Shown here: in pieces, positions 1 through 57,747 of the stretch | How positions within the stretch are numbered: position 1 is the stretch's first letter | Layout: each line of letters starts with the position of its first letter | Source: a virus | Taxonomy: Duplodnaviria > Heunggongvirae > Uroviricota > Caudoviricetes | DNA: 57,747 nucleotides | Strand: one strand, 5' to 3' | Virus record (IMG/VR): IMGVR_UViG_2917393062_000003 | Span: 1 to 57,747 of that record | Made by a program: the position numbers and the translations under genes | The notes under the pieces: generated by a model | Seen by the model: the letters and a program-made list of their open reading frames with translations, nothing else | Told to the model about the DNA's origin: nothing | The model's database searches: none

Positions 1-357
1 ATGAATGAGAGAATTGATCAGGTATACAATCACCTGTCTGATGTCAAAAATGACGCGTCTCTCGCATGCGCAGTTACTCGTATGGAAACAACGTTATCTG
101 GTATCGAGCAAAAAATGTCCTCACTGGACAGTATCAATAAGACACTTGCTGAGCATTCCCATAAATTGTCTGAGTTAGCTCAAATAGACAAAAAGCTCGA
201 AAAACTCGATGACATAGATGATACCATTAGAAAAGCAAAGGTTTATATCGGCGTGAGTCTGGCGGTGATTTCATTCTGTGCTGGTGTAACTTGGTGGCTT
301 TTTGGCAGTTATCTTGGAAAGGTGATCGAGGCGCTGAATGCGCTTGTCCTGAAATAA
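1..357 (+). CDS. hypothetical coiled-coil protein with C-terminal hydrophobic segment (left flank, phage-like)
   Basis: ORF track 118 aa; ends with a TM-like stretch VSLAVISFCAGVTWWLFG; followed by an intrinsic terminator. Confidence 0.4.
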   Translation: MNERIDQVYNHLSDVKNDASLACAVTRMETTLSGIEQKMSSLDSINKTLAEHSHKLSELAQIDKKLEKLDDIDDTIRKAKVYIGVSLAVISFCAGVTWWLFGSYLGKVIEALNALVLK

Positions 358-365
358 TTCCTAAC

Positions 366-390
366 CCCGGCTATGCCGGGGTTTTTGCAT
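366..390 (+). terminator. rho-independent terminator
   Basis: hairpin aaccccggc-tatg-ccggggtt followed by a T-run. Confidence 0.6.
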
Positions 391-393
391 TAG

Positions 394-951
394 CTAAAGC
401 GACATTAACCTTTCCAACAGTTGCTCCTTACGGGCAACTATCCAGCCTTGCTGTTCCAGATAAAACTTAAAACGCTCCAGGGTACACACCATTGCGTCGG
501 CTGGGACTTTTTCCGTGAACTCAACCTGACCGTGGCTATTGAAATGGATCAGCAATGCGCATCCATCATTTTCGATGGGGGAGTTTTGCGCTGCTGGTGG
601 TTGTTTCTGACTGAAATAACAATCTTCCAGTTTTTCGAACACTTCCCACGCCTGATCGGTTTCGAGCATTTTGGCATGGCGGGCAGCGCCTCGTTCCGTC
701 CAGAGGATGAGGGAGCGGGTTTTGGGGGAAATTTGCAGGTAACTAAAAGTTACTCGCAAATTTTTCAGATCATCGCCAACGACTTTGAAATAATGCTTCC
801 CTTCCAGAAAACGAGTTTGATTACGTGAATGATTCATTTTTATGTTGGCAACATCCGTTCCATAAAGATGCGCCAATAGCTCGGTGGTTATGACAGGGAT
901 CTGGTTGTGGGTAATCGGGGAAAGAGTTTCAACTGCGATTTTGGTGGCCAT
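394..951 (-). CDS. ORF6N/KilA-C-like antirepressor-type protein (paralog of 13676-14221)
   Basis: 185 aa; motif LILWTERGAARHAKMLETDQAWEVFEKLED shared with the second copy at 13676-14221. Confidence 0.6.
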   Translation of the reverse strand: MATKIAVETLSPITHNQIPVITTELLAHLYGTDVANIKMNHSRNQTRFLEGKHYFKVVGDDLKNLRVTFSYLQISPKTRSLILWTERGAARHAKMLETDQAWEVFEKLEDCYFSQKQPPAAQNSPIENDGCALLIHFNSHGQVEFTEKVPADAMVCTLERFKFYLEQQGWIVARKEQLLERLMSL

Positions 952-1104
952 AAGATGATCCTTTTTCTTTGTGAATCATCACCACCTGCGACGCCAATCG
1001 CTTGGTGGTGAACTGTGCAGGGTTGGCGTAACCGGGAAAAAGGAACCGGCGCGGATTGCTCCGCCCCCACACAGCCCACCATTGAGATGTGACTGTGCAA
1101 ACGA

Positions 1105-1130
1105 CAATAAAAAAGACGCTGGCGCGTCTG
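1105..1130 (-). terminator. putative intrinsic terminator downstream of int
   Basis: minus-strand hairpin agacgc-gcca-gcgtct followed by T-run. Confidence 0.4.
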
Positions 1131-1215
1131 TTGTCGCCTTTTTCATCCGGGACGCCAATCCCGATACCAGATTTTGCTGGCATGTGCAGACTATAATCCC
1201 GGATGGTTATTTTTG

Positions 1216-2334
1216 TCAAACAACCAACTTAACCCATTCCTGACCTCGAGTATCGTTATAGCGATCGGTGGTTGCCTGGACTTTATGTCCCAGTAATGTT
1301 TTTGTATCGATACCCTGCGCACGGTACAGCCGTTCTGACAGGGAGCGTTGTTCATGAAATGTTGGTGGTGTTTTTCCTGCTGGTGGAGTTATTCCTGCCA
1401 GATCCCGCGCTTTAGCAAAGTAGTCGCTCAGGTTATCTTTACTCATTGGTTTTGGTTGTTTCTGGTGCCGGCTATGAATCAGGTATGGACTCAATATTCT
1501 GTCCCTGCATCCATCAATCACTTCTTTTAGCGATATCCCAATGGCATCACAGCGTAGCGTCAGCGGTAACGCCAGACGCATTCCAGTTTTTCCCTGGGTA
1601 ATATGCAGGTGTTCGTTCCACACATCTGAAAAACACATGTGGCAAATGTCATCACGGCGCTGACCAGTAACAATCGCAAGAAGCATTGCGTTACGGATAA
1701 AGTGTTTTTCAGGCGTTGCGTTGTAAATTTTTTGCCAGTCTTCCAGAGTGAGCCTGGCTCTGGTTACTTTAGGGATCGGTTTACGGGTAGCCTCCGGAGG
1801 ATTCCATCCGGGAGGGACTTCCCCTGCATGCTGTGCTTCTTTATAAATATCAACCCATAATCCGCGATTTACTCTCGCTGTGCTCACCATGTCTTTATCC
1901 AGCCACTCGTCCAGTATCAATGCAAAGTCTCTTACTTCCAGCTCTTTCAGTGGGTGGTTTCCCAGGCGGGAAACCAGGTATGCAGCCATTCGCGATTTTT
2001 CTTTGTGGGTTGTAGCTGCAATATCTCCATTTTTCAGTCGTGTGTCCTGTATTTTCAGATATCGATCAACCCATGCTTTTAATCTGATACCCCGACGTTT
2101 TGTTGCTGACGGACTTTCGTCAATTTTGCGCATGAAATATTCTGCTTCTGCTGCAGCTATTCGCTGATTGGCTGTGGAAGCGATTTTTTCCGCCTTGCCT
2201 TTGTCTGTTCCGAGCCCGTGAAATTTTCCAGTCACAGGGTTTTTATACTGGTAGTAAACCCTGCCAGTTCTGCGATCAAACTTTTCGTAAAGACCGGCAA
2301 CGTCAGTGCTGTTTTTTCGTGGCCTCGGTGACAT
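1216..2334 (-). CDS. int: tyrosine integrase, lambda Int family
   Basis: 372 aa; motifs LAIVTGQRRDDI, PPTFHEQRSLSERLY, GQEW matching lambda Int catalytic region. Confidence 0.9.
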   Translation of the reverse strand: MSPRPRKNSTDVAGLYEKFDRRTGRVYYQYKNPVTGKFHGLGTDKGKAEKIASTANQRIAAAEAEYFMRKIDESPSATKRRGIRLKAWVDRYLKIQDTRLKNGDIAATTHKEKSRMAAYLVSRLGNHPLKELEVRDFALILDEWLDKDMVSTARVNRGLWVDIYKEAQHAGEVPPGWNPPEATRKPIPKVTRARLTLEDWQKIYNATPEKHFIRNAMLLAIVTGQRRDDICHMCFSDVWNEHLHITQGKTGMRLALPLTLRCDAIGISLKEVIDGCRDRILSPYLIHSRHQKQPKPMSKDNLSDYFAKARDLAGITPPAGKTPPTFHEQRSLSERLYRAQGIDTKTLLGHKVQATTDRYNDTRGQEWVKLVV

Positions 2335-2572
2335 GAGTTAAAATCTCCTTCAGTGCATCATCATCGCCAGTATGAATTTCCGGCGCAATTCCCGTTTCAC
2401 CAGGTCCAACAAATACTGCCCGGCGATCTATCAGCCAACGTCCACGAATTTTTTGTGGTCTTGGTACGATATATCCAAGTTTTCCGTATTTCACCAGGGT
2501 AGTGTTTGTTATTGGGAGACTGAACCGTTTAGGTTTCCACTCGTCGAGCGTTATCAGGTACTGTTCGCTCAT
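2303..2572 (-). CDS. xis: excisionase-like protein
   Basis: about 89 aa directly upstream of int and overlapping it; ATG at 2572 with SD GGAGTG. Confidence 0.6.
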   Translation of the reverse strand: MSEQYLITLDEWKPKRFSLPITNTTLVKYGKLGYIVPRPQKIRGRWLIDRRAVFVGPGETGIAPEIHTGDDDALKEILTHVTEATKKQH

Positions 2573-2633
2573 GGTTATCACTCCGGAACGCGCCAGTTGC
2601 AGAATACCAACGACAACTGGCGACGGTTGAACA

Positions 2634-5114
2634 TTAAAAATCAGCCTGACTCGGGATCAGTTTTTGCCAGATTACTGAAACGTATTTCGCCTGGTGACGG
2701 GCATCATCCAGCGCATTGTGGCGCACGCCTTCAAATGGAATAACTGTTCTGGCATCGAAACCGATAGTTTTTCCCAGTTCAACGATTGTACGTACATCGC
2801 GATCGTTGTAGTAACGCCACGGGCAGGGGATGTTCAGGCGTTCGTACGAGGTTCGTAAAATAGTGTTGTCGAAAGTTGCACCATTGCCCCATACCTGAAC
2901 GAATTTTTCATCCGAGTACTCATTGATGAATTCCCGAAATTGAATAAGAGCGTCAACCAGTTTTACCTGATCAACTAAAATTGCAGATCTGGCTTCGCTG
3001 GACTGAGCAAGCCACCATTCGATGGTGGAACCATCAGGAACAGCCCCCGTGTCCATAGCGTCAACCAGGCTGATAACGATATAAAATGTTGGCCCGATTT
3101 CCCCGGTCTGCGGATCGAAGAACACAGCACCAATAACCACGATGGGGGCATTACTTTTTTTACCCATCGTTTCAAGGTCGATCATCAGGTGGTACCACAC
3201 TCTGCTGGTGGATGTGATAACGTGATGACCGTTCACCGCAATTAAGGGATCTGCTGTCTCGCCAGTTTCGCTATCGCTGGCGTGGTCCTGATAGCTGCCA
3301 GCATTCTCTTTGTGTGGATGTTCAGCGCCTTCCATTTCCTCCGGATCGTCTTCCTGAACTTCAACCTGATTCTCGTCATCGAATGTTTCCTGGTATGTTG
3401 CGTCGCCCATCACCGCGCCACAATCAGGGCAGTTGCCGCCACCGCTCTGGCCGCAGGCGGTGCAGACTTTTTCCGGCTTCTGTTGCGCTACTGGTTCAGG
3501 CTGTTTCGTTTCTGGCTCGTTTTGTTGCGCATTTGGGCTGTTTTGTTCCGCTTTCTGGTCGTTCTGTTCCGTTTCTTGCTGGTTCTGGTACACAGAATCG
3601 CGGGTCTGGATCCCATTAACCCATTTCGGATCATTCGGGTCGCTAATCCCTGCAACAAATTCACCACGTGATACTGCAAGCAGTTCATCGGCGTCAGGCT
3701 GGCTGATATTGGCTGCCTGCATAATTTTGTTTACTTCGTCAGCGGTAACTTTTACCGACTCTGGTTGTGCGATCGTGTCAGATGCACCAGTATTTTGTTG
3801 TGAACCTGAGTATGTACCGTTTTTGCGGGCAAAATATTCTTCTTTCGTGATTTCAGTAGCTCCCAAGGCCAGCGCTTTTTCCAGACCAGAAAGTTTGTTT
3901 GCGCGACCGTATTTTTCGCCGTCCTTATCGGTGAAAAGGAAGTAGAACGGCCCCTCACGCTCTACAGATGGTTCAGTTTCCAGCGTGCTTTCATTTTTTT
4001 GGGTATCAGATACTTCAGTTTCCACTGCATCAGTTTGTGCTGCTGACGGCTGGAGAATATCAGCAGTGTTCTGGTCTGTTTCTTCATCCTCAAACACGCC
4101 CTTTGTCGCCAGGTATTCAGTGATGTATTTGTTCAGTGCCACGGGATCTTTGTGAATGTCGAGCGGACGCTCACGGACAAGACCAAAAATAGTCTGACGG
4201 TTATAGCGAATGGCATCAGGCTGTTTGCGCATTGATGCGGAAATGCGCTTCCAGTCTTCGCGGTCTTTGGCGATAACTTCATTTTCTGCCCAGCGAAGGA
4301 TGTTACCGTCAATGCTTCCGGGGTCCGTATCACCAGGCCAGAGATAGCAGGCCAGCTCCCTGTCCAGCGCTTTCCATGTCTGCTTATATTCGCGACGAAT
4401 GGCATCAGTGGCAGGGTTGATTTTTTCTGCTGAATTTTCGGTGTTCTGTCGGTTGGTTCTGGCGCGGGCGAGATCAACAACAGACGTGTATTTCCCGGTT
4501 TCTTTGCGTTCGGCTTCGCGACGTTTTTTCCAGATGCGCATCTCCGCCTGAATTTCGGGCCATTTGGCACCTGGATTACATTTATGTTTAACCCACCCGA
4601 TGGCGAGCAGCTTAAGCTCTGAATACATGACGTTAACTTCAGGCATTTTCATCAGTGCCTCAACGATATGCCCGTCGAATGTTGCCATGTCCTCCTGCAA
4701 CAATTCCTGTGCACTAATCACCATATCAACGGTGATGTTTTCACATGTACCGAACTTAACCAGGACCGCGTTCTGTACTTCAAGGGACAGCTTGTCAAAA
4801 TTGACGTTCATCGGATCGGATTCTGGTTCGACCGGAATAAAGGAAGCGGATTCCTCATCCCAGCGGTTTTCCTGCATATATTCGGTATCCCAGGAGTCGA
4901 TAGCAGGGCGGGGCATGCCGGGTTTATCCTCGCAGACAAGAAATTTATAAGCGCAGTCCTGAGCAGCCGGATATTGCTCCAGGAATTGCCAGGTAAATTT
5001 GGCACGGGCGCGGCGTTCGTCACCGGCTTCAATGGCAGTGGCTACAGCAACTGCACCTTCTTCCTTTATTGCCTGTTCGTCCGGAATGGCGGCGCAAATA
5101 AAGACTTTACTCAT
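2634..5114 (-). CDS. RecE-like (exonuclease VIII family) protein with C-terminal DEDDh 3'-5' exonuclease domain
   Basis: 826 aa; central region LLAVSRGEFVAGISDPNDPKWVNGIQTRD...CTACGQSGGGNCPDCGAVMGDATYQETFD recalled from Rac RecE; C-terminus carries DEDDh motifs (MIDLETMG, WGNGATFDNTILR, HNALDDARH). Confidence 0.7.
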   Translation of the reverse strand: MSKVFICAAIPDEQAIKEEGAVAVATAIEAGDERRARAKFTWQFLEQYPAAQDCAYKFLVCEDKPGMPRPAIDSWDTEYMQENRWDEESASFIPVEPESDPMNVNFDKLSLEVQNAVLVKFGTCENITVDMVISAQELLQEDMATFDGHIVEALMKMPEVNVMYSELKLLAIGWVKHKCNPGAKWPEIQAEMRIWKKRREAERKETGKYTSVVDLARARTNRQNTENSAEKINPATDAIRREYKQTWKALDRELACYLWPGDTDPGSIDGNILRWAENEVIAKDREDWKRISASMRKQPDAIRYNRQTIFGLVRERPLDIHKDPVALNKYITEYLATKGVFEDEETDQNTADILQPSAAQTDAVETEVSDTQKNESTLETEPSVEREGPFYFLFTDKDGEKYGRANKLSGLEKALALGATEITKEEYFARKNGTYSGSQQNTGASDTIAQPESVKVTADEVNKIMQAANISQPDADELLAVSRGEFVAGISDPNDPKWVNGIQTRDSVYQNQQETEQNDQKAEQNSPNAQQNEPETKQPEPVAQQKPEKVCTACGQSGGGNCPDCGAVMGDATYQETFDDENQVEVQEDDPEEMEGAEHPHKENAGSYQDHASDSETGETADPLIAVNGHHVITSTSRVWYHLMIDLETMGKKSNAPIVVIGAVFFDPQTGEIGPTFYIVISLVDAMDTGAVPDGSTIEWWLAQSSEARSAILVDQVKLVDALIQFREFINEYSDEKFVQVWGNGATFDNTILRTSYERLNIPCPWRYYNDRDVRTIVELGKTIGFDARTVIPFEGVRHNALDDARHQAKYVSVIWQKLIPSQADF

Positions 5115-5194
5115 TTTGTTTTAACCTCATTACAGATTTAAGGGTGAACAAATCCATGCCATTGCTGGCATATAAAAATGAAACTGGATATTAA

Positions 5195-5395
5195 TTACGG
5201 CGCTGTTTTAAGTCCTGCCGGGATTTCGTTATTATCCAGGGGAATAACTTTATCGACCGGATAGCAGTTGCCGGGAATTTTCTGTTCTGCTGCGGCAGCC
5301 GTGCATTCTTTCATTGAACCATATATACCAGTAACCACATCAACCGGTTCGCCCGTATTAAGAAAAACAGTCAGGACGAGTGCAAATACTGTATT
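5195..5395 (-). CDS. small secreted/exported protein (signal peptide-like N-terminus)
   Basis: start MNTVFALVLTVFL with SD AAGGA 8 nt upstream; ATGA overlap with upstream ORF. Confidence 0.45.
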   Translation of the reverse strand, partial: NTVFALVLTVFLNTGEPVDVVTGIYGSMKECTAAAAEQKIPGNCYPVDKVIPLDNNEIPAGLKTAP

Positions 5396-5583
5396 CATTG
5401 CCAGCATCCTTTTTGTATCGGACGTAAACGTGCCAGCATTGAAAGAATGCAAATTTTATTTAATAACTCCCGTTCGTGTTTTCTCTTATTAATGGCATCT
5501 TCAGTAAATACAGGGTTACTGATTCTGACTCCAATTTCAAAACAACCTTCAGACGTATTAACGTTTGGTAATAACGTTTCCAT
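5395..5583 (-). CDS. hypothetical early-left protein
   Basis: 62 aa ORF, SD GAGGA before ATG, translationally coupled to downstream ORF. Confidence 0.4.
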   Translation of the reverse strand: METLLPNVNTSEGCFEIGVRISNPVFTEDAINKRKHERELLNKICILSMLARLRPIQKGCWQ

Positions 5584-6139
5584 TATCGCGTCCTCAACAA
5601 TGAATTTTGTGATGCGGTGCCTGGTGCCTCCAGGTGACGTTAACCAGTTAACAATTAACGCCGGAGTATTTCACGTTACGCCAGTAAAGGACCGCTTTAC
5701 TGTTTTAACTGTTCCGCGTGCGCTGAGCCGCATTCACCGCGCCACAAAATTCACTTTAAAAAGGGCGGACATCAGCCAGCAATGAAACTGATGCCGCCAA
5801 AAGGTAATCAACATGGGTTGTTGCAGCGGGGTTGTCACTCAGGCGTATGGTCAACCTGACAACCCGGCGTCCTCAACGGGGAAGGAATAACCCCGCCATA
5901 CATACCGCCGCGCCATTTCGCGGAGTGCCACAACCGGAAGCGCACAGACGAAGATGTCAGTGGTACACAACAAAGGGAGGAATGACTTCGCTGTGCGCTT
6001 TCGCGTTATGCCCTGACTTTTCAGGGATATATCCTTTCAGTAAACTGTCAGTGCCGGATGCTCACCCGTGTCCGGCGCACGCACTCCACCTGACCCGTGG
6101 AGAACTCCTTAATTACCAACCCTCAGGAGGGTGAAATTT

Positions 6140-6331
6140 ATGACACAAGAAGAAAAAGTAATGTTTCTTATGCGCCTGGCTGTGGAAACCTTTAACGCCC
6201 ATTGCCAGGTGTCCATTTCACCATCTCACGCCATTTCTCTTGCTACCGAGCAAATGGGGGAGATTGACGTCATTTACGATAAATTTGAAGCATTCCTGGA
6301 TAAGAAGCTTATGGCAGAGAAGCGTCAATAA
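6140..6331 (+). CDS. hypothetical small protein
   Basis: ATG at 6140 with strong SD AGGAGG 9 nt upstream; convergent with and overlapping 6309-6914. Confidence 0.45.
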   Translation: MTQEEKVMFLMRLAVETFNAHCQVSISPSHAISLATEQMGEIDVIYDKFEAFLDKKLMAEKRQ

Positions 6332-6914
6332 TTCTCATTACCCATCGTAAATATACCGGAGTGGGCTTGATGTTGTGTATTTCAAGCTCGCTCTTCATTA
6401 CTTCCAGCAGGTTTGAACTGATAATAAATAAATCAGATTCATCGTTATTATTTTTATCTGCATCCTCTTTTTTTGTTTTCAGCTCTTGCGGTGAATGTTC
6501 GAAAGAAACTTGCAGGGTATTATTTTTAGCATCCACAGAGCCTAAAGTATGTGCGTATGGATGTGCTATTGTGCGCCCTCGCAGATTTGCGTCATTTTCT
6601 AAATTCACTGAACAAAACAGGGCATCAACAAGGCTCTGTACAATGCAAAGGCAATCGAGGGCCGTCGCTGTTTCTGTTTTGATTGATGAAAGAACATGGC
6701 CATTCAGGCAAACAGAAATCACCCGTTCATTAACATCGCTTTCCCGCTTTTGATTATCAGAACCATATAGCCCGGTAAACGCATCGCGCACATTACGAAC
6801 CATATTATCGATGGTTTCTTTTTTTGCGGATTCCGGTTTAATTTCCACCAGGCTATCGCTAAGTGTCGTTGCAGCAATTGTCTGGATTTCTTTTGGTAAA
6901 TCTTTAAATTCCAT
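6309..6914 (-). CDS. hypothetical protein, AT-rich moron-like gene
   Basis: 201 aa; SD GAGG; 3' part encoded by markedly AT-rich DNA unlike neighbours. Confidence 0.5.
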   Translation of the reverse strand: MEFKDLPKEIQTIAATTLSDSLVEIKPESAKKETIDNMVRNVRDAFTGLYGSDNQKRESDVNERVISVCLNGHVLSSIKTETATALDCLCIVQSLVDALFCSVNLENDANLRGRTIAHPYAHTLGSVDAKNNTLQVSFEHSPQELKTKKEDADKNNNDESDLFIISSNLLEVMKSELEIHNIKPTPVYLRWVMRIIDASLP

Positions 6915-6936
6915 TATTAGCCTCGTTGGTCAGCTA

Positions 6937-7155
6937 TTAACGTGGGTATGTAATCATTCTGGCAATGCTTAATGCCGCTGCTTTTTCCAGCCTGGTGATA
7001 TCCTGCTCCAGAGCGGACAGATTTTCAGCTTGCTTAGCCCTGGCTTCATTGGCCCACTTCAGGTCCTGCGCTGCCGTAATTTTCTGGCGCATCCACTCAT
7101 AAAGTTCATCATCGGTATAGTCTGGCGCGATGATGACGGGTTCTCGTTTCTGCAT
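6937..7155 (-). CDS. hypothetical small coiled-coil protein
   Basis: 72 aa; SD GAGGAA 6 nt upstream. Confidence 0.45.
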   Translation of the reverse strand: MQKREPVIIAPDYTDDELYEWMRQKITAAQDLKWANEARAKQAENLSALEQDITRLEKAAALSIARMITYPR

Positions 7156-7184
7156 ACTGATTCCTCGCGGTGCTGTTTCGCTTA

Positions 7185-7313
7185 TCAGCCGTTAGATTTT
7201 GCCGAACTGGAAAGCGCCTGTTTAAACTCACTGAAGCTGAGAGCTTCTTCGCCTTCGGCAAGGCCTTCGAAGTATTCTTCGTAAGCCTTTTCCATGATTG
7301 CGTCGAAATCCAT
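7185..7313 (-). CDS. hypothetical small acidic protein (42 aa)
   Basis: manual translation MDFDAIMEKAYEEYFEGLAEGEEALSFSEFKQALSSSAKSNG; SD AGGTGA; not in ORF track because under 60 aa. Confidence 0.3.
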   Translation of the reverse strand: MDFDAIMEKAYEEYFEGLAEGEEALSFSEFKQALSSSAKSNG

Positions 7314-7314
7314 A

Positions 7315-7470
7315 TCACTCACCTGAATTTCTTTCCAGCCAGCGACGTGCGCCAGTTTCGGTTTTAAACGTTTTGCTTTTGGTATACGTCATCGCGGTGA
7401 ATGTGCCGTCCTGGTTGGGAAACACGCCGTATACCAGAGATTCGTTGTTACCAAGATCGATAGTATCCAT
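7315..7470 (-). CDS. hypothetical small protein (first gene of leftward early operon)
   Basis: start MDTIDLG with SD GAGG; the longer track ORF start at 7563 lies inside the predicted promoter. Confidence 0.4.
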   Translation of the reverse strand: MDTIDLGNNESLVYGVFPNQDGTFTAMTYTKSKTFKTETGARRWLERNSGE

Positions 7471-7547
7471 GTTGACCTCATTTCCCCTTAACGCCAGGGT
7501 GGCGGAACTGTTTGCTGAGAACACCGTGCGGTGTCTTGATGGAAGAT

Positions 7548-7599
7548 AATTTAGTTTTCTCATGGTAATAGGTCAAGTGTTTTTGATGAGAAAACTCAA
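7548..7599 (-). promoter_or_regulatory. leftward early promoter (PL-like) with operator palindromes
   Basis: minus-strand -35 TTGACC (7571-7576), 17-nt spacer, -10 TAAATT (7548-7553); operator ATGAGAAAACTCAA at 7586-7599 and a related copy at 7550-7563. Confidence 0.45.
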
Positions 7600-7663
7600 T
7601 GTTTAATGCAAAACAAAGCCAATACATTGAAATGTAAGGCTTTAAAATTTGTGAAGGAGTGGG

Positions 7664-8071
7664 TTATTGATGTTTGTTACGTTTGCGAGCTTCTAGTAGC
7701 TCGGTAAATAGGCGATTAAAATTCTCAACACGGGCACGGAGTTCGCTGATTTGTGCTTGCTGCTCTGATTTTGGAAGTGCGCGATACAATCGCAACATCT
7801 CCAACTCATCTTCCGATAAGTCTAAGGAGCTGTTGAGTGCAACTGGGGGCTCTGGTGTTTTATCCTCGTCACCAAACAGTATCCAGGTTGGTGAACATTG
7901 CAATACCTCAGCCAGGCGATGCAAATTTTGCCCGCGCGGGGCTGTATGGTCGCTTTCCCATAGTGAAATTGATGAGCCAGATACGCCAGCAGCCTTGCTT
8001 AAATCGTTTTGACTTAAACCAACCTGTTTGCGTCTTTCTCTAATTCGTTGACCTAAAGTTTTCTCGTTCAT
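7664..8071 (-). CDS. DicA/RacR-like HTH_XRE prophage repressor
   Basis: 135 aa; N-terminal HTH; LQCSPTWILFGDEDK motif recalled from DicA. Confidence 0.75.
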   Translation of the reverse strand: MNEKTLGQRIRERRKQVGLSQNDLSKAAGVSGSSISLWESDHTAPRGQNLHRLAEVLQCSPTWILFGDEDKTPEPPVALNSSLDLSEDELEMLRLYRALPKSEQQAQISELRARVENFNRLFTELLEARKRNKHQ

Positions 8072-8092
8072 ATTTAGATATCTTAATAACCC

Positions 8093-8136
8093 TTGACTTG
8101 AGATTCCTTGAGTGATTACTATTGAGAAAACTCAAC
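8093..8136 (+). promoter_or_regulatory. rightward early promoter (PR-like) with operator palindrome
   Basis: -35 TTGACT (8093-8098), 17-nt spacer, -10 TTACTA; 14-bp palindrome TTGAGAAAACTCAA at 8123-8136. Confidence 0.5.
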
Positions 8137-8148
8137 TTTGGAGGGGCG

Positions 8149-8376
8149 ATGTTTAAATCGGACGTAATTAATTTTTATGGGACGAAAGCCAAAGTAGCGA
8201 AAGCTGCTGGTGTTGATCCATCTGCTGTTTCTCAATGGGGGGAACTGGTTCCTGAAGGCCGCGCGATGCGCCTGCAAGAGGCATCCGGCGGGGAACTTCA
8301 GTACGACCCCAAAGTTTATGACGAATATCGTAAGGCAAAGCGGGCGGGGCGGTTGAACAATGAAAATCACCCCTGA
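8149..8376 (+). CDS. DicC/YdaS-like Cro-type regulator
   Basis: divergent from repressor; ATG at 8149 with SD GGAGGGG; motif GRAMRLQEASGGELQYDP. Confidence 0.6.
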   Translation: MFKSDVINFYGTKAKVAKAAGVDPSAVSQWGELVPEGRAMRLQEASGGELQYDPKVYDEYRKAKRAGRLNNENHP

Positions 8377-8911
8377 ACAGGTTTGTGAAGCTCTGGATGC
8401 CTGGGTATGCCGACCAGGAATGACACAGGAGCAGGCGACGATATTAATCACAGAAGCCTTCTGGGCACTGAAAGAACGCCCGAACATCGATGTTCAACGT
8501 GTCACGTTTGATGATGGCGCGGTTGATCAACGGGCGCTTGGTGTTAACCGGGTGAAGATATTCGAACGCTGGAAAGCTATCGACACCAGGGATAAGCGTG
8601 AAAAATTCACGGCGCTGATTCCGGCAATTATGGAGGCTATCCGGATAAGTGATTTCTGGTTGTATCGTGAAATTACTGACGGAAAAAGCATTACGTACAT
8701 GATCGCCGGGTTAAACAAAGAATATGGCGATGTGGTTGAGTCCGGTCTGCTTTTGGCAGATCCCGCTGTTGTGGAACGTGAGACTGACGAGCTTATAGAA
8801 AAAGCTATTGCTTTCAAGCATGCGTATCGTCAGCAATACCAACATTACTTTGCAGATAAACAAATGTCTGCCTGGGGTTCGTATGAGTATCGATGCACTA
8901 CGATGGGCTAA
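8360..8911 (+). CDS. hypothetical protein at the YdaT position of Rac-like early regions
   Basis: 183 aa; call is by gene order only (repressor, Cro-like, this ORF, O-like). Confidence 0.4.
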   Translation: MKITPEQVCEALDAWVCRPGMTQEQATILITEAFWALKERPNIDVQRVTFDDGAVDQRALGVNRVKIFERWKAIDTRDKREKFTALIPAIMEAIRISDFWLYREITDGKSITYMIAGLNKEYGDVVESGLLLADPAVVERETDELIEKAIAFKHAYRQQYQHYFADKQMSAWGSYEYRCTTMG

Positions 8912-9923
8912 AAAGGTGAAAACCGGCAGTTCATCCAGTAAGTCAGTATTGACCTGGCTTGCTGATATGTGCGGTGCCGATTTGTGTGCATACCCGTCAG
9001 TATCTGCACTGGCAGAAGTAACAGAACTAAACAAAAAAACTGTGCAGGACAGCTTACGACACCTGATGGAGATTGGGTTAATAGTTGATACCGGTGAGAG
9101 AAAAGGCCGAACAAAGCAAATTGTGGTGTACCGACTTATCGGTGTTGAAGAAAGTGTTGCTGAGCCTGAATACACCCAAAAACGGGAGTCTTTAAAGGTG
9201 GGTAAAATTGGTACTGTTAATAAAAACAGTGCCGAAAACGGTTATGTTTCAGCACCAAACAGACCCAAAAACGGAACTCTTTGCCGCATAGAAAATAACC
9301 AAAGACACCCAATTTTTCCATCAAAGACACCCAAAAACGGATCACGGAACCCAAAGGAACCAAAAGATCTAAACCCCACACATAACGCACGCGAGAGTGC
9401 TCCGATCAGTGATCGGGAAGTTTTGTCGCTACAGGCAACACCACCTGCATTCCTGGATGGCCTGAGCGAACCCATCGGAAAATTTCCGATGGCCGATGAC
9501 TGGCATCCGTCACGGGATTTTCGACGACGGGCTGCGTTGTGGGGGATGGCTCTGCCAGAGCCGGAATTTACACCTGCTGAACTTGCCGCATTCAGGGATT
9601 ACTGGACTGAGGAGGGTAAAGTTTTCACGCAGGTTCAGTGGGAGCAGAAATTCGCCCGTCACGTAAATCACGTCAGGGCGCAGGCTAAACCAGTCAGCAA
9701 GGGGGTAAACCATGCAGCAGCACCAGGTGGCACCGCATCACGGGCAGTTCAGGAAATTCGGGCAGCACGTGAGCAGTGGGAACGTGAAAACGGATTTATC
9801 AGCGACGGAAACGGCGTGGAAGCTGTGGGAACTCATGGGGGAGGTTTATTCGAACCGCTGGACCCAGAAGAACGGGGCCGCACCTTCGAAGCTCTGGATT
9901 GCACAGATTGGCGCGATGACTGA
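8883..9923 (+). CDS. replication initiation protein (O-like; N-terminal HTH, C-terminal DnaT-like region)
   Basis: N-terminal HTH SVSALAEVTELNKKTVQDSLRHL and C-terminal PEPEFTPAELAAFRDYWTEEGK; start chosen at internal ATG 8883. Confidence 0.55.
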   Translation: MSIDALRWAKKVKTGSSSSKSVLTWLADMCGADLCAYPSVSALAEVTELNKKTVQDSLRHLMEIGLIVDTGERKGRTKQIVVYRLIGVEESVAEPEYTQKRESLKVGKIGTVNKNSAENGYVSAPNRPKNGTLCRIENNQRHPIFPSKTPKNGSRNPKEPKDLNPTHNARESAPISDREVLSLQATPPAFLDGLSEPIGKFPMADDWHPSRDFRRRAALWGMALPEPEFTPAELAAFRDYWTEEGKVFTQVQWEQKFARHVNHVRAQAKPVSKGVNHAAAPGGTASRAVQEIRAAREQWERENGFISDGNGVEAVGTHGGGLFEPLDPEERGRTFEALDCTDWRDD

Positions 9924-10377
9924 GCAGCAAATCCGGCAGGTCTGCCGACAGTGCATGGACCGCTGCCGGGCGGGTGAAACATGGCCTCCGGACCTGGCTG
10001 AGTTTGTGGCGCTGATTTCGGAGAGCGGGGCAAATCCATTTGGTCTGACGGTGGATAACGTGATGGAGGAATATCGCCGCTGGCGCAATGAGTCCTGGCG
10101 ATACGACGGAAGCGATAAATATCCGTGGCCTCAGCCCGTGCTGTATCACATTTGTCTCGAGATGCGTTCAAAGGGGATTGAGCGGCAGATGACCGAAGGG
10201 GAGTTAAAACGGCTTGCAGAACGGCAGCTGACGAAATGGGCAAAGCATGTTGGTAATGGCCTCAGCGTTCCGCCTGTCCGGCGGCAACTGGCAGCACCAG
10301 AACGCCCGTCGGGGCCAACACCAATTGAGTTGCTGAAACGGGAGTATGAACGCCGGAAGGCAGCTGGTTTTGTATGA
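9712..10377 (+). CDS. replication protein P-like (helicase loader family); start uncertain
   Basis: C-terminal pattern WPPDLAEFVALIS...YPWPQPVLYHICLEM...ELKRLAERQL parallels lambda P; alternative starts at 9835 or 9916. Confidence 0.5.
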   Translation: MQQHQVAPHHGQFRKFGQHVSSGNVKTDLSATETAWKLWELMGEVYSNRWTQKNGAAPSKLWIAQIGAMTEQQIRQVCRQCMDRCRAGETWPPDLAEFVALISESGANPFGLTVDNVMEEYRRWRNESWRYDGSDKYPWPQPVLYHICLEMRSKGIERQMTEGELKRLAERQLTKWAKHVGNGLSVPPVRRQLAAPERPSGPTPIELLKREYERRKAAGFV

Positions 10378-10407
10378 ATTGTGAAGGTGATTTTTTCAGG
10401 AGGATTT

Positions 10408-10803
10408 ATGGCGAAACCTTTTACACCCGAACAACGGGAGGAGCTGAAGACTCGAATCATCGTTCTGGTGCGCAAAAATGGACGCATGACGATGTCGCAA
10501 CTGGAGAGAGCGACGGGAGCTGGCTGGCATTCGGTCCGACGCTGCCTTGTGGATGTACTGGTTTGTGGTGATTTATACATGTCCGGGGAATACGGTGTTT
10601 TTGCATCAGAGCAGGCGTATCGCGAATGGCGTAAGACACCGGAGAAAACAACTGACCAGACACTGATTCGAAAGTTACCAGACGGAGAAATACGCCGCTA
10701 CGACAGACATCTGAACATAATCTGTCGCGAGTGCCGGAAGAGCGAAGCTATGCAGCGTGTGCTGGCGTTCTATCAGGGTAATTTTCAGGAGATGATGTTG
10801 TGA
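10408..10803 (+). CDS. hypothetical protein
   Basis: ATG at 10408 with SD AGGAGG. Confidence 0.45.
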   Translation: MAKPFTPEQREELKTRIIVLVRKNGRMTMSQLERATGAGWHSVRRCLVDVLVCGDLYMSGEYGVFASEQAYREWRKTPEKTTDQTLIRKLPDGEIRRYDRHLNIICRECRKSEAMQRVLAFYQGNFQEMML

Positions 10804-11288
10804 GTGAGTCGGCTACCATTCTCGACATGTGCTGTGGCAGTCGCATGTTCTGGTTTGATAAGAATGACGAACGGGCGATATTTAGCGATATCAGAAAAGA
10901 AGAGCACACATTGTGTGATGGACGACGGCTGATAATTAGCCCTGACCTGATAGCAGATTTTCGAGCATTACCATTTGCAGACGCATCGTTTCCGGTTGTT
11001 GTATTCGACCCTCCGCATCTTGAGCGTATTGGTGATAAAGCCTGGATGGGAAAGAAATATGGACGGCTGAATAAAGATACCTGGCGTGATGATTTGCGGC
11101 GGGGATTTAAAGAAGCCTTTCGTGTGTTGTGGCCACATGGCGTTCTGATTTTTAAATGGAATGAAACGCAAATATCTGTCCGCCAGATATTGGCACTAAC
11201 CGACGCGAAACCAATCATCAGCCAGCGCACCGGTAAGAACGATAAAACACATTGGATTATTTTTGTGAAGGAGGCGACCAGTGGGTAA
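10800..11288 (+). CDS. putative DNA methyltransferase (N6-adenine type)
   Basis: 162 aa; LDMCCGSR (SAM-binding-like) and VVFDPPH (DPPY-like) motifs; GTG start overlapping upstream stop. Confidence 0.55.
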   Translation: MSESATILDMCCGSRMFWFDKNDERAIFSDIRKEEHTLCDGRRLIISPDLIADFRALPFADASFPVVVFDPPHLERIGDKAWMGKKYGRLNKDTWRDDLRRGFKEAFRVLWPHGVLIFKWNETQISVRQILALTDAKPIISQRTGKNDKTHWIIFVKEATSG

Positions 11289-11538
11289 ATCAAAATGCCA
11301 GGTTAATGGCAATCAGATAGAACCGTGTGCGGCATTGGCAAAAGCACTCGAATATGGAAATCCAACATTTAAGAGCAAAGGCATATTTATCCCGGGGCGT
11401 GTGAACATAAACACTGGCGAGCCAGGCTTAGACATTGCTCAAATTCACTCTGGTCAATATGTCGGTCGTGGCGTTGCAATGTGTTTTTGCCCGTTCTGTG
11501 GTGAAAGTCTGAAAACGTGGGAGAACAGAAATGAATGA
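11281..11538 (+). CDS. hypothetical protein with C-terminal CxxC pair
   Basis: 85 aa ORF, GTG start overlapping upstream gene. Confidence 0.35.
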   Translation: MGKSKCQVNGNQIEPCAALAKALEYGNPTFKSKGIFIPGRVNINTGEPGLDIAQIHSGQYVGRGVAMCFCPFCGESLKTWENRNE

Positions 11539-11842
11539 AATTAAAGAAATACCAGTAATGCGTGATGAATATGGCTGCTGGACGCATCCTGAATATGAAA
11601 AATTCTGTGACGGTCGGGAGTATATTTCAACGGAAGAGTTTAACGCATGGATGGAGGAAAATAATCTTCAATGGACCATCAGAACTATGGATGAAGATGA
11701 TTTTAATCTGGACGCAGATGGTCCCGATATTGCCTCCTGGAAACCGGAGCGCCCGGAAGGTGAAGGCTGGTTCATTGGTTCCATTCATGACACTGAAGAT
11801 GGTCCTGTTTGTGTATGGCTGAGAAATAAGGCTGAAGCATAA
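11531..11842 (+). CDS. hypothetical acidic protein
   Basis: 103 aa; ATGA overlap with upstream gene. Confidence 0.4.
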   Translation: MNEIKEIPVMRDEYGCWTHPEYEKFCDGREYISTEEFNAWMEENNLQWTIRTMDEDDFNLDADGPDIASWKPERPEGEGWFIGSIHDTEDGPVCVWLRNKAEA

Positions 11843-11971
11843 AGGCGATAAACCACCTGACAACAAAATACTGAAAATTTAAATCAGAAGTGGTTTTTAT
11901 TAAATCCTTAACCGGAGGGATTCTTGCACCCTCAAAACATCAGGAGGCCGCCCGAAAGGGCGGTAATAAAA

Positions 11972-12031
11972 ATGGCAGAATTAACTAAAGAATGGTTGCA
12001 ACAAACAATTACTGATATTCAGGTCAATTGA
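11972..12031 (+). CDS. 19-aa ORF resembling the N-terminus of the 12617-13321 protein (possible remnant or leader)
   Basis: MAELTKEWLQQTITDIQVN versus MTELTKEQLIEEAKL at 12617. Confidence 0.15.
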   Translation: MAELTKEWLQQTITDIQVN

Positions 12032-12039
12032 GGTGAGAA

Positions 12040-12210
12040 ATGCGAATGGAAAATTGTTTATTGCCGTATCTGGTGCGGTTTGGGGCGTCATCATTAACAG
12101 TTATTCCACATGTCATGATGGCTGACAATATTATCCCGGCACCGAAACGTCGTACCGGTATTGCAGCGGCACGACGTGCAGCAAAGAAACGCAGGAGAGC
12201 AAAACGATGA
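12040..12210 (+). CDS. small basic protein (56 aa)
   Basis: SD GGTGAG before ATG 12040; ATGA-coupled to next ORF; not in track. Confidence 0.3.
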   Translation: MRMENCLLPYLVRFGASSLTVIPHVMMADNIIPAPKRRTGIAAARRAAKKRRRAKR

Positions 12211-12395
12211 AAAACCGTAAAGCAAAAATTCTATTAGTTCGCAGAAACGAGCCTGGTGTCTGGCAGTGGGTAAAAATCAGCAACAGGCAGCTAGGATTAT
12301 TCAATTATTGCGGGCTTATGGGGAGCGGTTTTAGCAGAAAACCAAGTGCAGCCCAAAACCGCTGGAAAAACCACTTGCGTACTAAAGGAGAGTGA
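12207..12395 (+). CDS. hypothetical small basic protein
   Basis: 62 aa ORF, translationally coupled. Confidence 0.35.
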   Translation: MKNRKAKILLVRRNEPGVWQWVKISNRQLGLFNYCGLMGSGFSRKPSAAQNRWKNHLRTKGE

Positions 12396-12396
12396 T

Positions 12397-12624
12397 GTGC
12401 CTACATTATTCAGAAAAAAATATCCGCGAAAGAACAGAGCAACAGAATTCCTGTTTCTCATTCTGTTTATCGTGTTGATGATGCCGATATCCCCGTTAAT
12501 TCTGGTATGGGGAATCGGGAAAATAATTGAGCCAGTTATTGAATTGTATAACGACGTGGTATGGGCGTCGTTCAACACACTACACAATAAAATTAATCCG
12601 TATAAGGAAGACTCAAATGACTGA
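12397..12624 (+). CDS. small membrane protein
   Basis: GTG start with SD AAGGAG; hydrophobic FLFLILFIVLMMPISPLILVWGIG. Confidence 0.35.
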   Translation: MPTLFRKKYPRKNRATEFLFLILFIVLMMPISPLILVWGIGKIIEPVIELYNDVVWASFNTLHNKINPYKEDSND

Positions 12625-13321
12625 ATTAACCAAAGAACAATTAATCGAAGAAGCTAAATTAAAAATAGCGATTGCGAAATGCCACCTAAATTCAGGGATG
12701 GCACAGGTAGAGGGTGAGTTATTCAAAATTGCGCTGGCATCGCTGGAAGCAGAGCCTGTGGCGTGGAAGGCAACCTTCACGCAAATTGACAATGAATATA
12801 ATACGTTCACTGCTCTGTATTCTGACAAAGCAGAAGTCGAACGGTGGGTGCGACTGCATGAAATAGGTGACTTTCGGGCAGAAATAACACCGCTTTACGC
12901 AGCGCCGCCAGCGATGGTAGTGCCTGATGAAATGGATTTGCTTACCTGTCATCTCGACGGTGTAACTGAAACATATGCTGATGGCTGGAACGCCTGCCGC
13001 GTCGCCATGCTTCAGGCCGGAAGCTTTCGGGAAAATAAGAATTCGTCAACCAACAATTTTCGGGAAATCTCGGAAACGTCAACCAGCTCTCCGGGAACTC
13101 CGGCTGGCTGGATAAGCTGTAGTGATGCAGTTCCTGCGGAATACTGCGATGTGATTCTTCGCGATGATCTCGGGAATGTATTCCCCGGTTCCTGGGATAA
13201 GGTTTTTTGCCCCATTCGTGGCGGGAATAAGATGGCTTTTGTGGACAAAGACGGCATCGAAGTAGAGAGCTCAACTCACTGGATGCTGCTACCGGAACCA
13301 CCGCAGGAGGTGAATCAATGA
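12617..13321 (+). CDS. hypothetical phage protein (possibly DUF551-like C-terminus)
   Basis: ATG 12617 with SD AAGGAAG; C-terminal WMLLPEPP. Confidence 0.5.
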   Translation: MTELTKEQLIEEAKLKIAIAKCHLNSGMAQVEGELFKIALASLEAEPVAWKATFTQIDNEYNTFTALYSDKAEVERWVRLHEIGDFRAEITPLYAAPPAMVVPDEMDLLTCHLDGVTETYADGWNACRVAMLQAGSFRENKNSSTNNFREISETSTSSPGTPAGWISCSDAVPAEYCDVILRDDLGNVFPGSWDKVFCPIRGGNKMAFVDKDGIEVESSTHWMLLPEPPQEVNQ

Positions 13322-13401
13322 GCTGGCCTGAAGCATTCACCACGGTAGGAATCGCAATGGCGGTGGCGCTGGTGGTGTATTCGATTTGCCGCTGGGGTTG
13401 A
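13318..13401 (+). CDS. 27-aa hydrophobic peptide
   Basis: MSWPEAFTTVGIAMAVALVVYSICRWG; ATGA overlap with upstream gene. Confidence 0.25.
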   Translation: MSWPEAFTTVGIAMAVALVVYSICRWG

Positions 13402-13488
13402 CGTAATTACTAGTCCGGGGCTATATTTTCGACGCGCCAGCAAAATCTGGCGTCGGGATTGAGACCCCGGATGTTTACGGAGCGATAT

Positions 13489-13512
13489 GAGACGCGCCCG
13501 CGTCTTTTTTTT
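13489..13512 (+). terminator. rho-independent terminator ending the rightward early operon
   Basis: gagacgc-gccc-gcgtc followed by 8 T. Confidence 0.6.
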
Positions 13513-13675
13513 CATATCGTTTGCACAGTCATATTCGCGATTTATGGCGGGCTGTGTGGGGGAGCCGAAAGGCTCGCCGGTTTCCGTACCCGGTAGTCTC
13601 AACCCTGCACAGGTCGCCACCAGATGATTGAGACCAGAAGGTGGCGATAATGTCCAAATGTACGGAGTTATCGTT

Positions 13676-14221
13676 ATGACCACTCAAATTTCTGTCGAAA
13701 CTCTTTCCCCGATTACACACAACCAAATTCCCGTTATCACCACCGAGTTGCTGGCACAACTTTACGGCACGGATTCAGATAACATCAAAAAGAATTATTC
13801 GCGTAACGCAGATCGCTTTTGTGAAGGTAAGCACTTTTACAAAGTGATTGGTGATGAACTAAAGAATTTGCGGGTGACTTTAAGTCACTCACAAAATCCC
13901 ATCTCCCCAAAAACCCGCTCGCTCATACTCTGGACAGAACGCGGAGCAGCCCGCCACGCCAAAATGCTCGAAACCGATCAGGCGTGGGAAGTATTCGAAA
14001 AACTCGAAGACAGTTACTTCAACCAGTACGAGAAAGAGCGGGCTATGGGCAAAATGAATATCGATTTTCACCTGGCGATCCGTGACGATAAAACTGCTTT
14101 CATCCGAAGTTATGCGCCAGGTCAGCTGGTGACGGTTGAAGAAGCACTGACCTTGCTTAAATCGCGCGGTTGGCTGGTAATGCCGCGCGATGAACTGGCC
14201 GGAAAATTAATGGAGCTTTAA
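13676..14221 (+). CDS. ORF6N/KilA-C-like antirepressor-type protein
   Basis: start MTTQISVETLSPITHNQIPVITTELLA; about 90 percent nt identity to parts of 394-951 by eye. Confidence 0.6.
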   Translation: MTTQISVETLSPITHNQIPVITTELLAQLYGTDSDNIKKNYSRNADRFCEGKHFYKVIGDELKNLRVTLSHSQNPISPKTRSLILWTERGAARHAKMLETDQAWEVFEKLEDSYFNQYEKERAMGKMNIDFHLAIRDDKTAFIRSYAPGQLVTVEEALTLLKSRGWLVMPRDELAGKLMEL

Positions 14222-14229
14222 AGCAGATA

Positions 14230-14265
14230 CAAAAAACCCCTGCTGGTAAGGTCAGGGGTTTTTTT
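14230..14265. terminator. bidirectional rho-independent terminator
   Basis: cccctgctgg-taag-gtcagggg flanked by A-run and T-run. Confidence 0.65.
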
Positions 14266-14346
14266 GATGGTTTTCGCGAAAAGTGGTGTGAATTCGCATA
14301 TAACCACTGTTTTGTTGCTTGTACGGGCAGGCAACACTCAACAGGG
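14232..14346 (-). ncRNA. candidate antisense antitoxin sRNA of the ShoB-like locus
   Basis: minus-strand -35 TTGAAA / -10 TAATCT (forward 14350-14377); RNA would carry the complement of an 18-nt repeat also present in the toxin 5' UTR (14517-14534); ends at the bidirectional terminator. Confidence 0.3.
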
Positions 14347-14583
14347 TTAAGATTACTTAATTCTCCGCAAATTTCAAGAAATTATTAGCTTTTCCTGATA
14401 TCGCGAGTTGTGTAAAATGCAACTTGTTGAGAACGTTACTGTTATCAGAACAGGTGCTGAAACGGATTTTCCCCGGTGAAACAGGTGGTGCTGTCAGGGC
14501 TCTAACCTGGAAGATGGCAAGCAACACTCAACAGAAGCACGAATTGACTTTGGGGAAATGTAAGAGCCAGTCAATTCTGCCAC

Positions 14584-14599
14584 TTCCTTACGTAAGGAA
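14584..14599 (+). promoter_or_regulatory. perfect 16-bp palindrome sequestering the toxin Shine-Dalgarno
   Basis: TTCCTTACGTAAGGAA contains the AAGGA SD 6 nt before ATG 14605. Confidence 0.5.
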
Positions 14600-14604
14600 A
14601 ACGG

Positions 14605-14685
14605 ATGATGGACGCCCGACACCTGATTAAACAGGTAATCGAGATCATCATTGCTGTTTTACAGCTGATCCTGTTGTTCTTGTAA
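14605..14685 (+). CDS. ShoB-like type I toxin (26-aa hydrophobic peptide)
   Basis: MMDARHLIKQVIEIIIAVLQLILLFL; closely resembles recalled ShoB; long 5' UTR; not in ORF track. Confidence 0.6.
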   Translation: MMDARHLIKQVIEIIIAVLQLILLFL

Positions 14686-14932
14686 TAGCGGGAAACGTAA
14701 CTAAGGCGCGTCCAGTTTACCGACTGGCGCGCCTTTAACATATCCGGAGATTATCCGCTCAGCATTTTTTGCTTTAACAGATCAAGTTTTAGCCGATTCA
14801 GCCATTAAACCGACCTTCGTTTGTTGATAAGCGGGTATACCTGACTAGAATCGATTCACTTAAGTAGCGCGCAGGGATAAGAGGGATGGACCCTGAGAAG
14901 GGGAGAGCTATTTATCTGGAAGGATTCTGAAG

Positions 14933-15193
14933 ATGAAAATCGAAGAATTGCGTGAAATTTTTAGTGAAAATGGCCTCTATGCTGTGCGCGTTGAGAATGG
15001 ATCTATTGTCAGTTACTGCCGCATTAAATGTTTACAGTCTCAACAAAGGAAGAGTGGAGCTGTGTTAATTCATTTTGTGGACGGACTTATGACGGACGGT
15101 TTTATTTTGCGTGAAGATGAATTTGTCACATCATTACGGGGGCTGAAAGAGGCCGGGCTTAAAGCTGGCTTTTCTGCTTTTGAGGATGTGTGA
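14933..15193 (+). CDS. hypothetical protein
   Basis: 86 aa ORF with weak SD. Confidence 0.45.
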   Translation: MKIEELREIFSENGLYAVRVENGSIVSYCRIKCLQSQQRKSGAVLIHFVDGLMTDGFILREDEFVTSLRGLKEAGLKAGFSAFEDV

Positions 15194-15260
15194 ATTCAGC
15201 TACAATTCAGCACAGGGCTGAACCCCCTGTTGAGTAACACTGTGCCACCGGAGAAAGCCG

Positions 15261-15539
15261 ATGGCGCAAAATTCCAGACCACACAATTCTGATAATCTCG
15301 CCGTCCTTGCCAGCAGGCACGGGCGGCGTTCTCACGCATTCAAATATGACTGGTATCAGCACGATCCCTGCACTGAAGAACAGGCCGAATGGCTGATTCA
15401 GAACTACCGCAGACGTGGATATGAGTTTAGGAAAGCCCTCAGCCTCGATTATCTTCACTGGATAATCTACGTCAAGCTGCCGTACTCCGAGCGCCCACCG
15501 CGTCCGTCCCGCACATTCCAGCAACGGATCTGGAGGTAA
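15261..15539 (+). CDS. hypothetical protein
   Basis: 92 aa ORF with SD. Confidence 0.45.
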   Translation: MAQNSRPHNSDNLAVLASRHGRRSHAFKYDWYQHDPCTEEQAEWLIQNYRRRGYEFRKALSLDYLHWIIYVKLPYSERPPRPSRTFQQRIWR

Positions 15540-15540
15540 T

Positions 15541-16530
15541 GTGAGAGCATTACTGACACCTGAAATTGCCCCGCGTATGGGGATCGTACTGTTCAGGCCA
15601 GGTTCAGAGCTGATGCCCTTGTTTATGCAGGGGCGTGTCTTGCTGGAGCCTGAGCCGGAACGTTATTCATCTTTTGCCAGTGGTGTCGTTCCAGCGGCAT
15701 TACAACCGTTAGCGGATGATCCCGCTGTTCGGGCCGTATTCCGTAATGAGGCTGTGATCCATCGTGCTGGTGGAGTGGGATGTCTTGAAAGCTGGTTACT
15801 TCGTGAAAAAGGTTGTCAGTGGCCTCATTCCGACTGGCACAGCGAGAACATGACCACAATGCGTCACGTGCCGGGAGCAATCCGTTTGTGCTGGCACTGC
15901 GATAATCAGCTGCGCGATCAGTTCACAGAACGGTTGGAATCAATGGCAACGGATAACTGTGTTCGTTGGGTGTTGTCTGTTGTCCGTCGGGATCTCGGTT
16001 TTGATGAAAGTCACGTTGTGACAATGCCGGAACTGTGCTGGTGGCTGGTTCGTAATGACCTGGCGGATGCCTTACCTGAAAGCGCAGCCCGTAAGGCTCT
16101 GAGATTACCGAAGCCTGCTGTGCAGTCTGTCACTCGGGAAAGTGACCTCGTACCTTCAGTTCCGGCCACCAGCATCATCCAGGATAAAGCGAAAAAGGTG
16201 CTGGCGCTGAAAGTGGATCCGGAATCGCCGGAGTCTTTTATGTTACGCCCCAAACGTCGCCGCTGGGTTAACGAAAAGTACACGCGCTGGGTTAAGACAC
16301 AGCCGTGTGCATGTTGTGGTAAGCCAGCCGACGATCCCCATCACCTGATTGGTCACGGTCAGGGAGGGATGGGGACAAAAGCCCACGATATTTTCACGCT
16401 ACCGCTGTGCCGGGAGCATCACAATGAACTTCATGCTGATCCGCTGGCATTTGAAGAAAAGCATGGTTCCCAGATTGATTTAATTTTTCGTTTTCTTGAT
16501 CACGCCTTTGCAACCGGCGTGCTTGGGTAA
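15541..16530 (+). CDS. nin-region protein with C-terminal DUF968-like Cys/His motif
   Basis: 329 aa; C-terminal CACCGKPADDPHHLIGHGQGG...CREHHNELH; GTG start with SD GGAGGT. Confidence 0.55.
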   Translation: MRALLTPEIAPRMGIVLFRPGSELMPLFMQGRVLLEPEPERYSSFASGVVPAALQPLADDPAVRAVFRNEAVIHRAGGVGCLESWLLREKGCQWPHSDWHSENMTTMRHVPGAIRLCWHCDNQLRDQFTERLESMATDNCVRWVLSVVRRDLGFDESHVVTMPELCWWLVRNDLADALPESAARKALRLPKPAVQSVTRESDLVPSVPATSIIQDKAKKVLALKVDPESPESFMLRPKRRRWVNEKYTRWVKTQPCACCGKPADDPHHLIGHGQGGMGTKAHDIFTLPLCREHHNELHADPLAFEEKHGSQIDLIFRFLDHAFATGVLG

Positions 16531-16542
16531 AAGAGGTTACTG

Positions 16543-16902
16543 ATGCGTATAGAGCTTGTTTTGCCTTACCCGCCGACGGTGAACACCTACTGGCGACGTC
16601 GTGGCAGCACATATTTTGTATCAAAAGCCGGTGAGCGTTATCGTCGGGATGTGGCGCTCATTGTTCGCCAGCAGCGACTGAAATTAAACCTGTCCGGAAG
16701 GCTGGCAATAAAAATTATTGCAGAGCCACCGGATAAGCGCCGCCGAGACCTGGACAATATCCTGAAAGCTCCACTGGATGCGCTGACGCATGCGGGACTA
16801 CTCATAGACGACGAGCAGTTTGATGAAATCAATATTGTGCGTGGTCAGCTCGTTCCTGGTGGGCGGCTGGGGATAAAAATCACAGAGCTGGAGTGCGCAT
16901 GA
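16543..16902 (+). CDS. rusA: Holliday junction resolvase RusA
   Basis: 119 aa; DKRRRDLDNILKAPLDALTHAG matches RusA catalytic region. Confidence 0.85.
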   Translation: MRIELVLPYPPTVNTYWRRRGSTYFVSKAGERYRRDVALIVRQQRLKLNLSGRLAIKIIAEPPDKRRRDLDNILKAPLDALTHAGLLIDDEQFDEINIVRGQLVPGGRLGIKITELECA

Positions 16903-17588
16903 ATTACCAGTATTTACAGTTTGTTCGTGAGCAACTCATGATTGCCACCGCCGATTTGAGTGGAGCAACAAAAGGACAGCTTGAGGCCTGGCAGGAGAAT
17001 GCCATGTTTGAAACAGGGCGTTACAGGCGTAAAAAAATCCGGTACCGCGATGAAGTGACCGGAAAAATGATAACGCGGGATAATCCACCAATCCCGGGAA
17101 AACAATCGCTGGCGAAAGGTTCGTCAATTCCTCTGGTAAGTCAGGTTGAGTTTTCGACATCATCATGGCGACGGGCAGTTCTGTCTCTTGAAGAACATCA
17201 TAAAGCCTGGTTGTTGTGGTGTTACAGCGGCAGCATTTGCTGGGAACACCAGATCGCGATAACGCAGTGGGTGTGGCATGAATTTAACGCACAATCCGGT
17301 ACCAGAAAAATTGCAGGGAAAACGCTGGAGCGCCTGAAAAAATTAATCTGGCTGGCGGCACAGGATGTGAAGAGTGAGCTGGCTGGGCGTGAAACTTATG
17401 AATATCAGGAACTGGCATTACTGGCGGGAGTAACAACAAAAAACTGGTCCAAAACATTTACTGGTCACTGGGTTGCAATGAAACATATTTTCCACCGTCT
17501 GGATAGTGAGGCTTTATTGTTTGTGATGAGAACGCGTTCAGAACAAAAGGCGGCATTTTCAAAGCAAAGTGTTGCAAAAGTAGATTAA
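16899..17588 (+). CDS. putative late-gene antiterminator (Q-like), assigned mainly by position
   Basis: about 230 aa immediately after rusA and before a terminator and the lysis genes; no Cys4 zinc finger seen. Confidence 0.45.
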   Translation: MNYQYLQFVREQLMIATADLSGATKGQLEAWQENAMFETGRYRRKKIRYRDEVTGKMITRDNPPIPGKQSLAKGSSIPLVSQVEFSTSSWRRAVLSLEEHHKAWLLWCYSGSICWEHQIAITQWVWHEFNAQSGTRKIAGKTLERLKKLIWLAAQDVKSELAGRETYEYQELALLAGVTTKNWSKTFTGHWVAMKHIFHRLDSEALLFVMRTRSEQKAAFSKQSVAKVD

Positions 17589-17653
17589 AAGGCATATATT
17601 TCGTGCAAATCTGATATTTTGCCGATTTTGTACGCGATGGCAAAGTAAGCAAG

Positions 17654-17677
17654 GCCCGCCGCTGAGCGGGTTTTTTT
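17654..17677 (+). terminator. rho-independent terminator (tR'-like) downstream of Q-like gene
   Basis: gcccgc-cgctga-gcgggt followed by 7 T. Confidence 0.6.
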
Positions 17678-17890
17678 ATGTCTGAAAAACGGCACAGGGC
17701 GTTAAACACGCTGGTGGTTGCGCAGTGAGCGGTTTGAGCAGGCGGTGAGTGAGATAAGAGAAGTTCTGACATGTAAAGCCGTTGGTTGATTAATGCTTAT
17801 TTTTTTATAAGTCTTATTGCAATATATAAGTGTGGGGTGTAAAGTTATTCTCGAAATAATCATGTTTTCTCACGAATCAGAGGGGGGATA

Positions 17891-18151
17891 ATGATTGAGG
17901 TTCGATGGACAAGGACAGCCCTGAAGCAGTTACTTCGTGTGGATACGCGGTATCGGCAGGCGATAAAGGATAAGGTCGGTGCGCTAAAGGATTTTCCTCT
18001 GGTAGCTATGGATTTTAAAAAGCTATCAGGGAGTGATAATCGATTCCGTTTGAGGGTCGGAGTGTACAGGGTTATTTTTGATGTTGAGGATGGTGATCCT
18101 GTTGTCCTGGATATTAAGGAAATTAAGCGCAGAAGCACAACCACATACTAA
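17891..18151 (+). CDS. RelE/ParE-superfamily type II toxin (HigB-like by gene order)
   Basis: 86 aa; RFRLRVGVYRVIF motif; toxin gene precedes antitoxin. Confidence 0.7.
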   Translation: MIEVRWTRTALKQLLRVDTRYRQAIKDKVGALKDFPLVAMDFKKLSGSDNRFRLRVGVYRVIFDVEDGDPVVLDIKEIKRRSTTTY

Positions 18152-18211
18152 GGGAGGCTGGCGGGAAACCGCCAGTTTGCTGAACGACATTCAATCGCGA
18201 AAGGCAATGAT

Positions 18212-18586
18212 ATGAAAAACAGTGTCCAGTTTATTACTGATAATGCCGGGATTAGAACCGGGGTCATTATGTCAGTTGCTGAATATGAACGGCTGTTAAG
18301 CCTGGCAGATCCTGATGATGATTTTGAAAGCATCAAATATGAAGCCGGAGAGCATGACAATGAGACAATACCTCATGAAGTAGTATCCATCATGATTGAT
18401 GATGATGTGTCATTGTTGGCAGCATGGCGGATTTACAGGCGAATGACTCAGCAGGAAGTAGCGGAGTGTCTGGGGGTTAAACAGTCAGCCGTATCTCAGT
18501 TTGAGAGAGCAGGAGCTCCGCGAAAATCAACACTGGAAAAACTGGCTGAGATTTACAACTGCCGACCAAATCAGTTGGCTGATTGA
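18212..18586 (+). CDS. HigA-like antitoxin with C-terminal HTH_XRE
   Basis: 124 aa; HTH MTQQEVAECLGVKQSAVSQFE. Confidence 0.65.
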   Translation: MKNSVQFITDNAGIRTGVIMSVAEYERLLSLADPDDDFESIKYEAGEHDNETIPHEVVSIMIDDDVSLLAAWRIYRRMTQQEVAECLGVKQSAVSQFERAGAPRKSTLEKLAEIYNCRPNQLAD

Positions 18587-18931
18587 TTCGGTTTTCGTAA
18601 CGATTGCATTTTTCTTATCTGCTTGCCGTTGTTTGTAGCGTGTTTTTGCATGTTGTTTTGTAGTTAACCTTATGGTTGGCTGGATTTTGTTCATCCATAA
18701 AAAAATATCCCTCTCTGATCTTTAAGGTTCGCTTTTGCGGGCCTTTTTTTTTATATCCGCGCCACGCCCGGCGCACATCAAAAACCACAGAGCCTTTCAG
18801 GGGTGAGCTTACGGGATGGTCAGTGTGACTTTCTCTGTGGGCTGGTCACCCCGGGGCCTTTACTGCGCAAATCTGAATAACACTACACAAAAGGCATCTG
18901 CGGGTGCCTTTGACGGGGTGTTGTTTTTTAC

Positions 18932-18953
18932 GGGCCGCTGGTGGCCCTTTTTT
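18932..18953 (+). terminator. intrinsic terminator-like hairpin just upstream of the holin RBS
   Basis: gggcc-gctggt-ggccc followed by 6 T. Confidence 0.45.
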
Positions 18954-18969
18954 ATTTACAGGAGATGTT

Positions 18970-19356
18970 ATGGCAGAACCAGTATCCGGCACGACACAGG
19001 CCGGGCTGGCTGTTGGCGGGGTAACCGTTGTCGGCCTGTTCGACTGGATTGAGCCAGGCGTATTAATCGGGGCTTTTGCAGGTTCCATTATTTTTGTTAT
19101 GTCGGCGCGCGAATACCCGGTCTGGGGAAAATTGCTGCTTTTTATCGCGTCGCTGATGGCGGGAATCGTCGCCGCACCGTTCTCGTCTTCGGTTATCACT
19201 TTGCTGACACCGGAAAGCATTTCAGCCAGTCGTTCGGTTGGTGCGCTGGTGGCGTCTGCGGTATCGGTCCGCTTGCTAATGCTGTTGGGGAATGAGCCGT
19301 CATCATTATTTGGTCGGTTCTGGCCTAAAGGGAGAGGAGGCGATGGGGGTAAGTAA
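18970..19356 (+). CDS. putative holin
   Basis: 128 aa multi-TM protein with SD AGGAG, directly upstream of the endolysin. Confidence 0.55.
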   Translation: MAEPVSGTTQAGLAVGGVTVVGLFDWIEPGVLIGAFAGSIIFVMSAREYPVWGKLLLFIASLMAGIVAAPFSSSVITLLTPESISASRSVGALVASAVSVRLLMLLGNEPSSLFGRFWPKGRGGDGGK

Positions 19357-19624
19357 TTTTATTCTTACGCTGAATGCGTTCACCTGCGCCCTGATTGTTC
19401 TCGTCCTTCTGGCTTATCAACGAAGTGGCGCAAATTACTGCTGGAAGTCCTCTTTTTGCGCCTGGTTGCTGATGGTTGCCTGCGGCTCGGTAACCATCTT
19501 GATTCTGACCGGGGTCTATCGTCATCCGAGCATACCCGAAACTGTTATCAATATCGCACTGCTGGTGACTGTATGGGGTGCCAGGGGAAATATATCTCGA
19601 CTGGTAAACAGCAGGAAAAATTAA
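19340..19624 (+). CDS. second small membrane protein of the lysis cassette (holin/antiholin-like)
   Basis: 94 aa; strong SD GGAGGAGG; hydrophobic segments. Confidence 0.5.
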   Translation, partial: AMGVSNFILTLNAFTCALIVLVLLAYQRSGANYCWKSSFCAWLLMVACGSVTILILTGVYRHPSIPETVINIALLVTVWGARGNISRLVNSRKN

Positions 19625-19636
19625 CAGGAAAATATC

Positions 19637-20179
19637 ATGACAAAAGACGAAATTTTTGATGCCGTTCTTGGTAAAGAGGGCGGTTACGTCAACCATCCGG
19701 ATGATAAAGGTGGGCCGACCAAATGGGGAATTACGGAAAAAGTCGCCCGTGCGCACGGATATCAGGGCGATATGCGTAACCTGACACGCGGGCAGGCGCT
19801 GGAAATACTCGAGGCGGATTACTGGTATGGCCCACGATTCGACCAGATTGCGAACCTGTCGCCGGATATTGCTGCAGAACTGTGCGACACGGGCGTGAAC
19901 ATGGGACCAACTGTGGCGTCCAGAATGCTTCAACGCTGGCTGAACGTTTTCAACCTGCGCGGGAAACTGTATCCGGATATGGATGCAGATGGACGCATCG
20001 GACCTCGTACCCTCAATGCGTTACGGGCATATCTGAAAAATCGTGGCAGGGATGGAGAGCTGGTAATGCTGACCGCGCTGAACTGTACGCAGGGTGACCG
20101 CTATCTGGAGCTGGCAGAGAAACGGGAGGCTAACGAGTCGTTTGTCTACGGCTGGATGAAAGAGCGTGTGGCTGTATGA
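19637..20179 (+). CDS. endolysin (GH108-type muramidase with C-terminal peptidoglycan-binding region)
   Basis: 180 aa; EGGYVNHPDDKGGPTKWGIT motif. Confidence 0.8.
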   Translation: MTKDEIFDAVLGKEGGYVNHPDDKGGPTKWGITEKVARAHGYQGDMRNLTRGQALEILEADYWYGPRFDQIANLSPDIAAELCDTGVNMGPTVASRMLQRWLNVFNLRGKLYPDMDADGRIGPRTLNALRAYLKNRGRDGELVMLTALNCTQGDRYLELAEKREANESFVYGWMKERVAV

Positions 20180-20358
20180 AGCGAAAACACTGGACACACA
20201 GAATGCCGAGAACGGCGGCGAAATGGGCACTGGTAGCGATATTAGCGCCTTTTTTATTGGTGGGATGCGTTAGCCTGGATAAGGCGCGCCAGCTTTTCGA
20301 TACAGCTTCTCAGGTCTGTGAAATTGTCGACGGTGTTCGGCAGTGTATGCAGAACTGA
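20176..20358 (+). CDS. small lipoprotein (possible o-spanin-like lysis accessory)
   Basis: signal peptide with lipobox LLVGC; ATGA overlap with endolysin stop. Confidence 0.4.
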   Translation: MKRKHWTHRMPRTAAKWALVAILAPFLLVGCVSLDKARQLFDTASQVCEIVDGVRQCMQN

Positions 20359-20529
20359 TCGCCTGTAATAGCAGAATATTTTGCTGAAAAATGAAGGGTG
20401 CGCCAGCGTCCGGAAAGCATGAAATTCTGTGTTTGTGGCTATTCAATAAAATAAATTCTTTCTGTCGCCGCGAATACTCAAATGTTGATCAGTGCCCGGT
20501 GCGGCGACGGGCTTCGATATCAGGAGACG

Positions 20530-20829
20530 ATGATGGAAAAAACAGAAAACAAACCGATTGTAATTGGTGCTGATGCTGCTCCGTTTAAGTTTGAGTTGTC
20601 TCAACTGGTGGAGATGCGCATCAGTGATGAATGGGGTGAGGTTAAAGCTCGCGCTCAGTATGCGGATGGCGAAAACCAGTACTTACTCCACTACAAAGCT
20701 GCTGATGGTCGCGCCACGACGGAGTGGTTTGGTGAGTCAATGCTGGAAGCAACAGAAGATGATCGCCATCCAGGTTGTCCGGTATTTGCCTGCATGAAAT
20801 TACCGGAAGGCGCAGTCGTTACTGAGTAA
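20530..20829 (+). CDS. hypothetical protein
   Basis: ATG 20530 with SD AGGAG. Confidence 0.45.
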   Translation: MMEKTENKPIVIGADAAPFKFELSQLVEMRISDEWGEVKARAQYADGENQYLLHYKAADGRATTEWFGESMLEATEDDRHPGCPVFACMKLPEGAVVTE

Positions 20830-20909
20830 CAGGCATTACAGCAGCCCTTCAGTGAGGGGCTGCGATAATGCTATCGGCCTGAATATCTCTATTGAAAACA
20901 GGAGGCGAA

Positions 20910-21197
20910 ATGTCTGAGCGAAACTATGAAGCGATTGGACGCTGCGTTGTTCTGAGAAAGCGCATTGAAGAAAATCTTTGCGCACTGCAGAAAATAAAAT
21001 CGGAAATTATTTCTGCTGAAGTTCCGTTTTTATTAGATTGGCGGTTGTGTGGTGGTTATTCACTGGTGTTGAGCGTAGAAGCGAATGCAAATCGCTGTCG
21101 TGAATTGCTTGATGAGACAATGCAACTGGTCAGTGAACATAATCAGCATGCAGTGGCGGCAGGACAGGATGCAATCTGTGTTATCCACAAGGGATAA
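20910..21197 (+). CDS. hypothetical protein
   Basis: ATG 20910 with SD AGGAGG. Confidence 0.45.
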   Translation: MSERNYEAIGRCVVLRKRIEENLCALQKIKSEIISAEVPFLLDWRLCGGYSLVLSVEANANRCRELLDETMQLVSEHNQHAVAAGQDAICVIHKG

Positions 21198-21205
21198 GCA
21201 CCTCC

Positions 21206-21556
21206 ATGCCATCACGAATCCCCCGCGCATGCCGTAAGCGAGGCTGTGCAGGCACAACGACGGACAGTTCTGGCTACTGCGATAAACATCGTGGTGAAGG
21301 ATGGACACAACACCAGCGCGGACTGAACCGCCACCAGCGCGGCTATGGCTCAAAATGGACGGTGATTCGTGCCCGTATTCTGAAGCGCGATAAAGGTCTG
21401 TGTCAGTTGTGTCTGCGTGTCGGTGTGGTGCGCGAGGCGAAAACTGTCGACCACATCATTCCGAAAGCGCATGGCGGAACAGACGCAGACAGCAACCTGC
21501 AGAGTCTGTGCTGGCCCTGCCACAAAGCGAAAACAGCGCGCGAACGAATCAGGTGA
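21206..21556 (+). CDS. HNH endonuclease (terminase-associated)
   Basis: 116 aa; Cys-rich CxxC pairs and HIIPKAHGG...N...CWPCH HNH motif; directly upstream of terS. Confidence 0.8.
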   Translation: MPSRIPRACRKRGCAGTTTDSSGYCDKHRGEGWTQHQRGLNRHQRGYGSKWTVIRARILKRDKGLCQLCLRVGVVREAKTVDHIIPKAHGGTDADSNLQSLCWPCHKAKTARERIR

Positions 21557-21702
21557 TAATTATTCTCACTTGTGGGGAGGGCGGGTCAAATCCCTGCAGC
21601 CCTGGCTGTCCGGGACCGCCCGCCAACCCTTCTTCGCATCGCCGCAGGTTCGAAAACTTTTTTTTGGGAATGCGATCAAACGATTGATAGGTAAAACCGA
21701 TT

Positions 21703-22185
21703 ATGTCAGGACCCCCGAAAACCCCGCCACGCCTGCATTTGATACGAGGCAACCCCTCAAAGCGCCCCGTTAAAGACCCAAAAAAAACCGCTAAAAAGGA
21801 TGAAAAAGGTCTCCCTAAAATTCCGCAACATTTAGGGTCGCAGGGGAAGTACTGGTTCAGGCGAATGGCGGAAGAACTGAATGCGGAAGGGATCATTTCT
21901 CAGCTTGATGCGCGTGCACTCGAGTTACTGGTGGAAGCCTACACCGAATACCGGCATCACTGCGAAACACTTGATGCTGAGGGTTATACCTACCGCACGG
22001 AAACGCAGAACGGTGATGTGCTGATTAAGGCACACCCGGCTGCTGCGATGAAAGCGGATGCCTGGAAGCGGATCCGGGCGATGCTTGCAGAGTTTGGTAT
22101 GTCACCGGCAAGCCGGGCGAAAGTAAATACCGCCGGATCGGATGATGTTGATCCGCTGGCGGAGCTTTTAAAAGCGAGAGACTGA
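21703..22185 (+). CDS. terminase small subunit
   Basis: 160 aa; paralogous to 36131-36487; directly upstream of terL. Confidence 0.7.
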   Translation: MSGPPKTPPRLHLIRGNPSKRPVKDPKKTAKKDEKGLPKIPQHLGSQGKYWFRRMAEELNAEGIISQLDARALELLVEAYTEYRHHCETLDAEGYTYRTETQNGDVLIKAHPAAAMKADAWKRIRAMLAEFGMSPASRAKVNTAGSDDVDPLAELLKARD

Positions 22186-23270
22186 TGGCAAAAGTGGCTG
22201 ACGGGATCCGCTACGCCGAACGTGTTGTTGCAGGAGAAATTGTCGCTGGCGAATTTGTCCGTCTGGCCTGCCAGCGTTTTCTTGATGATCTGAAGTACGG
22301 CGAAGAGCGGGGGATTTATTTCAGTGAACCCCGTGCGCAGCACATCCTGAATTTCTACAAATTTGTGCCCCATGTAAAAGGGGCGCTGGCAGGCCAGCCC
22401 ATTGAACTGATGGACTGGCATGTATTTATCCTCATTAATATTTTTGGTTTTGTCATTCCGCTGGTCAATGAAGAGACCGGGGAAGTTGTCATGCGCAGCG
22501 ATGGCAGCGGACGTCCGGTGATGGTGCGCCGGTTCCGGACGGCGTACAACGAAGTCGCCCGTAAAAACGCAAAATCAACCCTGTCATCGGGTATCGGCCT
22601 GTATATGACGGGGGCAGATGGTGAAGGCGGTGCTGAGGTGTATTCAGCCGCAACCACGCGTGACCAGGCCAGAATTGTGTTTGAAGACGCCAAAAATATG
22701 GTCAGAAAAGCCCGGTCGACACTCGGGCGGTTGTTTGATTTCAACAAGCTGGCGATTTACCAGGAGCAGAGCGCATCAAAATTTGAACCGCTTTCCTCGG
22801 ATGCAAACAACCTGGACGGTCTGAACATCCACTGCGCCATTATTGATGAGCTGCATGCTCATAAAACCCGTGACGTGTGGGACGTTCTGGAAACGGCAAC
22901 CGGTGCCCGTCTGCAGTCCCTTTTATTTGGCATCACCACGGCTGGCTTTAACAAGGAAGGGATTTGTTACGAGCAACGCGATTACGCCATCAAGGTATTG
23001 CGAGGCTATAACAGCGACGTGGAGGGCGCGGTAAAAGACGACTCCTACTTTGCAATTATTTACACGCTCGATGAGGGAGATGATCCGTTTGATGAAACGG
23101 TCTGGCAGAAAGCGAATCCCGGCCTGGGCATCTGTAAACGCTGGGATGATCTGCGTCGTCTGGCGAAAAAGGCGAAGGAGCAGGTCTCGGCACGGGTGAA
23201 TTTTTTCACGAAGAAAGTAACATCACGCCGTAACAGCAGTGCGGCCTGTCCTGATTTTTTTAGTAACTAA
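22185..23270 (+). pseudogene. terminase large subunit, N-terminal part, interrupted at about 23212 by the inserted element
   Basis: aligns with the first ~315 aa of the intact TerL at 36471-38132, then runs into 19 codons of element DNA and a stop. Confidence 0.8.
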
Positions 23271-23342
23271 ATGAAAGAAAAAGATTTTTTCTTTTTCGTC
23301 GTTTTTGTTTTTTCTGGATGGTTCTGGCTGTTTTCATCATTT

Positions 23343-23363
23343 GTGTATTGCACTGTGTATTGC
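23343..23363. repeat. 21-bp subterminal repeat (tandem TGTGTATTGC units), left copy; candidate integrase arm-type site
   Basis: GTGTATTGCACTGTGTATTGC here and GTGTATTGCGCTGTGTATTGC at 38553-38573, direct orientation. Confidence 0.5.
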
Positions 23364-23383
23364 AAAAACGGGTTATAAATCAC

Positions 23384-24607
23384 ATGGCGCTAAACAAACT
23401 GAGCGATAAAAAACTTCGTTCCCTGCTTGGGCGCAGGAGTGAGAGGCAGGAAACCATCGCTGATGGTAACGGGCTTTCGGTACGGGTCAGTAAATACGGA
23501 TGTGTTAGTTTTGTTTTCTTTTACAGACTGGCGGGAAGGGGAACCGCGCCCATCTGGCTGACACTTGGAAAATATCCTGATCTGAGTCTCAAATCAGCGA
23601 GAGAGATGCGCGATCAGTGTCGAACTTGGCTTGCGGAGGGCAGAGATCCACGGATTCAGATAAAAATTGAACGGGAAGCCACCTTGCAACCTGTTACCGT
23701 TCGTGAGGCACTTGAATACTGGCTTGATAATTATGCAATGGATAAGCGTAGGGGAGCAGAACATATCAGGCAGTGCTTTGGTAAACATATTTATCCGGTG
23801 ATTGGTCATGTACCACTTAGTGATTGCTCTATATCTATGTGGATCAAGTGTTTTGACAAAATAAAAAAAGTAGCACCTGTACAGGCCGGAGCTTTGTTGC
23901 GTATATCAAAACAGGCGCTTAAATTTTGTAGGGTAAGAAAATACGCGATTAGTCATGAAATTGATGATCTTGAGGTCTGTGATGTGGGAAAAAAGTCTGC
24001 GCGAAGAAGCAGGGTTTTAACAGATGATGAAATCAGAGATTTATGGCGAAGTATTAATACTGATTATGACAATCACGAATTATCATATGAAAACCGAATT
24101 ATTTTACGTTTCCTGGTAGTTTTTGGTTGTCGACTGTCAGAAGTATTACTGTCGTCCTGGGTAGAGTGGGATTTTGATAAGAAATTATGGCGCGTTCCCG
24201 CTGATCATAGCAAAAATGGCAGGGAAATAATCAGACCGATTCCTGATGGCATGTTTAACTGGTTAGTTACGTTAAAAAAAATAACAGGTAACAAAGAAAA
24301 TGTGATTGGGTTTGATATGCGTCAGTGTACGGCAAGCGTAACTATCGGTAAGACATGGAAAAGGATGAAACACTCGGAGAAATGGACGGCGCATGATATG
24401 CGAAGAGTGTTTGCCACAAAACTAAGTGATCATGGTTTTGAACATAATGTGGTTGAACAGTTGCTTGGGCACACATTAGGCGGTGTTGCCGGGGTTTATA
24501 ACAGAAGCCAGTATATGGACAGAAAAAAAGAAGCTATGAACTGGTGGTACGACTATCTGAATAAGCAAATTAGTGGTGACAGTAATGATTCAAATAGTTA
24601 CGCGTGA
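23384..24607 (+). CDS. P4-like tyrosine integrase (N-terminal arm-binding-type domain)
   Basis: about 408 aa from MALNKLSDKKLRSL; catalytic motifs RLSEV, HDMRRVFAT, GGVAGVYNRSQY. Confidence 0.85.
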   Translation: MALNKLSDKKLRSLLGRRSERQETIADGNGLSVRVSKYGCVSFVFFYRLAGRGTAPIWLTLGKYPDLSLKSAREMRDQCRTWLAEGRDPRIQIKIEREATLQPVTVREALEYWLDNYAMDKRRGAEHIRQCFGKHIYPVIGHVPLSDCSISMWIKCFDKIKKVAPVQAGALLRISKQALKFCRVRKYAISHEIDDLEVCDVGKKSARRSRVLTDDEIRDLWRSINTDYDNHELSYENRIILRFLVVFGCRLSEVLLSSWVEWDFDKKLWRVPADHSKNGREIIRPIPDGMFNWLVTLKKITGNKENVIGFDMRQCTASVTIGKTWKRMKHSEKWTAHDMRRVFATKLSDHGFEHNVVEQLLGHTLGGVAGVYNRSQYMDRKKEAMNWWYDYLNKQISGDSNDSNSYA

Positions 24608-24806
24608 AGAACTTGAAAATGATAAAACAATCGACAGGATGATTAAGGAAGATGAATGTGCATGGTTAACAGCTCTTGGCAGGAGACACAGAGCATTACT
24701 TGAAAAGGAAGGAAAATTTCCACGTAAAATATGTATTGGCCCACAAACAAAAGTCTGGCGCTTATCTGAGGTGCTGGAATGGGTAAAGGGTGAATGGAAA
24801 CCCTGA
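24585..24806 (+). CDS. AlpA-family regulator
   Basis: EGKFPRKICIGPQTKVWRLSEVLEWV pattern; start ambiguous (24573, 24585 or 24639). Confidence 0.6.
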   Translation: MIQIVTREELENDKTIDRMIKEDECAWLTALGRRHRALLEKEGKFPRKICIGPQTKVWRLSEVLEWVKGEWKP

Positions 24807-24830
24807 ACTAAATTAAATGAGATATAATCA

Positions 24831-24855
24831 ACCCGTCTTTTGGCGGGTTTTTTTA
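24831..24855 (+). terminator. intrinsic terminator-like hairpin abutting the second alpA-like gene
   Basis: acccgtc-tttt-ggcgggt followed by 7 T. Confidence 0.4.
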
Positions 24856-24869
24856 TAGGTGATATTTTT

Positions 24870-25148
24870 ATGCAAAAATTTATTTATCCTACACCCGAAG
24901 AACGCATTCAGATTCTGAAAGATCATGGCGAACCGTATGATCGCCGTATACGCGAACATGAGTGTGCCAATCGTACCGGGCTTTCAAGAAGCAGACGTTG
25001 GGTACTTGAACAGGAGGGAGCATTTCCTGCTCGTGCTCATTTAGGGAAAGTGTCTGTTTCCTGGTTGCTCTCTGATGTGCTCTGGTGGGTTATGCATCCG
25101 CCAGGAGTAAAGGAAGTAAACAGCCCATACAAAAACGCCAATAAGTAA
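24870..25148 (+). CDS. second AlpA-family regulator
   Basis: EQEGAFPARAHLGKVSVSWLLSDVLWWV pattern. Confidence 0.6.
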   Translation: MQKFIYPTPEERIQILKDHGEPYDRRIREHECANRTGLSRSRRWVLEQEGAFPARAHLGKVSVSWLLSDVLWWVMHPPGVKEVNSPYKNANK

Positions 25149-25158
25149 TTACCGACAA

Positions 25159-25186
25159 CCCCGCACCACGCAATGCGGGGTTTTTT
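25159..25186 (+). terminator. rho-independent terminator
   Basis: ccccgca-ccacgcaa-tgcgggg followed by 6 T. Confidence 0.65.
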
Positions 25187-25205
25187 GTATGTGAGGTAGA
25201 AAGTG

Positions 25206-25799
25206 ATGAATAAAAATATTGCCGCGACGGGCAAGGGTGACGCACGTCATATGAAAAAATTCTGTGATATTCGTGATCTGGTCGTTCTGCGCTTTGATAG
25301 TGTGAACGTTCGCGTGGTGTATCTGAACGGCGATCCGTGGTTTGTTGGCGCTGATGTGTGTGCGGCGCTGGAAATTAGCAACGTTACCGATGCTGTTTCA
25401 GTTCTGGATAGCGATGAGGTAATGACCCTAGCTTTAACCGAGGGTCATTCAGGTAAGCGTGGTGGTGCCAGAAGTTGGAATGTTGTATCAGAATCAGGTT
25501 TTTACAAGTTGATCGCCAGAAGTCGCAAAGCTGTTAATCCTAGCACGTTCGCCCATCGTTTCAGTAATTGGGTATTCAGAAATGTGATACCGGGTATCAG
25601 AAAAACGGGGGCTTATGGTATCCCGTGGGGCGCATTACAGGATTTTTCCCGCCGCAAAGAGCAATACCAGATAAGTGCCAGCGAGAAGGGGAGGGAGCTA
25701 CAGGCATGTAAGCGCAAAAAGCGTGAGCTGGAGGAAGAAGAAAAAAGGCTGATACGTGAATACCAGCCTGAGTTTTACTTTGGTGAGCGTATTCAGTAA
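25206..25799 (+). CDS. Bro-N domain protein (antirepressor-like)
   Basis: N-terminal Bro-N pattern FVGADVCAALEISNVTDAVS...FYKLIARS...FAHRFSNWV. Confidence 0.7.
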   Translation: MNKNIAATGKGDARHMKKFCDIRDLVVLRFDSVNVRVVYLNGDPWFVGADVCAALEISNVTDAVSVLDSDEVMTLALTEGHSGKRGGARSWNVVSESGFYKLIARSRKAVNPSTFAHRFSNWVFRNVIPGIRKTGAYGIPWGALQDFSRRKEQYQISASEKGRELQACKRKKRELEEEEKRLIREYQPEFYFGERIQ

Positions 25800-26449
25800 C
25801 CACACGCGGTGTTGATTATACGGTACATCGTGTTGACCGGGAAGCTACCCACCAGCAAGGCAAAATCTTCTGCTAAAAAATGACATATGACCAGTCGTCC
25901 GGAAAGCATGAAATTTTACAAAAATGGAAAATGAAGATTTTTATTGTGCTGGTGGGTAAAAACAAAAAGCGCCCCGTTACCGGAGCGCCATTGCGAACAA
26001 TTAACCTACTGCGCAAAAAATGAATCTGTGCGGGGGGATTATATCAACCGTGGTCGAAATGACCATAGTTGCAGGATAACAGGCAAAACAAAGGCCACCC
26101 GCTACGGTGGCCCCTCGACACAAGCTACACGTTATCCCCAACGCATGAGCATAACCAACAATGCCACATTTACGGCTGGTGGGCAAATCCTGAGCTGTTC
26201 TGTAATTACAGGAACTACGGCATTGTCGCGGTTAGGTTATGCTCAACTTTTTTTCAACTCTATATCGCAAGCACGCCGTAATATATCGCCTTCATTGCTT
26301 CCGCAAAGATTCTTTTTCTCGAAGCATGATTTTAAGATAAAGGCGGCGACAATTAGAACAATCGCACAGAGTGCACAATTTTTAAGTTTTGGCATCTTTT
26401 ACTCCTATGGTTGCCGCCGTGATTCCTCACACCACGGCGCTGATAGTAA

Positions 26450-26629
26450 TTATTCTGATTCTTTGGCCTTGCGGCGCTGGCGGCGTTTGATCTCGCCACG
26501 CATGGCTGTAACGATAAACTGCGCGTCTGTTTCGTTTTCCTCTTTGACCAAATTCATTTCGCTTAAAACTTCTAGAGGGATTCTAGCCGTTTTTTGTTGT
26601 GATTTGTTGTTGGTTGTACCCGTTGGCAT
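26450..26629 (-). CDS. small regulator, possibly ribbon-helix-helix type
   Basis: 59 aa from MPTGTTNNK; very strong SD AAGGAGG; divergent from the rightward operon. Confidence 0.45.
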   Translation of the reverse strand: MPTGTTNNKSQQKTARIPLEVLSEMNLVKEENETDAQFIVTAMRGEIKRRQRRKAKESE

Positions 26630-26691
26630 TACTAGCCTCCTTACTGTTAGGTGGCGTTCAGTATACGTAGAAAAAAAAAATAAAAAAAAGC

Positions 26692-26742
26692 TTGAAGTGC
26701 AAGTCACCTAAAAGTAGCATAATCCTCAAAGGTGACTTGCAC
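26692..26742 (+). promoter_or_regulatory. rightward promoter bracketed by a perfect 13-bp inverted repeat (operator)
   Basis: -35 TTGAAG, 17-nt spacer, -10 TAGCAT; inverted repeat GTGCAAGTCACCT (26697-26709) / AGGTGACTTGCAC (26730-26742); upstream A-tract. Confidence 0.5.
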
Positions 26743-26823
26743 CTTAAAGACAAAGCCCCGCAAGTGTCGTTACCACTCACAGGGCTTCTAACCACCAACG
26801 ATAACGAGAGTATCGAGGTAGCT

Positions 26824-27030
26824 ATGTTAAATCATACCACACACCCGCAAGGGCGGGACTCGCACAACCTGAATAAATATATCTGGCGTTTTATCGCTCT
26901 GAGCACGGCACAACCGCGCGTGATTACCATTGAGGCCACCAGTGAACAGGAAGCCTGTCAGCAATCACCGGCTGGCTGCGTGATGGTATTCGCCGCCCAT
27001 ATTCGTCAGGGGGTGCACCATGTGCAATAA
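26824..27030 (+). CDS. hypothetical small protein (satellite rightward operon gene 1)
   Basis: ATG 26824 with SD GAGG. Confidence 0.4.
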   Translation: MLNHTTHPQGRDSHNLNKYIWRFIALSTAQPRVITIEATSEQEACQQSPAGCVMVFAAHIRQGVHHVQ

Positions 27031-27256
27031 CACCCGTCCGGACTCAGCCGCCGAAGCTATCAGAACGCTAATGCACGCGCTGATTGATATTTCATGCACG
27101 GCAGCAACCGCAGAAAAACACATTACCAGAGAGACGGAATATGCAGGGGCGATAATCCCGCATTCGCTGGCATATGTGCAGCTTAGTGCCGACATGGCAC
27201 TGGATGAGGCAGGCAAAATTCTTACCGCAGATATCCAGGGGGGACGCCATGCATAA
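27020..27256 (+). CDS. hypothetical small protein
   Basis: overlapping, translationally coupled ORF. Confidence 0.4.
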   Translation: MCNNTRPDSAAEAIRTLMHALIDISCTAATAEKHITRETEYAGAIIPHSLAYVQLSADMALDEAGKILTADIQGGRHA

Positions 27257-27461
27257 TCATGAAGCGCACTTACCTGTAGTGCTGAATGTGCCATCAGATT
27301 ATACGGGGCGCGTACTGGTGTATCTGGAAAAAGGCCGGGTTAAATGCCAGTGCCGTTTAATGGAAAACGAATTTATCAGCACTCTTGCGGGATTTTCTGA
27401 AATGCTCACTAAATCTGGTGTTAGTGCAGACCAGTTACGCGGGGGCGATTATGCGAAATAA
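27249..27461 (+). CDS. hypothetical small protein
   Basis: ATG 27249 overlapping upstream stop. Confidence 0.4.
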   Translation: MHNHEAHLPVVLNVPSDYTGRVLVYLEKGRVKCQCRLMENEFISTLAGFSEMLTKSGVSADQLRGGDYAK

Positions 27462-27669
27462 ACGTGATATTGAAGACCTGGCATTTGAAGCCCTGCACTC
27501 TGCGAAAAAGATCAGGGAAGTCGTCAATATGTGGATGAACAGCCTTAGCACCGATGAATCCGATAGCAGAGAAGAAATTCTTATTTCTTTGTTGTTAGAC
27601 CTGGCAAATACACAGGTTTCTCTGACATCTGATATTGAGCTCGCCGCTAAAAAGCTGCCTCTGGAGTAA
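27451..27669 (+). CDS. hypothetical small protein
   Basis: ATG 27451 overlapping upstream stop. Confidence 0.4.
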   Translation: MRNKRDIEDLAFEALHSAKKIREVVNMWMNSLSTDESDSREEILISLLLDLANTQVSLTSDIELAAKKLPLE

Positions 27670-27799
27670 AAAAACATGAAAAAGAAAAAATTCTGGCTTT
27701 ACTGCCAGCGGTCACGCTCGGCCTGAAATCCGCCCCGGTGATATTTTCCGGGATAAATACGGCAGCACGATAACGATTAAAACTGTCGATGATTTTCGT

Positions 27800-27991
27800 G
27801 TGACCTATATCCGCGAAGGTTATGCGCATCCCTGCGTGTCGTCACATATGCGCTTTGACAGGGAGTTCACCTTGGTAAGCAAAGCACCACCAGCAGAATT
27901 AAGCGACATCGACAGAATCATGCGCGTTACAGGAATGGAACGCATTAAGGCAGTACGTGAAATTATTCGTGAACGGGGAAAGGCAAAATGA
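27800..27991 (+). CDS. hypothetical small protein (GTG start)
   Basis: 63-aa ORF ending in ATGA overlap with the replication gene; weak RBS. Confidence 0.25.
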   Translation: MTYIREGYAHPCVSSHMRFDREFTLVSKAPPAELSDIDRIMRVTGMERIKAVREIIRERGKAK

Positions 27992-30111
27992 AGCGCGCAC
28001 CAAACTTAAAGCACCAGCCAGCCGATAAAATGACGGAGGTTATCATCTTTGCGGGTAGTGATGCGTGGAGCCATGCGAAAGAGTGGCAGGAATGGGCAGG
28101 TAAGCATATTGCCGCCGACAATGTGCCGCCTGTCGTTCTGTCAGATGAACACCTGAAAGATATTACCGGTTATCAAATTATTGATGATAGTCGTCAGTGT
28201 GTGCGTGTTTACCGCGCAGGGCACATCACTGAACGTAGCCTTACACAGATCGTCACGTTGCTGGCTGTGGCTGGCGTGAAGACCGTATACGAATACGCGG
28301 GGATAACTGACACCAGCCCGGCGGATTTATCCGACCAGTTGCCTCGCCTCAAAGACGAATACGAGCGCGGGGAAAGTCTGGTGTTGCCCTTAAAGAAAAA
28401 AATCACAGAAAGCCCGGGTGATGATGAATTAAAGCCCCGCGTTGAAAGCCGCGCCGATGGTGTTTTCTGGGTAACGCCAAAAGTGGATAAGCAGTCAGGC
28501 GAAATTATCCGGCCTGAGACGTGGTTATGTTCCCCGCTTGAACTACTGGGAACGGGGACAATCGGTAAAGAGCATTACCGCGTGATGCGCTGGAAAAAAT
28601 TCGCAAATCATGAAGTCATCACAATGGCGGTTCCGTGCGGTGGCATTGGCGACCGTGACGGCTGGCGGCTGCTGAAAGACCACGGACTGAACGTAACAAC
28701 TAACGGCAAAAATAGGGCTATCCTGGCTGACTGGATGCAGTTAAGCGGAAGCCATGAGGAATGGCAGTTAAGCACAACAACGGGCTGGCATTTTGGCGCG
28801 TACATCATGCCGGACGGTTCGGTCATTGGTGATTGCGAAAAGCCAGTCCTGTTTACCGGAAAAACGGCTGCTGTTAATGGCTATTCCGTGGCAGGAACGG
28901 CGGAGGGTTGGCGCGATACCGTGGCGCGGCTGGCTGGTGGTAATCCGTCCATGATGCTGGGTGTGGCGGTATCGTTATCCGCACCATTAATCGGGCTGGT
29001 GGGTGCTGACGGCTTCGGGGTACATCTTTTCGAACAGTCATCGGCAGGGAAAACCACCACACAGAACATCGCATCCAGTTTATGGGGAGAGCCGGACGCA
29101 CAACGGCTGACCTGGTACGGCACGGCGTTAGGTATCGCCAACGAGGCCGAAGCACATAATGACGGGCTGTTACCCCTGGATGAAATAGGTCAGGCCGGAA
29201 ACGCGCGGGAGGTGTCCACGTCAGCCTATACGCTGTTTAACGGTTCCGGGAAATTACAGGGGGCAAAGGACGGCGGCAACAGGGAGATAAAACACTGGCG
29301 AACGGTGGCAATCAGTACCGGAGAAATGGACGTTGAAACATTCCTCAAAACGGAAGGGATAAAAGTCAAGGCGGGGCAGCTTGTCCGCCTGCTTAACGTG
29401 CCAATGGAAAAAGCCACACAATTTCACGAATACAGCACCGGAAAGGCACACGCAGACGCGTTAAAGGATGCCTGGACAGAAAATCACGGGGCGGCGGGGC
29501 GTGAATGGGTTAAATGGTTGGCAGACCATCAGCAGGAGGCAAAGGACACGGTAAGGGCATGCCGTGAACGGTGGCGCAACCTGATACCGGAGAGCTACGG
29601 CGAGCAGGTACACCGCGTGGGTGAGCGTTTCGCCATACTGGAGGCCGCGCTTGTGCTTTCCGGTCATGTTACTGGCTGGGATGTTCAGGCGTGCCGCGAT
29701 GCCATACAGCATAATTTTTATGCCTGGGTGAAGGAGTTCGGCACGGGTAACAGGGAGTTTAAACAGATGGTTGAACAGGCAGAGGCTTTTTTAGCGTCGT
29801 TCGGATTCAGCAGATACCTTCCGTGGCCCAACACCGACGAGCGTGATTTACCGATTAAAGAGCTTGCCGGATACAGAAAGGGGAGTATCAGAAACGAAGA
29901 TGACGAGTTCCGTTTTTACACGTTCCCGCATGTATTTGAGGGTGAGATAGCACAGGGATTTAATCCGTCTCACTTTGCCCGCGCGTTGAGTGCTGCCGGA
30001 ATGCTGGAAGCGGGTAACGATCGCCGTTACAAGAAAAAGGCGCTCGGCAAAATTGGGGGGAAGCAGCATGTTTTTTACGTGCTGATGTTCCAGCCTGAGG
30101 CAGAAGATTAA
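27988..30111 (+). CDS. satellite replication protein with P-loop NTPase (DUF927-like primase/helicase class)
   Basis: 707 aa; Walker A SSAGKTT; iterons immediately downstream; family name from memory. Confidence 0.6.
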   Translation: MKRAPNLKHQPADKMTEVIIFAGSDAWSHAKEWQEWAGKHIAADNVPPVVLSDEHLKDITGYQIIDDSRQCVRVYRAGHITERSLTQIVTLLAVAGVKTVYEYAGITDTSPADLSDQLPRLKDEYERGESLVLPLKKKITESPGDDELKPRVESRADGVFWVTPKVDKQSGEIIRPETWLCSPLELLGTGTIGKEHYRVMRWKKFANHEVITMAVPCGGIGDRDGWRLLKDHGLNVTTNGKNRAILADWMQLSGSHEEWQLSTTTGWHFGAYIMPDGSVIGDCEKPVLFTGKTAAVNGYSVAGTAEGWRDTVARLAGGNPSMMLGVAVSLSAPLIGLVGADGFGVHLFEQSSAGKTTTQNIASSLWGEPDAQRLTWYGTALGIANEAEAHNDGLLPLDEIGQAGNAREVSTSAYTLFNGSGKLQGAKDGGNREIKHWRTVAISTGEMDVETFLKTEGIKVKAGQLVRLLNVPMEKATQFHEYSTGKAHADALKDAWTENHGAAGREWVKWLADHQQEAKDTVRACRERWRNLIPESYGEQVHRVGERFAILEAALVLSGHVTGWDVQACRDAIQHNFYAWVKEFGTGNREFKQMVEQAEAFLASFGFSRYLPWPNTDERDLPIKELAGYRKGSIRNEDDEFRFYTFPHVFEGEIAQGFNPSHFARALSAAGMLEAGNDRRYKKKALGKIGGKQHVFYVLMFQPEAED

Positions 30112-30132
30112 CCCCTGTGTGAGGTGAAAAGT

Positions 30133-30257
30133 TGCGGGTTATGCGGGTTATCCTGTGTATAAGTGCATTAACTGTATGAATAAAAAGGAAATCAATAACC
30201 CGCACGTAACCCGCAAAACGGCAGTTATAACCCGCAAAAGTGCGATTATAACCCGCA
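30133..30257. repeat. iteron cluster (TAACCCGCA units in both orientations), candidate replication origin
   Basis: two inverted-orientation units at 30133-30150 and four direct units between 30196 and 30257. Confidence 0.6.
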
Positions 30258-30320
30258 GAATTTCACCGTAAGGGTGTAAACAAGCGTAACAATCAACGTT
30301 AAAACCGGAGAACAGACAGC

Positions 30321-30743
30321 ATGACAGCACAGATAGCAGCTTACGGGCGGCTGGTGGCTGACCCGCAGTTAAAGACCACCAGCAAAGGGACACAAATGGC
30401 GATGGCGAGTATGGCAGTTCCCCTGCCGTGCAGCCAGGCAGATGACGGAACGGCGACGATGTGGTTATCCGTCCTGGCGTTTGGCAGACAGGCCGACGCA
30501 CTGGCAAAACACCACAAAGGCGAACTGGTGAGCGTGGCGGGTAACATGCAGGTAAGCCAGTGGACAGGTCAGAACGGCGAAATGCGGCAGGGTTGGCAGG
30601 TCATCGCAGACAGCGTAATCAGTGCGCGAACGGCGCGACCGGGCGGCAAAAAAGGCCAGCAGGGCCAGGCTACTGACGCACTGAACAGGGCAAAACAACA
30701 GGCGGGGAATGATGATCCGTACGGGGACGGGATACCGTTTTAA
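30321..30743 (+). CDS. SSB-like OB-fold protein with acidic C-terminal DGIPF tip
   Basis: 140 aa; Gly/Gln-rich linker and C-terminal DDPYGDGIPF resembling the SSB DDDIPF tail. Confidence 0.55.
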   Translation: MTAQIAAYGRLVADPQLKTTSKGTQMAMASMAVPLPCSQADDGTATMWLSVLAFGRQADALAKHHKGELVSVAGNMQVSQWTGQNGEMRQGWQVIADSVISARTARPGGKKGQQGQATDALNRAKQQAGNDDPYGDGIPF

Positions 30744-30758
30744 GCAGTGAGGTACAGC

Positions 30759-31040
30759 ATGATTAAAGACAGCAAAGCGGAAGAACTGGAGGCTAAAGGG
30801 CTGTACCGGAGAGCGGCGGCGCGTTGGGCTGATGTTATGTGGCTGGTGAGCACTGACAAGGAGCGCGAACAGGTGGCAAAGCGTCGCGCGGAATGTATCC
30901 GTAAGGCAGCGCGCCAACCAGTCATACCGGATAATTTCGGAATACTGAAAGAGGCCATAAACCGCACACATACCGGGATGGGCTTACAGAAACCTGGCGG
31001 TGAGATGTTCAGGAACTACCCGAAAAAAAAGGATAATTGA
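30759..31040 (+). CDS. PerC-like regulator (tentative)
   Basis: MIKDSKAEELEAKGLYRRAAARWADVM; family assignment from memory. Confidence 0.4.
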   Translation: MIKDSKAEELEAKGLYRRAAARWADVMWLVSTDKEREQVAKRRAECIRKAARQPVIPDNFGILKEAINRTHTGMGLQKPGGEMFRNYPKKKDN

Positions 31041-31085
31041 TAACGGTTGTTAACTGTTTCTGGTATCGTGGCAGCAGGAGGAAAC

Positions 31086-31334
31086 ATGCCAGTGACATTT
31101 GAAGAAGTCCAGCAACATAAAAAGCTTCATGATTTTGATGATCTGGAAACCACGACAGTAAAAAAATATCGCCGGCTGCTTTCTTCCGATGCGTTATTTT
31201 TTGTGGATCATCATGATTTTCTGCGTAGCTCACTGACCGGGGAAATTTTCGCAACCAACCGTGAGCAGGTGGAAGCGATGATCGAATATCTGTGGAAAAT
31301 AAGGCGCAGAATGCGTGATCCCGTGAAACGGTAG
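31086..31334 (+). CDS. hypothetical protein
   Basis: ATG 31086 with SD AGGAGG. Confidence 0.45.
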   Translation: MPVTFEEVQQHKKLHDFDDLETTTVKKYRRLLSSDALFFVDHHDFLRSSLTGEIFATNREQVEAMIEYLWKIRRRMRDPVKR

Positions 31335-31343
31335 AATAATAAT

Positions 31344-31372
31344 GGCCTGGTATTTTCCAGGCCATTTTTTTT
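31344..31372. terminator. rho-independent terminator between convergent genes
   Basis: ggcctgg-tatttt-ccaggcc followed by 8 T. Confidence 0.65.
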
Positions 31373-31844
31373 AGAAGTCGATCTCTGTATCGCGATTAAA
31401 TTCATCGCTAAGGTAAAGTGCTTCGCTTGGGCATTTTCCGTTTTCCAGTAATGTTTCCCAGAAATCTTTATCGAAACACCCCTCAAGATACAGATAGCGG
31501 CAGATGTGAAGTAAATCACTTCGTGTCCATCCGTGCATGCTGCTACTTGTTACACCATATTCACTTTCTAGTTTATAGAATGTGAGCGCCTCCCGGTCGT
31601 GCCAGGCTTTGCACAGACGATCGTATATCTTTTTAGCTTTGTTTTTAGATGTGCCGAAAAACTCTTCGTAAATTTCATGTGGGCGAGCAGGAATACTTCC
31701 GTCGCCATCCTGCAAGAAAGGATAAACATCTGCCTCCCAGGCATACACGTAAGAATCGCTGAACTCATCATAGTGTTTACCAAGGTGGAGAATCTGCAAT
31801 CGTTGCTGAATGAACATTGCTTTTTTCAGTTCATTTTCTGACAT
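31371..31844 (-). CDS. opposite-strand cargo protein of unknown function (candidate accessory or defence gene)
   Basis: 157 aa; only minus-strand gene in the satellite core; noticeably lower GC than neighbours; own upstream region. Confidence 0.55.
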   Translation of the reverse strand: MSENELKKAMFIQQRLQILHLGKHYDEFSDSYVYAWEADVYPFLQDGDGSIPARPHEIYEEFFGTSKNKAKKIYDRLCKAWHDREALTFYKLESEYGVTSSSMHGWTRSDLLHICRYLYLEGCFDKDFWETLLENGKCPSEALYLSDEFNRDTEIDF

Positions 31845-32138
31845 AGTTCGTTCCTCCTGATTGACGAGCAGAAAATGTACGGAACAGCTTATTTATTTTT
31901 TCAGGTTTTGTAAATTATTTGTTCGTGGTTGTTCCAGGTTGTTCGGTGATTCTGGCTGATGTTTACATACTGATTTTTATGTATATGTTGGCGTGTGGCA
32001 CTCAGACGTGAGCCGCCACAATGCCGCCTGACCCCCTGCGCGATGCCGGGTTGATCTGCGAGATGCCGGGAGTGTCGGGCGGCGCTCCCTCCGTGTTGGT
32101 TTCACGTCCTGAATCTTAACCAATACGAGAAAACCTTC

Positions 32139-33284
32139 ATGAAGAAATTAATCGAACTCCGCCAGCAAAAAACCGCCCTGAAAAACCAGATGCGATCCCT
32201 GCTGGAAAAAGCCGACAGTGAAAACCGCAGCCTGAACGATGACGAGGGCAAACAGTTTGATGAACTGCGTGCAAAAGCCGATTCCCTCGACACAGAAATT
32301 TCCCGTCTTGAAGCTGTTGCGGATGAAGAACGTAACCAGCCAGGTGTTTCCGTCGAAGAGAAAATCACCAAAGACGAACTGCGCTCTTACATTCTGACCG
32401 GGGAAACCCGCAACCTGTCCGGCAGTGTCCCGGCTGATGGTGGTTATACGGTTATCCCGGAACTGAACAGAGAAATTATGCGTCAGCTTTCTGATGAATC
32501 GGTGATGCGTAAAATCTGTACCGTTAAAACCATTCACAGCAATGAATTTAAGCAACTGGTTTCTGCCGGGGGTGCGGTCGTTGAACACGGCGAAGAAGGT
32601 GCGGCACGTAACCAGACGGCAACACCAAAACTGAATGAAGTCAGTATCCGCCTGTATCCGATCTACGCTTACCCGAAAACCACTCAGGAAATTATCGATT
32701 TTTCCGAAGTCGATATTATGGGCTGGTTATCTTCTGAAATTGGCGACACTTTCGTTGATACCGAAGAAATGGATCTGGTTTCTGGTGATGGCGAGAAAAA
32801 AGCTAAAGGTTTCCTGGCTTTTCCGCGCACTGCGGATAACGACAAAACCCGTCCTTTCGGTACGCTCCAGACGAAAAAAGTTACTGGCAGTCTCAGCGCC
32901 GACATGCTGATTGACCTGAAATTTACGCTGCGCAATAAGTACCGCAAAAAAGCTGTATGGGTGATGAACTCAAATACAGCCGCCTCCGCACAAAAACTGA
33001 AAAATGCCACTGGTGATTACATCTGGCGCGATCGTTTACAGGCTGGTGATCCTGATTCTCTGCTGGGGCTTCCGGTTGAATATCTGGAATTTATGCCGGA
33101 CGGTGTGATTGCAGTAGGTGACTTTAAGCGCGGTTATTTCATCGTTGACCATGAAACCGGTACGCGTACCCGTCCGGATTTCAGCGAACCCGGATTCATT
33201 AACATCTATACCCAGAAATATCTGGGCGGTGGTGTGGTGGATTCGAACGCCATCAAGATTCTGGAAATTCAGGCTGGCAAGTAA
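32139..33284 (+). CDS. HK97-family major capsid protein (satellite)
   Basis: 381 aa; paralogous in architecture to prophage MCP at 41463-42686. Confidence 0.8.
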   Translation: MKKLIELRQQKTALKNQMRSLLEKADSENRSLNDDEGKQFDELRAKADSLDTEISRLEAVADEERNQPGVSVEEKITKDELRSYILTGETRNLSGSVPADGGYTVIPELNREIMRQLSDESVMRKICTVKTIHSNEFKQLVSAGGAVVEHGEEGAARNQTATPKLNEVSIRLYPIYAYPKTTQEIIDFSEVDIMGWLSSEIGDTFVDTEEMDLVSGDGEKKAKGFLAFPRTADNDKTRPFGTLQTKKVTGSLSADMLIDLKFTLRNKYRKKAVWVMNSNTAASAQKLKNATGDYIWRDRLQAGDPDSLLGLPVEYLEFMPDGVIAVGDFKRGYFIVDHETGTRTRPDFSEPGFINIYTQKYLGGGVVDSNAIKILEIQAGK

Positions 33285-33333
33285 TGAGCAAAGGGGGCTT
33301 CGGCCTCCTTTTTCAGCTTTATGGAGTACACCG

Positions 33334-33894
33334 ATGAAAAATACCGATTTTGAAATCCGTACATCTGAACTGACCGCCAGTGATAAAAAACTGGTGGGTT
33401 ATGCCGTTCGCTGGAACAGCCTTTCAGAAATTATCTGGGACGAATTCCGCGAACAGTTTACGCCGGGGGCTTTTGCTGACTATCTGGCGGCGGGTAATGA
33501 TGTGCGCTGCCTGTATGAGCATGACTATACCCGACTGCTGGGGCGCACCAAATCCGGAACACTGGTACTGACTGAGGACAACACCGGGCTACGTTTTGAA
33601 CTGACACCGCCTGATACCCAGCTTGGAAAAGATGTGCTTACGCTGGTGGAGCGTGGCGACATTACAGGAATGAGCTTTGGCTTTCGCGCATTATGCGAAG
33701 AATGGAATATCGCGCAAAAACCGTATCTGCGCACTGTTACCGCCGCAGAACTTCGTGAAATCACGATAACGTCAATGCCTGCTTATCCCGAATCTGGCGT
33801 GGAGATTGCCCGCCGTTCGTTGTTTGCACAGCACCCTGAATTACGCCCGACAGGAAATAATCGTCATCGCTGGGCTGAACTGGCGGGGTTGTGA
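33334..33894 (+). CDS. HK97-family prohead protease (satellite)
   Basis: about 186 aa from MKNTDFEIR with SD GGAG; paralog of 40798-41448. Confidence 0.75.
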   Translation: MKNTDFEIRTSELTASDKKLVGYAVRWNSLSEIIWDEFREQFTPGAFADYLAAGNDVRCLYEHDYTRLLGRTKSGTLVLTEDNTGLRFELTPPDTQLGKDVLTLVERGDITGMSFGFRALCEEWNIAQKPYLRTVTAAELREITITSMPAYPESGVEIARRSLFAQHPELRPTGNNRHRWAELAGL

Positions 33895-33895
33895 T

Positions 33896-35110
33896 ATGTG
33901 GTGGCCTTTTAGTCGTAAAAAAAGCGATCTGCGTAACCTGTCCATTGATGATTTTCTGGCGCTGTCCGGCGTACCGAATACCGGATCCGGAGAATATGTT
34001 TCTGCCGGGACGGCTGAATCATTGCCTGCTGTGATGAACGCGGTTTCTGTCATCGCTGAGGCGGTGGCCACGATGCCGTGTTATCTGTATCTGGTACGTA
34101 ATGACAAGGGCAGGGAGGCGCGGGAATGGCTGGACAGTCACCCGGTCGATATTCTGCTGAATGAGCAGCCTAATTCGTGCCAGACACCTTACCAGTTTAA
34201 ACGCACAATGATGCGTCACTGCCTGCTGAACGGTAACGCCTATGCGGTTATTGAGTGGGGGCGGGACGGTCAGCCAAAATCACTTCATCCTTATGCGCCG
34301 GGTTGTGTTGTACCGGAACGCACTGGCGCACACAAATACCGCTATACCATCACCGAACCCTATACAGGAACGGTGCGCACGTATTTACAGGAAGAAGTCC
34401 TGCATCTCCGCTATGCCTCGGATGATGGCTTTCTGGGACGTTCCCCCGTCACGATTTGCCGTGAGGCGCTGGGGCTTGGCCTTGCTCAACAGCGTCACGG
34501 AGCCAGCATTATGAAAGATGGCATGATGGCGGCAGGGGTTATTACGTCAGGCGAATGGCTGGACGGCGTGAAAGGTAAACAGGCATTAGACGCCCTGGAA
34601 CGCTACAAGGGGGCGAAAAATGCCGGAAAAACGCCAATCCTTGAAGGGGGCATGGATTACAAGCAACTGGGGATGAGTAACCAGGATGCGGAATGGCTGG
34701 CCTCCCGTCGCTTCTCCATTGAAGACATCGCCCGGATGTTCAACGTATCGCCTATTTTTCTGCAGGAATACAGCAACAGCACCTACAGCAATTTCAGCGA
34801 GGCAAGCCGCGCGTTTCTGACCATGACAATGCGCCCATGGCTGGCGAACTTCGAACAGCAAATTAAGGCCGCTTTGCTGGTGGCTTCTCCCGTACCTGGT
34901 ACCCGTTATCTGGTTGAGTTTGATTCAGCCGATTTATTACGCGCCACCCCTACCGAACGTTACGCCACGTATGAGAAAGGGATTAAGAACGGGATCATGA
35001 ATCCGAACGAAGCCCGCGAACGTGAGGGGATGCCGCCGCGTGAAGGTGGCGACGAATTCAGCCAGGCATGGAAGCAGACGGTGGAAATTAAAGGTGAAAA
35101 AGATGAGTGA
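33896..35110 (+). CDS. portal protein (satellite)
   Basis: about 404 aa from MWWPFSRKK; paralog of prophage portal 39579-40820. Confidence 0.75.
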   Translation: MWWPFSRKKSDLRNLSIDDFLALSGVPNTGSGEYVSAGTAESLPAVMNAVSVIAEAVATMPCYLYLVRNDKGREAREWLDSHPVDILLNEQPNSCQTPYQFKRTMMRHCLLNGNAYAVIEWGRDGQPKSLHPYAPGCVVPERTGAHKYRYTITEPYTGTVRTYLQEEVLHLRYASDDGFLGRSPVTICREALGLGLAQQRHGASIMKDGMMAAGVITSGEWLDGVKGKQALDALERYKGAKNAGKTPILEGGMDYKQLGMSNQDAEWLASRRFSIEDIARMFNVSPIFLQEYSNSTYSNFSEASRAFLTMTMRPWLANFEQQIKAALLVASPVPGTRYLVEFDSADLLRATPTERYATYEKGIKNGIMNPNEAREREGMPPREGGDEFSQAWKQTVEIKGEKDE

Positions 35111-35402
35111 AGAAAAAATTACACCTGATGAGGTCAGGGCACATCTTCGCCTTGATAACTTCTACGATGAAGGCGAACTTCTGAAAATGTATACCGATGC
35201 GGCGCTGGAAGCCTGCCAGAAGCATATCGGGAAACGTTTTGAAGACGGGCTGGAATTTACCCCGGCAATACGTGTTGGTTGCCTGATGTACATTGCTTTC
35301 CTGTACGAGAACAGGGAAGCGGTTTCACCTGTGGAGCAGTCTGAACTGCCTATGGCTATTTCTGCGCTCTGGTCGGTTTATCGTGATGTAGGGGTGTACT
35401 GA
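35103..35402 (+). CDS. head-tail connector (gp6-like) protein (satellite)
   Basis: 99 aa; HLRLDNFYDEGELLK pattern shared with prophage 42733-43056. Confidence 0.65.
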   Translation: MSEEKITPDEVRAHLRLDNFYDEGELLKMYTDAALEACQKHIGKRFEDGLEFTPAIRVGCLMYIAFLYENREAVSPVEQSELPMAISALWSVYRDVGVY

Positions 35403-35842
35403 TGCCGTGGCAACCATTAAGGCGATGCACTGAGCCGGGCTGTAATAAGCGCGTGAAGTCCGGCAAGTGCGAAGATCACAGGCGGGCTGCATGGCGTGCA
35501 GAGGATGCCAGACGGGGACACCGCCGCGCGCGCGGGTATTCCCGACAGTGGGACAAATACCGCGCCCTGTACCTGAGCAAAAACCCGTTATGCGTGCGTT
35601 GTCTGGCTAAGGGGATTTATACGCCAGCTCTTGTGGTGGATCACATCATTCCCATCAATGGCGGCGGTGATGTTCTCTTCTGGCCTGAGTGGAATCACCA
35701 GGCATTGTGCCAGACGTGCCACAACCGTAAGACGACACGGGAAGATCCAGCCACGAAAGCGAACCGTAAGGCGGGCATGTATCGCGAGCAGGAAGAACGG
35801 GCGGCACATCGTAACGACTGGATGTATGGCGATGATGACTGA
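35402..35842 (+). CDS. HNH endonuclease (satellite, terminase-associated)
   Basis: 146 aa; Cys-rich, VDHIIPINGGG...CQTCHNRKT motif. Confidence 0.8.
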   Translation: MPWQPLRRCTEPGCNKRVKSGKCEDHRRAAWRAEDARRGHRRARGYSRQWDKYRALYLSKNPLCVRCLAKGIYTPALVVDHIIPINGGGDVLFWPEWNHQALCQTCHNRKTTREDPATKANRKAGMYREQEERAAHRNDWMYGDDD

Positions 35843-36011
35843 ACAGGAGCAAAACAGGCTGATACGTGGACTGATAAGGCAGCGTGACACATGGAAGGCA
35901 CAGGAGACAGGGCACAAAGCCAACAGGACAGGGCGCACAGAACGCACCACAGCGAAGCGATTAACCGACCGTGACCGCGAGGTCATGGAATGTTTTCGCA
36001 ATCGCTGGTGA
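35826..36011 (+). CDS. hypothetical small basic protein
   Basis: 61-aa ORF overlapping HNH stop. Confidence 0.25.
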   Translation: MAMMTEQEQNRLIRGLIRQRDTWKAQETGHKANRTGRTERTTAKRLTDRDREVMECFRNRW

Positions 36012-36130
36012 GGCCGTCAGAGGGGGTGGGGGAGGTTTTCAGGACAAAACCGTCCCTGCCGGACACCGACCGCCTCCTCAAATTTTTGTGCACGGAAATT
36101 TTTTTGAAAATAATTGGGCGAAAAAAGAAC

Positions 36131-36487
36131 ATGGCAAGACCACCAAAAGCCCCCGCTTACCTGGATGAAATCGCGGTCAGGCAGTGGAAGGAAAAATCGC
36201 GCCAGCTTTCCGGGCGGGAAGACCTTACCCCCGCCGACTGGAGCAATCTGGAACTGTATTGCGTTAACTACTCCATATACCGCAAAGCCGTCGAAGACCT
36301 TGCGACGCGCGGCTTCAGCATTGTTAACAGTCAGGGCAGCGAGAGCAGAAACCCCGCCCTGAGCGCAAAGGCTGACGCGGAAAGAATAATGATCAAAATG
36401 GCTTCTTTGCTGGGTTTTGACCCGGTAAGCCGCCGCAGAAATCCACCGGAAACAGAGGAAGAGGACGAGCTTGACCGCCTGGCATGA
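36131..36487 (+). CDS. terminase small subunit (satellite)
   Basis: start MARPPKAPAYLDEIAVRQW; paralog of 21703-22185. Confidence 0.65.
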   Translation: MARPPKAPAYLDEIAVRQWKEKSRQLSGREDLTPADWSNLELYCVNYSIYRKAVEDLATRGFSIVNSQGSESRNPALSAKADAERIMIKMASLLGFDPVSRRRNPPETEEEDELDRLA

Positions 36488-38132
36488 GTACGCAGAAGGC
36501 GTAAAAAACGGCAAAATTACGGCCTGTAAACGACTGAAACAGGCCGTTAAACGGTATTTTTCTGACCTTGAAAACCCCCTTTACACGTTCGATCCGGAGG
36601 TCGTGGAGCGGTTTATTGCCTTTTCTAGGGTGTGTCCGCACGTAAAAGGCGCAATGCGCGGTAGCCCCATTGAGCTGGAGCCGTGGCAGCAGTTCGCCTT
36701 TGCCTGCATCCTGGGCTTTAAGGTTAAGGCCACCGGACGGCGCAAATACACCAGCGCATTCATTGAAGTACCGCGAAAAAATGCCAAATCCACGGTCGCC
36801 GCTATCCTGGCTAACTGGTTTCTGGTTATGGAACACGGGCAGCAGGATATTTACACCGCCGCCGTGAGTCGTGATCAGGCGCGGATCGTGTTTGATGATG
36901 CGCGTCAGATGTGCCTTTTATCCCGACCGTTACGAAAGCGGGTAAATATTCAGGCGCACAAGGTGATACACCCGAAAACCAACAGCCTGTTAAAGCCACT
37001 GGCAGCAAAAGCGGCAACCATTGAGGGGACAAACCCGAGTCTTGCCATTGTGGATGAATATCACCTGCACCCTGACAACGGGGTTTATTCCGCGCTTGAA
37101 CTGGGAATGGGGGCGCGTCCGGAGGGGTTATTATTTGCCATCACCACATCGGGGAGCAACGTTGTTTCAGCCTGTAAACAACACTACGACTATTGCTGCC
37201 AGATACTGGATGGTGAAGAGGTGAACGAATCCATGTTCGTGCTGATTTACGAGCTGGATGATGAAAGCGAGGTTGACGATCCGGCGATGTGGATAAAGGC
37301 GAATCCCAATATCGATGTTTCCGTCGATCGTGAAAAACTGGCCTCAACCATCCAGAAAGCGCGGGGTATTCCGTCGCAGTGGGTGGAAATGCTCACCAAG
37401 CGATTCAATATCTGGTGTCAGGGGGCTACGCCGTGGATGGGTAACGGTGCATGGGCGGAGTGCGCCGGAACGTTCGCGGAGGCGGATTTATACGGGCAGG
37501 AGTGCTACGCGGGGCTGGACTTATCATCAACCAGCGATATTTCCAGCGTGTGCTATGCCTTTCCGGTCGGTAAAAAGATTATGCTGGTTTCCCGTCACTA
37601 TCTGCCGGAATTTCAGCTACAGAACCCCGCCAATAAAAACCGCGCCATCTATCGCCAGTGGGTAAAGGCGGGCTGGATACGCACAACACCGGGTGACTGC
37701 ATTGATTATGACCGTATCCGTGATGACATCATGGCGGATGCAGAGAATTTCAATATCAGGCTGGTGGGCTTCGATACATGGAACGCCACGCACCTGAGGA
37801 CGCAGCTACAGGGGGCAGGATTTGAGGTGGAGCCGTTCCCGCAAACATACCTTCGTTTCAGTCCGGCGGCGAAATCGTTCGAAGTTTTTGTTAACCGGAA
37901 GGTGATTGTTCATCGTGGTGATCCGGTGCTGGCCTGGTCAATGAGTAATGTTGTGATGCAGAGTGACGCGAACGCCAATATCAAGCCGAACAAGAAAAAA
38001 TCATCCAACAAGATAGACCCGAGCGTTGCGGCGCTGATGGCGTTTGGCACATTCCAGGCAGAGCATGAGGAATTTGCATTCGATATGAGCGACAGCCACA
38101 AAGAGCGGCTTGCGGCGTTTGATGGTGTGTAA
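36471..38132 (+). CDS. terminase large subunit (satellite, intact)
   Basis: 553 aa; TTG start overlapping terS; PRKNAKST Walker A-like; homologous to both split prophage terL parts. Confidence 0.85.
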   Translation: MTAWHEYAEGVKNGKITACKRLKQAVKRYFSDLENPLYTFDPEVVERFIAFSRVCPHVKGAMRGSPIELEPWQQFAFACILGFKVKATGRRKYTSAFIEVPRKNAKSTVAAILANWFLVMEHGQQDIYTAAVSRDQARIVFDDARQMCLLSRPLRKRVNIQAHKVIHPKTNSLLKPLAAKAATIEGTNPSLAIVDEYHLHPDNGVYSALELGMGARPEGLLFAITTSGSNVVSACKQHYDYCCQILDGEEVNESMFVLIYELDDESEVDDPAMWIKANPNIDVSVDREKLASTIQKARGIPSQWVEMLTKRFNIWCQGATPWMGNGAWAECAGTFAEADLYGQECYAGLDLSSTSDISSVCYAFPVGKKIMLVSRHYLPEFQLQNPANKNRAIYRQWVKAGWIRTTPGDCIDYDRIRDDIMADAENFNIRLVGFDTWNATHLRTQLQGAGFEVEPFPQTYLRFSPAAKSFEVFVNRKVIVHRGDPVLAWSMSNVVMQSDANANIKPNKKKSSNKIDPSVAALMAFGTFQAEHEEFAFDMSDSHKERLAAFDGV

Positions 38133-38212
38133 CGGAATGGATGAGAGAGGACAATGCTCATTTAATGGAATAAATTTTCAGTATTACCGGTACCCACTTT
38201 CAGGGATGTTTT

Positions 38213-38370
38213 TGCGGGTTATTTGAGGGGGAGGTGCGGGTTATTTTGAATGTCTTGCGGGTTACATTCTGGCTGATATTTAAATACGTTGTTTTTTAAC
38301 GCATTGATATTAAAGAGTAAAAAATACTTAGCACGCGAAGATAACCCGCTAACCCGCATAACCCGCGCTG
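38213..38370. repeat. second iteron cluster (AACCCGC units), crr-like
   Basis: three rc units at 38213-38264 and three direct units at 38341-38370; same repeat unit as 30133-30257. Confidence 0.55.
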
Positions 38371-38552
38371 TTTTGTATATATATACGAAAAATTGCATTC
38401 AGGGGGGGATCGAAATTTCTACTGCCTCTTATCTCTTTGAGTGCTCACCTCGTCAGATTGTTACACACAAGAAATAAAAAATGCTTCGCGATGGTAGGTC
38501 GAATCACTGTATCAAAAAACGGTGTGTATCAGCATTAAAACAATACAGATAC

Positions 38553-38573
38553 GTGTATTGCGCTGTGTATTGC
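38553..38573. repeat. 21-bp subterminal repeat, right copy
   Basis: GTGTATTGCGCTGTGTATTGC; one mismatch to left copy at 23343-23363. Confidence 0.5.
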
Positions 38574-38659
38574 TTGATGATTTATAAAGACTGTTTTTTC
38601 ATGTTAAACGATTGATATACAGGTGATTTTAAAAAACTTGAAATATTCTCACGAAACAC

Positions 38660-39385
38660 ATGAATGTGTGGGTCACTGCCGAATCTGCCTGGATGGACAT
38701 GATTAAGTGGGAGAAGTGCGAATACATTGCTCCACAGCATGAGCTGAAAACATATCCCATGTGGGTCGGCGTCGACCTTGCTCATAAGATTGATATCTGT
38801 GCGGCGGCAAAACTCTGGCGAACCGATAACGGACATGTTCATGCCGATTTTAAATTCTGGCTTCCGGAAGGACGGCTGGAACGATGCTCGCGGCAGCAGG
38901 CAGAACTTTACCGGAAGTGGGCAGAGATGGGGAAGCTCATCCTGACGGATGGTGATGTTATCGATCATGCTCAGATAAAAAGTGACTTACTGGAATGGAT
39001 TGGCGGTGAAAACCTCAGGGAACTGGGATTTGACCCGTGGAGCGCAATGCAGTTCAGTCTGGCGCTGGCTGAAGAAGGGATACCGCTGGTGGAAGTTCCG
39101 CAGACGGTCCGCAATCTGTCAGAGGCTATGAAGGAAACGGAATCACTGGTTTATGCCGGACGTTTCCACCACAGTAATCATCCGGTTATGAACTGGATGA
39201 TGTCTAACGTTACGGTAAAACCGGACAAAAACGACAATATCTTCCCGAATAAATCCACGCCGGAAGCCAAAATCGACGGCCCTGTTGCGATGTTTACAGC
39301 AATGAGCCGGATGCTGGTCAATGGCGGTGAACCGGAGCCGGATCTGTCTGAACATCTGGTCAGCGTGGGTATCCGTTCGCTTTAA
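38660..39385 (+). pseudogene. terminase large subunit, C-terminal part (continues the frame from 38642; would fuse to 22185-23212 on precise excision)
   Basis: 241 aa aligning with the last ~240 aa of satellite TerL; in-frame upstream codons encode NILTKH before MNVWV. Confidence 0.8.
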
Positions 39386-39396
39386 CCGAGGGCATT

Positions 39397-39579
39397 ATGT
39401 TTCTGATAATTCTCACGCCACTGGTGGGCGTGCTGGGGGCGCTTTTGCTGTCGTATGGCGCATGGCTGATTTATCCCCCGGCAGGTTTTGTTGTTGCAGG
39501 GGCGCTGTGCCTGTTCTGGTCGTGGCTGGTTGCGCGTTATCTCGATCGCGGTCAGCGGGTCGCCTCCGGAGGTGAGTAA
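39397..39579 (+). CDS. small membrane protein
   Basis: 60 aa, hydrophobic, SD GAGGG; between terL and portal. Confidence 0.4.
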
Positions 39580-40820
39580 TGTTTTTCCAGGGGCTTTTTC
39601 AGCGCAAAAATAACACTCCCGTTACAACACCCGGGATGCTTGCGGAAGAGCTGGGATTGTCATACGACACCTATACCGGAAAGCGGATCAGTAGTCAGCG
39701 GGCCATGCGGCTGACGGCGGTGTATTCCTGCGTCAGGGTGCTGGCGGAGTCTGTTGGTATGCTGCCCTGCAGCCTCTACAAAATCACCGGCACCCTTAAA
39801 ACACGGGCGGTGGATGAACGACTGCATAAGCTGGTTTCAGCCAAACCCAATGGCTACATGACGCCGCAGGAATTCTGGGAGCTGGTTATCGTCTGCCTGT
39901 GTCTGCGGGGTAATTTTTACGCTTACAAGGTGAAGGCGCTGGGGGAAGTTGTGGAGCTTCTTCCGATAGATCCGGGTTGTGTGGAACCGAAGCTGAACAG
40001 CCAGTGGCAGCCGGTTTATCAGGTGACGTTTCCGGATGGTTCCGTGGATGTGTTGACTCAGGATGAAATCTGGCATGTGCGTACTCTGACGCTGGACGGA
40101 CTGGTCGGGCTGAATCCCATTGCGTATGCGCGTGAGGCCATTTCACTGGCAGCGGCAACTGAGGAGCACGGCGCCAGGTTGTTTGGTAACGGTGCTGTGA
40201 CATCCGGTGTGTTGCGTACGGAACAAAAGCTCACGCCGGATGCTTATGAGCGCATGAAGAGGGATTTTGAGGAGCGTCATCTTGGGCTGGGTAATGCGCA
40301 CCGTCCGATGATTCTGGAAATGGGGCTGGACTGGAAGCCGGTGGCACTGAATGCCGAGGACAGTCAGTTCCTGGAAACCCGCAAGTTTCAGCTGGAAGAA
40401 ATCTGTCGTCTTTTCCGCGTGCCACTGCATATGGTGCAGAACACTGACCGCGCCACCTTCAACAATATTGAAGAGCTGGGGCTTGGTTTTATTAACTATT
40501 CCCTTGTGCCGTATCTGACCCGTATTGAACAGCGGATCAATACAGGGCTGGTCAGGGAGAGTAAAAAGGGAAAATTTTACGCCAAATTTAATGCCGGAGC
40601 GTTGTTGCGTGGTGACATGAAATCCCGCTTTGAAGCGTATGCCACGGGGATTAACTGGGGGATTTATTCCCCTAATGACTGCCGTGATCTGGAAGATATG
40701 AACCCTCGCCCGGGCGGTGATGTGTATCTGACGCCGATGAACATGACCACCAGACCCTCTGCTGGCGATGACAACGGTAAGAAAAAGGAGAGTGGAGATG
40801 CAGACAAAACAGCGTCTTGA
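39579..40820 (+). CDS. portal protein (prophage)
   Basis: 413 aa; SD GGAGGTGAG; position and length typical of HK97-type portal. Confidence 0.8.
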   Translation: MFFQGLFQRKNNTPVTTPGMLAEELGLSYDTYTGKRISSQRAMRLTAVYSCVRVLAESVGMLPCSLYKITGTLKTRAVDERLHKLVSAKPNGYMTPQEFWELVIVCLCLRGNFYAYKVKALGEVVELLPIDPGCVEPKLNSQWQPVYQVTFPDGSVDVLTQDEIWHVRTLTLDGLVGLNPIAYAREAISLAAATEEHGARLFGNGAVTSGVLRTEQKLTPDAYERMKRDFEERHLGLGNAHRPMILEMGLDWKPVALNAEDSQFLETRKFQLEEICRLFRVPLHMVQNTDRATFNNIEELGLGFINYSLVPYLTRIEQRINTGLVRESKKGKFYAKFNAGALLRGDMKSRFEAYATGINWGIYSPNDCRDLEDMNPRPGGDVYLTPMNMTTRPSAGDDNGKKKESGDADKTAS

Positions 40821-41448
40821 TATACCGCTGAACCTGAAATCCGTCAGTGATTCCGGGGAGTTTGAAGGTTACGGCTCTGTTTTTGGTATTAAGGACAGCC
40901 ACGATGATGTGGTGGTCCCCGGTGCTTTTACCGAAACACTTCAGAAATGGAGTGAAAAAAAGGCGCTGCCTGCGTTGCTCTGGCAGCACCGCATGGATGA
41001 GCCCATCGGTGTGTACACCGAAATGAAAGAAGATGATGTCGGGCTTTATGTCAGGGGGCGATTACTCGTTGATGATGATCCCCTGGCAAAACGTGCACAT
41101 GCTCATATGAAGGCCGGTTCTTTAACCGGCCTTTCTATTGGCTACATCCTGAAAGACTGGGAGTACGACCGTGAAAAAGGGGTATTCCTGCTGAAAGAGA
41201 TCGACCTGTGGGAGGTCAGTCTGGTGACGTTTCCTTCCAATGATGAGGCTCGCATCAGCGATGTGAAAAATGCGCTGGCGCGTGGGGAGATCCCTGATCA
41301 GAAAATTATTGAGCGGGTCCTGCGCGATGTTGGACTTTCGCGAACCCAGGCCAAAGCATTCATGGCCGGGGGATATGGCGCTTTATCCCTGCGTGATGCT
41401 GAGGATGTGGATGCCGCACTGAATGCACTGAAAAATCTTAAATTTTAA
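40798..41448 (+). CDS. prohead protease (prophage)
   Basis: start MQTKQRLDIP with SD AAGGAG; HK97 protease-like. Confidence 0.75.
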   Translation: MQTKQRLDIPLNLKSVSDSGEFEGYGSVFGIKDSHDDVVVPGAFTETLQKWSEKKALPALLWQHRMDEPIGVYTEMKEDDVGLYVRGRLLVDDDPLAKRAHAHMKAGSLTGLSIGYILKDWEYDREKGVFLLKEIDLWEVSLVTFPSNDEARISDVKNALARGEIPDQKIIERVLRDVGLSRTQAKAFMAGGYGALSLRDAEDVDAALNALKNLKF

Positions 41449-41462
41449 CCAGGAGAAAAATA

Positions 41463-42686
41463 ATGGCTGATGTTAAAGATGTGGAACAGGTCGCGCAGGA
41501 GTTGCAGCGGAAGTTTGACGATTTTAAGGAAAAAAACGACAAACGTATCGACGCGATCGAGCAGGAAAAGGGAAAACTTGCTGGTGAAGTGGAAACCCTC
41601 AACGGAAAACTGGCTGAACTGGAAAATCTGAAAAGCGATCTTGAAGCTGAACTGGCTGAAGTCAAGCGTCCGGCAGGCGGCACGCAAAATAAAGTTGCCG
41701 GTGAACATAAAGAAGCGTTTATCGGATTTATGCGCAAGGGGCGTGAAGACGGGCTGCGTGAGCTTGAGCGTAAGGCGCTTCAGGTAGGTAATGATGAAGA
41801 TGGTGGTTATGCCATTCCGGAAGAACTGGATCGCACCATTCTGACGCTGCTGAAAGATGAGGTGGTGATGCGCCAGGAAGCCACTGTGATCACCCTCGGT
41901 GGCTCGGATTATAAAAAACTGGTGAATCTGGGCGGCACAACGTCCGGATGGGTGGGGGAAACGGATGCACGTCCGGAAACCGCCACCTCAAAACTGGGGC
42001 TGATTGAACCCTTTATGGGGGAAATCTACGGCAACCCGCAGGCTACCCAGAAAATGCTCGATGATGCTTTCTTCAATGTGGAAGACTGGATCAACAGTGA
42101 GCTGGCGCTGGAATTTGCCGAACAGGAAGAAATTGCCTTTACCAGTGGCGACGGCAGCAAAAAACCAAAAGGTTTTCTGGCTTATGAGTCCACCGATGAA
42201 GATGACAAGACCCGTGCGTTTGGCAAACTTCAGCACATTGCTTCCGGCGCGGCTTCTGGCGTGACCGCTGATGCGATCATTAAACTGATTTACACCCTGC
42301 GTAAGGCGCACCGCAGCGGCGCGAAGTTCATGATGAACAACAGCAGCCTGTTTGCCATTCGTCTGCTGAAGGATAACGACGGAAATTATCTGTGGCGTCC
42401 GGGTATTGAGCTGGGTCAGCCTTCTTCTCTGGCAGGGTATGGCATCGTTGAGAATGAACAGATGCCGGATATTGCTGCCGATGCAAAAGCCATTGCGTTT
42501 GGTAACTTCAAACGTGGCTATACCATCGTTGATCGCATCGGTACCCGTATCCTGCGCGATCCGTACACCAATAAACCGTTTGTGGGTTTTTATACCACCA
42601 AGCGAACCGGCGGTATGCTGGTGGATTCTCAGGCGATTAAGCTGATGAAAATTGGGGCTGCAACCCGCCAGAAAGCCGCTGCGTAA
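41463..42686 (+). CDS. HK97-family major capsid protein (prophage)
   Basis: 407 aa with N-terminal coiled-coil delta-domain-like region; weak terminator follows. Confidence 0.8.
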   Translation: MADVKDVEQVAQELQRKFDDFKEKNDKRIDAIEQEKGKLAGEVETLNGKLAELENLKSDLEAELAEVKRPAGGTQNKVAGEHKEAFIGFMRKGREDGLRELERKALQVGNDEDGGYAIPEELDRTILTLLKDEVVMRQEATVITLGGSDYKKLVNLGGTTSGWVGETDARPETATSKLGLIEPFMGEIYGNPQATQKMLDDAFFNVEDWINSELALEFAEQEEIAFTSGDGSKKPKGFLAYESTDEDDKTRAFGKLQHIASGAASGVTADAIIKLIYTLRKAHRSGAKFMMNNSSLFAIRLLKDNDGNYLWRPGIELGQPSSLAGYGIVENEQMPDIAADAKAIAFGNFKRGYTIVDRIGTRILRDPYTNKPFVGFYTTKRTGGMLVDSQAIKLMKIGAATRQKAAA

Positions 42687-42732
42687 TGCGGTTTTTTTTG
42701 TGCCCGCGTAATGGCGGGCACAGGAGGAAAAT

Positions 42733-43056
42733 ATGCTCCTGAAAGAAGAGGAGATTAAATCTCATCTCCGGCTCGATGATGGTTTGTACAGTGACGGCGA
42801 TTTTCTGAAACTGCTGGCACAGGCGGTACAGAAAAGAACAGAGACATACCTGAACAGGAAGTTGTATGCACCGGAAGAGACGATTCCGGAAGACGATCCT
42901 GACGGGATGCATCTGACTGATGATGTTCGTCTGGCAATGCTGATGCTGGTCAGTCATTTTTATGAAAATCGCTCAACGATCACCGATGTGGAGAAGCTGG
43001 AAACGCCAATGAGTTTCAGATGGCTTGCTGGCCCTTACAGGATTGTCCCGCTATGA
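42733..43056 (+). CDS. head-tail connector (gp6-like)
   Basis: 107 aa; SD AGGAGG. Confidence 0.65.
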   Translation: MLLKEEEIKSHLRLDDGLYSDGDFLKLLAQAVQKRTETYLNRKLYAPEETIPEDDPDGMHLTDDVRLAMLMLVSHFYENRSTITDVEKLETPMSFRWLAGPYRIVPL

Positions 43057-43469
43057 AAATCAGGCAAAGTCAGACCAGTGCCACTTACCTTTTACCGGAT
43101 CCCGGAGAGCTGAATCGCCGAATAAAGATCCGCCTTCGGGTGGATGAACCCACCGCTGATTTTGGTACGGAGCCGACATATACGGAGTCGTTTGATGTCT
43201 GGGCAAAGGTGGCTCAGCCAGGCGCTGCCGCTTATCAGGGCTCAGTGCAGACAGAAAATATCGTTACGCATTATTTTACGATCCGTTTCCGTCACGACAT
43301 CACGGCAGATCATGAGGTGGTTTATTACGGTCAGGAGTACCGGATCCGGCGAATACGCGACCTGAACGGTCAGCGGCGTTTTTTATTGCTGGAATGTGAA
43401 GAACTGCGTACAGCGCGACGACGGGGTGAATGCCATGAATCAGACAGCATTTTTACACGTCGACTTTAA
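43053..43469 (+). CDS. putative head closure/adaptor protein
   Basis: ATGA-coupled ORF in the neck module. Confidence 0.45.
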   Translation: MKIRQSQTSATYLLPDPGELNRRIKIRLRVDEPTADFGTEPTYTESFDVWAKVAQPGAAAYQGSVQTENIVTHYFTIRFRHDITADHEVVYYGQEYRIRRIRDLNGQRRFLLLECEELRTARRRGECHESDSIFTRRL

Positions 43470-43959
43470 ACAACCAAAGGAGCTGGAGTTTAATCGCGCC
43501 CGTCTGCGTCGGGCATTTGTGCAGATCGGGCGCGTCTATATGCGCGACGCAAGACGTCTGGTGATTAAACGCGGACGATCCGGTCCGGGAGAGAACCCGG
43601 GATATCAGACCGGGCGTCTGGCCCGCTCCATCGGTTATTACGTTCCCAAAAAAACGACGCGTCGCCCCGGACTGATGGTGAAAATTTCTCCTAACCAGAA
43701 AAACGGGCAGGGGAATCGCCGTTTCCCTGAAGGCGCACCCTATTATCCGGCATTTCTGTATTACGGCGTTCGCCATTCAGCTTATGGAATGGATAAAAAG
43801 GATAAGCGGCAGAAGAAGCACCATTCTTCGGCTTTCCGACTGGCCCCGCGTAATAACTTTATGGCTGACGTTATTGAGCGGCGGCGTCACTGGACGCAGG
43901 AACTGTTGTCCCGTGAGCTGCAGCGTTCGTTACGTCCGGTAAAAAGGAAGCATAAATGA
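43435..43959 (+). CDS. putative neck/tail completion protein
   Basis: start MNQTAFLHVDF with SD; position in neck module. Confidence 0.4.
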   Translation: MNQTAFLHVDFKQPKELEFNRARLRRAFVQIGRVYMRDARRLVIKRGRSGPGENPGYQTGRLARSIGYYVPKKTTRRPGLMVKISPNQKNGQGNRRFPEGAPYYPAFLYYGVRHSAYGMDKKDKRQKKHHSSAFRLAPRNNFMADVIERRRHWTQELLSRELQRSLRPVKRKHK

Positions 43960-44519
43960 AGTTGACAACGATAATTGCGGCGCTGCGTGAGCGATGCCCG
44001 CGTTTTGAGAATCGCGTTGGTGGCGCGGCGCAGTTTAAGGCGATCCCTGATGCCGGAAAACTGCGACTGCCTGCTGCCTATGTTGTCCCCTCTGACGATG
44101 CGCCGGGGGAACAAAAATCACAGACCGATTACTGGCAGGATTTGACAGAAGGCTTCTCCGTTATTGTTGTGCTCAGCAATGAGCGTGATGAAAAAGGGCA
44201 GTGGGCAGCCTATGACGCCGTTCATGATGTCCGGAGAGAACTCTGGAAAGCCCTGCTTGGATGGATGCCGGATCCGCAGGGGGGCGAGATTGTTTATGCC
44301 GGTGGCACCCTGCTGGATCTGAACCGTTACGAACTGTATTACCAGTTTGATTTTACGGCGAAGTATGAAATCGCGGAAGAAGACACGCGACAGGCAGAGG
44401 ACGTGAATGCCCTGCCGGATTTATCCCTGCTGAGTATTGATGTGGATTACATCGATCCTGGTACTGGCCCGGATGGTGACATTGAGCACCATCTGGAAAT
44501 GCGTTTCCCTCAGAAATAA
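43956..44519 (+). CDS. putative tail terminator/completion protein
   Basis: 187 aa ORF immediately upstream of the sheath region. Confidence 0.4.
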   Translation: MKLTTIIAALRERCPRFENRVGGAAQFKAIPDAGKLRLPAAYVVPSDDAPGEQKSQTDYWQDLTEGFSVIVVLSNERDEKGQWAAYDAVHDVRRELWKALLGWMPDPQGGEIVYAGGTLLDLNRYELYYQFDFTAKYEIAEEDTRQAEDVNALPDLSLLSIDVDYIDPGTGPDGDIEHHLEMRFPQK

Positions 44520-44528
44520 GAGTCCCTC

Positions 44529-44690
44529 ATGTTTGTGAAACCCCTGAAAGGGCGGTCAGTTCCTGACCCTGCCCGTGGAGACCTTTTGCCTTCTGACGGG
44601 CGAAATGTGGAAGAAAGCAGCTACTGGCTTCGCCGTATAGCGGCGGGTGATGTGGTACGTGTTAAACAGGATAAGGCTAAAGAATCATGA
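44529..44690 (+). CDS. small protein upstream of sheath (53 aa)
   Basis: manual translation MFVKPLKGRSVPDPARGDLLPSDGRNVEESSYWLRRIAAGDVVRVKQDKAKES; ATGA overlap with sheath start. Confidence 0.35.
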   Translation: MFVKPLKGRSVPDPARGDLLPSDGRNVEESSYWLRRIAAGDVVRVKQDKAKES

Positions 44691-46183
44691 CAATAAGTTT
44701 TAGTGCTGTTCCGTCGGATACGCTGGTGCCGTTGTTTTACGCCGAGATGGACAATTCTGCGGCAAATACAGCAGTGACCAGCGCGCCTGCATTATTGATC
44801 GGGCATGCCAGCAACGATGCCGCCATTGAGGTTAACAGCCTGGTGCTGATGCCGTCGGCAGATTATGCCCGCCAGATTTGTGGGGCCGGGAGCCAGCTGG
44901 CGCGTATGGTTGACGTCTACCGTCAGACAGATCCTTTCGGTGAACTGTATGTTATTGCAGTACCGGAAGCCAAAGGGGCGGCGGCGACGGTCAGGGTGAC
45001 AGTTACCGGAGAAGCAGAGGAAAGCGGCACCCTGAGTCTGTATCTCGGGCGCTCCCGTGTACAGGTGCCTGTGGTGAATGGCGATGATGCCACTGCGGTT
45101 GCCGCCGCGATTAAGGAAGCGGTAAATGGGGTTATCACCCTGCCGTTTGCGGCGTCATCTGATGCAGGTGTGGTGACACTGACTGCCCGCCATAAGGGGC
45201 TGTATGGTAACGAGTTGCCTGTCTGCCTGAATTATTATGGTTCTGGTGGTGGTGAGATTCTGCCTGCGGGGCTTCAGGTTGTGACGGAAGCCGGAACTGC
45301 GGGTAGTGGCGCGCCTGATCTTACTGCCGCTGTTGCTGCTATGGGCGATGAGGCATTCGACTTTATCGGTCTGCCGTTCAACGATGCCGCCTCCATCAAT
45401 ATGATGATGACCGAAATGAATGACAGCAGCGGTCGCTGGAGTTATGCGCGCCAGTTATACGGGCATGTCTATACCGCAAAACTGGGAACGCTGTCAGAGC
45501 TGGTTGATGCCGGAGATATGCATAATCAGCAACATATCACGCTTGCCGGTTACGAAAAAGAAACCCAGTCGCCTGTCGATGAACTGGTTGCCAGTCGCCT
45601 TGCCCGTGAAGCGGTATTTATCCGCAATGACCCGGCCCGTCCGACACAGACGGGGGAACTGGTGGGGATGCTTCCGGCACCGAAAGGTAAGCGATTCATC
45701 ATGACAGAGCAGCAGACCCTTTTATCTCACGGCGTGGCGACGGCTTATGTGGAAGGCGGCACGTTGCGGATCCAGCGTTCCGTAACCACCTACAAAAAGA
45801 ATGCATATGGCGTGGCAGATAACAGCTATCTGGACAGTGAAACACTGCATACCAGCGCATACGTTCTTCGCAAACTGAAATCGGTCATCACAGGCAAGTA
45901 CGGACGCCACAAGCTGGCAAATGATGGTACCCGTTTTGGTCCGGGGCAGGCGATTGTTACTCCTGCCGTTATCAAAGGGGAGCTTCTGGCGACATATCGT
46001 CAGATGGAGCGTGCCGGTATTGTGGAAAATTACGATCTGTTTAAACAGTATCTGATAGTTGAGCGTGATGCGGATAACCCGAACCGACTGAACACGCTGT
46101 TCCCGCCGGATTATGTTAACCAGTTACGTGTCTTTGCGGTGGTTAACCAGTTCCGTCTCCAGTATTCAGAGGAGTCAGCATAA
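44687..46183 (+). CDS. contractile tail sheath protein (Mu gpL-like)
   Basis: 498 aa, followed by tube and chaperone genes in Mu-like order. Confidence 0.8.
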   Translation: MTISFSAVPSDTLVPLFYAEMDNSAANTAVTSAPALLIGHASNDAAIEVNSLVLMPSADYARQICGAGSQLARMVDVYRQTDPFGELYVIAVPEAKGAAATVRVTVTGEAEESGTLSLYLGRSRVQVPVVNGDDATAVAAAIKEAVNGVITLPFAASSDAGVVTLTARHKGLYGNELPVCLNYYGSGGGEILPAGLQVVTEAGTAGSGAPDLTAAVAAMGDEAFDFIGLPFNDAASINMMMTEMNDSSGRWSYARQLYGHVYTAKLGTLSELVDAGDMHNQQHITLAGYEKETQSPVDELVASRLAREAVFIRNDPARPTQTGELVGMLPAPKGKRFIMTEQQTLLSHGVATAYVEGGTLRIQRSVTTYKKNAYGVADNSYLDSETLHTSAYVLRKLKSVITGKYGRHKLANDGTRFGPGQAIVTPAVIKGELLATYRQMERAGIVENYDLFKQYLIVERDADNPNRLNTLFPPDYVNQLRVFAVVNQFRLQYSEESA

Positions 46184-46539
46184 TGGCAAAGATCGCCGGA
46201 ACCTGTTTTTTTAAAGTGGATGGTCAGCAGTTATCGCTGACAGGTGGCATTGAAGTGCCGATGAACACCAATGTCCGGGATGATGTCGTCGGCATGGCAG
46301 GGGATGTGGATTACAAGGAGACCTGGCGGTCACCTTACGTTAAGGGCACGTTTAAAGTGCCCAAAAATTTTCCGGTCGACAAAATTACCACCTCAGACCA
46401 GATGACGATTACCGCTGAGCTGGCAAACGGCATGGTGTATGTGCTTTCGGCGGCATGGCTGCACGGAGAGGCTAACCATAATGCCGAAGAAGGCACGGCA
46501 GATCTTGAATTCCACGGCGAAGAGGGAGGATATCAGTAA
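46183..46539 (+). CDS. tail tube protein
   Basis: 118 aa immediately after sheath. Confidence 0.75.
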   Translation: MAKIAGTCFFKVDGQQLSLTGGIEVPMNTNVRDDVVGMAGDVDYKETWRSPYVKGTFKVPKNFPVDKITTSDQMTITAELANGMVYVLSAAWLHGEANHNAEEGTADLEFHGEEGGYQ

Positions 46540-46868
46540 TGAGCGTGACAGAAATTGTTTTAAAAAAACCGGTGACAGCGCATAACGAAACGCTGTATGT
46601 GCTGGAGTTGCGTGAACCCACGTATGACGAAATCGAGGCGCTGGGTTTTCCTTTCATTATTTCCGGTGAGGGCAGTATTAAACTGGACAGCCAGGTGGCA
46701 CTGAAATATATCCCGCTGCTGGCGGGGATCCCGCGTTCATCGGCGGCGCAGATGGCAAAACTGGATATTTTTAAGACCAGCATGCAGATCCTGCGTTTTT
46801 TTACCCAGTCGGAGACGGGAAGCACCTCCGGAAACGACTCTACAATGTTGCCTGGTTCTGGAAACTGA
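46539..46868 (+). CDS. tail assembly chaperone (frame-0 product)
   Basis: 109 aa before tape measure; contains slippery site. Confidence 0.65.
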   Translation: MSVTEIVLKKPVTAHNETLYVLELREPTYDEIEALGFPFIISGEGSIKLDSQVALKYIPLLAGIPRSSAAQMAKLDIFKTSMQILRFFTQSETGSTSGNDSTMLPGSGN

Positions 46869-46960
46869 ATCCACTGGAGCTGCGACGGGTGGCTATTTCG
46901 CAGTTTACAGAACTGGAAGCCGAGGCCGTCCGCATTAACGAGGAGATGAAGCATGGCTGA
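46796..46960 (+). other. -1 programmed ribosomal frameshift site (T_TTT_TTT at 46796-46802) and -1 frame extension of the chaperone ending at 46960
   Basis: heptamer in correct X_XXY_YYZ phase; hairpin 7 nt downstream (46810-14/46826-30); -1 frame open from 46775 to 46960, overlapping TMP start. Confidence 0.55.
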
Positions 46961-48902
46961 CAGTTTTCAGCTGAAGGCGATCATCACTGCCGTGGATAAG
47001 GTATCGGCACCGCTGAAGGGGATGCAGCGCCAGCTGAAAGGCTTTAAAAAGGAGTTTGCCAGCCTGTCTCTGGGCGCAGCGGGTGCCGGAACCGCAGTAC
47101 TGGGGGCGCTGGCGCTCCCGGTCAAATCTGCCATTGCCCTTGAATCCAAAATGGCGGATGTCCGGAAAGTGGTGGATGGTCTGGATACGCCGGAAGCGTT
47201 TAAGGCAATGACGGAACAGGTGCGCGACCTGTCAACAGAACTGCCCATGTCGGCGGAAGGTATCGCCGAAATCGTGGCGGCGGGTGGTCAGGCTGGCATA
47301 GCCCGTGACGAGCTGATGCAGTTTACTGACGACGCCGTGAAGATGGGGGTGGCCTTTGACACCACGGCGGAAGAATCCGGTCAGATGATGGCACAGTGGC
47401 GCACTGCCTTTAAACTGACACAGGGAGAGGTGGCAGGACTTGCGGACAAGATTAACTATCTTGGTAATACCGGTCCTGCAAGTGCGAAAAAGATTTCTGA
47501 TATCGTGACCCGTATTGGCCCTTTAGGCGGTGTTGCGGGTGTGGCCTCCGGAGAAATTGCCGCAATGGGAGCAACTATTGCCGGAATGGGGGTGGAATCA
47601 GAAATTGCGGCGACGGGGATAAAGAATTTTATGCTGTCGCTGACAGCGGGGAATTCTGCCACCAAATCGCAGAAAAAAGCGCTTCGCCTGTTGCGCATTG
47701 ACCCGAAAAAACTGGCGGCGGATATGCAGAAAGACGCCCGTGGGGCCATGCTGCACGTACTGGATTCTCTGGCGAAAGTGCCGAAAGAAAAACAGGCTGC
47801 AGTGCTGAATGCGCTGTTCGGGAAGGAATCTCTGGGAGCCATCGCGCCGTTGCTCACGAATCTGGATTTGTTGCGAACCAATTTTAATCGTGTGGCGGAT
47901 GCGCAGCAGTATGGCGGCTCAATGCAGAAAGAATATGCCGCCCGTGCCGCGACGACGGAAAACCAGTTGTTGCTGCTGCAAAACCAGACAAAAGCGATTT
48001 CTTCCACGCTGGGGGAAACCTTCCTGCCTTCACTCAATGAAGGCATAAAAGAGATGAAACCTTTTCTGGAAGAAGTGCGCACGTTTGTCAGAGAAAATCC
48101 TGAGGTCGTAAAAACCATTGCTAAAACGGGGCTGGCACTGCTGACATTTGGTGTTGCCATTGGCTCGCTGTCGCGGATGGGAAAAATCCTTAGTGGTGTG
48201 ATGAATATGACGCCGGCAAAGGGGCTCATTACGTTACTGGTGGCAGGCGCGTATCTCATTATTGATAACTGGGATACTGTCGGACCGATTGTGAAAAAGG
48301 TCTGGCGGGAAGTTGATCAGGTTGTCAGGGCGATGGGGGGATGGGAACAGGCTGTAAAAACAATTGCAACTGTTTCTGCCCTGTATATTGGTGTGAAGGC
48401 GGTGGCAAGCATTCGTGCAGCAATAGCCGCTCAGAATCAATGGACAGCGGCGGCAGGTAAAACATCCCTGAAATTAAAGGGCCTCGGAAAGATCAGCCTC
48501 ATTGGGGGATTGCTTGAGCTCGGCATGATGGCGCAGGAGTTTGAAAAAGAACATCCCTGGCTTGTTAAAAATTTTGTGGCTGATGCACTGAACAGTGGAT
48601 TTGGTCTGAATGATAAGTTCGACGAGTGGGGCAAACAGTTCCATGATTTTGTCTATGACATGACCGGATGGCAGATGCCACGTGGTGATGGGTATTTATC
48701 TCCAGATAAACGCTACACCCCAAATGTATCACTGGAAAGGAATCAACTGTTAAGCCTTTCATCGTCACCGGCAACCCGCAGCGAACTTAAGGTGACGTTT
48801 GACAACGCGCCGCCGGGAATGCGTGTCATCGATTTGCCGAAAACAGGCGATCCCTTTATGAAAATCACCCATGACGTTGGGTATTCACCTTTCAGGCGTT
48901 AA
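46953..48902 (+). CDS. tail tape measure protein
   Basis: 649 aa, Ala/Gly-rich with hydrophobic segments. Confidence 0.8.
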   Translation: MADSFQLKAIITAVDKVSAPLKGMQRQLKGFKKEFASLSLGAAGAGTAVLGALALPVKSAIALESKMADVRKVVDGLDTPEAFKAMTEQVRDLSTELPMSAEGIAEIVAAGGQAGIARDELMQFTDDAVKMGVAFDTTAEESGQMMAQWRTAFKLTQGEVAGLADKINYLGNTGPASAKKISDIVTRIGPLGGVAGVASGEIAAMGATIAGMGVESEIAATGIKNFMLSLTAGNSATKSQKKALRLLRIDPKKLAADMQKDARGAMLHVLDSLAKVPKEKQAAVLNALFGKESLGAIAPLLTNLDLLRTNFNRVADAQQYGGSMQKEYAARAATTENQLLLLQNQTKAISSTLGETFLPSLNEGIKEMKPFLEEVRTFVRENPEVVKTIAKTGLALLTFGVAIGSLSRMGKILSGVMNMTPAKGLITLLVAGAYLIIDNWDTVGPIVKKVWREVDQVVRAMGGWEQAVKTIATVSALYIGVKAVASIRAAIAAQNQWTAAAGKTSLKLKGLGKISLIGGLLELGMMAQEFEKEHPWLVKNFVADALNSGFGLNDKFDEWGKQFHDFVYDMTGWQMPRGDGYLSPDKRYTPNVSLERNQLLSLSSSPATRSELKVTFDNAPPGMRVIDLPKTGDPFMKITHDVGYSPFRR

Positions 48903-48917
48903 TAATGAGGTATCAGA

Positions 48918-50309
48918 ATGGATTTCCCTTCCTTACCTTCTTTGCCCTCTTTGTTTTCTTCATCTTCCGGAACGACCTGGCGCGATAATCTTTACGACGC
49001 GTCATTTCGTGGCGTTCCGTTTTCGGTGGAAAGCGACGAGGGTTCGTTCGGACGCCGCGTTCAGGTCCATGAATACCCAAACCGTGATAAACCGTACACG
49101 GAGGATCTCGGGCGTGCCACGCGACGGCTGACGATTAATGCGTATCTCGTTGGTGATGATTACGCAGAGCAGCGCGATCGGCTGATTACAGCGATTGAAA
49201 CCGCCGGGCCGGGGACGCTGATCCATCCGCAGTTCGGTGAAATGCAGGGCTGTATTGACGGACAGGTGACCGTTTCTCACTCCAACACTGAAGGCCGTAT
49301 GTGCCGGGTTTCATTTCAGTTTGTTGAAAGCGGGGAACTGTCATTTCCGGTCGCCGGAGCCGCAACCGCCAGAAAACTGGAAGAGTCGTCCGGCTTCCTG
49401 GATGAACTGATTGAAGACATGTTCGGCGATTTTGATCTCGCGGGAATACCGGACTTTATTCAGAACGATGTTATTGCCCGGGCAACCGATATGCTGGGAA
49501 CCGTTCAGACAGCTTTCAAAATGGTTAATTCGGCTGTTTCTGCCGGAATGAGGCTGATGCAGGGCGATTTATCCGTCATTCTGATGCCGCCGTCGGTTGC
49601 CAGTGATTTTGTGCATATGTTGCAGGATACCTGGCGGGCAGGAACCAGACTGGCGGATAACACACAGGATCTGGTGCAGTCCATAACAACAATGTCCGGT
49701 ATTACGCTGGATCCAGGATTGGCACCGCGTGCGGTGTGGCCCACAGATTCCGCATCGGTTGTCAGGCAAAAACAGCAGACAAATCTGGTGGCTGCAGTCA
49801 TCCGGACGACGGCAATCAGCGAGGCTGCAAGGGCGGTCACTGCGCTGCCGCAACCCGGAAGTCTGGTGAAAAATCAGCAGGCAGTTGTGGCTGTTGGCGG
49901 CTCTGCTGAGCGTCAGTCTGATATTATTCATGTTTCACATCCGGCACTTGATAGTGTGGCTGCCAGTACAGAGCAGAATGAGACAGCACAACCACCCACG
50001 CGGGAAAATCTCACCATCATACGCGAATCGCTGAACGCGGCGATTGAGCAGGAGCTCAGGCGCACGGCGGATGACAGGCTGTTTTTTCAGCTGACGTCAT
50101 TACGTACAGAACTGAACCGGGATATTCAGGCGCGACTGGTTCAGACGGAGGAAACCGCAGAGCGAACACCAGCGGAAGTTCTGCCTGCGCTTGTTCTGGC
50201 TGCGTCATGGTACGACGATGCGTCCCGTGAAACTGATATCCTGGATCGAAATGCCATCTCCCATCCGGGCTTTGTTCCGGTCAGGGCATTAAGGGTACCC
50301 GTCAGATGA
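48918..50309 (+). CDS. DNA circulation protein (Mu gpN-like)
   Basis: 463 aa following TMP. Confidence 0.65.
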   Translation: MDFPSLPSLPSLFSSSSGTTWRDNLYDASFRGVPFSVESDEGSFGRRVQVHEYPNRDKPYTEDLGRATRRLTINAYLVGDDYAEQRDRLITAIETAGPGTLIHPQFGEMQGCIDGQVTVSHSNTEGRMCRVSFQFVESGELSFPVAGAATARKLEESSGFLDELIEDMFGDFDLAGIPDFIQNDVIARATDMLGTVQTAFKMVNSAVSAGMRLMQGDLSVILMPPSVASDFVHMLQDTWRAGTRLADNTQDLVQSITTMSGITLDPGLAPRAVWPTDSASVVRQKQQTNLVAAVIRTTAISEAARAVTALPQPGSLVKNQQAVVAVGGSAERQSDIIHVSHPALDSVAASTEQNETAQPPTRENLTIIRESLNAAIEQELRRTADDRLFFQLTSLRTELNRDIQARLVQTEETAERTPAEVLPALVLAASWYDDASRETDILDRNAISHPGFVPVRALRVPVR

Positions 50310-51361
50310 ATAATACCGTTTTACTTCGGGTTTCCGGTCGCGAATGGGGCGGCTGGACATCCGTCCGTATCAGTGCGGGCATTAACCGTATTGCCCGGGA
50401 TTTTAATGTTGCCATCACCACCCGCTGGCCCGGCAGCCGGGATTATCAACCCCGGATAAAAAATGGTGACCTGGTTGAAGTGCTTATTGGTGATGATCCC
50501 GTGCTTAACGGATATGTGGAGGCGCTACCGCTTCGTTATGACGCCAGCAGTGTCAGCATGGGGATTGTCGGGCGAAGCAAAACAGCCGATCTGGTTGACT
50601 GTTCTGCTTTGCCACTCCAGCAGAGCGGAAAAAACCTGCTCAGAATAGTCAGTGAACTGGCTGCACCATTTGGCATCACCGTTGTTGATGCTGGCGTGCC
50701 GCAGACAGCGGTGATTGATGCCCAGCCGGAACACGGCGAAACCGTTGCTGATTGTCTTAACCGGTTGCTGGGGCAGGTTCAGACCCTGGCTTATGACGAT
50801 GAATGCGGGCGACTGGTCCTGGGGAAACCCGGAGCAGGCAAAGCGGCGACAGCACTGGTGCTGGGAGAGAATATTCTTTCCTGTGACACGGAAAGAAGCA
50901 TCAGAGAGCGGTTTTCTGAATATCAGGTCAGTGGGCAGCGCCCGGGCAACGACGATGATTTTGGTGAGGCCACCATTGCCGCAATACGTCAGACCATTCA
51001 GGACAGTGGCGTGACCCGTTATCGCCCTTTGTTGATTCAGCAGTCAGGTACAGCAACGACAGCAACCTGTAAGGCCCGTTGTGAATTTGAAGCGCGCCAA
51101 CGGGCTGCGCTTACCCGTGAGACAACATATACGGTTCAGGGCTGGCGACAGGGCAATGGCGCGTTATGGCGTCCGGGATTATCTGTCATCGTTTTCGATC
51201 CGCTGAATAATTTTGATAATGATGAACTGGTGATCGCAGAAGTTACCTATAACCATGACGACCGGGGCACAACGACTGAATTACGGGTTGGCCCGGCAGA
51301 TGCTTATCTCCCCGAGCCTGTTACCACCAGAAAGAAAAAAAATGTTGAGGAGGATTTCTGA
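50306..51361 (+). CDS. Mu gpP-like tail/baseplate hub protein
   Basis: 351 aa; Mu-like order. Confidence 0.6.
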   Translation: MNNTVLLRVSGREWGGWTSVRISAGINRIARDFNVAITTRWPGSRDYQPRIKNGDLVEVLIGDDPVLNGYVEALPLRYDASSVSMGIVGRSKTADLVDCSALPLQQSGKNLLRIVSELAAPFGITVVDAGVPQTAVIDAQPEHGETVADCLNRLLGQVQTLAYDDECGRLVLGKPGAGKAATALVLGENILSCDTERSIRERFSEYQVSGQRPGNDDDFGEATIAAIRQTIQDSGVTRYRPLLIQQSGTATTATCKARCEFEARQRAALTRETTYTVQGWRQGNGALWRPGLSVIVFDPLNNFDNDELVIAEVTYNHDDRGTTTELRVGPADAYLPEPVTTRKKKNVEEDF

Positions 51362-51894
51362 TGAACGGCTTTTCTCTTCGCAATCTGATTTCCCGGGCTG
51401 TCATCACGGCGGTGGATTCCGCCAGAAAGTGTCAGTCTGTAGGGTTGAAAATGATAGCCGGAGATCAGAAACAACACGTTGAGCATCTTGAACCTTATGG
51501 TTTTACATCTGCCGCACAGAACGGTGCTGAGGGCGTTGCTTTATTCCCGGCGGGCGATCGTTCTCATGGCGTAGTTGTGGTCGTGGCTGACAGGCGTTAC
51601 CGGTTGAAAGGACTGAAACGTGGGGAAGTGGCGCTTTATGACGATCAGGGGCAGTCGGTTATCCTGACCCGTTCCGGTATTGTGGTGAACGGGGGCGGGA
51701 AGCCTATTATTTTTAAAAACGCGCCTAAAGCACGCTTTGAAATGCCTGTCGAATCCACCGCCGATATTACTGACAATTGCGACAGTGGCGGACTCAGCAT
51801 GCAGCAAATGCGGCAGACCTACAATGCCCACAAACACACCGAAAATGGTGATGGTGGCGGGATCACTGACGCGCCGGATCAACCGATGGGCTGA
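51361..51894 (+). CDS. baseplate assembly protein V / spike (Mu gp45-like)
   Basis: 177 aa. Confidence 0.6.
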   Translation: MNGFSLRNLISRAVITAVDSARKCQSVGLKMIAGDQKQHVEHLEPYGFTSAAQNGAEGVALFPAGDRSHGVVVVVADRRYRLKGLKRGEVALYDDQGQSVILTRSGIVVNGGGKPIIFKNAPKARFEMPVESTADITDNCDSGGLSMQQMRQTYNAHKHTENGDGGGITDAPDQPMG

Positions 51895-51899
51895 AAATC

Positions 51900-52313
51900 A
51901 TGATGATTAATGTTAACGGGCGACACGTGTCGACCGGGGCTTCGATCGACCTTCTGACGCGTGCTGTGATTATTTCGCTTTTTACCTGGCGGCGTGCCGG
52001 GCGGGATGATGATGCACCGCAGATATTTGGCTGGTGGGGGGATACCTGGCCTGCGGTTCAGAATGATCGCACGGGGTCACGTCTGTATCTGTTGCGACGC
52101 AGCAAGCTGACAAATAAAACCCCGCAGCTTGCCAGAGATTATGCCCGTGAGGCGCTGGCGTGGATGGTGGAAGATGGGGTCGCCGCCCGTCTTGATATTA
52201 ACGCCGTCCGGACCGGGACAGACTCGCTGGCACTTGCCATTACCATTTACCAGCGTGACGGCAATATTCACAACATTATTTTTGATGATATCTGGAGTGA
52301 ACTGAATGGCTGA
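51900..52313 (+). CDS. GP46-family baseplate protein
   Basis: 137 aa; position in Mu-like baseplate module. Confidence 0.55.
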   Translation: MMINVNGRHVSTGASIDLLTRAVIISLFTWRRAGRDDDAPQIFGWWGDTWPAVQNDRTGSRLYLLRRSKLTNKTPQLARDYAREALAWMVEDGVAARLDINAVRTGTDSLALAITIYQRDGNIHNIIFDDIWSELNG

Positions 52314-53388
52314 CAGTCAGTTTTATCGCCCCGGCCTCCCGCAACTTATTTCTATGATCCGGAGCGATTTATTAACCCGCTTTGAACAGGATACGCTGCT
52401 TCGTCGTATGGATGCGGAAGTGTATGCCCGTGTGCAGGCCGCAGCCGTGCACACGTTGTACGGGTATATCGATTATCTTGCCAGAAATCTGTTGCCGGAC
52501 ATGTGTGATGAAGACTGGCTGTACCGGCACGCCAGAATCAAACGCTGCCCGCGAAAAGATGCCGTGGCAGCCCGGGGATTTGTGCGCTGGGATGGCGTTG
52601 AAGGGACACCGGTATTGCCAGCGGGAACGCAGATCCAGCGTGACGATCAGGTGACCTTCACCACGACGGCGACGGTGACCGCAGTCGATGGTCTTCTCCG
52701 GGTGCCTGTTGTGGCAGACGAACCGGGTTTGGCGGGGAATACAGATGACGGTATTGCCATGCAACTGGGGACCCCCGTCAGTGGTCTGCCGTCCACAGGG
52801 TACGCAGACACCATTACAGACGGTGAAGATATTGAAAATCTGGAAATATGGCGTGCCCGCGTTATGGAACGTTATTACTACATTCCACAGGGAGGCGCAG
52901 ATCCAGATTATGTTATCTGGGCGAAAGAAGTTCAGGGTATTAATCGTGCATGGACCTTCAGGCACTGGAAAGGTATTGGAACGGTTGGGGTGATGGTGGC
53001 GACGAACGATCCGGAACATCCGGCCCCGGATGAAAGCGTCATTAACGCAGTCAGGGAGCATATTCTTCCCCTGGCACCTGTTGCCGGAAGCGGATTGTAT
53101 GTATTCGGTGCAACAGAGAAAGTCATCCCGATGACGATTGCGTTATCGAAAGACACACCGCAGATCAGGACTGCAATAAAAGCAGAACTGAATGCGCTGA
53201 TGTTCCGGGATGGTGTACCGGAAGGGCGCATGTATCTGTCCAGAATCAGCGAGGCCATCAGTTTATCTGCAGGCGAGGTGGCCCACCGGTTAATCGCCCC
53301 TTCATCGGATATTGATCTTGGGGAAACCGAACTTCCGGTACTCGGGGAGATCACATGGCAGGCTTATGACCCGGTAAGGAGTAAATAA
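52306..53388 (+). CDS. baseplate J-like protein (Mu gp47-like)
   Basis: 360 aa. Confidence 0.65.
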   Translation: MADSQFYRPGLPQLISMIRSDLLTRFEQDTLLRRMDAEVYARVQAAAVHTLYGYIDYLARNLLPDMCDEDWLYRHARIKRCPRKDAVAARGFVRWDGVEGTPVLPAGTQIQRDDQVTFTTTATVTAVDGLLRVPVVADEPGLAGNTDDGIAMQLGTPVSGLPSTGYADTITDGEDIENLEIWRARVMERYYYIPQGGADPDYVIWAKEVQGINRAWTFRHWKGIGTVGVMVATNDPEHPAPDESVINAVREHILPLAPVAGSGLYVFGATEKVIPMTIALSKDTPQIRTAIKAELNALMFRDGVPEGRMYLSRISEAISLSAGEVAHRLIAPSSDIDLGETELPVLGEITWQAYDPVRSK

Positions 53389-53978
53389 TGGATTCGTTAC
53401 AGGATGATTATACAAAATTGTTGTATGGCCTGATGCCGCCGGGACCTGCATGGTCAGATACCGACGGTGTACTTGACGGTCTGGCGCCGTCGCTTGTGCG
53501 TGTACATCAGCGGGCTGATGAACTGGTGATTGAAATCGATCCCGGTCAGTCAACAGAGCTGATTGAGCGTTATGAAGAATTGTATGGTTTACCTGATTCC
53601 TGCTCCCCTGTCGGGACTCAGACATTACGCCAGCGCCAGCAACGGCTGGAAGCAAAAGCTAATGTGGCTGGTGGCATAAATGAGCAGTTCTTCCTGGATC
53701 AGCTTGAGGCACTGGGATATACCGACGTGAAGATCGAACAATTCCAGCACCTGGATGCAAGCCCCGATCCGGAATGGGGAGATCGCTGGCGTTATTTCTG
53801 GCGCGTGACGTTGCCGGTGGATGCCGGTGCTCAGTGGCAGACATGCACGGATGCCTGCAACACACCGATCCGGACGTGGGGCGATACGGTTGCGGAGTGC
53901 GTGATTAATAAATTATGTCCGTCGCATACCGTCGTTTTATTTTCCTATCCAGATGAGGATGAAGATGCACAGGATTGA
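53388..53978 (+). CDS. tail protein, Mu gp48/YmfQ-like (DUF2313-type)
   Basis: 196 aa; N-terminal MDSLQDDYTKLLYGLMPPGPAW. Confidence 0.55.
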   Translation: MDSLQDDYTKLLYGLMPPGPAWSDTDGVLDGLAPSLVRVHQRADELVIEIDPGQSTELIERYEELYGLPDSCSPVGTQTLRQRQQRLEAKANVAGGINEQFFLDQLEALGYTDVKIEQFQHLDASPDPEWGDRWRYFWRVTLPVDAGAQWQTCTDACNTPIRTWGDTVAECVINKLCPSHTVVLFSYPDEDEDAQD

Positions 53979-55086
53979 TACGCTGACAGCGGTAAAAGAT
54001 AAGTTTGGTCCGGGCAAGAACGGATTTACTGACGGAAATCTTCGCACAGGACGTCTTGCCACCTGGCTGAACAGTGCCATGTGGGATGCCATTCAGGAGG
54101 AAATCTGTGGTGTCATTGAGAAGGCAGGGATAGAACTGAATAAAGAAGAACACGATCAGCTCTATAAAGCCATATTATTACTGGTGGGCGGTGCAATTAA
54201 CGAAGAGGCATTGCTGATCAAAAATAATCTTTCGGATGTGAAAAACAAGAATAAGGCTGTTGAAAACCTCGGATTAAAACCCACGGTCGAAAAGGCAAAA
54301 AATGCCGTTCAGCGCGATGGTGACACCATGAGTGGTGATTTGACGTTTGAAAATGACGCAATACTTGCGTGGATTCGAAATACAGATTGGGCAAAGATTG
54401 GGTTTAAAAATGATTCGGATTCAGACACCGATTCATATCTGTGGTTTGAAGCGGGAGATAATGGAAACGAATATTTCAAGTGGCGGAGTAAGTATGGAAC
54501 TACAACCACGGACCTGATGAATCTCAAGTGGGATGCGCTGTATGTTCTTGTTAAAGCCCTTTTCAGTAGTGAAGTAAAAATATCTACACTCAATGCACTG
54601 AGGATATTTAATTCATCTTTTGGCGCCATTTTTCGCCGTTCTGAAGACAGCCTGCATATCATTCCCACACGAGAAAACGAAGGGGAAAATGGTGATATTG
54701 GGCCGCTACGACCATTTTCGATTGACCTCAGAACTGGTCGCATAACTATGGGGCATGGATTAAATGTTGGTGGACAAGTGGTTCCGACAGACTACAGCAA
54801 TTTCGATGCTCGTTATCAGCAGATAAGAAACACCGCATCAAAAGCAGCAAATGGCTGGTTTAAGGATGAGGCCACGGGCGTCATTATGCAATGGGGGTAT
54901 CTGTCAAACGCCTCATCCGGCCTGACTTTTCCGATAGCGTTTCCGTCAGCATGCGCCAGCATTACCATAACTAACGCACACACACGTGCAAATTACAGTA
55001 TTGCGTTGAACTCGCTGTCAAATACAGGTGCAACGTTTTACAGCGAAAACAACGGGCATATGTATTGGACAGCGGTGGGATATTAA
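53965..55086 (+). CDS. tail fiber protein (first fiber)
   Basis: about 373 aa from MHRIDTLTAV after baseplate genes. Confidence 0.65.
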   Translation: MHRIDTLTAVKDKFGPGKNGFTDGNLRTGRLATWLNSAMWDAIQEEICGVIEKAGIELNKEEHDQLYKAILLLVGGAINEEALLIKNNLSDVKNKNKAVENLGLKPTVEKAKNAVQRDGDTMSGDLTFENDAILAWIRNTDWAKIGFKNDSDSDTDSYLWFEAGDNGNEYFKWRSKYGTTTTDLMNLKWDALYVLVKALFSSEVKISTLNALRIFNSSFGAIFRRSEDSLHIIPTRENEGENGDIGPLRPFSIDLRTGRITMGHGLNVGGQVVPTDYSNFDARYQQIRNTASKAANGWFKDEATGVIMQWGYLSNASSGLTFPIAFPSACASITITNAHTRANYSIALNSLSNTGATFYSENNGHMYWTAVGY

Positions 55087-55088
55087 TA

Positions 55089-55520
55089 ATGGCGATTTAT
55101 TTCAGTCCATCAACAAACGGTTTTTATAATTCTGACCTTCAGGGCGATTATGAAAACGCTGGAGCGTGGCCGGATGATTTAAAAGAAATTGCTGATGCCG
55201 ATTATCTGAATTTGCTGGATGGTCAGGCCTCCGGGCTTATTATTCTGTCAGATGAAGACGGATATCCGGTATTAAAAGAACCCGTAATTAACTGGCAGCA
55301 GAAAGCAGAAATGCAACGCCAATGTCTGCTGGCTGAAGCAAAGGACGTCATCTCCGACTGGAAAACCGAGCTAGAGCTGGGAATCATCAGCGATGTAGAT
55401 AAAGCCCGTCTGACACAATGGATGGCATATATCAAATCACTGAAGGCACTGGATTTAAGCAAGGTCAGTGATGAGCCATCCTTTGATTTAATTCCGTGGA
55501 CGGAAAAACCAGTCATGTAA
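55089..55520 (+). CDS. tail fiber assembly protein (first)
   Basis: start MAIYFSPSTNGFYNS with SD GGTGGG. Confidence 0.65.
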   Translation: MAIYFSPSTNGFYNSDLQGDYENAGAWPDDLKEIADADYLNLLDGQASGLIILSDEDGYPVLKEPVINWQQKAEMQRQCLLAEAKDVISDWKTELELGIISDVDKARLTQWMAYIKSLKALDLSKVSDEPSFDLIPWTEKPVM

Positions 55521-55567
55521 AACAATAACGGTCGCTTCCAGGAGACCGTTTTCAGTTCAGAGGCTCT

Positions 55568-57747: not shown

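Follow-up and report, generated by a model that had tools for sequence, protein, structure and literature searches.

The control region at positions 26450-26830 of the window, by which we mean the whole 57,747-base stretch of viral DNA analysed here, raises the question of what keeps the replication operon of a Gram-negative PICI silent. In published work on the induction of such islands AlpA alone suffices, and in EcCICFT073 the expression of alpA depends on the helper and induction is driven by AlpA; the same work calls the global repressor in EcCICFT073 "unclear" and regards it as a mystery that Gram-positive islands differ in this respect (PMC6092414). The activator AlpA is the one regulator to have been studied. 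A sequence-only reading had taken the region for the control point of a satellite, in which a small repressor gene is transcribed divergently from a promoter bracketed by a perfect 13-bp inverted repeat.

A capsid-forming island within a prophage terminase gene

The left end of the element encodes an integrase (23318-24607), two AlpA-family proteins (24573-24806 and 24840-25148) and a Bro-N protein (25203-25799). To the right of the control region lies an operon whose first gene encodes an Icd-like protein of 68 aa (26824-27030; NF033153, E 3.4e-16; phrog_6196; RefSeq annotation of relatives), followed by small ORFs and a DUF4222 gene (27020-27991) and by the primase gene (27988-30111). Genes for SSB, PerC, an HK97-type capsid protein, an S78 prohead protease, a portal protein, an HNH protein, TerS and TerL then occupy 30321-38132, and all of these genes are on the plus strand. 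Iteron-like repeats are present at 30207-30248. A scan of ORFs from 23318 to 38132 found no tail-gene family. The combination of int, alpA and primase at the left end with the element's own head and packaging genes is that of a capsid-forming PICI and corresponds to the gene set described for EcCIEDL933 (10.1101/2022.09.08.507074), so that the satellite proposed from the sequence is borne out by its full inventory of genes.

The element is inserted in terL of a lambdoid prophage. The prophage gene is split into a left part (22185-23270), which encodes the ATPase domain and nuclease profile positions 2-63, and a right part (38660-39385), which encodes nuclease positions 64-283. Prophage genes are found on both sides, with Q (16893-17588) and TerS (21703-22185) to the left and portal, protease and capsid genes (39579-42686) to the right, and the int, alpA and primase genes of the satellite are co-oriented with them, all on the plus strand. 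Split terL and flanking prophage genes together place the island among the helper-embedded PICIs (HE-PICI; PMC10111431). A search for att sites as direct repeats at the satellite/prophage junctions returned one unconvincing 11-mer only.

The small gene, its promoters and its candidate operators

The small gene (26450-26629, minus strand) runs from an ATG at 26629 to 26450, stop codon included, and is preceded 6 nt 5' of the ATG by the Shine-Dalgarno sequence AAGGAGG (26636-26642, minus strand). A divergent 59-aa gene with a very strong ribosome-binding site, as originally described, is therefore present, and its product (MPTGTTNNKSQQKTARIPLEVLSEMNLVKEENETDAQFIVTAMRGEIKRRQRRKAKESE) belongs to the conserved YlcI/YnfO family: against NCBIfam NF041551 it scores 62.9 bits (cutoff 30, E 2e-17), with residues 9-50 matching profile positions 1-42 of 42, and RefSeq annotation gives the same name to its homologues in loci L001 and L002 and in CFT073. 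A Pfam search with the protein found no domain, a profile search of PDB sequences found no ribbon-helix-helix match, and a tblastn search of 50,697 phage records gave no match at all; membership in the named family need not mean that near homologues exist among sequenced phages. E. coli K-12 YlcI and YnfO (DUF3950), from the cryptic prophages DLP12 and Qin, fall under the same family model; YlcI shares a ribbon-helix-helix-like sequence pattern and is likewise divergent from its neighbour, nohD, although its gene adjoins a terminase/cos region whereas the small gene of the window adjoins a replication operon. K-12 YlcI and the window's protein are only very distantly related, with no BLASTP match between them and an hhalign probability of 11%, and no homologue of K-12 YlcI is detectable in the window's helper prophage. 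A literature search on the family names yielded no paper characterising the K-12 proteins.

An AlphaFold2 model of the 59-aa monomer, built on an alignment of 57 database homologues, has a pLDDT of 82 and shows an extended segment at residues 1-18 followed by helices at 19-28 and 35-58. This is the strand-helix-helix topology, about 45 residues long, of ribbon-helix-helix proteins, to which the several lines of support point consistently if weakly. In hhalign, residues 9-32 were placed on Arc residues 6-29 with 46% identity over 24 columns (pairwise E 3e-4, probability 40%), the Arc sequence having been confirmed against PDB 1arq/1par. In this register residues 12, 14 and 16 correspond to Arc Gln9, Asn11 and Arg13, the base-contacting strand residues of the Arc-operator complex. 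R16 is invariant and both residue 12 and residue 14 are hypervariable; positional entropy is highest at residues 12-14 and in helix A, whereas residues 46-52 (EIKRRQR) are invariant. The model topology and the Arc alignment thus agree with the suggestion of a possible ribbon-helix-helix fold, weak as that support is next to the empty Pfam and PDB sequence searches, and suggest a protein resembling ribbon-helix-helix repressors whose class-defining residues align with the base-contacting positions of Arc.

To place the gene in its context we compared related loci, 11 of them taken from other enterobacterial genera, 80 from viral contigs and the others from E. coli. Of these, 93 could be parsed, with 69-74 distinct control regions among them, and their sources comprise at least 12 genera in addition to the viral contigs. 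The control regions share a fixed-register consensus, T.GGTG.....CAGTATAC....AAAAA...TTGA.GTG.....CAC, into which both promoters can be read. For the rightward promoter, of the sigma-70 type and serving the operon from the icd-like gene to the primase gene, the -35 element TTGAAG (26692-26697, plus strand) corresponds to a TTGAnG conserved in 64 of 69 distinct control regions, and the -10 element TAGCAT (26715-26720, plus strand), after a 17-nt spacer and between the arms of the repeat, to a TAnnnT that stands 17-18 nt from TTGAnG in 66 of the 69. Transcription would then start at about 26727-26729. A simple consensus promoter scan does not list this promoter because TTGAAG with TAGCAT falls under its 9-of-12 threshold, so that the case for it is a comparative one; the conserved register nevertheless upholds the promoter that had been picked out by eye. 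A predicted leftward promoter of the ylcI-like gene has its -10 TATACT at 26660-26665 (minus strand), in a register that 60 of the 69 distinct control regions keep, and lacks a good -35; its predicted start is at about 26653. Between the two back-to-back promoters lies the A-tract that had also been pointed out upstream (26671-26689), and its A-rich columns are conserved in the consensus.

The perfect inverted repeat itself is present as reported, with arms GTGCAAGTCACCT at 26697-26709 and AGGTGACTTGCAC at 26730-26742 separated by 20 nt. The window contains no other perfect inverted repeat of at least 13 bp (gap 3-40); Markov-1 random sequences would contain 0.055 on average, and among 200 of them 4% had one or more. 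These statistics, together with an architecture conserved in 93 related loci, led us to reject a chance occurrence beside an unrelated small ORF; all that speaks for it is the small size of the feature, and its probability is negligible. When extended, each arm becomes a 15-mer with internal two-fold symmetry. The first, O1 (AAGTG-CAAGT-CACCT, 26695-26709), contains the left arm and lies in the -35/-10 spacer, and the second, O2 (AGGTG-ACTTG-CACCT, 26730-26744), contains the right arm and spans approximately +2 to +16 relative to the predicted start of rightward transcription. Within the window the 14-mer of the repeat occurs only in these two, besides one site at 52649 with 2 mismatches.

Comparison with the related loci alters the picture of a two-armed repeat in two respects. 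First, each locus carries three copies of an approximately 15-bp element of the form nGTG-N5-CACn. The third, O0 (AGGTG-GCGTT-CAGTA, 26649-26663), is a degenerate copy that had been overlooked and overlaps both the -10 of the small gene's own promoter and the start predicted for it; among related loci its consensus is GGTG-N5-CAGTATAC, and it abuts the conserved CAGTATAC whose minus-strand reading, TATACT, probably serves the small gene as its -10. Second, the positions of the three copies are conserved while the relative orientation of two of them is not. O0 and O1 are 45 +/- 1 bp apart, O1 starts within the conserved -35, and O2 follows O1 at 22-27 or 34-39 bp. In the window's own class, as in D, E and F, O2 has the inverted orientation; classes B, C, G and H, as well as L025 and L065, have it direct. 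The perfect inverted repeat of the window is a by-product of two operator copies that happen to face opposite ways in this class; since many relatives carry the two as direct repeats at other spacings, the repeat as such is not the functional unit. Its arms are most likely two of three binding sites predicted for the 59-aa protein, an assignment that comes from comparative sequence analysis.

The same observation bears on the reading of the repeat as a nucleic-acid hairpin, either an RNA terminator or attenuator or a DNA cruciform. A transcript of the whole repeat would fold at -22.9 kcal/mol (z -5.6), with a T-run on the minus strand 7 nt later, but a terminator scan finds nothing here. Because O2 is direct in some classes there is no conserved hairpin, even though the arrangement is otherwise conserved, and because a conserved -10 occupies the would-be loop the rightward transcript would contain the second arm only. 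The direct copies in many relatives led us to reject the hairpin, which we consider very improbable.

A different hairpin does occur in the 5' leader of the rightward operon, where the fold and the leader alignment define a stem-loop at 26753-26787, beginning approximately 10 nt after O2, followed by a CUAACCA motif (CTAACCA, 26788-26794; plus strand for both). The leader alignment (n=28) has invariant C-T-x-A-C-C-A columns, with one base of CTAAC variable, and 5 of the 7 pairs of the basal helix show compensatory changes. An Rfam search of 26300-27100 (E up to 10) found no C4, isrK or other meaningful match, so that the C4-type RNA upstream of an icd-like gene that would mark C4/CI antisense-RNA control (RF01695, RF01394) was not recovered from this region; elsewhere in the window the same search found two pairs of C4 and isrK. 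We also considered whether the leader could act as a self-targeting antisense RNA in the style of P1 C4, as the hairpin loop has 6 nt (UCGUUA) complementary to a pre-RBS UAACGA, and rejected this, since by inspection other leader types lack the complementarity.

The arrangement of sites and genes also informs a further alternative, in which the small protein controls its own leftward unit only, as an antitoxin-like autoregulator, or else activates the rightward promoter. O0 at the protein's own promoter would fit the former, as would a second small ORF, co-oriented with the gene and next after it at most related loci. In the window this second position of the leftward unit, which is variable, is taken by a 50-aa hydrophobic ORF (26243-26395, minus strand), which lies downstream after a gap of 54 nt. 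However, the downstream ORF belongs to different families at different loci (the 50-aa ORF is present in only 2 other related loci and has no match in Pfam or NCBIfam), with no toxin or other family match among them, and for want of a conserved toxin gene we rejected a type II toxin-antitoxin system. Moreover, it is the rightward promoter that carries two of the three operators, in its spacer and at +2 to +16, which are positions that would occlude RNA polymerase, and a near-consensus -35 with a spacer of 17-18 nt does not have the look of an activator-dependent promoter. We therefore regard control of the leftward unit only, or activation, as unlikely.

Operator cores and the probable specificity of the small protein

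The five central positions of the operators differ among approximately 11 element classes and are nearly uniform among the sites of one locus. Exceptions to this uniformity are O0 of the window, with the core GCGTT versus CAAGT in O1 and O2, and the L003 and L024 elements, in which two cores are mixed. Across loci there is a one-to-one correspondence between the N5 core and residues 11-14 of the small protein. Proteins with QQKT at these residues accompany the core CAAGT, as in the window; QQLN is paired with CGATT, QALK with GGCCA, QMTT with TATTT, QQIV with GCATT, QSVT with TAAGA and LQVS with GTGTT; and among the variants beginning with QK, QKMQ is found with GAGCA, QKLQ with GGAWTCC and QKMS with GGTGC. 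The adjusted Rand index against the O1 core is 0.92 for residues 11-14, compared with 0.48 for the C-terminal part of the protein, 0.38 for helix A and 0.26 for the leader hairpin. Ribbon-helix-helix dimers insert a two-stranded antiparallel sheet into the major groove, and the covariation of strand residues 11-14 with the core lends indirect support to sequence-specific binding of this type by the small protein. Across the 93 loci, then, the arms appear to act as operators cognate to the small regulator, which is the role that had been suggested for them.

As the gene adjoins the operators, some co-inheritance would be expected even without an interaction. Adjacency would, however, leave unexplained the concerted change of the three sites and the recombination junctions that lie just beyond O2. 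The islands are strongly mosaic, and this makes it possible to weigh the other candidates for a specificity partner, namely AlpA, the Icd-like protein, the primase acting through iterons, or a host protein. Each has something to recommend it: AlpA is a known activator of PICI genes (PMC6092414), the PHROG label of the Icd-like family is 'transcriptional repressor', and PICI replication origins use repeats. Yet L089 and L092, which match the window at 99% in Int, 97-99% in both AlpA proteins, 100% in DUF4222 and 99% in primase, have a YlcI-like protein of only 64% identity and TAAGA operators. Conversely, L014, L016 and L017 combine a YlcI-like protein of 97% identity and CAAGT operators with an unrelated leader and no detectable Icd-like homologue. 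Similarly, islands of the L026 type and EcCICFT073 share the window's leader but carry GGCCA operators, and the Icd-like proteins of the former are 83-85% identical to that of the window. One host protein cannot account for approximately 11 class-specific cores, and the iteron-like repeats of this island lie elsewhere than in the control region. Such mosaics argue against AlpA, integrase, primase, the Icd-like protein or a host factor as the specificity partner, leaving the small protein, and binding of the sites by another factor is in our view quite improbable. By these comparisons the core tracks residues 11-14 of the small protein, and not the leader next to it or any of AlpA, integrase, primase and the Icd-like gene.

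A candidate maintenance switch and its relation to known systems

Taken with the predicted fold and the conservation of both promoters, these results make it fairly probable that a capsid-forming PICI has its maintenance (immunity) switch in this region, in which the 59-aa repressor silences the rightward operon through three operators. The divergent switch proposed from the sequence is retained in so far as gene, promoter and operators are conserved, and parts from the original proposal in that the inverted repeat has no role as a unit. In the mechanism that we envisage, the ribbon-helix-helix protein would be made from its weak leftward promoter (-10 TATACT, 26665-26660) and would bind its three cognate operators of approximately 15 bp, nGTG-N5-CACn, with recognition by the N-terminal strand and with residues 11-14 setting the specificity class as a block. 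Occupancy of O1 and O2 would block RNA polymerase at TTGAAG-17-TAGCAT, so that the leader, the Icd-like gene, the small ORFs, DUF4222 and the primase gene would remain silent while the island is integrated, and binding to O0 at higher protein concentration would provide negative autoregulation. We infer repression and not activation because of the operator positions, the good -35 and the normal spacer. For release from this state, we would suggest with low confidence that helper late transcription, AlpA, or both could drive read-through of int, alpA and bro into the replication operon, an idea prompted by the location of the satellite in the helper terL, co-oriented with the helper late genes. 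Such read-through, being antisense over the small gene, might at once bypass the repressed promoter and disturb repressor synthesis.

The kind of device is well known, in that small ribbon-helix-helix repressors with operators on divergent promoters have long been described. The closest parallel in layout is immI of phage P22 (Mnt/Arc, with divergent Pmnt and Pant), where a very small ribbon-helix-helix repressor is likewise divergent from the operon it controls, with operators over back-to-back promoters and autoregulation, both repression and autoregulation being predicted here. Nevertheless, similarity to Arc and Mnt is marginal, and by any HMM the 59-aa protein lies outside their sequence family; P22 has one 21-bp operator where three separate 15-bp sites occur here, and the operon under control is an antirepressor gene in P22 and a satellite replication module in the island. 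With the omega repressor of pSM19035 (PDB 2bnw) the system shares repeated sites that are indifferent to orientation, although omega binds contiguous 7-bp heptads and the sites here are of 11-15 bp and 22-45 bp apart.

Among satellites, Stl/Rpr of the Gram-positive PICIs (SaPIs) occupies the same slot, as a repressor divergent from the primase/replication operon that holds the island quiescent (PMC6092414). Stl is, however, a much larger helix-turn-helix protein with a domain that binds a helper protein, whereas the 59-aa protein has no obvious sensor domain; unlike the case of Stl, int is not co-transcribed with the small gene, and there is no sequence relationship. The immI region of P1 (c4-icd-ant) and CI of P4 likewise place a control element directly upstream of an Icd-like gene, and C4/isrK RNAs have been reported in some Gram-negative PICIs (PMC10111431). 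Unlike P1 and P4, control here appears to be exerted by a protein and its operators and not by antisense RNA, the RNA version of P1/P4-type control being represented in the window by the other two C4/isrK pairs.

What appears to be new, as not found in the literature searched, is the identity of the protein, the operator code, and the presence of such a device in Gram-negative PICIs including EcCICFT073, which carries the same module with C_RS30120 as the homologue of the small protein; nothing in that literature linked a YlcI/YnfO or ribbon-helix-helix protein to Gram-negative PICIs. As a bolder and tentative proposal, which we hold to be possible though doubtful in this full form, the YlcI/YnfO-like protein may be the master repressor of Gram-negative PICIs and the analogue of Stl, with at least 11 immunity specificities and with induction by read-through (from AlpA-driven or helper late transcription, antisense over the repressor gene) and not by a protein antirepressor. 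If this is true, the distinct specificities would let several islands coexist without cross-repression. The approximately 11 orthogonal protein/operator pairs on a 59-aa scaffold could also serve synthetic biology as small repressors. Furthermore, with a candidate gene, three mapped operators, two promoters and a predicted code relating residues 11-14 to a 5-bp core, the question of the repressor in Gram-negative PICIs becomes directly testable, and one branch of the YlcI/YnfO (DUF3950) family, so far uncharacterised, would thereby receive its first assigned function.

A satellite within the helper terminase gene

The satellite in the window is a helper-embedded, capsid-forming PICI, which occupies about 23300-38600, lies in the same orientation as the prophage late genes and splits the gene for the terminase large subunit in a lambdoid prophage. 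The two fragments of this terL gene (22185-23270 and 38660-39385) cover positions 2-63 and 64-283 of the Pfam nuclease profile, respectively, and are accompanied by prophage stretches at 16893-22185 and 39579-42686. Within the satellite, two AlpA-family genes in tandem followed by a gene for a Bro-N domain protein (24573-25799) are placed between the integrase on one side and the control region on the other. Directly 3' of the primase gene, a tandem 21-nt repeat (TAACCCGCAAAACGGCAGTTA / TAACCCGCAAAAGTGCGATTA) at 30207-30248 represents a candidate iteron for the replication origin of the satellite.

Leader and flanking genes of the control region

The 5' leader of the rightward, icd-like operon (26753-26819) comprises a hairpin, a CUAACCA motif and a second small hairpin, the last of which adjoins the Shine-Dalgarno sequence GAGG (26815-26818). 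The first hairpin is preserved by compensatory changes across otherwise unrelated leader types, and the core of the motif that follows it is invariant. No Rfam family matched this leader, and it is unlikely in appearance to be an intrinsic terminator, since it is devoid of a U-tract. NCBIfam gives the first gene of the operon (26824-27030) the name of an Icd-like cell-division inhibitor, a label that disagrees with the 'transcriptional repressor' of its PHROG families (phrog_6196 and phrog_1743); both functions are putative.

On the other side, the ylcI-like gene, which encodes the predicted satellite repressor, is followed in most related islands by another small ORF some 42-57 nt to its 3' side; in the related locus L096, for example, this ORF lies at 6243-6416. 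Two recurrent families occupy this position. They have in common a motif resembling RFAPCAFALExFLKEY / EKFALEDFVDKY, and no Pfam or NCBIfam match was obtained for either. The second ORF of the window (26243-26395, minus strand) encodes a hydrophobic protein of 50 aa unrelated to either family.

Mixed operator cores and RNA-type control

Among the putative operators of the control region (O0, O1 and O2; nGTG-N5-CACn), mixed N5 cores were seen within single islands at some loci. Those of L003 and L024 combine GGAGT at O0 and O1 with ACTTG at O2, while L025 has GGAGT at O0 and two directly oriented copies of CAAGT; the small proteins of all three carry R11 in place of Q11. In the window, O0 (26649-26663) has the core GCGTT, and in close relatives GTGTT; these are identical, or nearly so, to the core in the operators of the LQVS class, which is unrelated. 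Together, these mixed and LQVS-like cores hint that operators may have graded affinities or engage in cross-talk.

Elsewhere in the window, two isrK and C4 antisense-RNA pairs (71.5-74.3 bits) were identified at 1001-1183 (minus strand) and 13434-13624 (plus strand), followed by ORF6N-domain genes of the Bro/KilA network (394-951, minus strand, and 13628-14221, plus strand, respectively). These pairs constitute an RNA-type, immI-like control that belongs either to the prophage or to an element next to it, and they contrast with the satellite, for which control is predicted to be of the protein type.

Follow-up and report, generated by a model that had tools for sequence, protein, structure and literature searches.

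Origins described for satellites and iteron plasmids

Iteron plasmids such as P1 (oriR/incA) and R6K (alpha/gamma/beta) carry several arrays of one iteron served by one Rep. Long-range Rep-mediated pairing is an established mechanism in these plasmids, and additional arrays such as incA of P1 or those of F have an established role in copy control. In satellite P4, crr is required in cis and the alpha protein binds both ori and crr, which are brought together by looping. According to its GenBank annotation, the type 1 repeats of P4 share one word and form two clusters (4314-4585 and 9310-9413) separated by 4.7 kb; crr is found both directly 3' of alpha and beside attP, and the distant cluster is ori.

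For SaPIs and other phage-inducible chromosomal islands (PICIs), the published origin layout is an AT-rich spacer flanked on both sides by two or more iterons, those of one side being inverted relative to those of the other (PMC9371898; PMC6092414). In Gram-negative PICIs the origin follows rep on its 3' side and consists of an AT-rich region between two sets of iterons, and the rep-ori segment of EcCICFT073 was shown experimentally to drive autonomous replication (PMC6092414). EcCICFT073 has a Pri-Rep, a family different from that of the Rep examined here. The published descriptions searched give a single iteron block after rep as the one origin region, whereas the family of islands examined here appears to carry two complete modules and, in the present element, the second one is found 8 kb off, at the far end of the island and beyond the packaging genes.

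The island and its two repeat clusters

The window, i.e. the whole stretch of 57,747 nucleotides that was analysed, contains a 15.4-kb capsid-forming PICI (cf-PICI) inside a prophage terL. As expected for this class, the element (23213-38655) has int, alpA and rep together with its own capsid-to-TerL set, lacks tail genes and measures ~15 kb, and its gene order is that of EcCIEDL933. Satellites lying within a prophage late gene, which is restored on excision, have been described as helper-embedded PICIs (HE-PICIs; PMC10111431). Here the prophage terL is split at 23212 / 38642, whereas other strains have it uninterrupted; the core common to both junctions is 14 bp long. The att cores were defined by alignment of both flanks to one such uninterrupted terL (L087), giving a 14-bp overlap: AATTTTTTCACGAA for attL (23199-23212) at the left junction within terL, and AATATTCTCACGAA for attR (38642-38655), after which terL resumes. 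Beside both junctions a repeat search found two copies of one direct repeat (family D16), GTGTATTGCACTGTGTATTGC (23343-23363, plus strand) and GTGTATTGCGCTGTGTATTGC (38553-38573, plus strand), which from this position would be arm-type sites of the integrase. The latter is a tyrosine integrase with an arm-binding domain (23384-24607, plus strand; Pfam Phage_integrase and Arm-DNA-bind_3; RefSeq annotation). Downstream of rep, the single-stranded DNA-binding protein gene ssb (30321-30743, plus strand; Pfam SSB and annotation) opens a 7.9-kb block which includes the packaging module (32139-38132, plus strand; RefSeq annotation, and Pfam for HNH, TerS and TerL). This module encodes major capsid, protease, portal, connector, HNH, TerS and TerL, and is collinear with that of cf-PICI relatives at 70-74% identity.

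In the element TAACCCGC is present 12 times, in 10 cases as TAACCCGCA, and these copies form two clusters, A at 30133-30257 and B at 38213-38366. The 57.7-kb window has exactly 10 occurrences of TAACCCGCA, all inside the two clusters, compared with 0.57 expected by chance and a maximum of three among 100 dinucleotide-preserving shuffles. The 8-mer TAACCCGC is found 13 times in the window, the one copy outside the clusters being solitary at 52373. Cluster A begins 22 bp past the stop of the 707-aa P-loop gene rep (27988-30111), and cluster B begins 81 bp past the stop of the satellite's terL, ~270 bp inside the right attachment site. A sequence-only reading of this DNA had reported two clusters of one 9-bp unit in both orientations, one just 3' of the P-loop replication gene and the other ~8 kb further on, with the packaging module between them; the repeat counts confirm the unit and the other points are correct, including where each cluster lies and the presence of minus- and plus-strand copies within each.

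Both clusters display at least two iterons on either side of a central AT-rich region, with opposite orientations on the two sides, and by this layout each has the make-up of a complete SaPI/PICI-type origin module, hereafter M1 (cluster A) and M2 (cluster B). These inverted sets around a spacer had been missed by the sequence-only reading. The left set of M1 consists of two abutting minus-strand iterons with 9-bp spacing (30133-30150), and its right set of four plus-strand iterons with a spacing of 11, 21 and 21 bp, hence helically phased (30196-30257). The 45-bp spacer between them (30151-30195, 71% A+T) ranks sixth in instability among the 40-bp windows of the 15.4-kb element (99.8th percentile) and carries an exact DnaA-box consensus, TTATACACA (30154-30162, minus strand). 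M2 starts with three helically phased minus-strand iterons spaced by 22 and 21 bp (38213-38264), a set that is invariant across seven E. coli copies, and ends with three abutting plus-strand iterons with 8-9 bp spacing (38342-38366). Its 77-bp spacer (38265-38341, 70% A+T) ranks fourth by the same measure (99.9th percentile) and contains an IHF core consensus (38297-38309, minus strand), which is seen across the family in 9 of 27 M2 spacers versus 2 of 29 M1 spacers. The architecture of M2 thus appears as a mirror image of that of M1, phased/spacer/abutting as compared to abutting/spacer/phased.

Past the tandem iterons of M2 lies a 33-nt tgttttgTATATATATAcgaaaaattgcattca block (38369-38401, plus strand), invariant in seven E. 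coli copies, which is possibly an unwinding or -10-like element; elements with other iteron words likewise have a TATATA tract past their tandem triple. In elements where M1 and M2 are adjacent, the conserved TATATA block is located just upstream of the first downstream gene, a position that would fit a promoter/operator role too. The conserved non-coding tail of M2 (38370-38498) is common to split-type islands, including islands with different att sites and even one with a different iteron word.

Rep, its iteron words and the arrangement of modules among relatives

The protein encoded at 27988-30111 (plus strand) is a predicted DUF927 P-loop initiator/helicase of 707 aa (Pfam DUF927, E 6e-46). 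It matches SaPIbov1 Rep (PDB 8tch, E 3.6e-16 over residues 209-605) as well as the SCCmec Cch helicase (PDB 5dgk), with a weak match to NCBIfam Cch1, and by homology it is placed in the DUF927 / SaPIbov1-Rep / Cch family of self-loading helicases. BLASTP gave no significant alignment of Rep with P4 alpha, and TIGR01613 is matched by P4 alpha but not by Rep. The element is similar to the SaPI/PICI replicon (SaPIbov1, EcCICFT073, EcCIEDL933) in having a homologous Rep with cluster A directly after its gene, where a PICI origin is found, whereas cluster B is 8.1 kb downstream. With iteron plasmids it shares, besides several arrays of one iteron and one Rep, the IHF-type and DnaA-type motifs in the spacers. 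However, its Rep is a self-loading helicase and not a winged-helix dimer of the RepA/pi type, its arrays are inverted pairs around a meltable spacer, and it is an inducible satellite and not a stably maintained plasmid.

Across 68 loci, the iteron word and the C-terminal ~40 residues of Rep vary together. Identity in the region ~661-707 is 0.82-0.86 within an iteron class versus 0.39-0.46 between classes, while outside of it the corresponding difference is 0.23 or less. Residues ~600-707 (nt 29785-30108) are the predicted iteron-specificity region; at pLDDT 48, the structure model of Rep is not good enough to verify a C-terminal winged helix. The word switches in both modules together, in step with the Rep C-terminus. 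In L002, a split locus with the word GGGACAAG, rep is 93.5% identical to that of this element up to nt 29790; from there the Rep C-terminus and M1, and separately the M2 iterons, have been swapped for a matching second specificity, and homology persists in the ssb leader and the M2 tail. The predicted determinant (last ~40-110 residues) can be tested against more than 12 iteron words.

M1 and M2 lie next to each other in most relatives, where they form an origin of ~250-310 bp directly 3' of rep, whereas in this element ssb and the late genes separate them. Contiguous two-module origins with the same internal spacing were found in ~40 of 80 loci from other species. Between them these origins use 12 or more iteron words, and every relative with this kind of packaging module and an identifiable iteron word is among them (L003, L009, L012, L065 and L071). 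The experimentally mobilised prototype EcCIEDL933 uses the same word, TAACCCGCA, with both modules adjacent just after rep, and its collinearity with the present element stops directly after the last M1 iteron. Moreover, positions 38325-38391 of the window align to 12373-12439 of L003, upstream of the L003 packaging genes, and split and contiguous elements have conserved M2 flanks in common. By these alignments, M2 is orthologous to the second module of contiguous origins.

All eight E. coli elements examined have the split layout; they represent four att sites and two kinds of cargo. Judging by the M1 junction, ~104 E. coli genomes are of the split type versus ~148 of the contiguous type; in ~104 of the ~250 genomes with this iteron type, the second module is at the opposite end of the island, under selection and matched to Rep. 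In split islands from E. coli and several other genera, the second module is located 2-10 kb away at the right end, with cargo between; six of these loci use the word GAACCAAC (L021, L027, L029, L031, L037 and L054). The iteron columns of M2 are invariant at 47 of 48 positions compared with 145 of 283 other columns (p = 1.5e-11), and this near-invariance beside drifting flanks indicates that the iterons are under selection. In at least eight relatives (L017, L028, L038, L043, L045, L053, L072 and L077), the sole module found within 10 kb either side is of the M1 type. M2 may thus be dispensable or accessory in the family, unless it is farther off in those elements, and this argues against an obligatory crr-like role in cis across the family. 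These arrangements are of practical relevance for cloning minimal replicons from such islands and for annotating island ends.

Roles considered for the distant module

Taken together with the relatives, the two clusters are probably M1 and M2 of one split, Rep-dependent cf-PICI replication origin. After excision, the C-terminal domain of Rep would read the 8-9-bp iterons, and Rep oligomers, once assembled on either side of a spacer, would melt that spacer and self-load as helicases. M1 and M2 are separated on the 15.4-kb circle by 8.1 kb one way and 7.3 kb the other; M2 could fire as a second origin, or Rep-Rep bridging could bring it to M1 in the manner of the P4 ori-crr loop. The anatomy, the orthology of M2, selection on its iterons and the joint variation of both modules with the Rep C-terminus are observed, while Rep binding, spacer melting and a positive role of M2 in replication are deduced. 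The sequence-only reading had proposed a two-part origin served by the adjacent P-loop protein, and the comparison with relatives lends good support to that proposal.

A bolder version, which we put forward tentatively, is that the origin of the family is a dyad of two separable half-origins, whose split halves act jointly through Rep looping or each load helicase independently, the late/cargo zone being an exchangeable cassette. If so, this zone is flanked by Rep-binding modules common to islands of one specificity. Adjacent and split pairs of the same specificity offer a natural test of long-range origin cooperation and, should the dyad reading be true, EcCIEDL933 and the present element would form a ready-made system to examine why P4 needs a distant cis-acting region.

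The likeness to P4 had also been pointed out from the sequence, and as an analogy of layout it stands: two separated clusters of the same repeat, in mixed orientation and several kb apart, are present on one small satellite replicon, one just 3' of the replication gene and one beside the attachment site. Since Rep is unrelated to P4 alpha, a P4-family primase/helicase, the comparison is limited to layout, and the iteron word differs as well. The arrangement would thus be a convergent counterpart of P4 ori/crr built on an unrelated helicase-type initiator. Furthermore, in P4 the crr is both 3' of alpha and beside attP, whereas here these two places are taken by different clusters and the rep-proximal one is the equivalent of the usual PICI ori. 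This element has close relatives in which the modules are adjacent, whereas to our knowledge P4 has none. A strict P4-type system, with one initiation site and the other cluster a cis-needed enhancer acting via Rep looping, so that neither replicates alone, is therefore rather unlikely. It would agree with the matched specificity kept at both sites through mosaic evolution, but each cluster alone has the full SaPI-type origin layout, and the several relatives with M1 alone within 10 kb either side do not fit it. Given that the modules are adjacent in most relatives, long-range looping is not a requirement of the family.

M2 could instead be a negative locus for copy control or handcuffing that restrains initiation by titrating Rep or by pairing with M1. 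It resembles such loci in repeating the iterons of the rep-proximal origin at another site, and the M1-only relatives suggest that M1 can suffice. Nevertheless, the inverted sets, meltable AT-rich spacer and IHF-type site of M2 are origin anatomy and not the plain auxiliary array of the incA type, and the adjacent M1-M2 pair, the commonest form, resembles a dyad-symmetric origin. A brake would also be of little obvious use to a satellite amplifying rapidly after induction, making this role improbable.

It is equally improbable that M2 is mainly a Rep-controlled promoter/operator, with the abutting iterons at the place of the -35 and TATATA as a -10-like tract. The TATATA tract is indeed conserved across iteron classes, ~10 nt past the tandem triple, EcCIEDL933 and L003 have a start codon within the next ~15-25 nt, and the 33-nt block after the M2 iterons is invariant. 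Contiguous M2 would then drive or gate the ssb/late operon, and split M2 would read across attP towards int on the circle. However, a consensus scan found no sigma-70-like promoter in 38100-38700, split elements have no gene between M2 and the att site, and the phased minus-strand set and the AT-rich spacer with its IHF site are left unexplained. Roles of M2 in replication and in transcription are not mutually exclusive.

Finally, although family islands are mosaic and some copies are decaying, such as that of UMNF18 with frameshifted rep, HNH and terS (RefSeq annotation), a functionless cluster B left by a second island's decayed origin or by recombination is hardly credible, as the interval between the modules contains neither a second att site nor a second integrase, the iteron columns are near-invariant while about half of the other columns vary, islands at four att sites, islands with two kinds of cargo and islands of other genera all have this layout, and the M2 iterons of L002 have been switched to fit a different Rep specificity.

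Iteron modules downstream of rep and terL

The window contains 10 copies of the 9-mer TAACCCGCA, where 0.57 would be expected and 100 shuffles gave at most 3. Of the 8-mer TAACCCGC there are 13 copies, 12 of them inside clusters A and B and the lone 13th at 52373. Cluster A (30133-30257, module M1) starts 22 bp past the stop codon of the gene for the 707-aa P-loop protein Rep (27988-30111, plus strand), and cluster B (38213-38366, module M2) starts 81 bp past that of the terminase large-subunit gene. The sequence-only reading had located and described both clusters rightly.

In M1, two abutting minus-strand iterons precede a 45-bp spacer (71% A+T), beyond which lie four plus-strand iterons spaced by 11, 21 and 21 bp. 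M2 has the same architecture in mirror image: three iterons on the minus strand, spaced by 22 and 21 bp, are followed by a 77-bp spacer (70% A+T), by three abutting iterons on the plus strand and then by TGTTTTGTATATATATACGAAAA. When 40-bp windows of the whole island were ranked by stability, the M1 and M2 spacers were found to be the 6th and 4th least stable respectively. One of the six IHF core consensus matches in the window lies in the M2 spacer (38297-38309) and, across the family, such cores are present in 9 of 27 M2 spacers and in only 2 of 29 M1 spacers. The M1 spacer holds one of only three exact DnaA-box consensus sequences in the window (30154-30162); as a general M1-spacer feature this box was rejected, being confined to the closely related E. 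coli TAACCCGC lineage. Consensus searches for promoters and terminators near both clusters gave no match, and the element as a whole has no Rfam match at E up to 0.1.

The non-coding tail 3' of M2 (38370-38498) is conserved and common to islands at different att sites in which M2 sits at the far island end (split type). It is also found in the E. albertii island despite the other iteron word there (74% identity), and in relatives it includes a hairpin-like GGGAT-CGAA-ATCCC motif. Rfam, promoter and terminator searches of this tail returned no match.

Rep and the comparison with known origins

Rep is a DUF927 protein (Pfam) whose residues 209-605 are homologous to SaPIbov1 Rep (8tch, E 3.6e-16); its homology to the SCCmec Cch helicase is weaker. 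SaPI Rep proteins are reported to be self-loading helicases in which a C-terminal winged helix reads 5-6-nt iterons, and the SaPI origin to lie 3' of rep, with an AT-rich centre flanked by two or more iterons to either side (PMC9371898); origins of Gram-negative phage-inducible chromosomal islands (PICIs) have been described in the same terms (PMC6092414). As an origin, cluster A is of the ordinary PICI type. An AlphaFold2 model of Rep built on a 19-sequence alignment has a mean pLDDT of 48 and is confident only in the N-terminal ~130 residues, so that a C-terminal winged helix is not showable from it, and a Foldseek search with the model retrieved only Cch and SaPIbov1 Rep again. The N-terminal domain, the sole well-predicted part of the model, has a pLDDT of 75-90. 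In most relatives (loci L006-L075), tblastn matches to Rep begin near residue 140; the N-terminal ~140 residues (nt 27988-28410) therefore appear to be a swappable domain.

The sequence-only reading had likened the two clusters to the origin of satellite P4, in which crr is required in cis for replication. GenBank annotates the P4 crr immediately downstream of alpha, with 194 bp between it and the attP core, and ori 4.7 kb off; both carry the same type-1 repeat. The two-site layout is thus alike, but Rep has no similarity to P4 alpha, so that the likeness is one of layout alone, reached via an unrelated protein.

The experimentally validated origin of EcCICFT073 (L092, E. coli CFT073, 9996-10285) is served by a Pri-Rep of a different family than Rep, and its GGTAGA(C/T)A iterons form multiple sets over ~230 bp, not a single set pair. 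As proof that one module suffices it was rejected, given this other Pri-Rep family and its own multi-set layout.

Adjacent and split modules among relatives

A Rep-alignment scan of one genome per species gave 80 loci, nearly all of which carry an iteron array directly 3' of rep with a lineage-dependent word (GAACCAAC, TAACCCGT, TAACCCAC, AGACAACA, GAGACAAC, GAACCGAC, GACACACT and others). In about 40 of the 80, the array has 9-13 copies in the pattern '--++++(+) --+++' over 240-310 bp, which corresponds to M1 and M2 side by side. This adjacent form is found in all relatives with a packaging module of the kind present here and an identifiable iteron word (L003, L009, L012, L065, L071), and in EcCIEDL933, the prototype capsid-forming PICI, which has the same word TAACCCGCA. 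The M2 flanks (…ttagcacgcgaaga[iterons]…gttttgtatatatatacgaaaa) are common to split and adjacent forms. Window positions 38325-38391 align to 12373-12439 of L003, 5' of the packaging genes in that locus and 3' of them in the window, and collinearity with EcCIEDL933 stops exactly past the fourth plus-strand iteron of M1 to restart in the ssb leader.

A query with the M1 region matched 252 complete E. coli genomes, 104 of them of the split type, with a continuous match from M1 into the ssb leader, and ~148 of the EcCIEDL933 type, where the match ends at the last M1 iterons. In all eight split-type E. coli islands examined, M2 lies 7.9-10.6 kb downstream and at most ~1 kb from the first flanking host gene. 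The eight are spread over four attachment sites (prophage terL, yifB, cspD/clpS and the tRNA-Gly/ygeQ region), and their cargo consists of packaging genes in some and of three large unrelated genes in others. Beyond E. coli, split origins were found with GAACCAAC (L021, L027, L029, L031, L037, L054) and with GGGACAAG (L002, E. albertii), and at least eight further loci have an M1-type module alone within the 10 kb searched to either side. Yersinia pekkanenii (L022) shows three origin-like GAACCAAC arrays in less than 6 kb, at about -4.5, +0.05 and +1.2 kb relative to the end of rep; islands in tandem or a duplication in the assembly could account for them.

A probable split origin and its alternatives

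The best-supported reading is that clusters A and B form one split two-module origin. M1 and M2 are predicted to be Rep-binding, meltable origin units; they are normally adjacent and roughly dyad-symmetric, and here ssb and the late genes lie in between. On the excised circle the distances between them would be 8.1 kb and 7.3 kb. M2 could fire independently, cooperate with M1 by looping or be dispensable, and a strict crr-like requirement across the family is less likely given the relatives in which M1 alone was seen within 10 kb to either side.

As alternatives, M2 might be an array that serves copy control, or a promoter under the control of Rep in which the TATATA tract is used; both fit its anatomy less well. 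That M2 is a functionless relic is at odds with its conservation and its co-variation with Rep.

These data also indicate that M2 is functional and tied to Rep. When the distal modules of seven E. coli islands are compared, 47 of the 48 columns within iterons show no variation, versus 145 of the 283 columns outside them (p = 1.5e-11), and a 33-nt block 3' of the iterons is invariant in the same copies. Furthermore, across 68 proteins, identity over Rep residues ~661-707 is 0.82-0.86 within an iteron class and 0.39-0.46 between classes, while over the rest of Rep this difference is at most 0.23. The E. albertii island is the sharpest case for M2 being tied to Rep. Up to nt 29790, the rep genes of this island and of the window share 93.5% DNA identity. 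The other word, GGGACAAG, is carried by the Rep C-terminus with M1 and, in a second segment, by the iterons of M2, with the ssb leader and the post-M2 tail still homologous; two physically separate segments have therefore stayed matched to one specificity. Cluster B was rejected as a cos/pac site, since M2 is also present in terminase-less islands (L085, L089) and adjoins M1 in relatives, and as prophage DNA, since it lies inside attR and accompanies islands at other att sites.

In the literature searched, we found no description of the two-module structure of this origin family, of the recurrent shift of the second module to the far island end with a cargo zone between, or of iteron specificity mapped to the last ~40 Rep residues.

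Judged from the RefSeq annotation of a near-identical region in E. coli UMNF18, with which Pfam scans of the element were concordant, the element is a capsid-forming PICI. Its genes are, in order, integrase, two AlpA-type regulators, BRO, Icd-like, DUF4222, DUF927 Rep, SSB and PerC, then major capsid, protease, portal, connector, HNH, TerS and TerL. It interrupts a prophage terL, the halves of which are at 22185-23212 and 38642-39385; other strains have terL without interruption. When both flanks were aligned to an uninterrupted terL (L087), the junctions mapped to 23199-23212 and 38642-38655, where an imperfect core of 14 bp is shared. The island is therefore ~15.4 kb long (23213-38655), and cluster B lies within it, ~270 bp short of the right end. 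Insertion of PICIs into late genes of prophages has already been described, as a 'helper-embedded PICI' class (PMC10111431), which the terL insertion matches. In strain 181.1 (L090), the same integrase type is found in terL of another prophage, a lambdoid one.

Just within both island ends (23343-23363 and 38553-38573), a 21-nt direct repeat, GTGTATTGC(A/G)CTGTGTATTGC, probably represents integrase arm-type binding sites; its right copy is separated from attR by a stretch with an IHF core consensus (38605-38617). In the regulatory region between the minus-strand YlcI/YnfO-like and Icd-like genes, an 18-bp-stem hairpin (26692-26747) is followed by a ~100-nt patch (26757-26856) that is 79-85% conserved with distant cf-PICIs, where neighbouring DNA is unalignable; by analogy with P4-like and PICI 'Bro zones', hairpin and patch together (26692-26856) may be an immunity or leader element. 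The UMNF18 island (L001) has frameshifts in rep (8524-10643), HNH (15939-16380) and terS (16668-17023), and some island copies are therefore decaying.

Follow-up and report, generated by a model that had tools for sequence, protein, structure and literature searches.

A satellite inside a prophage carries, between its replication and packaging modules, one gene that is read against the direction of its neighbours. What is this gene, here called gene X, and what does it do? The question was addressed in a 57,747-nt stretch of viral DNA (the window), which is a prophage with a ~15-kb satellite inside it. The first-pass annotation of the window had taken X for cargo lying in a variable slot of the satellite. 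We examined the satellite, the slot, the protein family and its relatives elsewhere, and then weighed the possible functions of X.

The host satellite and its insertion site

The limits and genes of the satellite were assigned from ORFs, Pfam matches, att cores and the PGAP annotation of a 99.3%-identical locus of E. coli strain KFu019, which was used for naming. The main features are as follows.

23199..38655, plus strand: capsid-forming PICI-type satellite (cf-PICI)
23199-23212 and 38642-38655: att-like 14-bp core AAT(T/A)TT(T/C)TCACGAA, at both satellite junctions
23318-24607: integrase
27988-30111: DUF927 primase
30321-30743: SSB gene (Pfam match)
30747-31040: PerC-family regulator gene (Pfam match)
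31086..31334, plus strand: 82-aa ORF, phrog_1957 (PHROGs match), convergent with X and also found in satellites without X
32139..33284, plus strand: gene of the HK97-type major capsid protein, divergent from X, opening the packaging operon

The genes follow one another in the order int, regulatory genes, DUF927 primase, SSB, PerC, small ORF, X, HK97 capsid, protease, portal, connector, HNH, TerS and TerL; the last of the packaging genes ends at 38132. With its full gene set, its lack of tail and lysis genes and its size of ~15 kb, the element is a cf-PICI. It is also syntenic with 30 cf-PICI-sized viral contigs, and an AlpA regulator is present in homologous elements.

The terL gene of the prophage is split by the satellite into two fragments (22185-23270 and 38660-39385). 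The protein sequence breaks off at ...VNFFTKK in the N-terminal fragment and is taken up again with ...TKHMNVWVTAESAWMD in the C-terminal one; in strain KFu019, PGAP likewise annotates terL as these two fragments. Since the 14-bp core lies at both junctions, excision would restore terL. Sitting in an essential packaging gene of its probable helper, the satellite could in this way couple helper packaging to its own excision.

Gene X, its cassette and the variable slot

The surroundings of X in the window contain the following features.

31329..31893 (564 bp), no strand assigned: variable cassette, made up of a terminator, X and ~50 bp of 5' sequence; from the alignment of filled and empty loci
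31341..31366, no strand assigned: hairpin terminator of 10 pairs (6 G-C) with a T-run, between the convergent 82-aa ORF and X; it serves both and is part of the cassette
31371..31844, minus strand: gene X, an ATG ORF of 157 aa; from the ORF list, PGAP and homologs
31853..31858, minus strand: Shine-Dalgarno sequence AGGAGG of X, 8 nt 5' of the ATG; read from the sequence
31914-31909 and 31891-31886, minus strand: possible X promoter with -35 TTTACA, 17-nt spacer and -10 TAAGCT; found by eye
31894..32138, plus strand: capsid-operon leader, common to satellites without X; from the alignment of filled and empty loci
31919..31944, plus strand: three TTGTTC repeats at exact 10-bp intervals, which may serve the capsid operon as an operator, ~200 bp 5' of the capsid gene
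31962 (TTTACA) and ending at 31989 (TATGTT), plus strand: promoter-like site within the capsid-operon leader

The 157-aa minus-strand ORF described in the first-pass annotation is a real gene, because it is conserved in 19 homolog clusters (156-158 aa, 53-63% identity, 35 invariant columns); the same CDS is annotated by PGAP in the 99.3%-identical E. coli locus. The terminator that was said to insulate it was recovered as a 10-bp-stem hairpin with a T-run. Other parts of the description had to be narrowed. Between the replication and packaging modules X is indeed the sole minus-strand gene, but PGAP places two further small minus-strand genes in the regulatory region of the element. The GC content of X is lower than that of the element (42.6% vs 49.8%), but only modestly so: among 474-bp windows it ranks at the 10th percentile, and its value is close to those of the integrase (42.0%) and of the small ORF next to it (44.2%), which makes composition a weak argument. 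The upstream region of ~300 bp credited to X is mostly not its own, as 245 of its 294 bp are the shared capsid-operon leader and ~50 bp are specific to the cassette.

The -35 of the possible X promoter falls in the shared leader and its -10 in the cassette; a sigma-70-like consensus scan of the minus strand scored no site for X. The TTGTTC array adjoins this -35 at a distance of 5 bp and stands just upstream of the promoter-like site of the capsid operon. It occurs once in the window (0 expected by chance); 38 related loci also have one copy, equally far from the capsid gene. The array is probably an operator for an activator of the packaging operon.

The limits of the cassette follow from an alignment of the locus with three X-free satellites of E. 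coli, in which filled and empty elements differ at ~31329-31893 and nowhere else, a clean presence/absence polymorphism. At this position the empty satellites have ~36 bp with a different terminator, and the remaining 245 bp to the capsid start are kept as leader in every aligned element. Among complete E. coli genomes, the cassette is present in 9 of 5,426 and the flanks in 768 of 5,426. One carrier, LH50-c, has another replication module and another capsid module, and the same cassette at 98.6% identity.

A comparison of the slot in related elements had been proposed in the first-pass annotation. For this survey, 50 related elements were sampled via their capsid protein, and the slot proved polymorphic. 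Its content was distributed as follows.

31/50 elements: empty
3/50 elements: X
8/50 elements: a minus-strand gene for an unrelated protein of 166-170 aa that has a hydrophobic helix at its C terminus, e.g., L076:3208-3714 (-) and L091:3222-3722 (-)
3/50 elements: the 166-170-aa gene with a 252-258-aa gene, e.g., L092:2440-3765 (-)
2/50 elements (L095/L096): a 395-aa SEC-C-motif protein, L095:2583-3770 (+)
3/50 elements: flank not found or upstream sequence too short

Apart from the SEC-C motif, the alternative cargoes gave no match in PADLOC and Pfam, and they are candidates for further defence genes. The slot ahead of the 82-aa ORF is also variable: a ProQ/FinO-family gene (L025:986-1528) replaces PerC in some similar satellites, and others have neither.

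The search of a viral contig collection for X yielded 36 loci, of which 30 are cf-PICI-like, most of them on contigs of 10-18 kb. In these 30 loci X occupies the same slot in the same orientation, and in all but one it starts 273-294 bp from the capsid start. Annotated satellites of Edwardsiella, Serratia, Rouxiella and Salmonella carry X in the same slot as well. Pairwise identity of X was then compared with that of capsid, portal, protease and terminase in 23 elements, and the correlation was not significant (Spearman ~0.1 or less); in the same set, terminase and portal identities gave a Spearman coefficient of 0.84. This uncoupled divergence indicates that X has repeatedly been exchanged into one permissive slot as cargo, and co-divergence with the capsid module, a pattern expected of a core function, was rejected on the same figures. 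A two-gene toxin-antitoxin pair with the 82-aa ORF was rejected too, because that ORF is also present in empty elements.

Taken together, the clean indel, the alternative cassettes, the uncoupled divergence and the rarity in E. coli (9 genomes against 768 with the flanks) agree with the original proposal of cargo in a variable slot. The content of the slot varies among syntenic elements, as in a PICI accessory or immune hotspot downstream of pri. The region adjoining pri has been described as an additional PICI immune hotspot that holds immune genes (He et al., PMC11364771). That PICIs carry accessory or immune cassettes at this position is thus already known.

The X protein and its relatives

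The X protein has a molecular mass of 18.7 kDa, a pI of 4.9 and no membrane segment. Acidity is common in the family, with a pI below 5.5 in 82% of the solo members. The first-pass annotation had recognized no motif in it, and our searches agree: X, together with 88 diverse relatives, gave no match in Pfam, PADLOC, PHROGs and NCBIfam, and X gave none among PDB sequences. In PADLOC-DB 2.0.0, which covers systems described up to 2023, 0 families were found for X at E up to 1. Structure prediction, also proposed earlier, produced a confident AlphaFold2 model from an alignment of 19 sequences; it is all-alpha, with nine helices (pLDDT 89.9, pTM 0.86), and a model from an independent distant subfamily has the same helix pattern for the X domain. 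Foldseek found no match to the X model in PDB and viral models, and a winged-helix match is weak and partial. The X family is not a known one: it is sizeable, yet has neither a curated model nor a solved or recognizable fold. The RefSeq accession of X was not found in the literature, and X goes unmentioned in the cf-PICI papers found.

The near-invariant residues of the family are mostly aromatic or aliphatic, with E93, R108 and R116 in addition, and no catalytic motif stands out in the alignment. A HEPN RNase (Rx4-6H) was considered and rejected, since the family does not conserve the Rx4H seen in the window protein, H113 being variable. In comparison with DNA mimics of the Ocr/ArdA type, X is acidic; it has no sequence or fold match, was found in none of the 50,697 phage genomes and has few plasmid copies.

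A profile search of 1.84 billion representatives gave 348 clusters at E up to 0.001 (234 up to 1e-10). The 348 clusters, formed at 50% identity, are widespread in Proteobacteria. Among the best 150 of the 348 representatives, 107 are solo proteins of 135-170 aa without a DNA-binding domain, and 28 (~19%) have an N-terminal extension. When ten extended proteins were scanned, eight matched RHH/CopG, Phd/YefM, MazE/AbrB or wHTH (HTH_43), three of them below the Pfam cut-off; one further family member matches Aca2/YdiL. The RHH, Phd/YefM, MazE/AbrB and wHTH domains are DNA-binding domains typical of type II antitoxins. The window protein itself has no N-terminal DNA-binding domain in Pfam.

A metagenome scan for RHH-X returned 73 ORFs, which comprised ~40 RHH-YfbU fusions, 5 full-length RHH-X proteins and, for the rest, mostly short RHH-only ORFs. 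Both fusions carry the RHH signature ERFELRLD...W...PSRSEAvRRL, and the YfbU fusion is far commoner than the X fusion. The two RHH domains are homologous (hhalign probability 99.6%, E 8e-24), and the C-terminal domains X and YfbU did not align in the profile comparison. The YfbU assignment was confirmed against PDB 1WPB and 4LR3. In the RHH-X model, the second RHH helix continues directly into the first long helix of X; judging from this model, an RHH dimer would carry two X domains. Solitary RHH-YfbU fusions (~235-240 aa) form a large family in soil and water metagenomes (L139-L210, e.g., L141:1606-2316), an architecture apparently not discussed in the YfbU and Kamadhenu papers found.

A conserved neighbour was sought beside the 5 RHH-X and 40 RHH-YfbU metagenomic genes, and none was found: the flanks are mutually unrelated, and genes flanking RHH-YfbU are often on the opposite strand. 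Nor was a conserved neighbour or partner gene of the solo forms found among the homolog loci compared. The X family and RHH-YfbU therefore consist of self-contained one-gene modules and not of halves of toxin-antitoxin pairs.

Outside cf-PICIs, homologs of X were found in several kinds of surroundings. In Raoultella planticola, a satellite of another type (L005, 1-20474) carries a homolog beside a DUF2971/PDC-S31 gene. This satellite has integrase, AlpA, AntA, primase and tail-fibre-type genes (Gp53-like_C, Caudo_TAP) and no capsid genes; it is nested in the morphogenesis operon of a lambda-like prophage, with the portal gene on one side and the genes for S49 protease, decoration and capsid proteins on the other. 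Other homologs lie in a CbtA/CbeA-type genomic island of Enterobacter and, in Vibrio and in a sequencing-run assembly, on plasmid-like contigs with conjugation genes (TraG/TraH). A 35-kb plasmid of Pleionea (L028) has two copies, at 8001-8456 and 10170-10637. They flank an opposite-strand gene of 371 aa, and the plasmid also has restriction-modification and RelE/ParE genes. Homologs adjoin a short pAgo system in Citrobacter, a TIR protein gene in Phytobacter and a DUF4238 gene in Shewanella; an RHH-X gene of Microvirga stands beside a PD-T4-5/AbiD-like gene and DISARM, and another RHH-X gene beside AbiJ_NTD4. Two relatives (L020, L030) lie among housekeeping genes. In a tblastn search with three diverse family members, 50,697 phage genomes gave no match. 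On a 12-kb viral contig (L065:561-1055), a homolog follows on the opposite strand just after a Mu-like head module (protease, major head subunit). The contig is related to Shewanella phage MuM16-1, which itself lacks X, and may be a prophage edge or another capsid-encoding satellite.

Possible functions and likeness to known systems

By analogy with known systems, X is best explained, tentatively, as an autonomous one-gene anti-phage protein that acts by binding. This reading draws on the hotspot position, the defence-type neighbourhoods of the homologs, the independence of the gene from any partner, the lack of matches in phage genomes and the parallels with YfbU, DUF2971 and SEC-C proteins. 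The RHH domain is shared with YfbU fusions and the C-terminal domains differ, so that X fills the place of a known defence domain. Being transcribed against the operon flow of the satellite, X would be expressed while the satellite is integrated. Its product, predicted to be soluble, acidic and all-alpha and with no sign of a catalytic site, would bind a phage or host protein, either in sensing of the abortive-infection type or to interfere with assembly, and would protect the host, and hence the satellite and its helper prophage, against other phages. In the relatives with RHH, Phd, MazE or wHTH domains, DNA binding would be joined to the X module, probably so that a dimer regulates its own gene. 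Several points speak against a role in defence: X has no homology link to defence and no PADLOC match, some relatives (L020, L030) lie among housekeeping genes, X is rare in E. coli (9/5,426), and no minus-strand promoter was scored. The N-terminal partners, DNA-binding domains of type II antitoxins, would fit a neutralizer or a one-component regulator equally well. An argument from neighbourhood in defence islands also selects for toxin-antitoxin, regulatory and counter-defence genes.

The housekeeping surroundings of some relatives would suit a different role, host-directed or selfish: X could be a factor in stress or fitness, or a stabilizer resembling a death protein that penalizes loss of the element, with no direct part in phage conflict. 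The first report on YfbU, which replaces X behind the same RHH, described it as a requirement for MazF-dependent cell death (cited in PMC11381338 and PMC13064643), and X has no sequence feature that points to a specific activity. Most contexts of the family are nevertheless mobile elements and defence-type neighbourhoods, and the slot holds other defence-like cargo; we consider this reading unlikely. The antitoxin-type domains found in most of the scanned extensions (~19% of the best 150 being extended) bear on the idea that X is an orphan antitoxin-like neutralizer, a counter-defence or anti-addiction gene with a toxin-binding domain. A toxin-free X on satellites and plasmids, elements that must establish in new hosts, would then disarm a host abortive-infection or toxin-antitoxin system that kills the cell at entry of the element or when capsids are made. 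The acidic, apparently non-enzymatic protein and the Abi-type genes (AbiD-like, AbiJ_NTD4) beside some fused forms are consistent with it. On the other side, no conserved toxin partner stands beside the fused or solo forms, whose neighbours are mutually unrelated and often on the other strand, and the same RHH is mostly fused to YfbU, which in the one tested case is a defence protein and not an antitoxin. Phage genomes, in which counter-defence genes are usually frequent, gave no copy of X (0 of 50,697). This explanation appears distinctly unlikely. A bolder version of it would be quite improbable: a satellite-borne counter-defence protein, with an orphan antitoxin-like binding domain of a fold not seen in PDB, that switches off host abortive-infection or toxin systems, for example those triggered by the satellite's own HK97-type capsid proteins. 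If it held, a portable antidote, free of its poison, would travel on satellites, plasmids and islands, and X and YfbU would represent helical domains of one class, able to be attached behind DNA-binding domains of the antitoxin type.

The fixed position and orientation of X, 273-294 bp from the capsid start in the loci of the viral collection (30/36), raise the question of whether X regulates or modulates the satellite or helper cycle, e.g., by acting at the control region of the capsid operon or on a protein of the helper, so as to tune induction or packaging and not defence. A gap of 5 bp separates the possible -35 of X from the conserved triple TTGTTC array ahead of the capsid promoter-like site, and relatives carry DNA-binding domains. 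Most related satellites nevertheless lack X and keep the same leader, so the satellite cycle does not need it. X is also found on plasmids, genomic islands and chromosomes without capsid genes, its divergence is uncoupled from that of the packaging genes, and the winged-helix match is weak and partial, with no match in Foldseek. Regulation by X is accordingly a highly improbable reading.

Phage satellites are recognized carriers of bacterial immune genes, and their hotspots have been productive for new systems. X is a compact and testable candidate among such genes: a single 157-aa gene with a confident predicted structure, matching no curated family or solved fold and mobile between satellites, plasmids and islands. 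The pairing of X and YfbU with antitoxin-type DNA-binding domains suggests, by analogy, that one-gene modules of this sort form a larger class. Should X act in defence, a further family, probably with a novel sensing mechanism, would join the known systems; should it be an orphan neutralizer, satellites would be shown to carry counter-defence.

Among known systems, type II antitoxins with a globular neutralizing domain (Panacea/PanA, PMC8832971) resemble the X family in that a constant helical domain of ~150 aa is combined with interchangeable N-terminal DNA-binding domains on mobile elements. They differ in that the X cassette has no adjacent toxin gene and no conserved partner is found elsewhere. 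X has no DUF4065/Panacea match, and 107 of the best 150 representatives are without a DNA-binding domain. A type II antitoxin beside, and co-transcribed with, its toxin was rejected, as the cassette consists of one gene and the homologs, fused or solo, share no conserved neighbour. The likeness to Enterobacterales cf-PICIs, in full gene set, absence of tail and lysis genes and size of ~15 kb, is that of the element and not of X, which is an optional passenger in a small minority of them.

The accessory region that follows pri in PICIs is also where the Tai (tail assembly inhibition) genes lie (He et al. 2024, PMC11364771). Tai proteins are defined by a block of phage tail assembly, with escape mutations in the central tail fibre. 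X resembles them in the kind of slot it occupies in Gram-negative PICIs, in being a single small gene with no recognizable domain that escapes PADLOC and DefenseFinder, and in its presumed expression in the integrated state. In sequence X is unrelated to Tai: hhalign of the 88-member profile with TaiEcA (phi80 orf63) gave a probability of 0.1% over 11 columns. The tagged TaiEcA is also larger (26.1 kDa vs 18.7 kDa for X), and Tai genes occur mostly in prophages, whereas X is in none of the 50,697 phage genomes.

The lactococcal plasmid systems Kamadhenu (YfbU), Aristaios (DUF2971) and Rugutis (SEC-C) are antiphage systems of one gene each, and Kamadhenu and Aristaios have abortive-infection phenotypes (PMC11381338). 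All three validated domain types are found around X, namely YfbU behind the same RHH, DUF2971 as a satellite neighbour and a SEC-C protein in the same slot, which fits a role of X in defence. X itself is not YfbU (PF03887; fold of PDB 1WPB), as Pfam, fold and profile comparisons gave no match. What X shares with Kamadhenu is the form of a small, all-helical, stand-alone protein, and both domains occur behind homologous RHH domains as solitary genes.

Follow-up and report, generated by a model that had tools for sequence, protein, structure and literature searches.

A probable cf-PICI capsid and packaging operon inserted in a lambdoid prophage terL gene

Introduction

A stretch of viral DNA of 57,747 nt (hereafter the window) carries two sets of HK97-type head and DNA packaging genes, and the set at 32139-38132 is ordered differently from the other; this locus raises the question of what kind of element the second set belongs to, and how it stands to the prophage around it. 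We are highly confident that it forms the operon for capsid and packaging functions of a capsid-forming phage-inducible chromosomal island (cf-PICI) in the lineage of the E. coli element EcCIEDL933, on a satellite island of 15,443 bp (23213-38655) that lies within, and co-oriented with, terL of a lambdoid prophage. The original observation of two differently ordered modules is correct, but since cf-PICIs are a known type and this terL landing site was catalogued previously, it has already been described. The literature already covers this family of elements, how its genes are ordered, how low their identity to helper genes is, and the exact terL site; the founding cf-PICI paper (bioRxiv 10.1101/2022.09.08.507074) reports both a different order and low identity relative to the helper.

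Gene content of the satellite

Features of the window are listed in Table 1. The operon comprises seven intact genes on the + strand, in the order MCP, prohead protease, portal, gp6-like adaptor, HNH, TerS and TerL, each with a full-length Pfam match, which bears out the satellite order given in a preliminary description of this DNA. Relative to two independent copies, pN/pS is 0-0.13 for all of these genes but the adaptor (0.03-0.05 for the MCP), and the adaptor has the highest nonsynonymous rate in the module; these ratios point to purifying selection on the head and packaging genes, the adaptor being excepted from this range. The interval upstream of terS, a probable cos region, aligns well with the pre-terS region of EcCIEDL933 and poorly with the helper HNH-terS spacer. 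In LR881103.1, a record of 16.5 kb, the satellite TerL has its homolog at one record end (363-2021).

Table 1. Features of the helper prophage and the satellite in the window.
Feature	Coordinates	Strand	Evidence
Helper HNH endonuclease	21206-21556	+	Pfam HNH 3.7e-16
Helper small terminase, P27/Terminase_4 type	21703-22185	+	Pfam Terminase_4 4.4e-26
Helper terL, 5' part (ATPase domain; nuclease profile 2-63/286)	22185-23212	+	Pfam TerL_ATPase, TerL_nuclease
attL core TCACGAA	23206-23212	+	attL/attR/attB alignment; catalogue match
Doubled motif GTGTATTGC(N3)GTGTATTGC beside attL, probable integrase arm-type site	23343-23363	+
Satellite tyrosine integrase	23384-24607	+	Pfam Phage_integrase, Arm-DNA-bind_3
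Two AlpA-family regulators	24573-24806, 24840-25148	+	Pfam Phage_AlpA 2.5e-09, 7.2e-10
Bro-N/anti-repressor-like gene	25203-25799	+	PHROG anti-repressor 5.2e-77
DUF927 primase/helicase-type replication gene	27988-30111	+	Pfam DUF927 5.8e-46
Six-copy TAACCCGC octamer cluster, candidate replication origin	30134-30256	two -, four +
SSB	30321-30743	+	Pfam SSB 1.5e-15
PerC-family activator	30747-31040	+	PHROG transcriptional activator families; PGAP 'PerC family'
Satellite major capsid protein (HK97 fold family)	32139-33284	+	Pfam Phage_capsid 1-279/280, 3.6e-60
Satellite prohead serine protease	33334-33894	+	Pfam Peptidase_S78 1e-45
Satellite portal	33896-35110	+	Pfam Phage_portal 1-321/321, 6.8e-93
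Satellite gp6-like head-tail adaptor	35103-35402	+	Pfam Phage_connect_1 8.9e-05; PHROG Ad1 7.7e-29
Satellite HNH endonuclease (packaging accessory)	35402-35842	+	Pfam HNH 1.3e-09
Small conserved ORF, 61 aa, between HNH and TerS	35826-36011	+	PHROG 3173, unknown function
Probable satellite cos region, upstream of terS	36012-36130	+	position only
Satellite small terminase	36131-36487	+	Pfam Terminase_4 1.6e-23
Satellite large terminase, complete	36471-38132	+	Pfam TerL_ATPase 1-176/178, TerL_nuclease 5-284/286
Second six-copy TAACCCGC octamer cluster, near satellite right end	38214-38366	three -, three +
attR core TCACGAA	38649-38655	+	attL/attR/attB alignment; catalogue match
Helper terL, 3' part (nuclease profile 64-283)	38656-39385	+	Pfam
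Helper portal	39579-40820	+	Pfam
Helper protease	40768-41448	+	Pfam
Helper MCP	41463-42686	+	Pfam
Helper gp6-like adaptor	42733-43056	+	Pfam
Helper head completion protein	43020-43469	+	Pfam
Helper contractile-tail module: tail terminator, sheath (44687-46183), tube, tape measure, Mu-like baseplate (gp44-48 types), fibre	43956-55086	+	Pfam

The left half of the island begins with a terminal integrase followed by AlpA-type regulators (Pfam), as in the core components used by SatelliteFinder (PMC10085698), and the DUF927 protein provides the primase/replicase gene. The integrase ORF opens at 23318, while the PGAP start in KFu019 corresponds to 23384; at the homologous loci of KFu019 and rl0044, PGAP names the Bro-like gene 'BRO-N domain-containing protein'. 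Tail and holin families were absent among the scanned satellite ORFs (23213-38655; Pfam, PHROG), and the PGAP annotation of the near-identical copies in KFu019 and rl0044 lists no tail or holin gene.

Two short repeats mark the island. The octamer TAACCCGC occurs 13 times in the window, where 1.6 occurrences would be expected, and 12 of these copies make up the two satellite clusters of six. Both clusters are kept in KFu019 and rl0044; EcCIEDL933 has the first, while its right end has one copy only in place of the second. The doubled GTGTATTGC motif near attL belongs to direct repeat family D14, of which another copy (95%) lies at 38553-38573; a doubled DNA motif likewise flanks the attP cores of HE-PICIs (PMC10111431).

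Comparison of the two head modules

The helper genes, all on the + strand, run HNH, TerS, TerL, portal, protease, MCP and adaptor. This is the prophage order previously described, except that TerL, interrupted by the satellite, is not one gene in the window but falls into two pieces (22185-23212 and 38656-39385). The modules differ in order partly through a circular permutation; what has truly been rearranged is the MCP-protease-portal trio, which is reversed.

Pairwise protein identities between satellite and helper are 20-41% over the seven pairs (HNH, 39-41%; MCP, 34-37%; portal, 32%; adaptor, 30-32%; TerL, 29-33%; TerS, 27%; protease, 20-24%), with E-values from 6e-4 (protease) to 3e-63. 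The pairs thus belong to the same families but are diverged, as had been proposed; neither near-identical pairs nor pseudogenes, either of which would have spoken against that proposal, were found. The term ‘paralogs’ used for them overstates the link, since the satellite genes fall in a separate, deep lineage, and the identity of true phages to the satellite MCP and TerL does not exceed 37%. Matches of 57-83% to these two proteins come from records of ~3.8-16.5 kb, which we read as satellites probably deposited as phages, plus one 106.5-kb Klebsiella phage record. The island has no sequence-level relation to the helper head genes beyond a common fold and family.

A recent duplication of the helper module, or an assembly artefact, was considered as a source of the two gene sets, which hold the same Pfam families within 20 kb. 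We give it practically no credence: besides the low identities, no long direct DNA repeat joins the two sets, and both a published catalogue and many complete genomes that were assembled independently contain the same junctions. This candidate is refuted.

The terL junctions

Alignment of attL, attR and the uninterrupted attB shows that the satellite splits the prophage terL at the 7-bp core TCACGAA. The break falls at nuclease profile position 63/64, each half runs into non-TerL sequence, and PGAP calls the 5' fragment a pseudogene in KFu019 and rl0044. When 23213-38655 is removed, a 585-aa TerL ORF is restored (junction ...GTGAATTTTTTCACGAAACACATGAATG...), which is 99.5% identical to the intact TerL of phi467 and vB_EcoM-606R7. 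The uninterrupted site was found in 905 complete E. coli genomes, and identical satellite/terL junctions in at least 32 complete genomes. With the satellite integrated, the helper would have no full-length TerL, and excision would restore the gene. The preliminary description does not mention the terL split.

The arrangement is that of a helper-embedded PICI (HE-PICI). A prophage late gene is disrupted, without replacement sequence in attP; int, alpA, primase and the head/packaging operon lie on the + strand like terL; and the attL/attR text, including ‘tcacgaa’, matches the A_Terminase_1_246 entries in the PMC10111431 supplement. By these matches the site is the published site A:Terminase_1:246. 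The integrase is 99-100% identical to the KFu019 and rl0044 copies at the same site, and the catalogue lists elements of that site, so placement in the HE-PICI integrase clade is implied indirectly. HE-PICIs at A:Terminase_1:246 (Tommasini, Mageeney and Williams 2023, PMC10111431) also lie inside and co-oriented with the prophage terL cognate and share with the window element the 7-bp core, near-identical attL/attR flanks, the doubled motif flanking the core and a size of 15-16 kb; there is no real difference between them and the window element. In UMNF18 the same satellite lies inside a sheath-type prophage, and this composite is catalogued as Eco146.15.A_Terminase_1_246 (PMC10111431). That paper neither calls these HE-PICIs cf-PICIs nor studies their capsids; its induction experiments used 11capE, another HE-PICI, seated in a capsid gene, and composite excision and replication followed by satellite excision with late-gene repair were shown for 11capE only.

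Between the terL 5' part and int there is no terminator-like site, so that read-through from the helper late operon is possible; that it would activate the satellite is suggested by published relatives.

In the resident prophage, lambdoid early genes and a Q antiterminator occur together with HNH-TerS-TerL, an HK97-type head, and a sheath and baseplate like those of Mu. The lambdoid phage SfV likewise joins an HK97-like head to a contractile, Mu-like tail, and the prophage resembles SfV/SfI-type phages in these respects but, unlike them, has its terL interrupted by the satellite. SfI was among the matches when phage homologs of the satellite proteins were sought.

Kinship with EcCIEDL933 and other satellites

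EcCIEDL933 (NZ_CP008957.1, 1680329-1694760) and the window element are both ~15.4 kb and share order and orientation: int-alpA-...-DUF927-SSB-PerC, then MCP, protease, portal, adaptor, HNH, small ORF, TerS and TerL, with tail and lysis genes absent from both. Identity within the module is 93% for TerL, 88% for TerS, 84% for HNH, 81% for the portal, 75% for the MCP, 63% for the protease and 58% for the adaptor; the DUF927 protein is 83% identical, and the small ORF 80% identical to that at the same position. The view that the satellite has its own diverged head and packaging genes is supported by this match. The integrases, in contrast, are only 42% identical, so that the kinship is modular and does not extend to the whole element. 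EcCIEDL933 is seated in the chromosome, between roxA and phoQ, whereas the window element is in a prophage, and the window element lacks two EcCIEDL933 genes, the head-closure gene that lies there between the portal and adaptor genes, and an ORF of 94 aa that follows terL.

These comparisons also bear on whether the block, rather than being a dedicated satellite, is what remains of a second prophage that has decayed, has no tail and lies nested in another. Its full HK97-type head and terminase set is phage-like and PGAP gives its genes ordinary phage names, yet we regard this explanation as very improbable. The gene plan of the left half is that of a PICI (int, AlpA, Bro, DUF927 primase, SSB), all inward; the 15.4-kb size is conserved and equal to that of EcCIEDL933, a prototype that is experimentally a satellite; and the precise recurrent junctions, the intact and constrained structural genes and the distance from true phages all argue against decay.

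For EcCIEDL933, satellite genes make satellite-sized capsids (Alqurainy et al., bioRxiv 10.1101/2022.09.08.507074; Cell Host Microbe 2023), satellite and phage packaging are mutually exclusive, and transfer needs phage tail genes (bioRxiv 10.1101/2022.09.08.507074). Extrapolated to the window element, a cf-PICI by our reading, the satellite genes would build small HK97-type capsids, its HNH-TerS-TerL machine would package satellite DNA only, from a satellite-specific cos site, and the filled heads would then take on phage-made tails. Classical Gram-negative PICIs (EcCICFT073, EcCIED1a) and P4 share the int-alpA-Bro-primase front end and helper dependence, but they remodel helper-made capsids and have no portal, TerL or adaptor of their own, whereas the window element encodes a full capsid/terminase set.

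Neck genes, tails and choice of helper

Connector proteins without tail genes had been ascribed to the satellite; the absence of tail genes holds, but there is a single connector gene. Of the two neck genes of cf-PICIs (adaptor and connector/head closure), only the gp6-like Ad1 is present, and tblastn with the EcCIEDL933 head-closure protein gave no match in the satellite. Such an element would correspond to the SatelliteFinder ‘Type B’, a class defined by 10 core components out of 11 and making up 459 of 969 catalogued cf-PICIs (PMC10085698); as this class is common, the missing gene marks a variant inside the family and not an exclusion from it. Since adaptor and connector together set tail compatibility in published work, the docking mechanism of a satellite with no head-closure gene may differ.

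Studied cf-PICIs use non-contractile siphovirus tails, and published ones, released as tail-less capsids, can acquire free tails; the tail of the resident prophage, unlike these, is contractile and Mu-like (Pfam). It is quite possible, if somewhat short of an even chance, that this prophage is a landing pad only, the satellite integrating at any copy of the conserved terL sequence, with compatible non-contractile tails coming from other siphovirus prophages or as free tails from the environment. Consistent with this, near-identical satellites (95-100% protein identity) occupy the same terL site in siphovirus-type prophages of KFu019 and rl0044, and the helper neck proteins of the window, KFu019 and rl0044 prophages differ strongly (adaptor, 29-43% identity). 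Against it, the pairing of this satellite with a sheath-type prophage is found again in at least two further complete genomes (UMNF18 and ETEC4090), and the absent head-closure gene would fit the use of resident helper neck proteins.

A further proposal, which we think rather unlikely, is that the terL-embedded cf-PICI lineage lost head closure, kept the fast-evolving adaptor, and completes its neck with the head-closure/neck proteins of the resident helper, thereby docking on any host-prophage tail, contractile Mu-like tails included. Neck completion of this kind may follow from the loss of the lineage's own head-closure gene, with only the adaptor retained.

Implications

The cf-PICI in the window brings together two published ideas: a satellite that encodes diverged capsid and terminase proteins of its own and would take only its tails from phages, and a satellite that lodges in a helper late gene, where helper packaging would be blocked until the satellite leaves. 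Small residual value lies in its one neck gene instead of two, and in its occurrence in both siphovirus-type and contractile-tail prophages, features which make the element a convenient natural system for studying determinants of tail compatibility. If necks were indeed completed with helper proteins, one satellite would fit whichever tail the host prophage makes, including contractile tails, which are unreported for cf-PICIs.

Two diverged sets of head and packaging genes

The satellite, a capsid-forming phage-inducible chromosomal island (cf-PICI), carries seven head and packaging genes at 32139-38132, all on the plus strand and each matching its Pfam family profile over the full length. A conserved 61-amino acid ORF lies between its HNH and TerS genes. 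The Pfam assignments are unambiguous and reproduce the order MCP, protease, portal, adaptor, HNH, TerS and TerL given in the preliminary description. For the helper, the surrounding resident prophage, the sequence HNH, TerS, TerL, portal, protease, MCP, connector is also right, but TerL had been taken for one gene and is split in two.

Head and packaging genes of the satellite and the helper prophage, with protein identity and E-value of each satellite-helper pair (entered on the satellite line)
Gene	Element	Position	Strand	Profile match	Pair identity	Pair E-value
Major capsid protein (MCP)	satellite	32139-33284	+	Phage_capsid, profile 1-279/280	34-37%	3e-63
MCP	helper	41463-42686	+	Pfam
Prohead protease	satellite	33334-33894	+	Peptidase_S78	20-24%	6e-4
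Protease	helper	40768-41448	+	Pfam
Portal	satellite	33896-35110	+	Pfam profile 1-321/321	32%	4e-61
Portal	helper	39579-40820	+	Pfam
gp6-like head-tail adaptor	satellite	35103-35402	+	Phage_connect_1; PHROG Ad1 7.7e-29	30-32%	9e-18
gp6-like adaptor	helper	42733-43056	+	Pfam
HNH endonuclease	satellite	35402-35842	+		39-41%	2e-18
HNH	helper	21206-21556	+	Pfam
Small terminase (TerS)	satellite	36131-36487	+	Terminase_4	27%	4e-9
TerS	helper	21703-22185	+	Pfam
Large terminase (TerL)	satellite	36471-38132	+	ATPase and nuclease domains both present	29-33%	9e-55 and 2e-33, one per helper TerL half
terL 5' part	helper	22185-23212		ATPase domain, nuclease profile positions 2-63 (Pfam)
terL 3' part	helper	38656-39385		nuclease profile positions 64-283 (Pfam)

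Pairwise protein comparison of the satellite genes with their helper counterparts gave identities of only 20-41%, and a direct-repeat search of the window found no long DNA repeats joining the two sets. A recent duplication is thereby excluded, in keeping with the earlier view that the paralogs are clearly diverged.

KFu019 and rl0044 are E. coli genomes with independent, near-identical satellite copies at the same terL site. Gene differences from these copies are nearly all synonymous, with pN/pS of 0-0.13 for MCP, protease, portal, HNH, TerS and TerL; within the module, amino acid change is greatest in the adaptor. The full-length Pfam coverage, together with these low ratios in all genes except the adaptor, rules out pseudogenes and shows that the structural genes are intact. 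A strong bidirectional terminator-like hairpin (31341-31366) downstream of the PerC-like region, and a promoter-like site (31962-31989) ~150 bp upstream of the MCP gene, suggest that the head and packaging genes are transcribed as a separate unit, which PerC may activate.

Gene order

Both elements have a contiguous, co-oriented HNH-TerS-TerL block and a gp6-like adaptor gene following the head genes. Drawn as circles, the phage map reads cos-TerS-TerL-portal-protease-MCP-adaptor-...-HNH-cos, and that of the satellite cos-TerS-TerL-att-int-...-rep-MCP-protease-portal-adaptor-HNH-cos. Given the position of att, the placement of HNH-TerS-TerL after the head genes in the satellite and before them in the helper is a circular permutation. 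The real rearrangement is that of the portal-protease-MCP trio, which is reversed in order without inversion; the satellite shares this reversed order with EcCIEDL933, the E. coli prototype cf-PICI. The putative satellite cos (36012-36130) was placed upstream of terS from position alone, and a G-rich stretch is the only feature shared by the pre-terS spacers of helper and satellite.

The island and its site in the helper terL

The satellite is a 15,443-bp island (23213-38655) bordered by a 7-bp identity, TCACGAA (23206-23212 and 38649-38655). From left to right it encodes a tyrosine integrase, two AlpA proteins, a Bro-like anti-repressor, a DUF927 primase/helicase, an SSB, a PerC-like activator and the head and packaging operon, with all key genes on the plus strand. 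The splitting of terL by the satellite was absent from the preliminary description. In-silico deletion of the island yields a 585-amino acid ORF reading ...VNFFTKHMNVWVTAE..., with the restored junction sequence GTGAATTTTTTCACGAAACACATGAATG; the intact TerL of phages phi467 and vB_EcoM-606R7 matches this ORF end to end at 99.5% identity. Judged from this reconstruction, excision of the satellite would restore full-length helper TerL. The uninterrupted 325-nt reconstructed junction is present in 905 complete E. coli genomes, and the island with both junctions in at least 32; in KFu019 and rl0044 the terL halves are annotated as pseudogenes by PGAP. No terminator-like site was found between the terL 5' part and int, and transcription from the helper late operon could therefore read through into the satellite.

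The site is already catalogued. Tommasini, Mageeney and Williams (PMC10111431) described helper-embedded PICIs (HE-PICIs) at 14 prophage late-gene sites, including A:Terminase_1:245/246, and their supplementary tables list E. coli ‘A_Terminase_1_246’ elements with the att identity ‘tcacgaa’. The attL and attR sequences of the window match these entries. One of them (AGTD01000001.1/1112532-1127509) is from strain UMNF18. Two complete genomes, UMNF18 and ETEC4090, match the window unbroken from the satellite terL end across the junction as far as the sheath gene. A doubled motif, GTGTATTGC-N3-GTGTATTGC, occurs at 23343-23363 and 38553-38573, ~100-130 bp from the att core on each side. Both copies are probably arm-type sites for the integrase, and the ‘doubled DNA motif’ described in HE-PICI attP regions may be the same feature.

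There are 13 copies of the octamer TAACCCGC in the window, where 1.6 would be expected; 12 of them form two six-copy clusters within the satellite (30134-30256 and 38214-38366), both with some copies inverted. The cluster that follows the DUF927 gene resembles an iteron origin. The other one, close to attR, is kept in KFu019 and rl0044 but essentially absent from EcCIEDL933.

The helper prophage

The helper is mosaic, combining early genes of lambdoid type (integrase, O/P-like replication genes, Q antiterminator, endolysin) with an HK97-type head and a contractile, Mu-like tail (43956-55086). Its adaptor gene is followed by genes for head completion (43020-43469), a Neck1-like protein (43396-43959), tail terminator, sheath (44687-46183), tube, tape measure and a Mu-like baseplate. 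A ParE-family toxin gene (17891-18151) and, after it, an HTH/XRE-type gene (18212-18586) lie between the genes for the Q antiterminator and for lysis; they are likely a toxin-antitoxin cargo pair. The four Rfam matches all fall in the prophage, with none inside the satellite; they form two isrK and C4 antisense RNA pairs (1001-1183, minus strand; 13434-13624, plus strand) above gathering thresholds. One pair adjoins an ORF6N-domain gene (394-951, minus strand), and the copy on the left side of the integrase gene (1216-2334) points to a further element or to a prophage boundary. A search for tRNA genes found none.

Comparison with EcCIEDL933 and phages

In the founding cf-PICI paper (bioRxiv 10.1101/2022.09.08.507074), EcCIEDL933 is described as an island of 15.4 kb that lacks tail genes and carries int, alpA and rep together with genes for major capsid, protease, portal, head-tail connectors, HNH, TerS and TerL. 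Using mutagenesis, Southern blots and EM, that work showed that the satellite makes the small capsids itself, that satellite and phage packaging exclude each other, and that tail genes are all the satellite requires of its helper phage. We located EcCIEDL933 at NZ_CP008957.1 1680329-1694760, with the order MCP, protease, portal, head closure, connector, HNH, small ORF, TerS, TerL. Identity of the satellite proteins to those of EcCIEDL933 is highest for TerL (93%), TerS (88%), HNH (84%) and DUF927 (83%), followed by portal (81%), MCP (75%), protease (63%) and adaptor (58%); the integrases are only 42% identical.

Among full-size true phages in the phage collection, identity to the satellite MCP and TerL does not exceed 37%. 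Matches of 57-83% come from records of ~3.8-16.5 kb (including LR881103.1, OR544139.1, OR544138.1 and OR850982.1) and from one 106.5-kb Klebsiella phage record. Leaving the Klebsiella record aside, the short records look like cf-PICI-type satellites, or fragments of them, deposited as phages; LR881103.1 fits the satellite map, with a TerL homolog at one end (363-2021) and an MCP homolog at 12290-13438. The reading of the island as a decayed prophage was rejected on its architecture, on how often it recurs and on how distant true phages are in identity.

Gene families, order, divergence and intactness confirm what had been observed in the sequence, and together with the EcCIEDL933 experiments they support the proposed docking of satellite capsids onto helper tails. 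Both observation and interpretation are already in the literature, this very element family is catalogued along with its site, and the experiments suggested earlier have been done on EcCIEDL933 (bioRxiv 10.1101/2022.09.08.507074).

Neck genes and tail compatibility

EcCIEDL933 has a head-closure gene between portal and adaptor, whereas the satellite and its KFu019 and rl0044 copies do not, and no second neck gene was found among the small satellite ORFs. The satellite neck is the gp6-like adaptor alone, the fastest-changing protein of the module. Published work indicates that the adaptor and connector pair determines tail compatibility. The tails taken up by the cf-PICIs that have been studied are said to be non-contractile ones of siphoviruses, whereas the tail of the resident prophage is contractile. 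Virtually the same satellite (95-100% protein identity) resides in siphovirus-type prophages of other E. coli strains (KFu019, rl0044); these prophages have the same terL and head proteins 85-89% identical to those of the helper, with unrelated neck and tail genes. The sheath-type prophage with intact terL is found in ~40 genomes.

The missing head-closure gene, the contractile resident tail and the presence of the same satellite in siphovirus-type prophages leave room for two readings. The satellite may rely on its host prophage, whichever that is, for neck proteins and tails, or the terL site may be a landing pad only, with compatible tails coming from elsewhere. The remaining interest of this element lies in tail compatibility in a terL-embedded cf-PICI with one neck gene.
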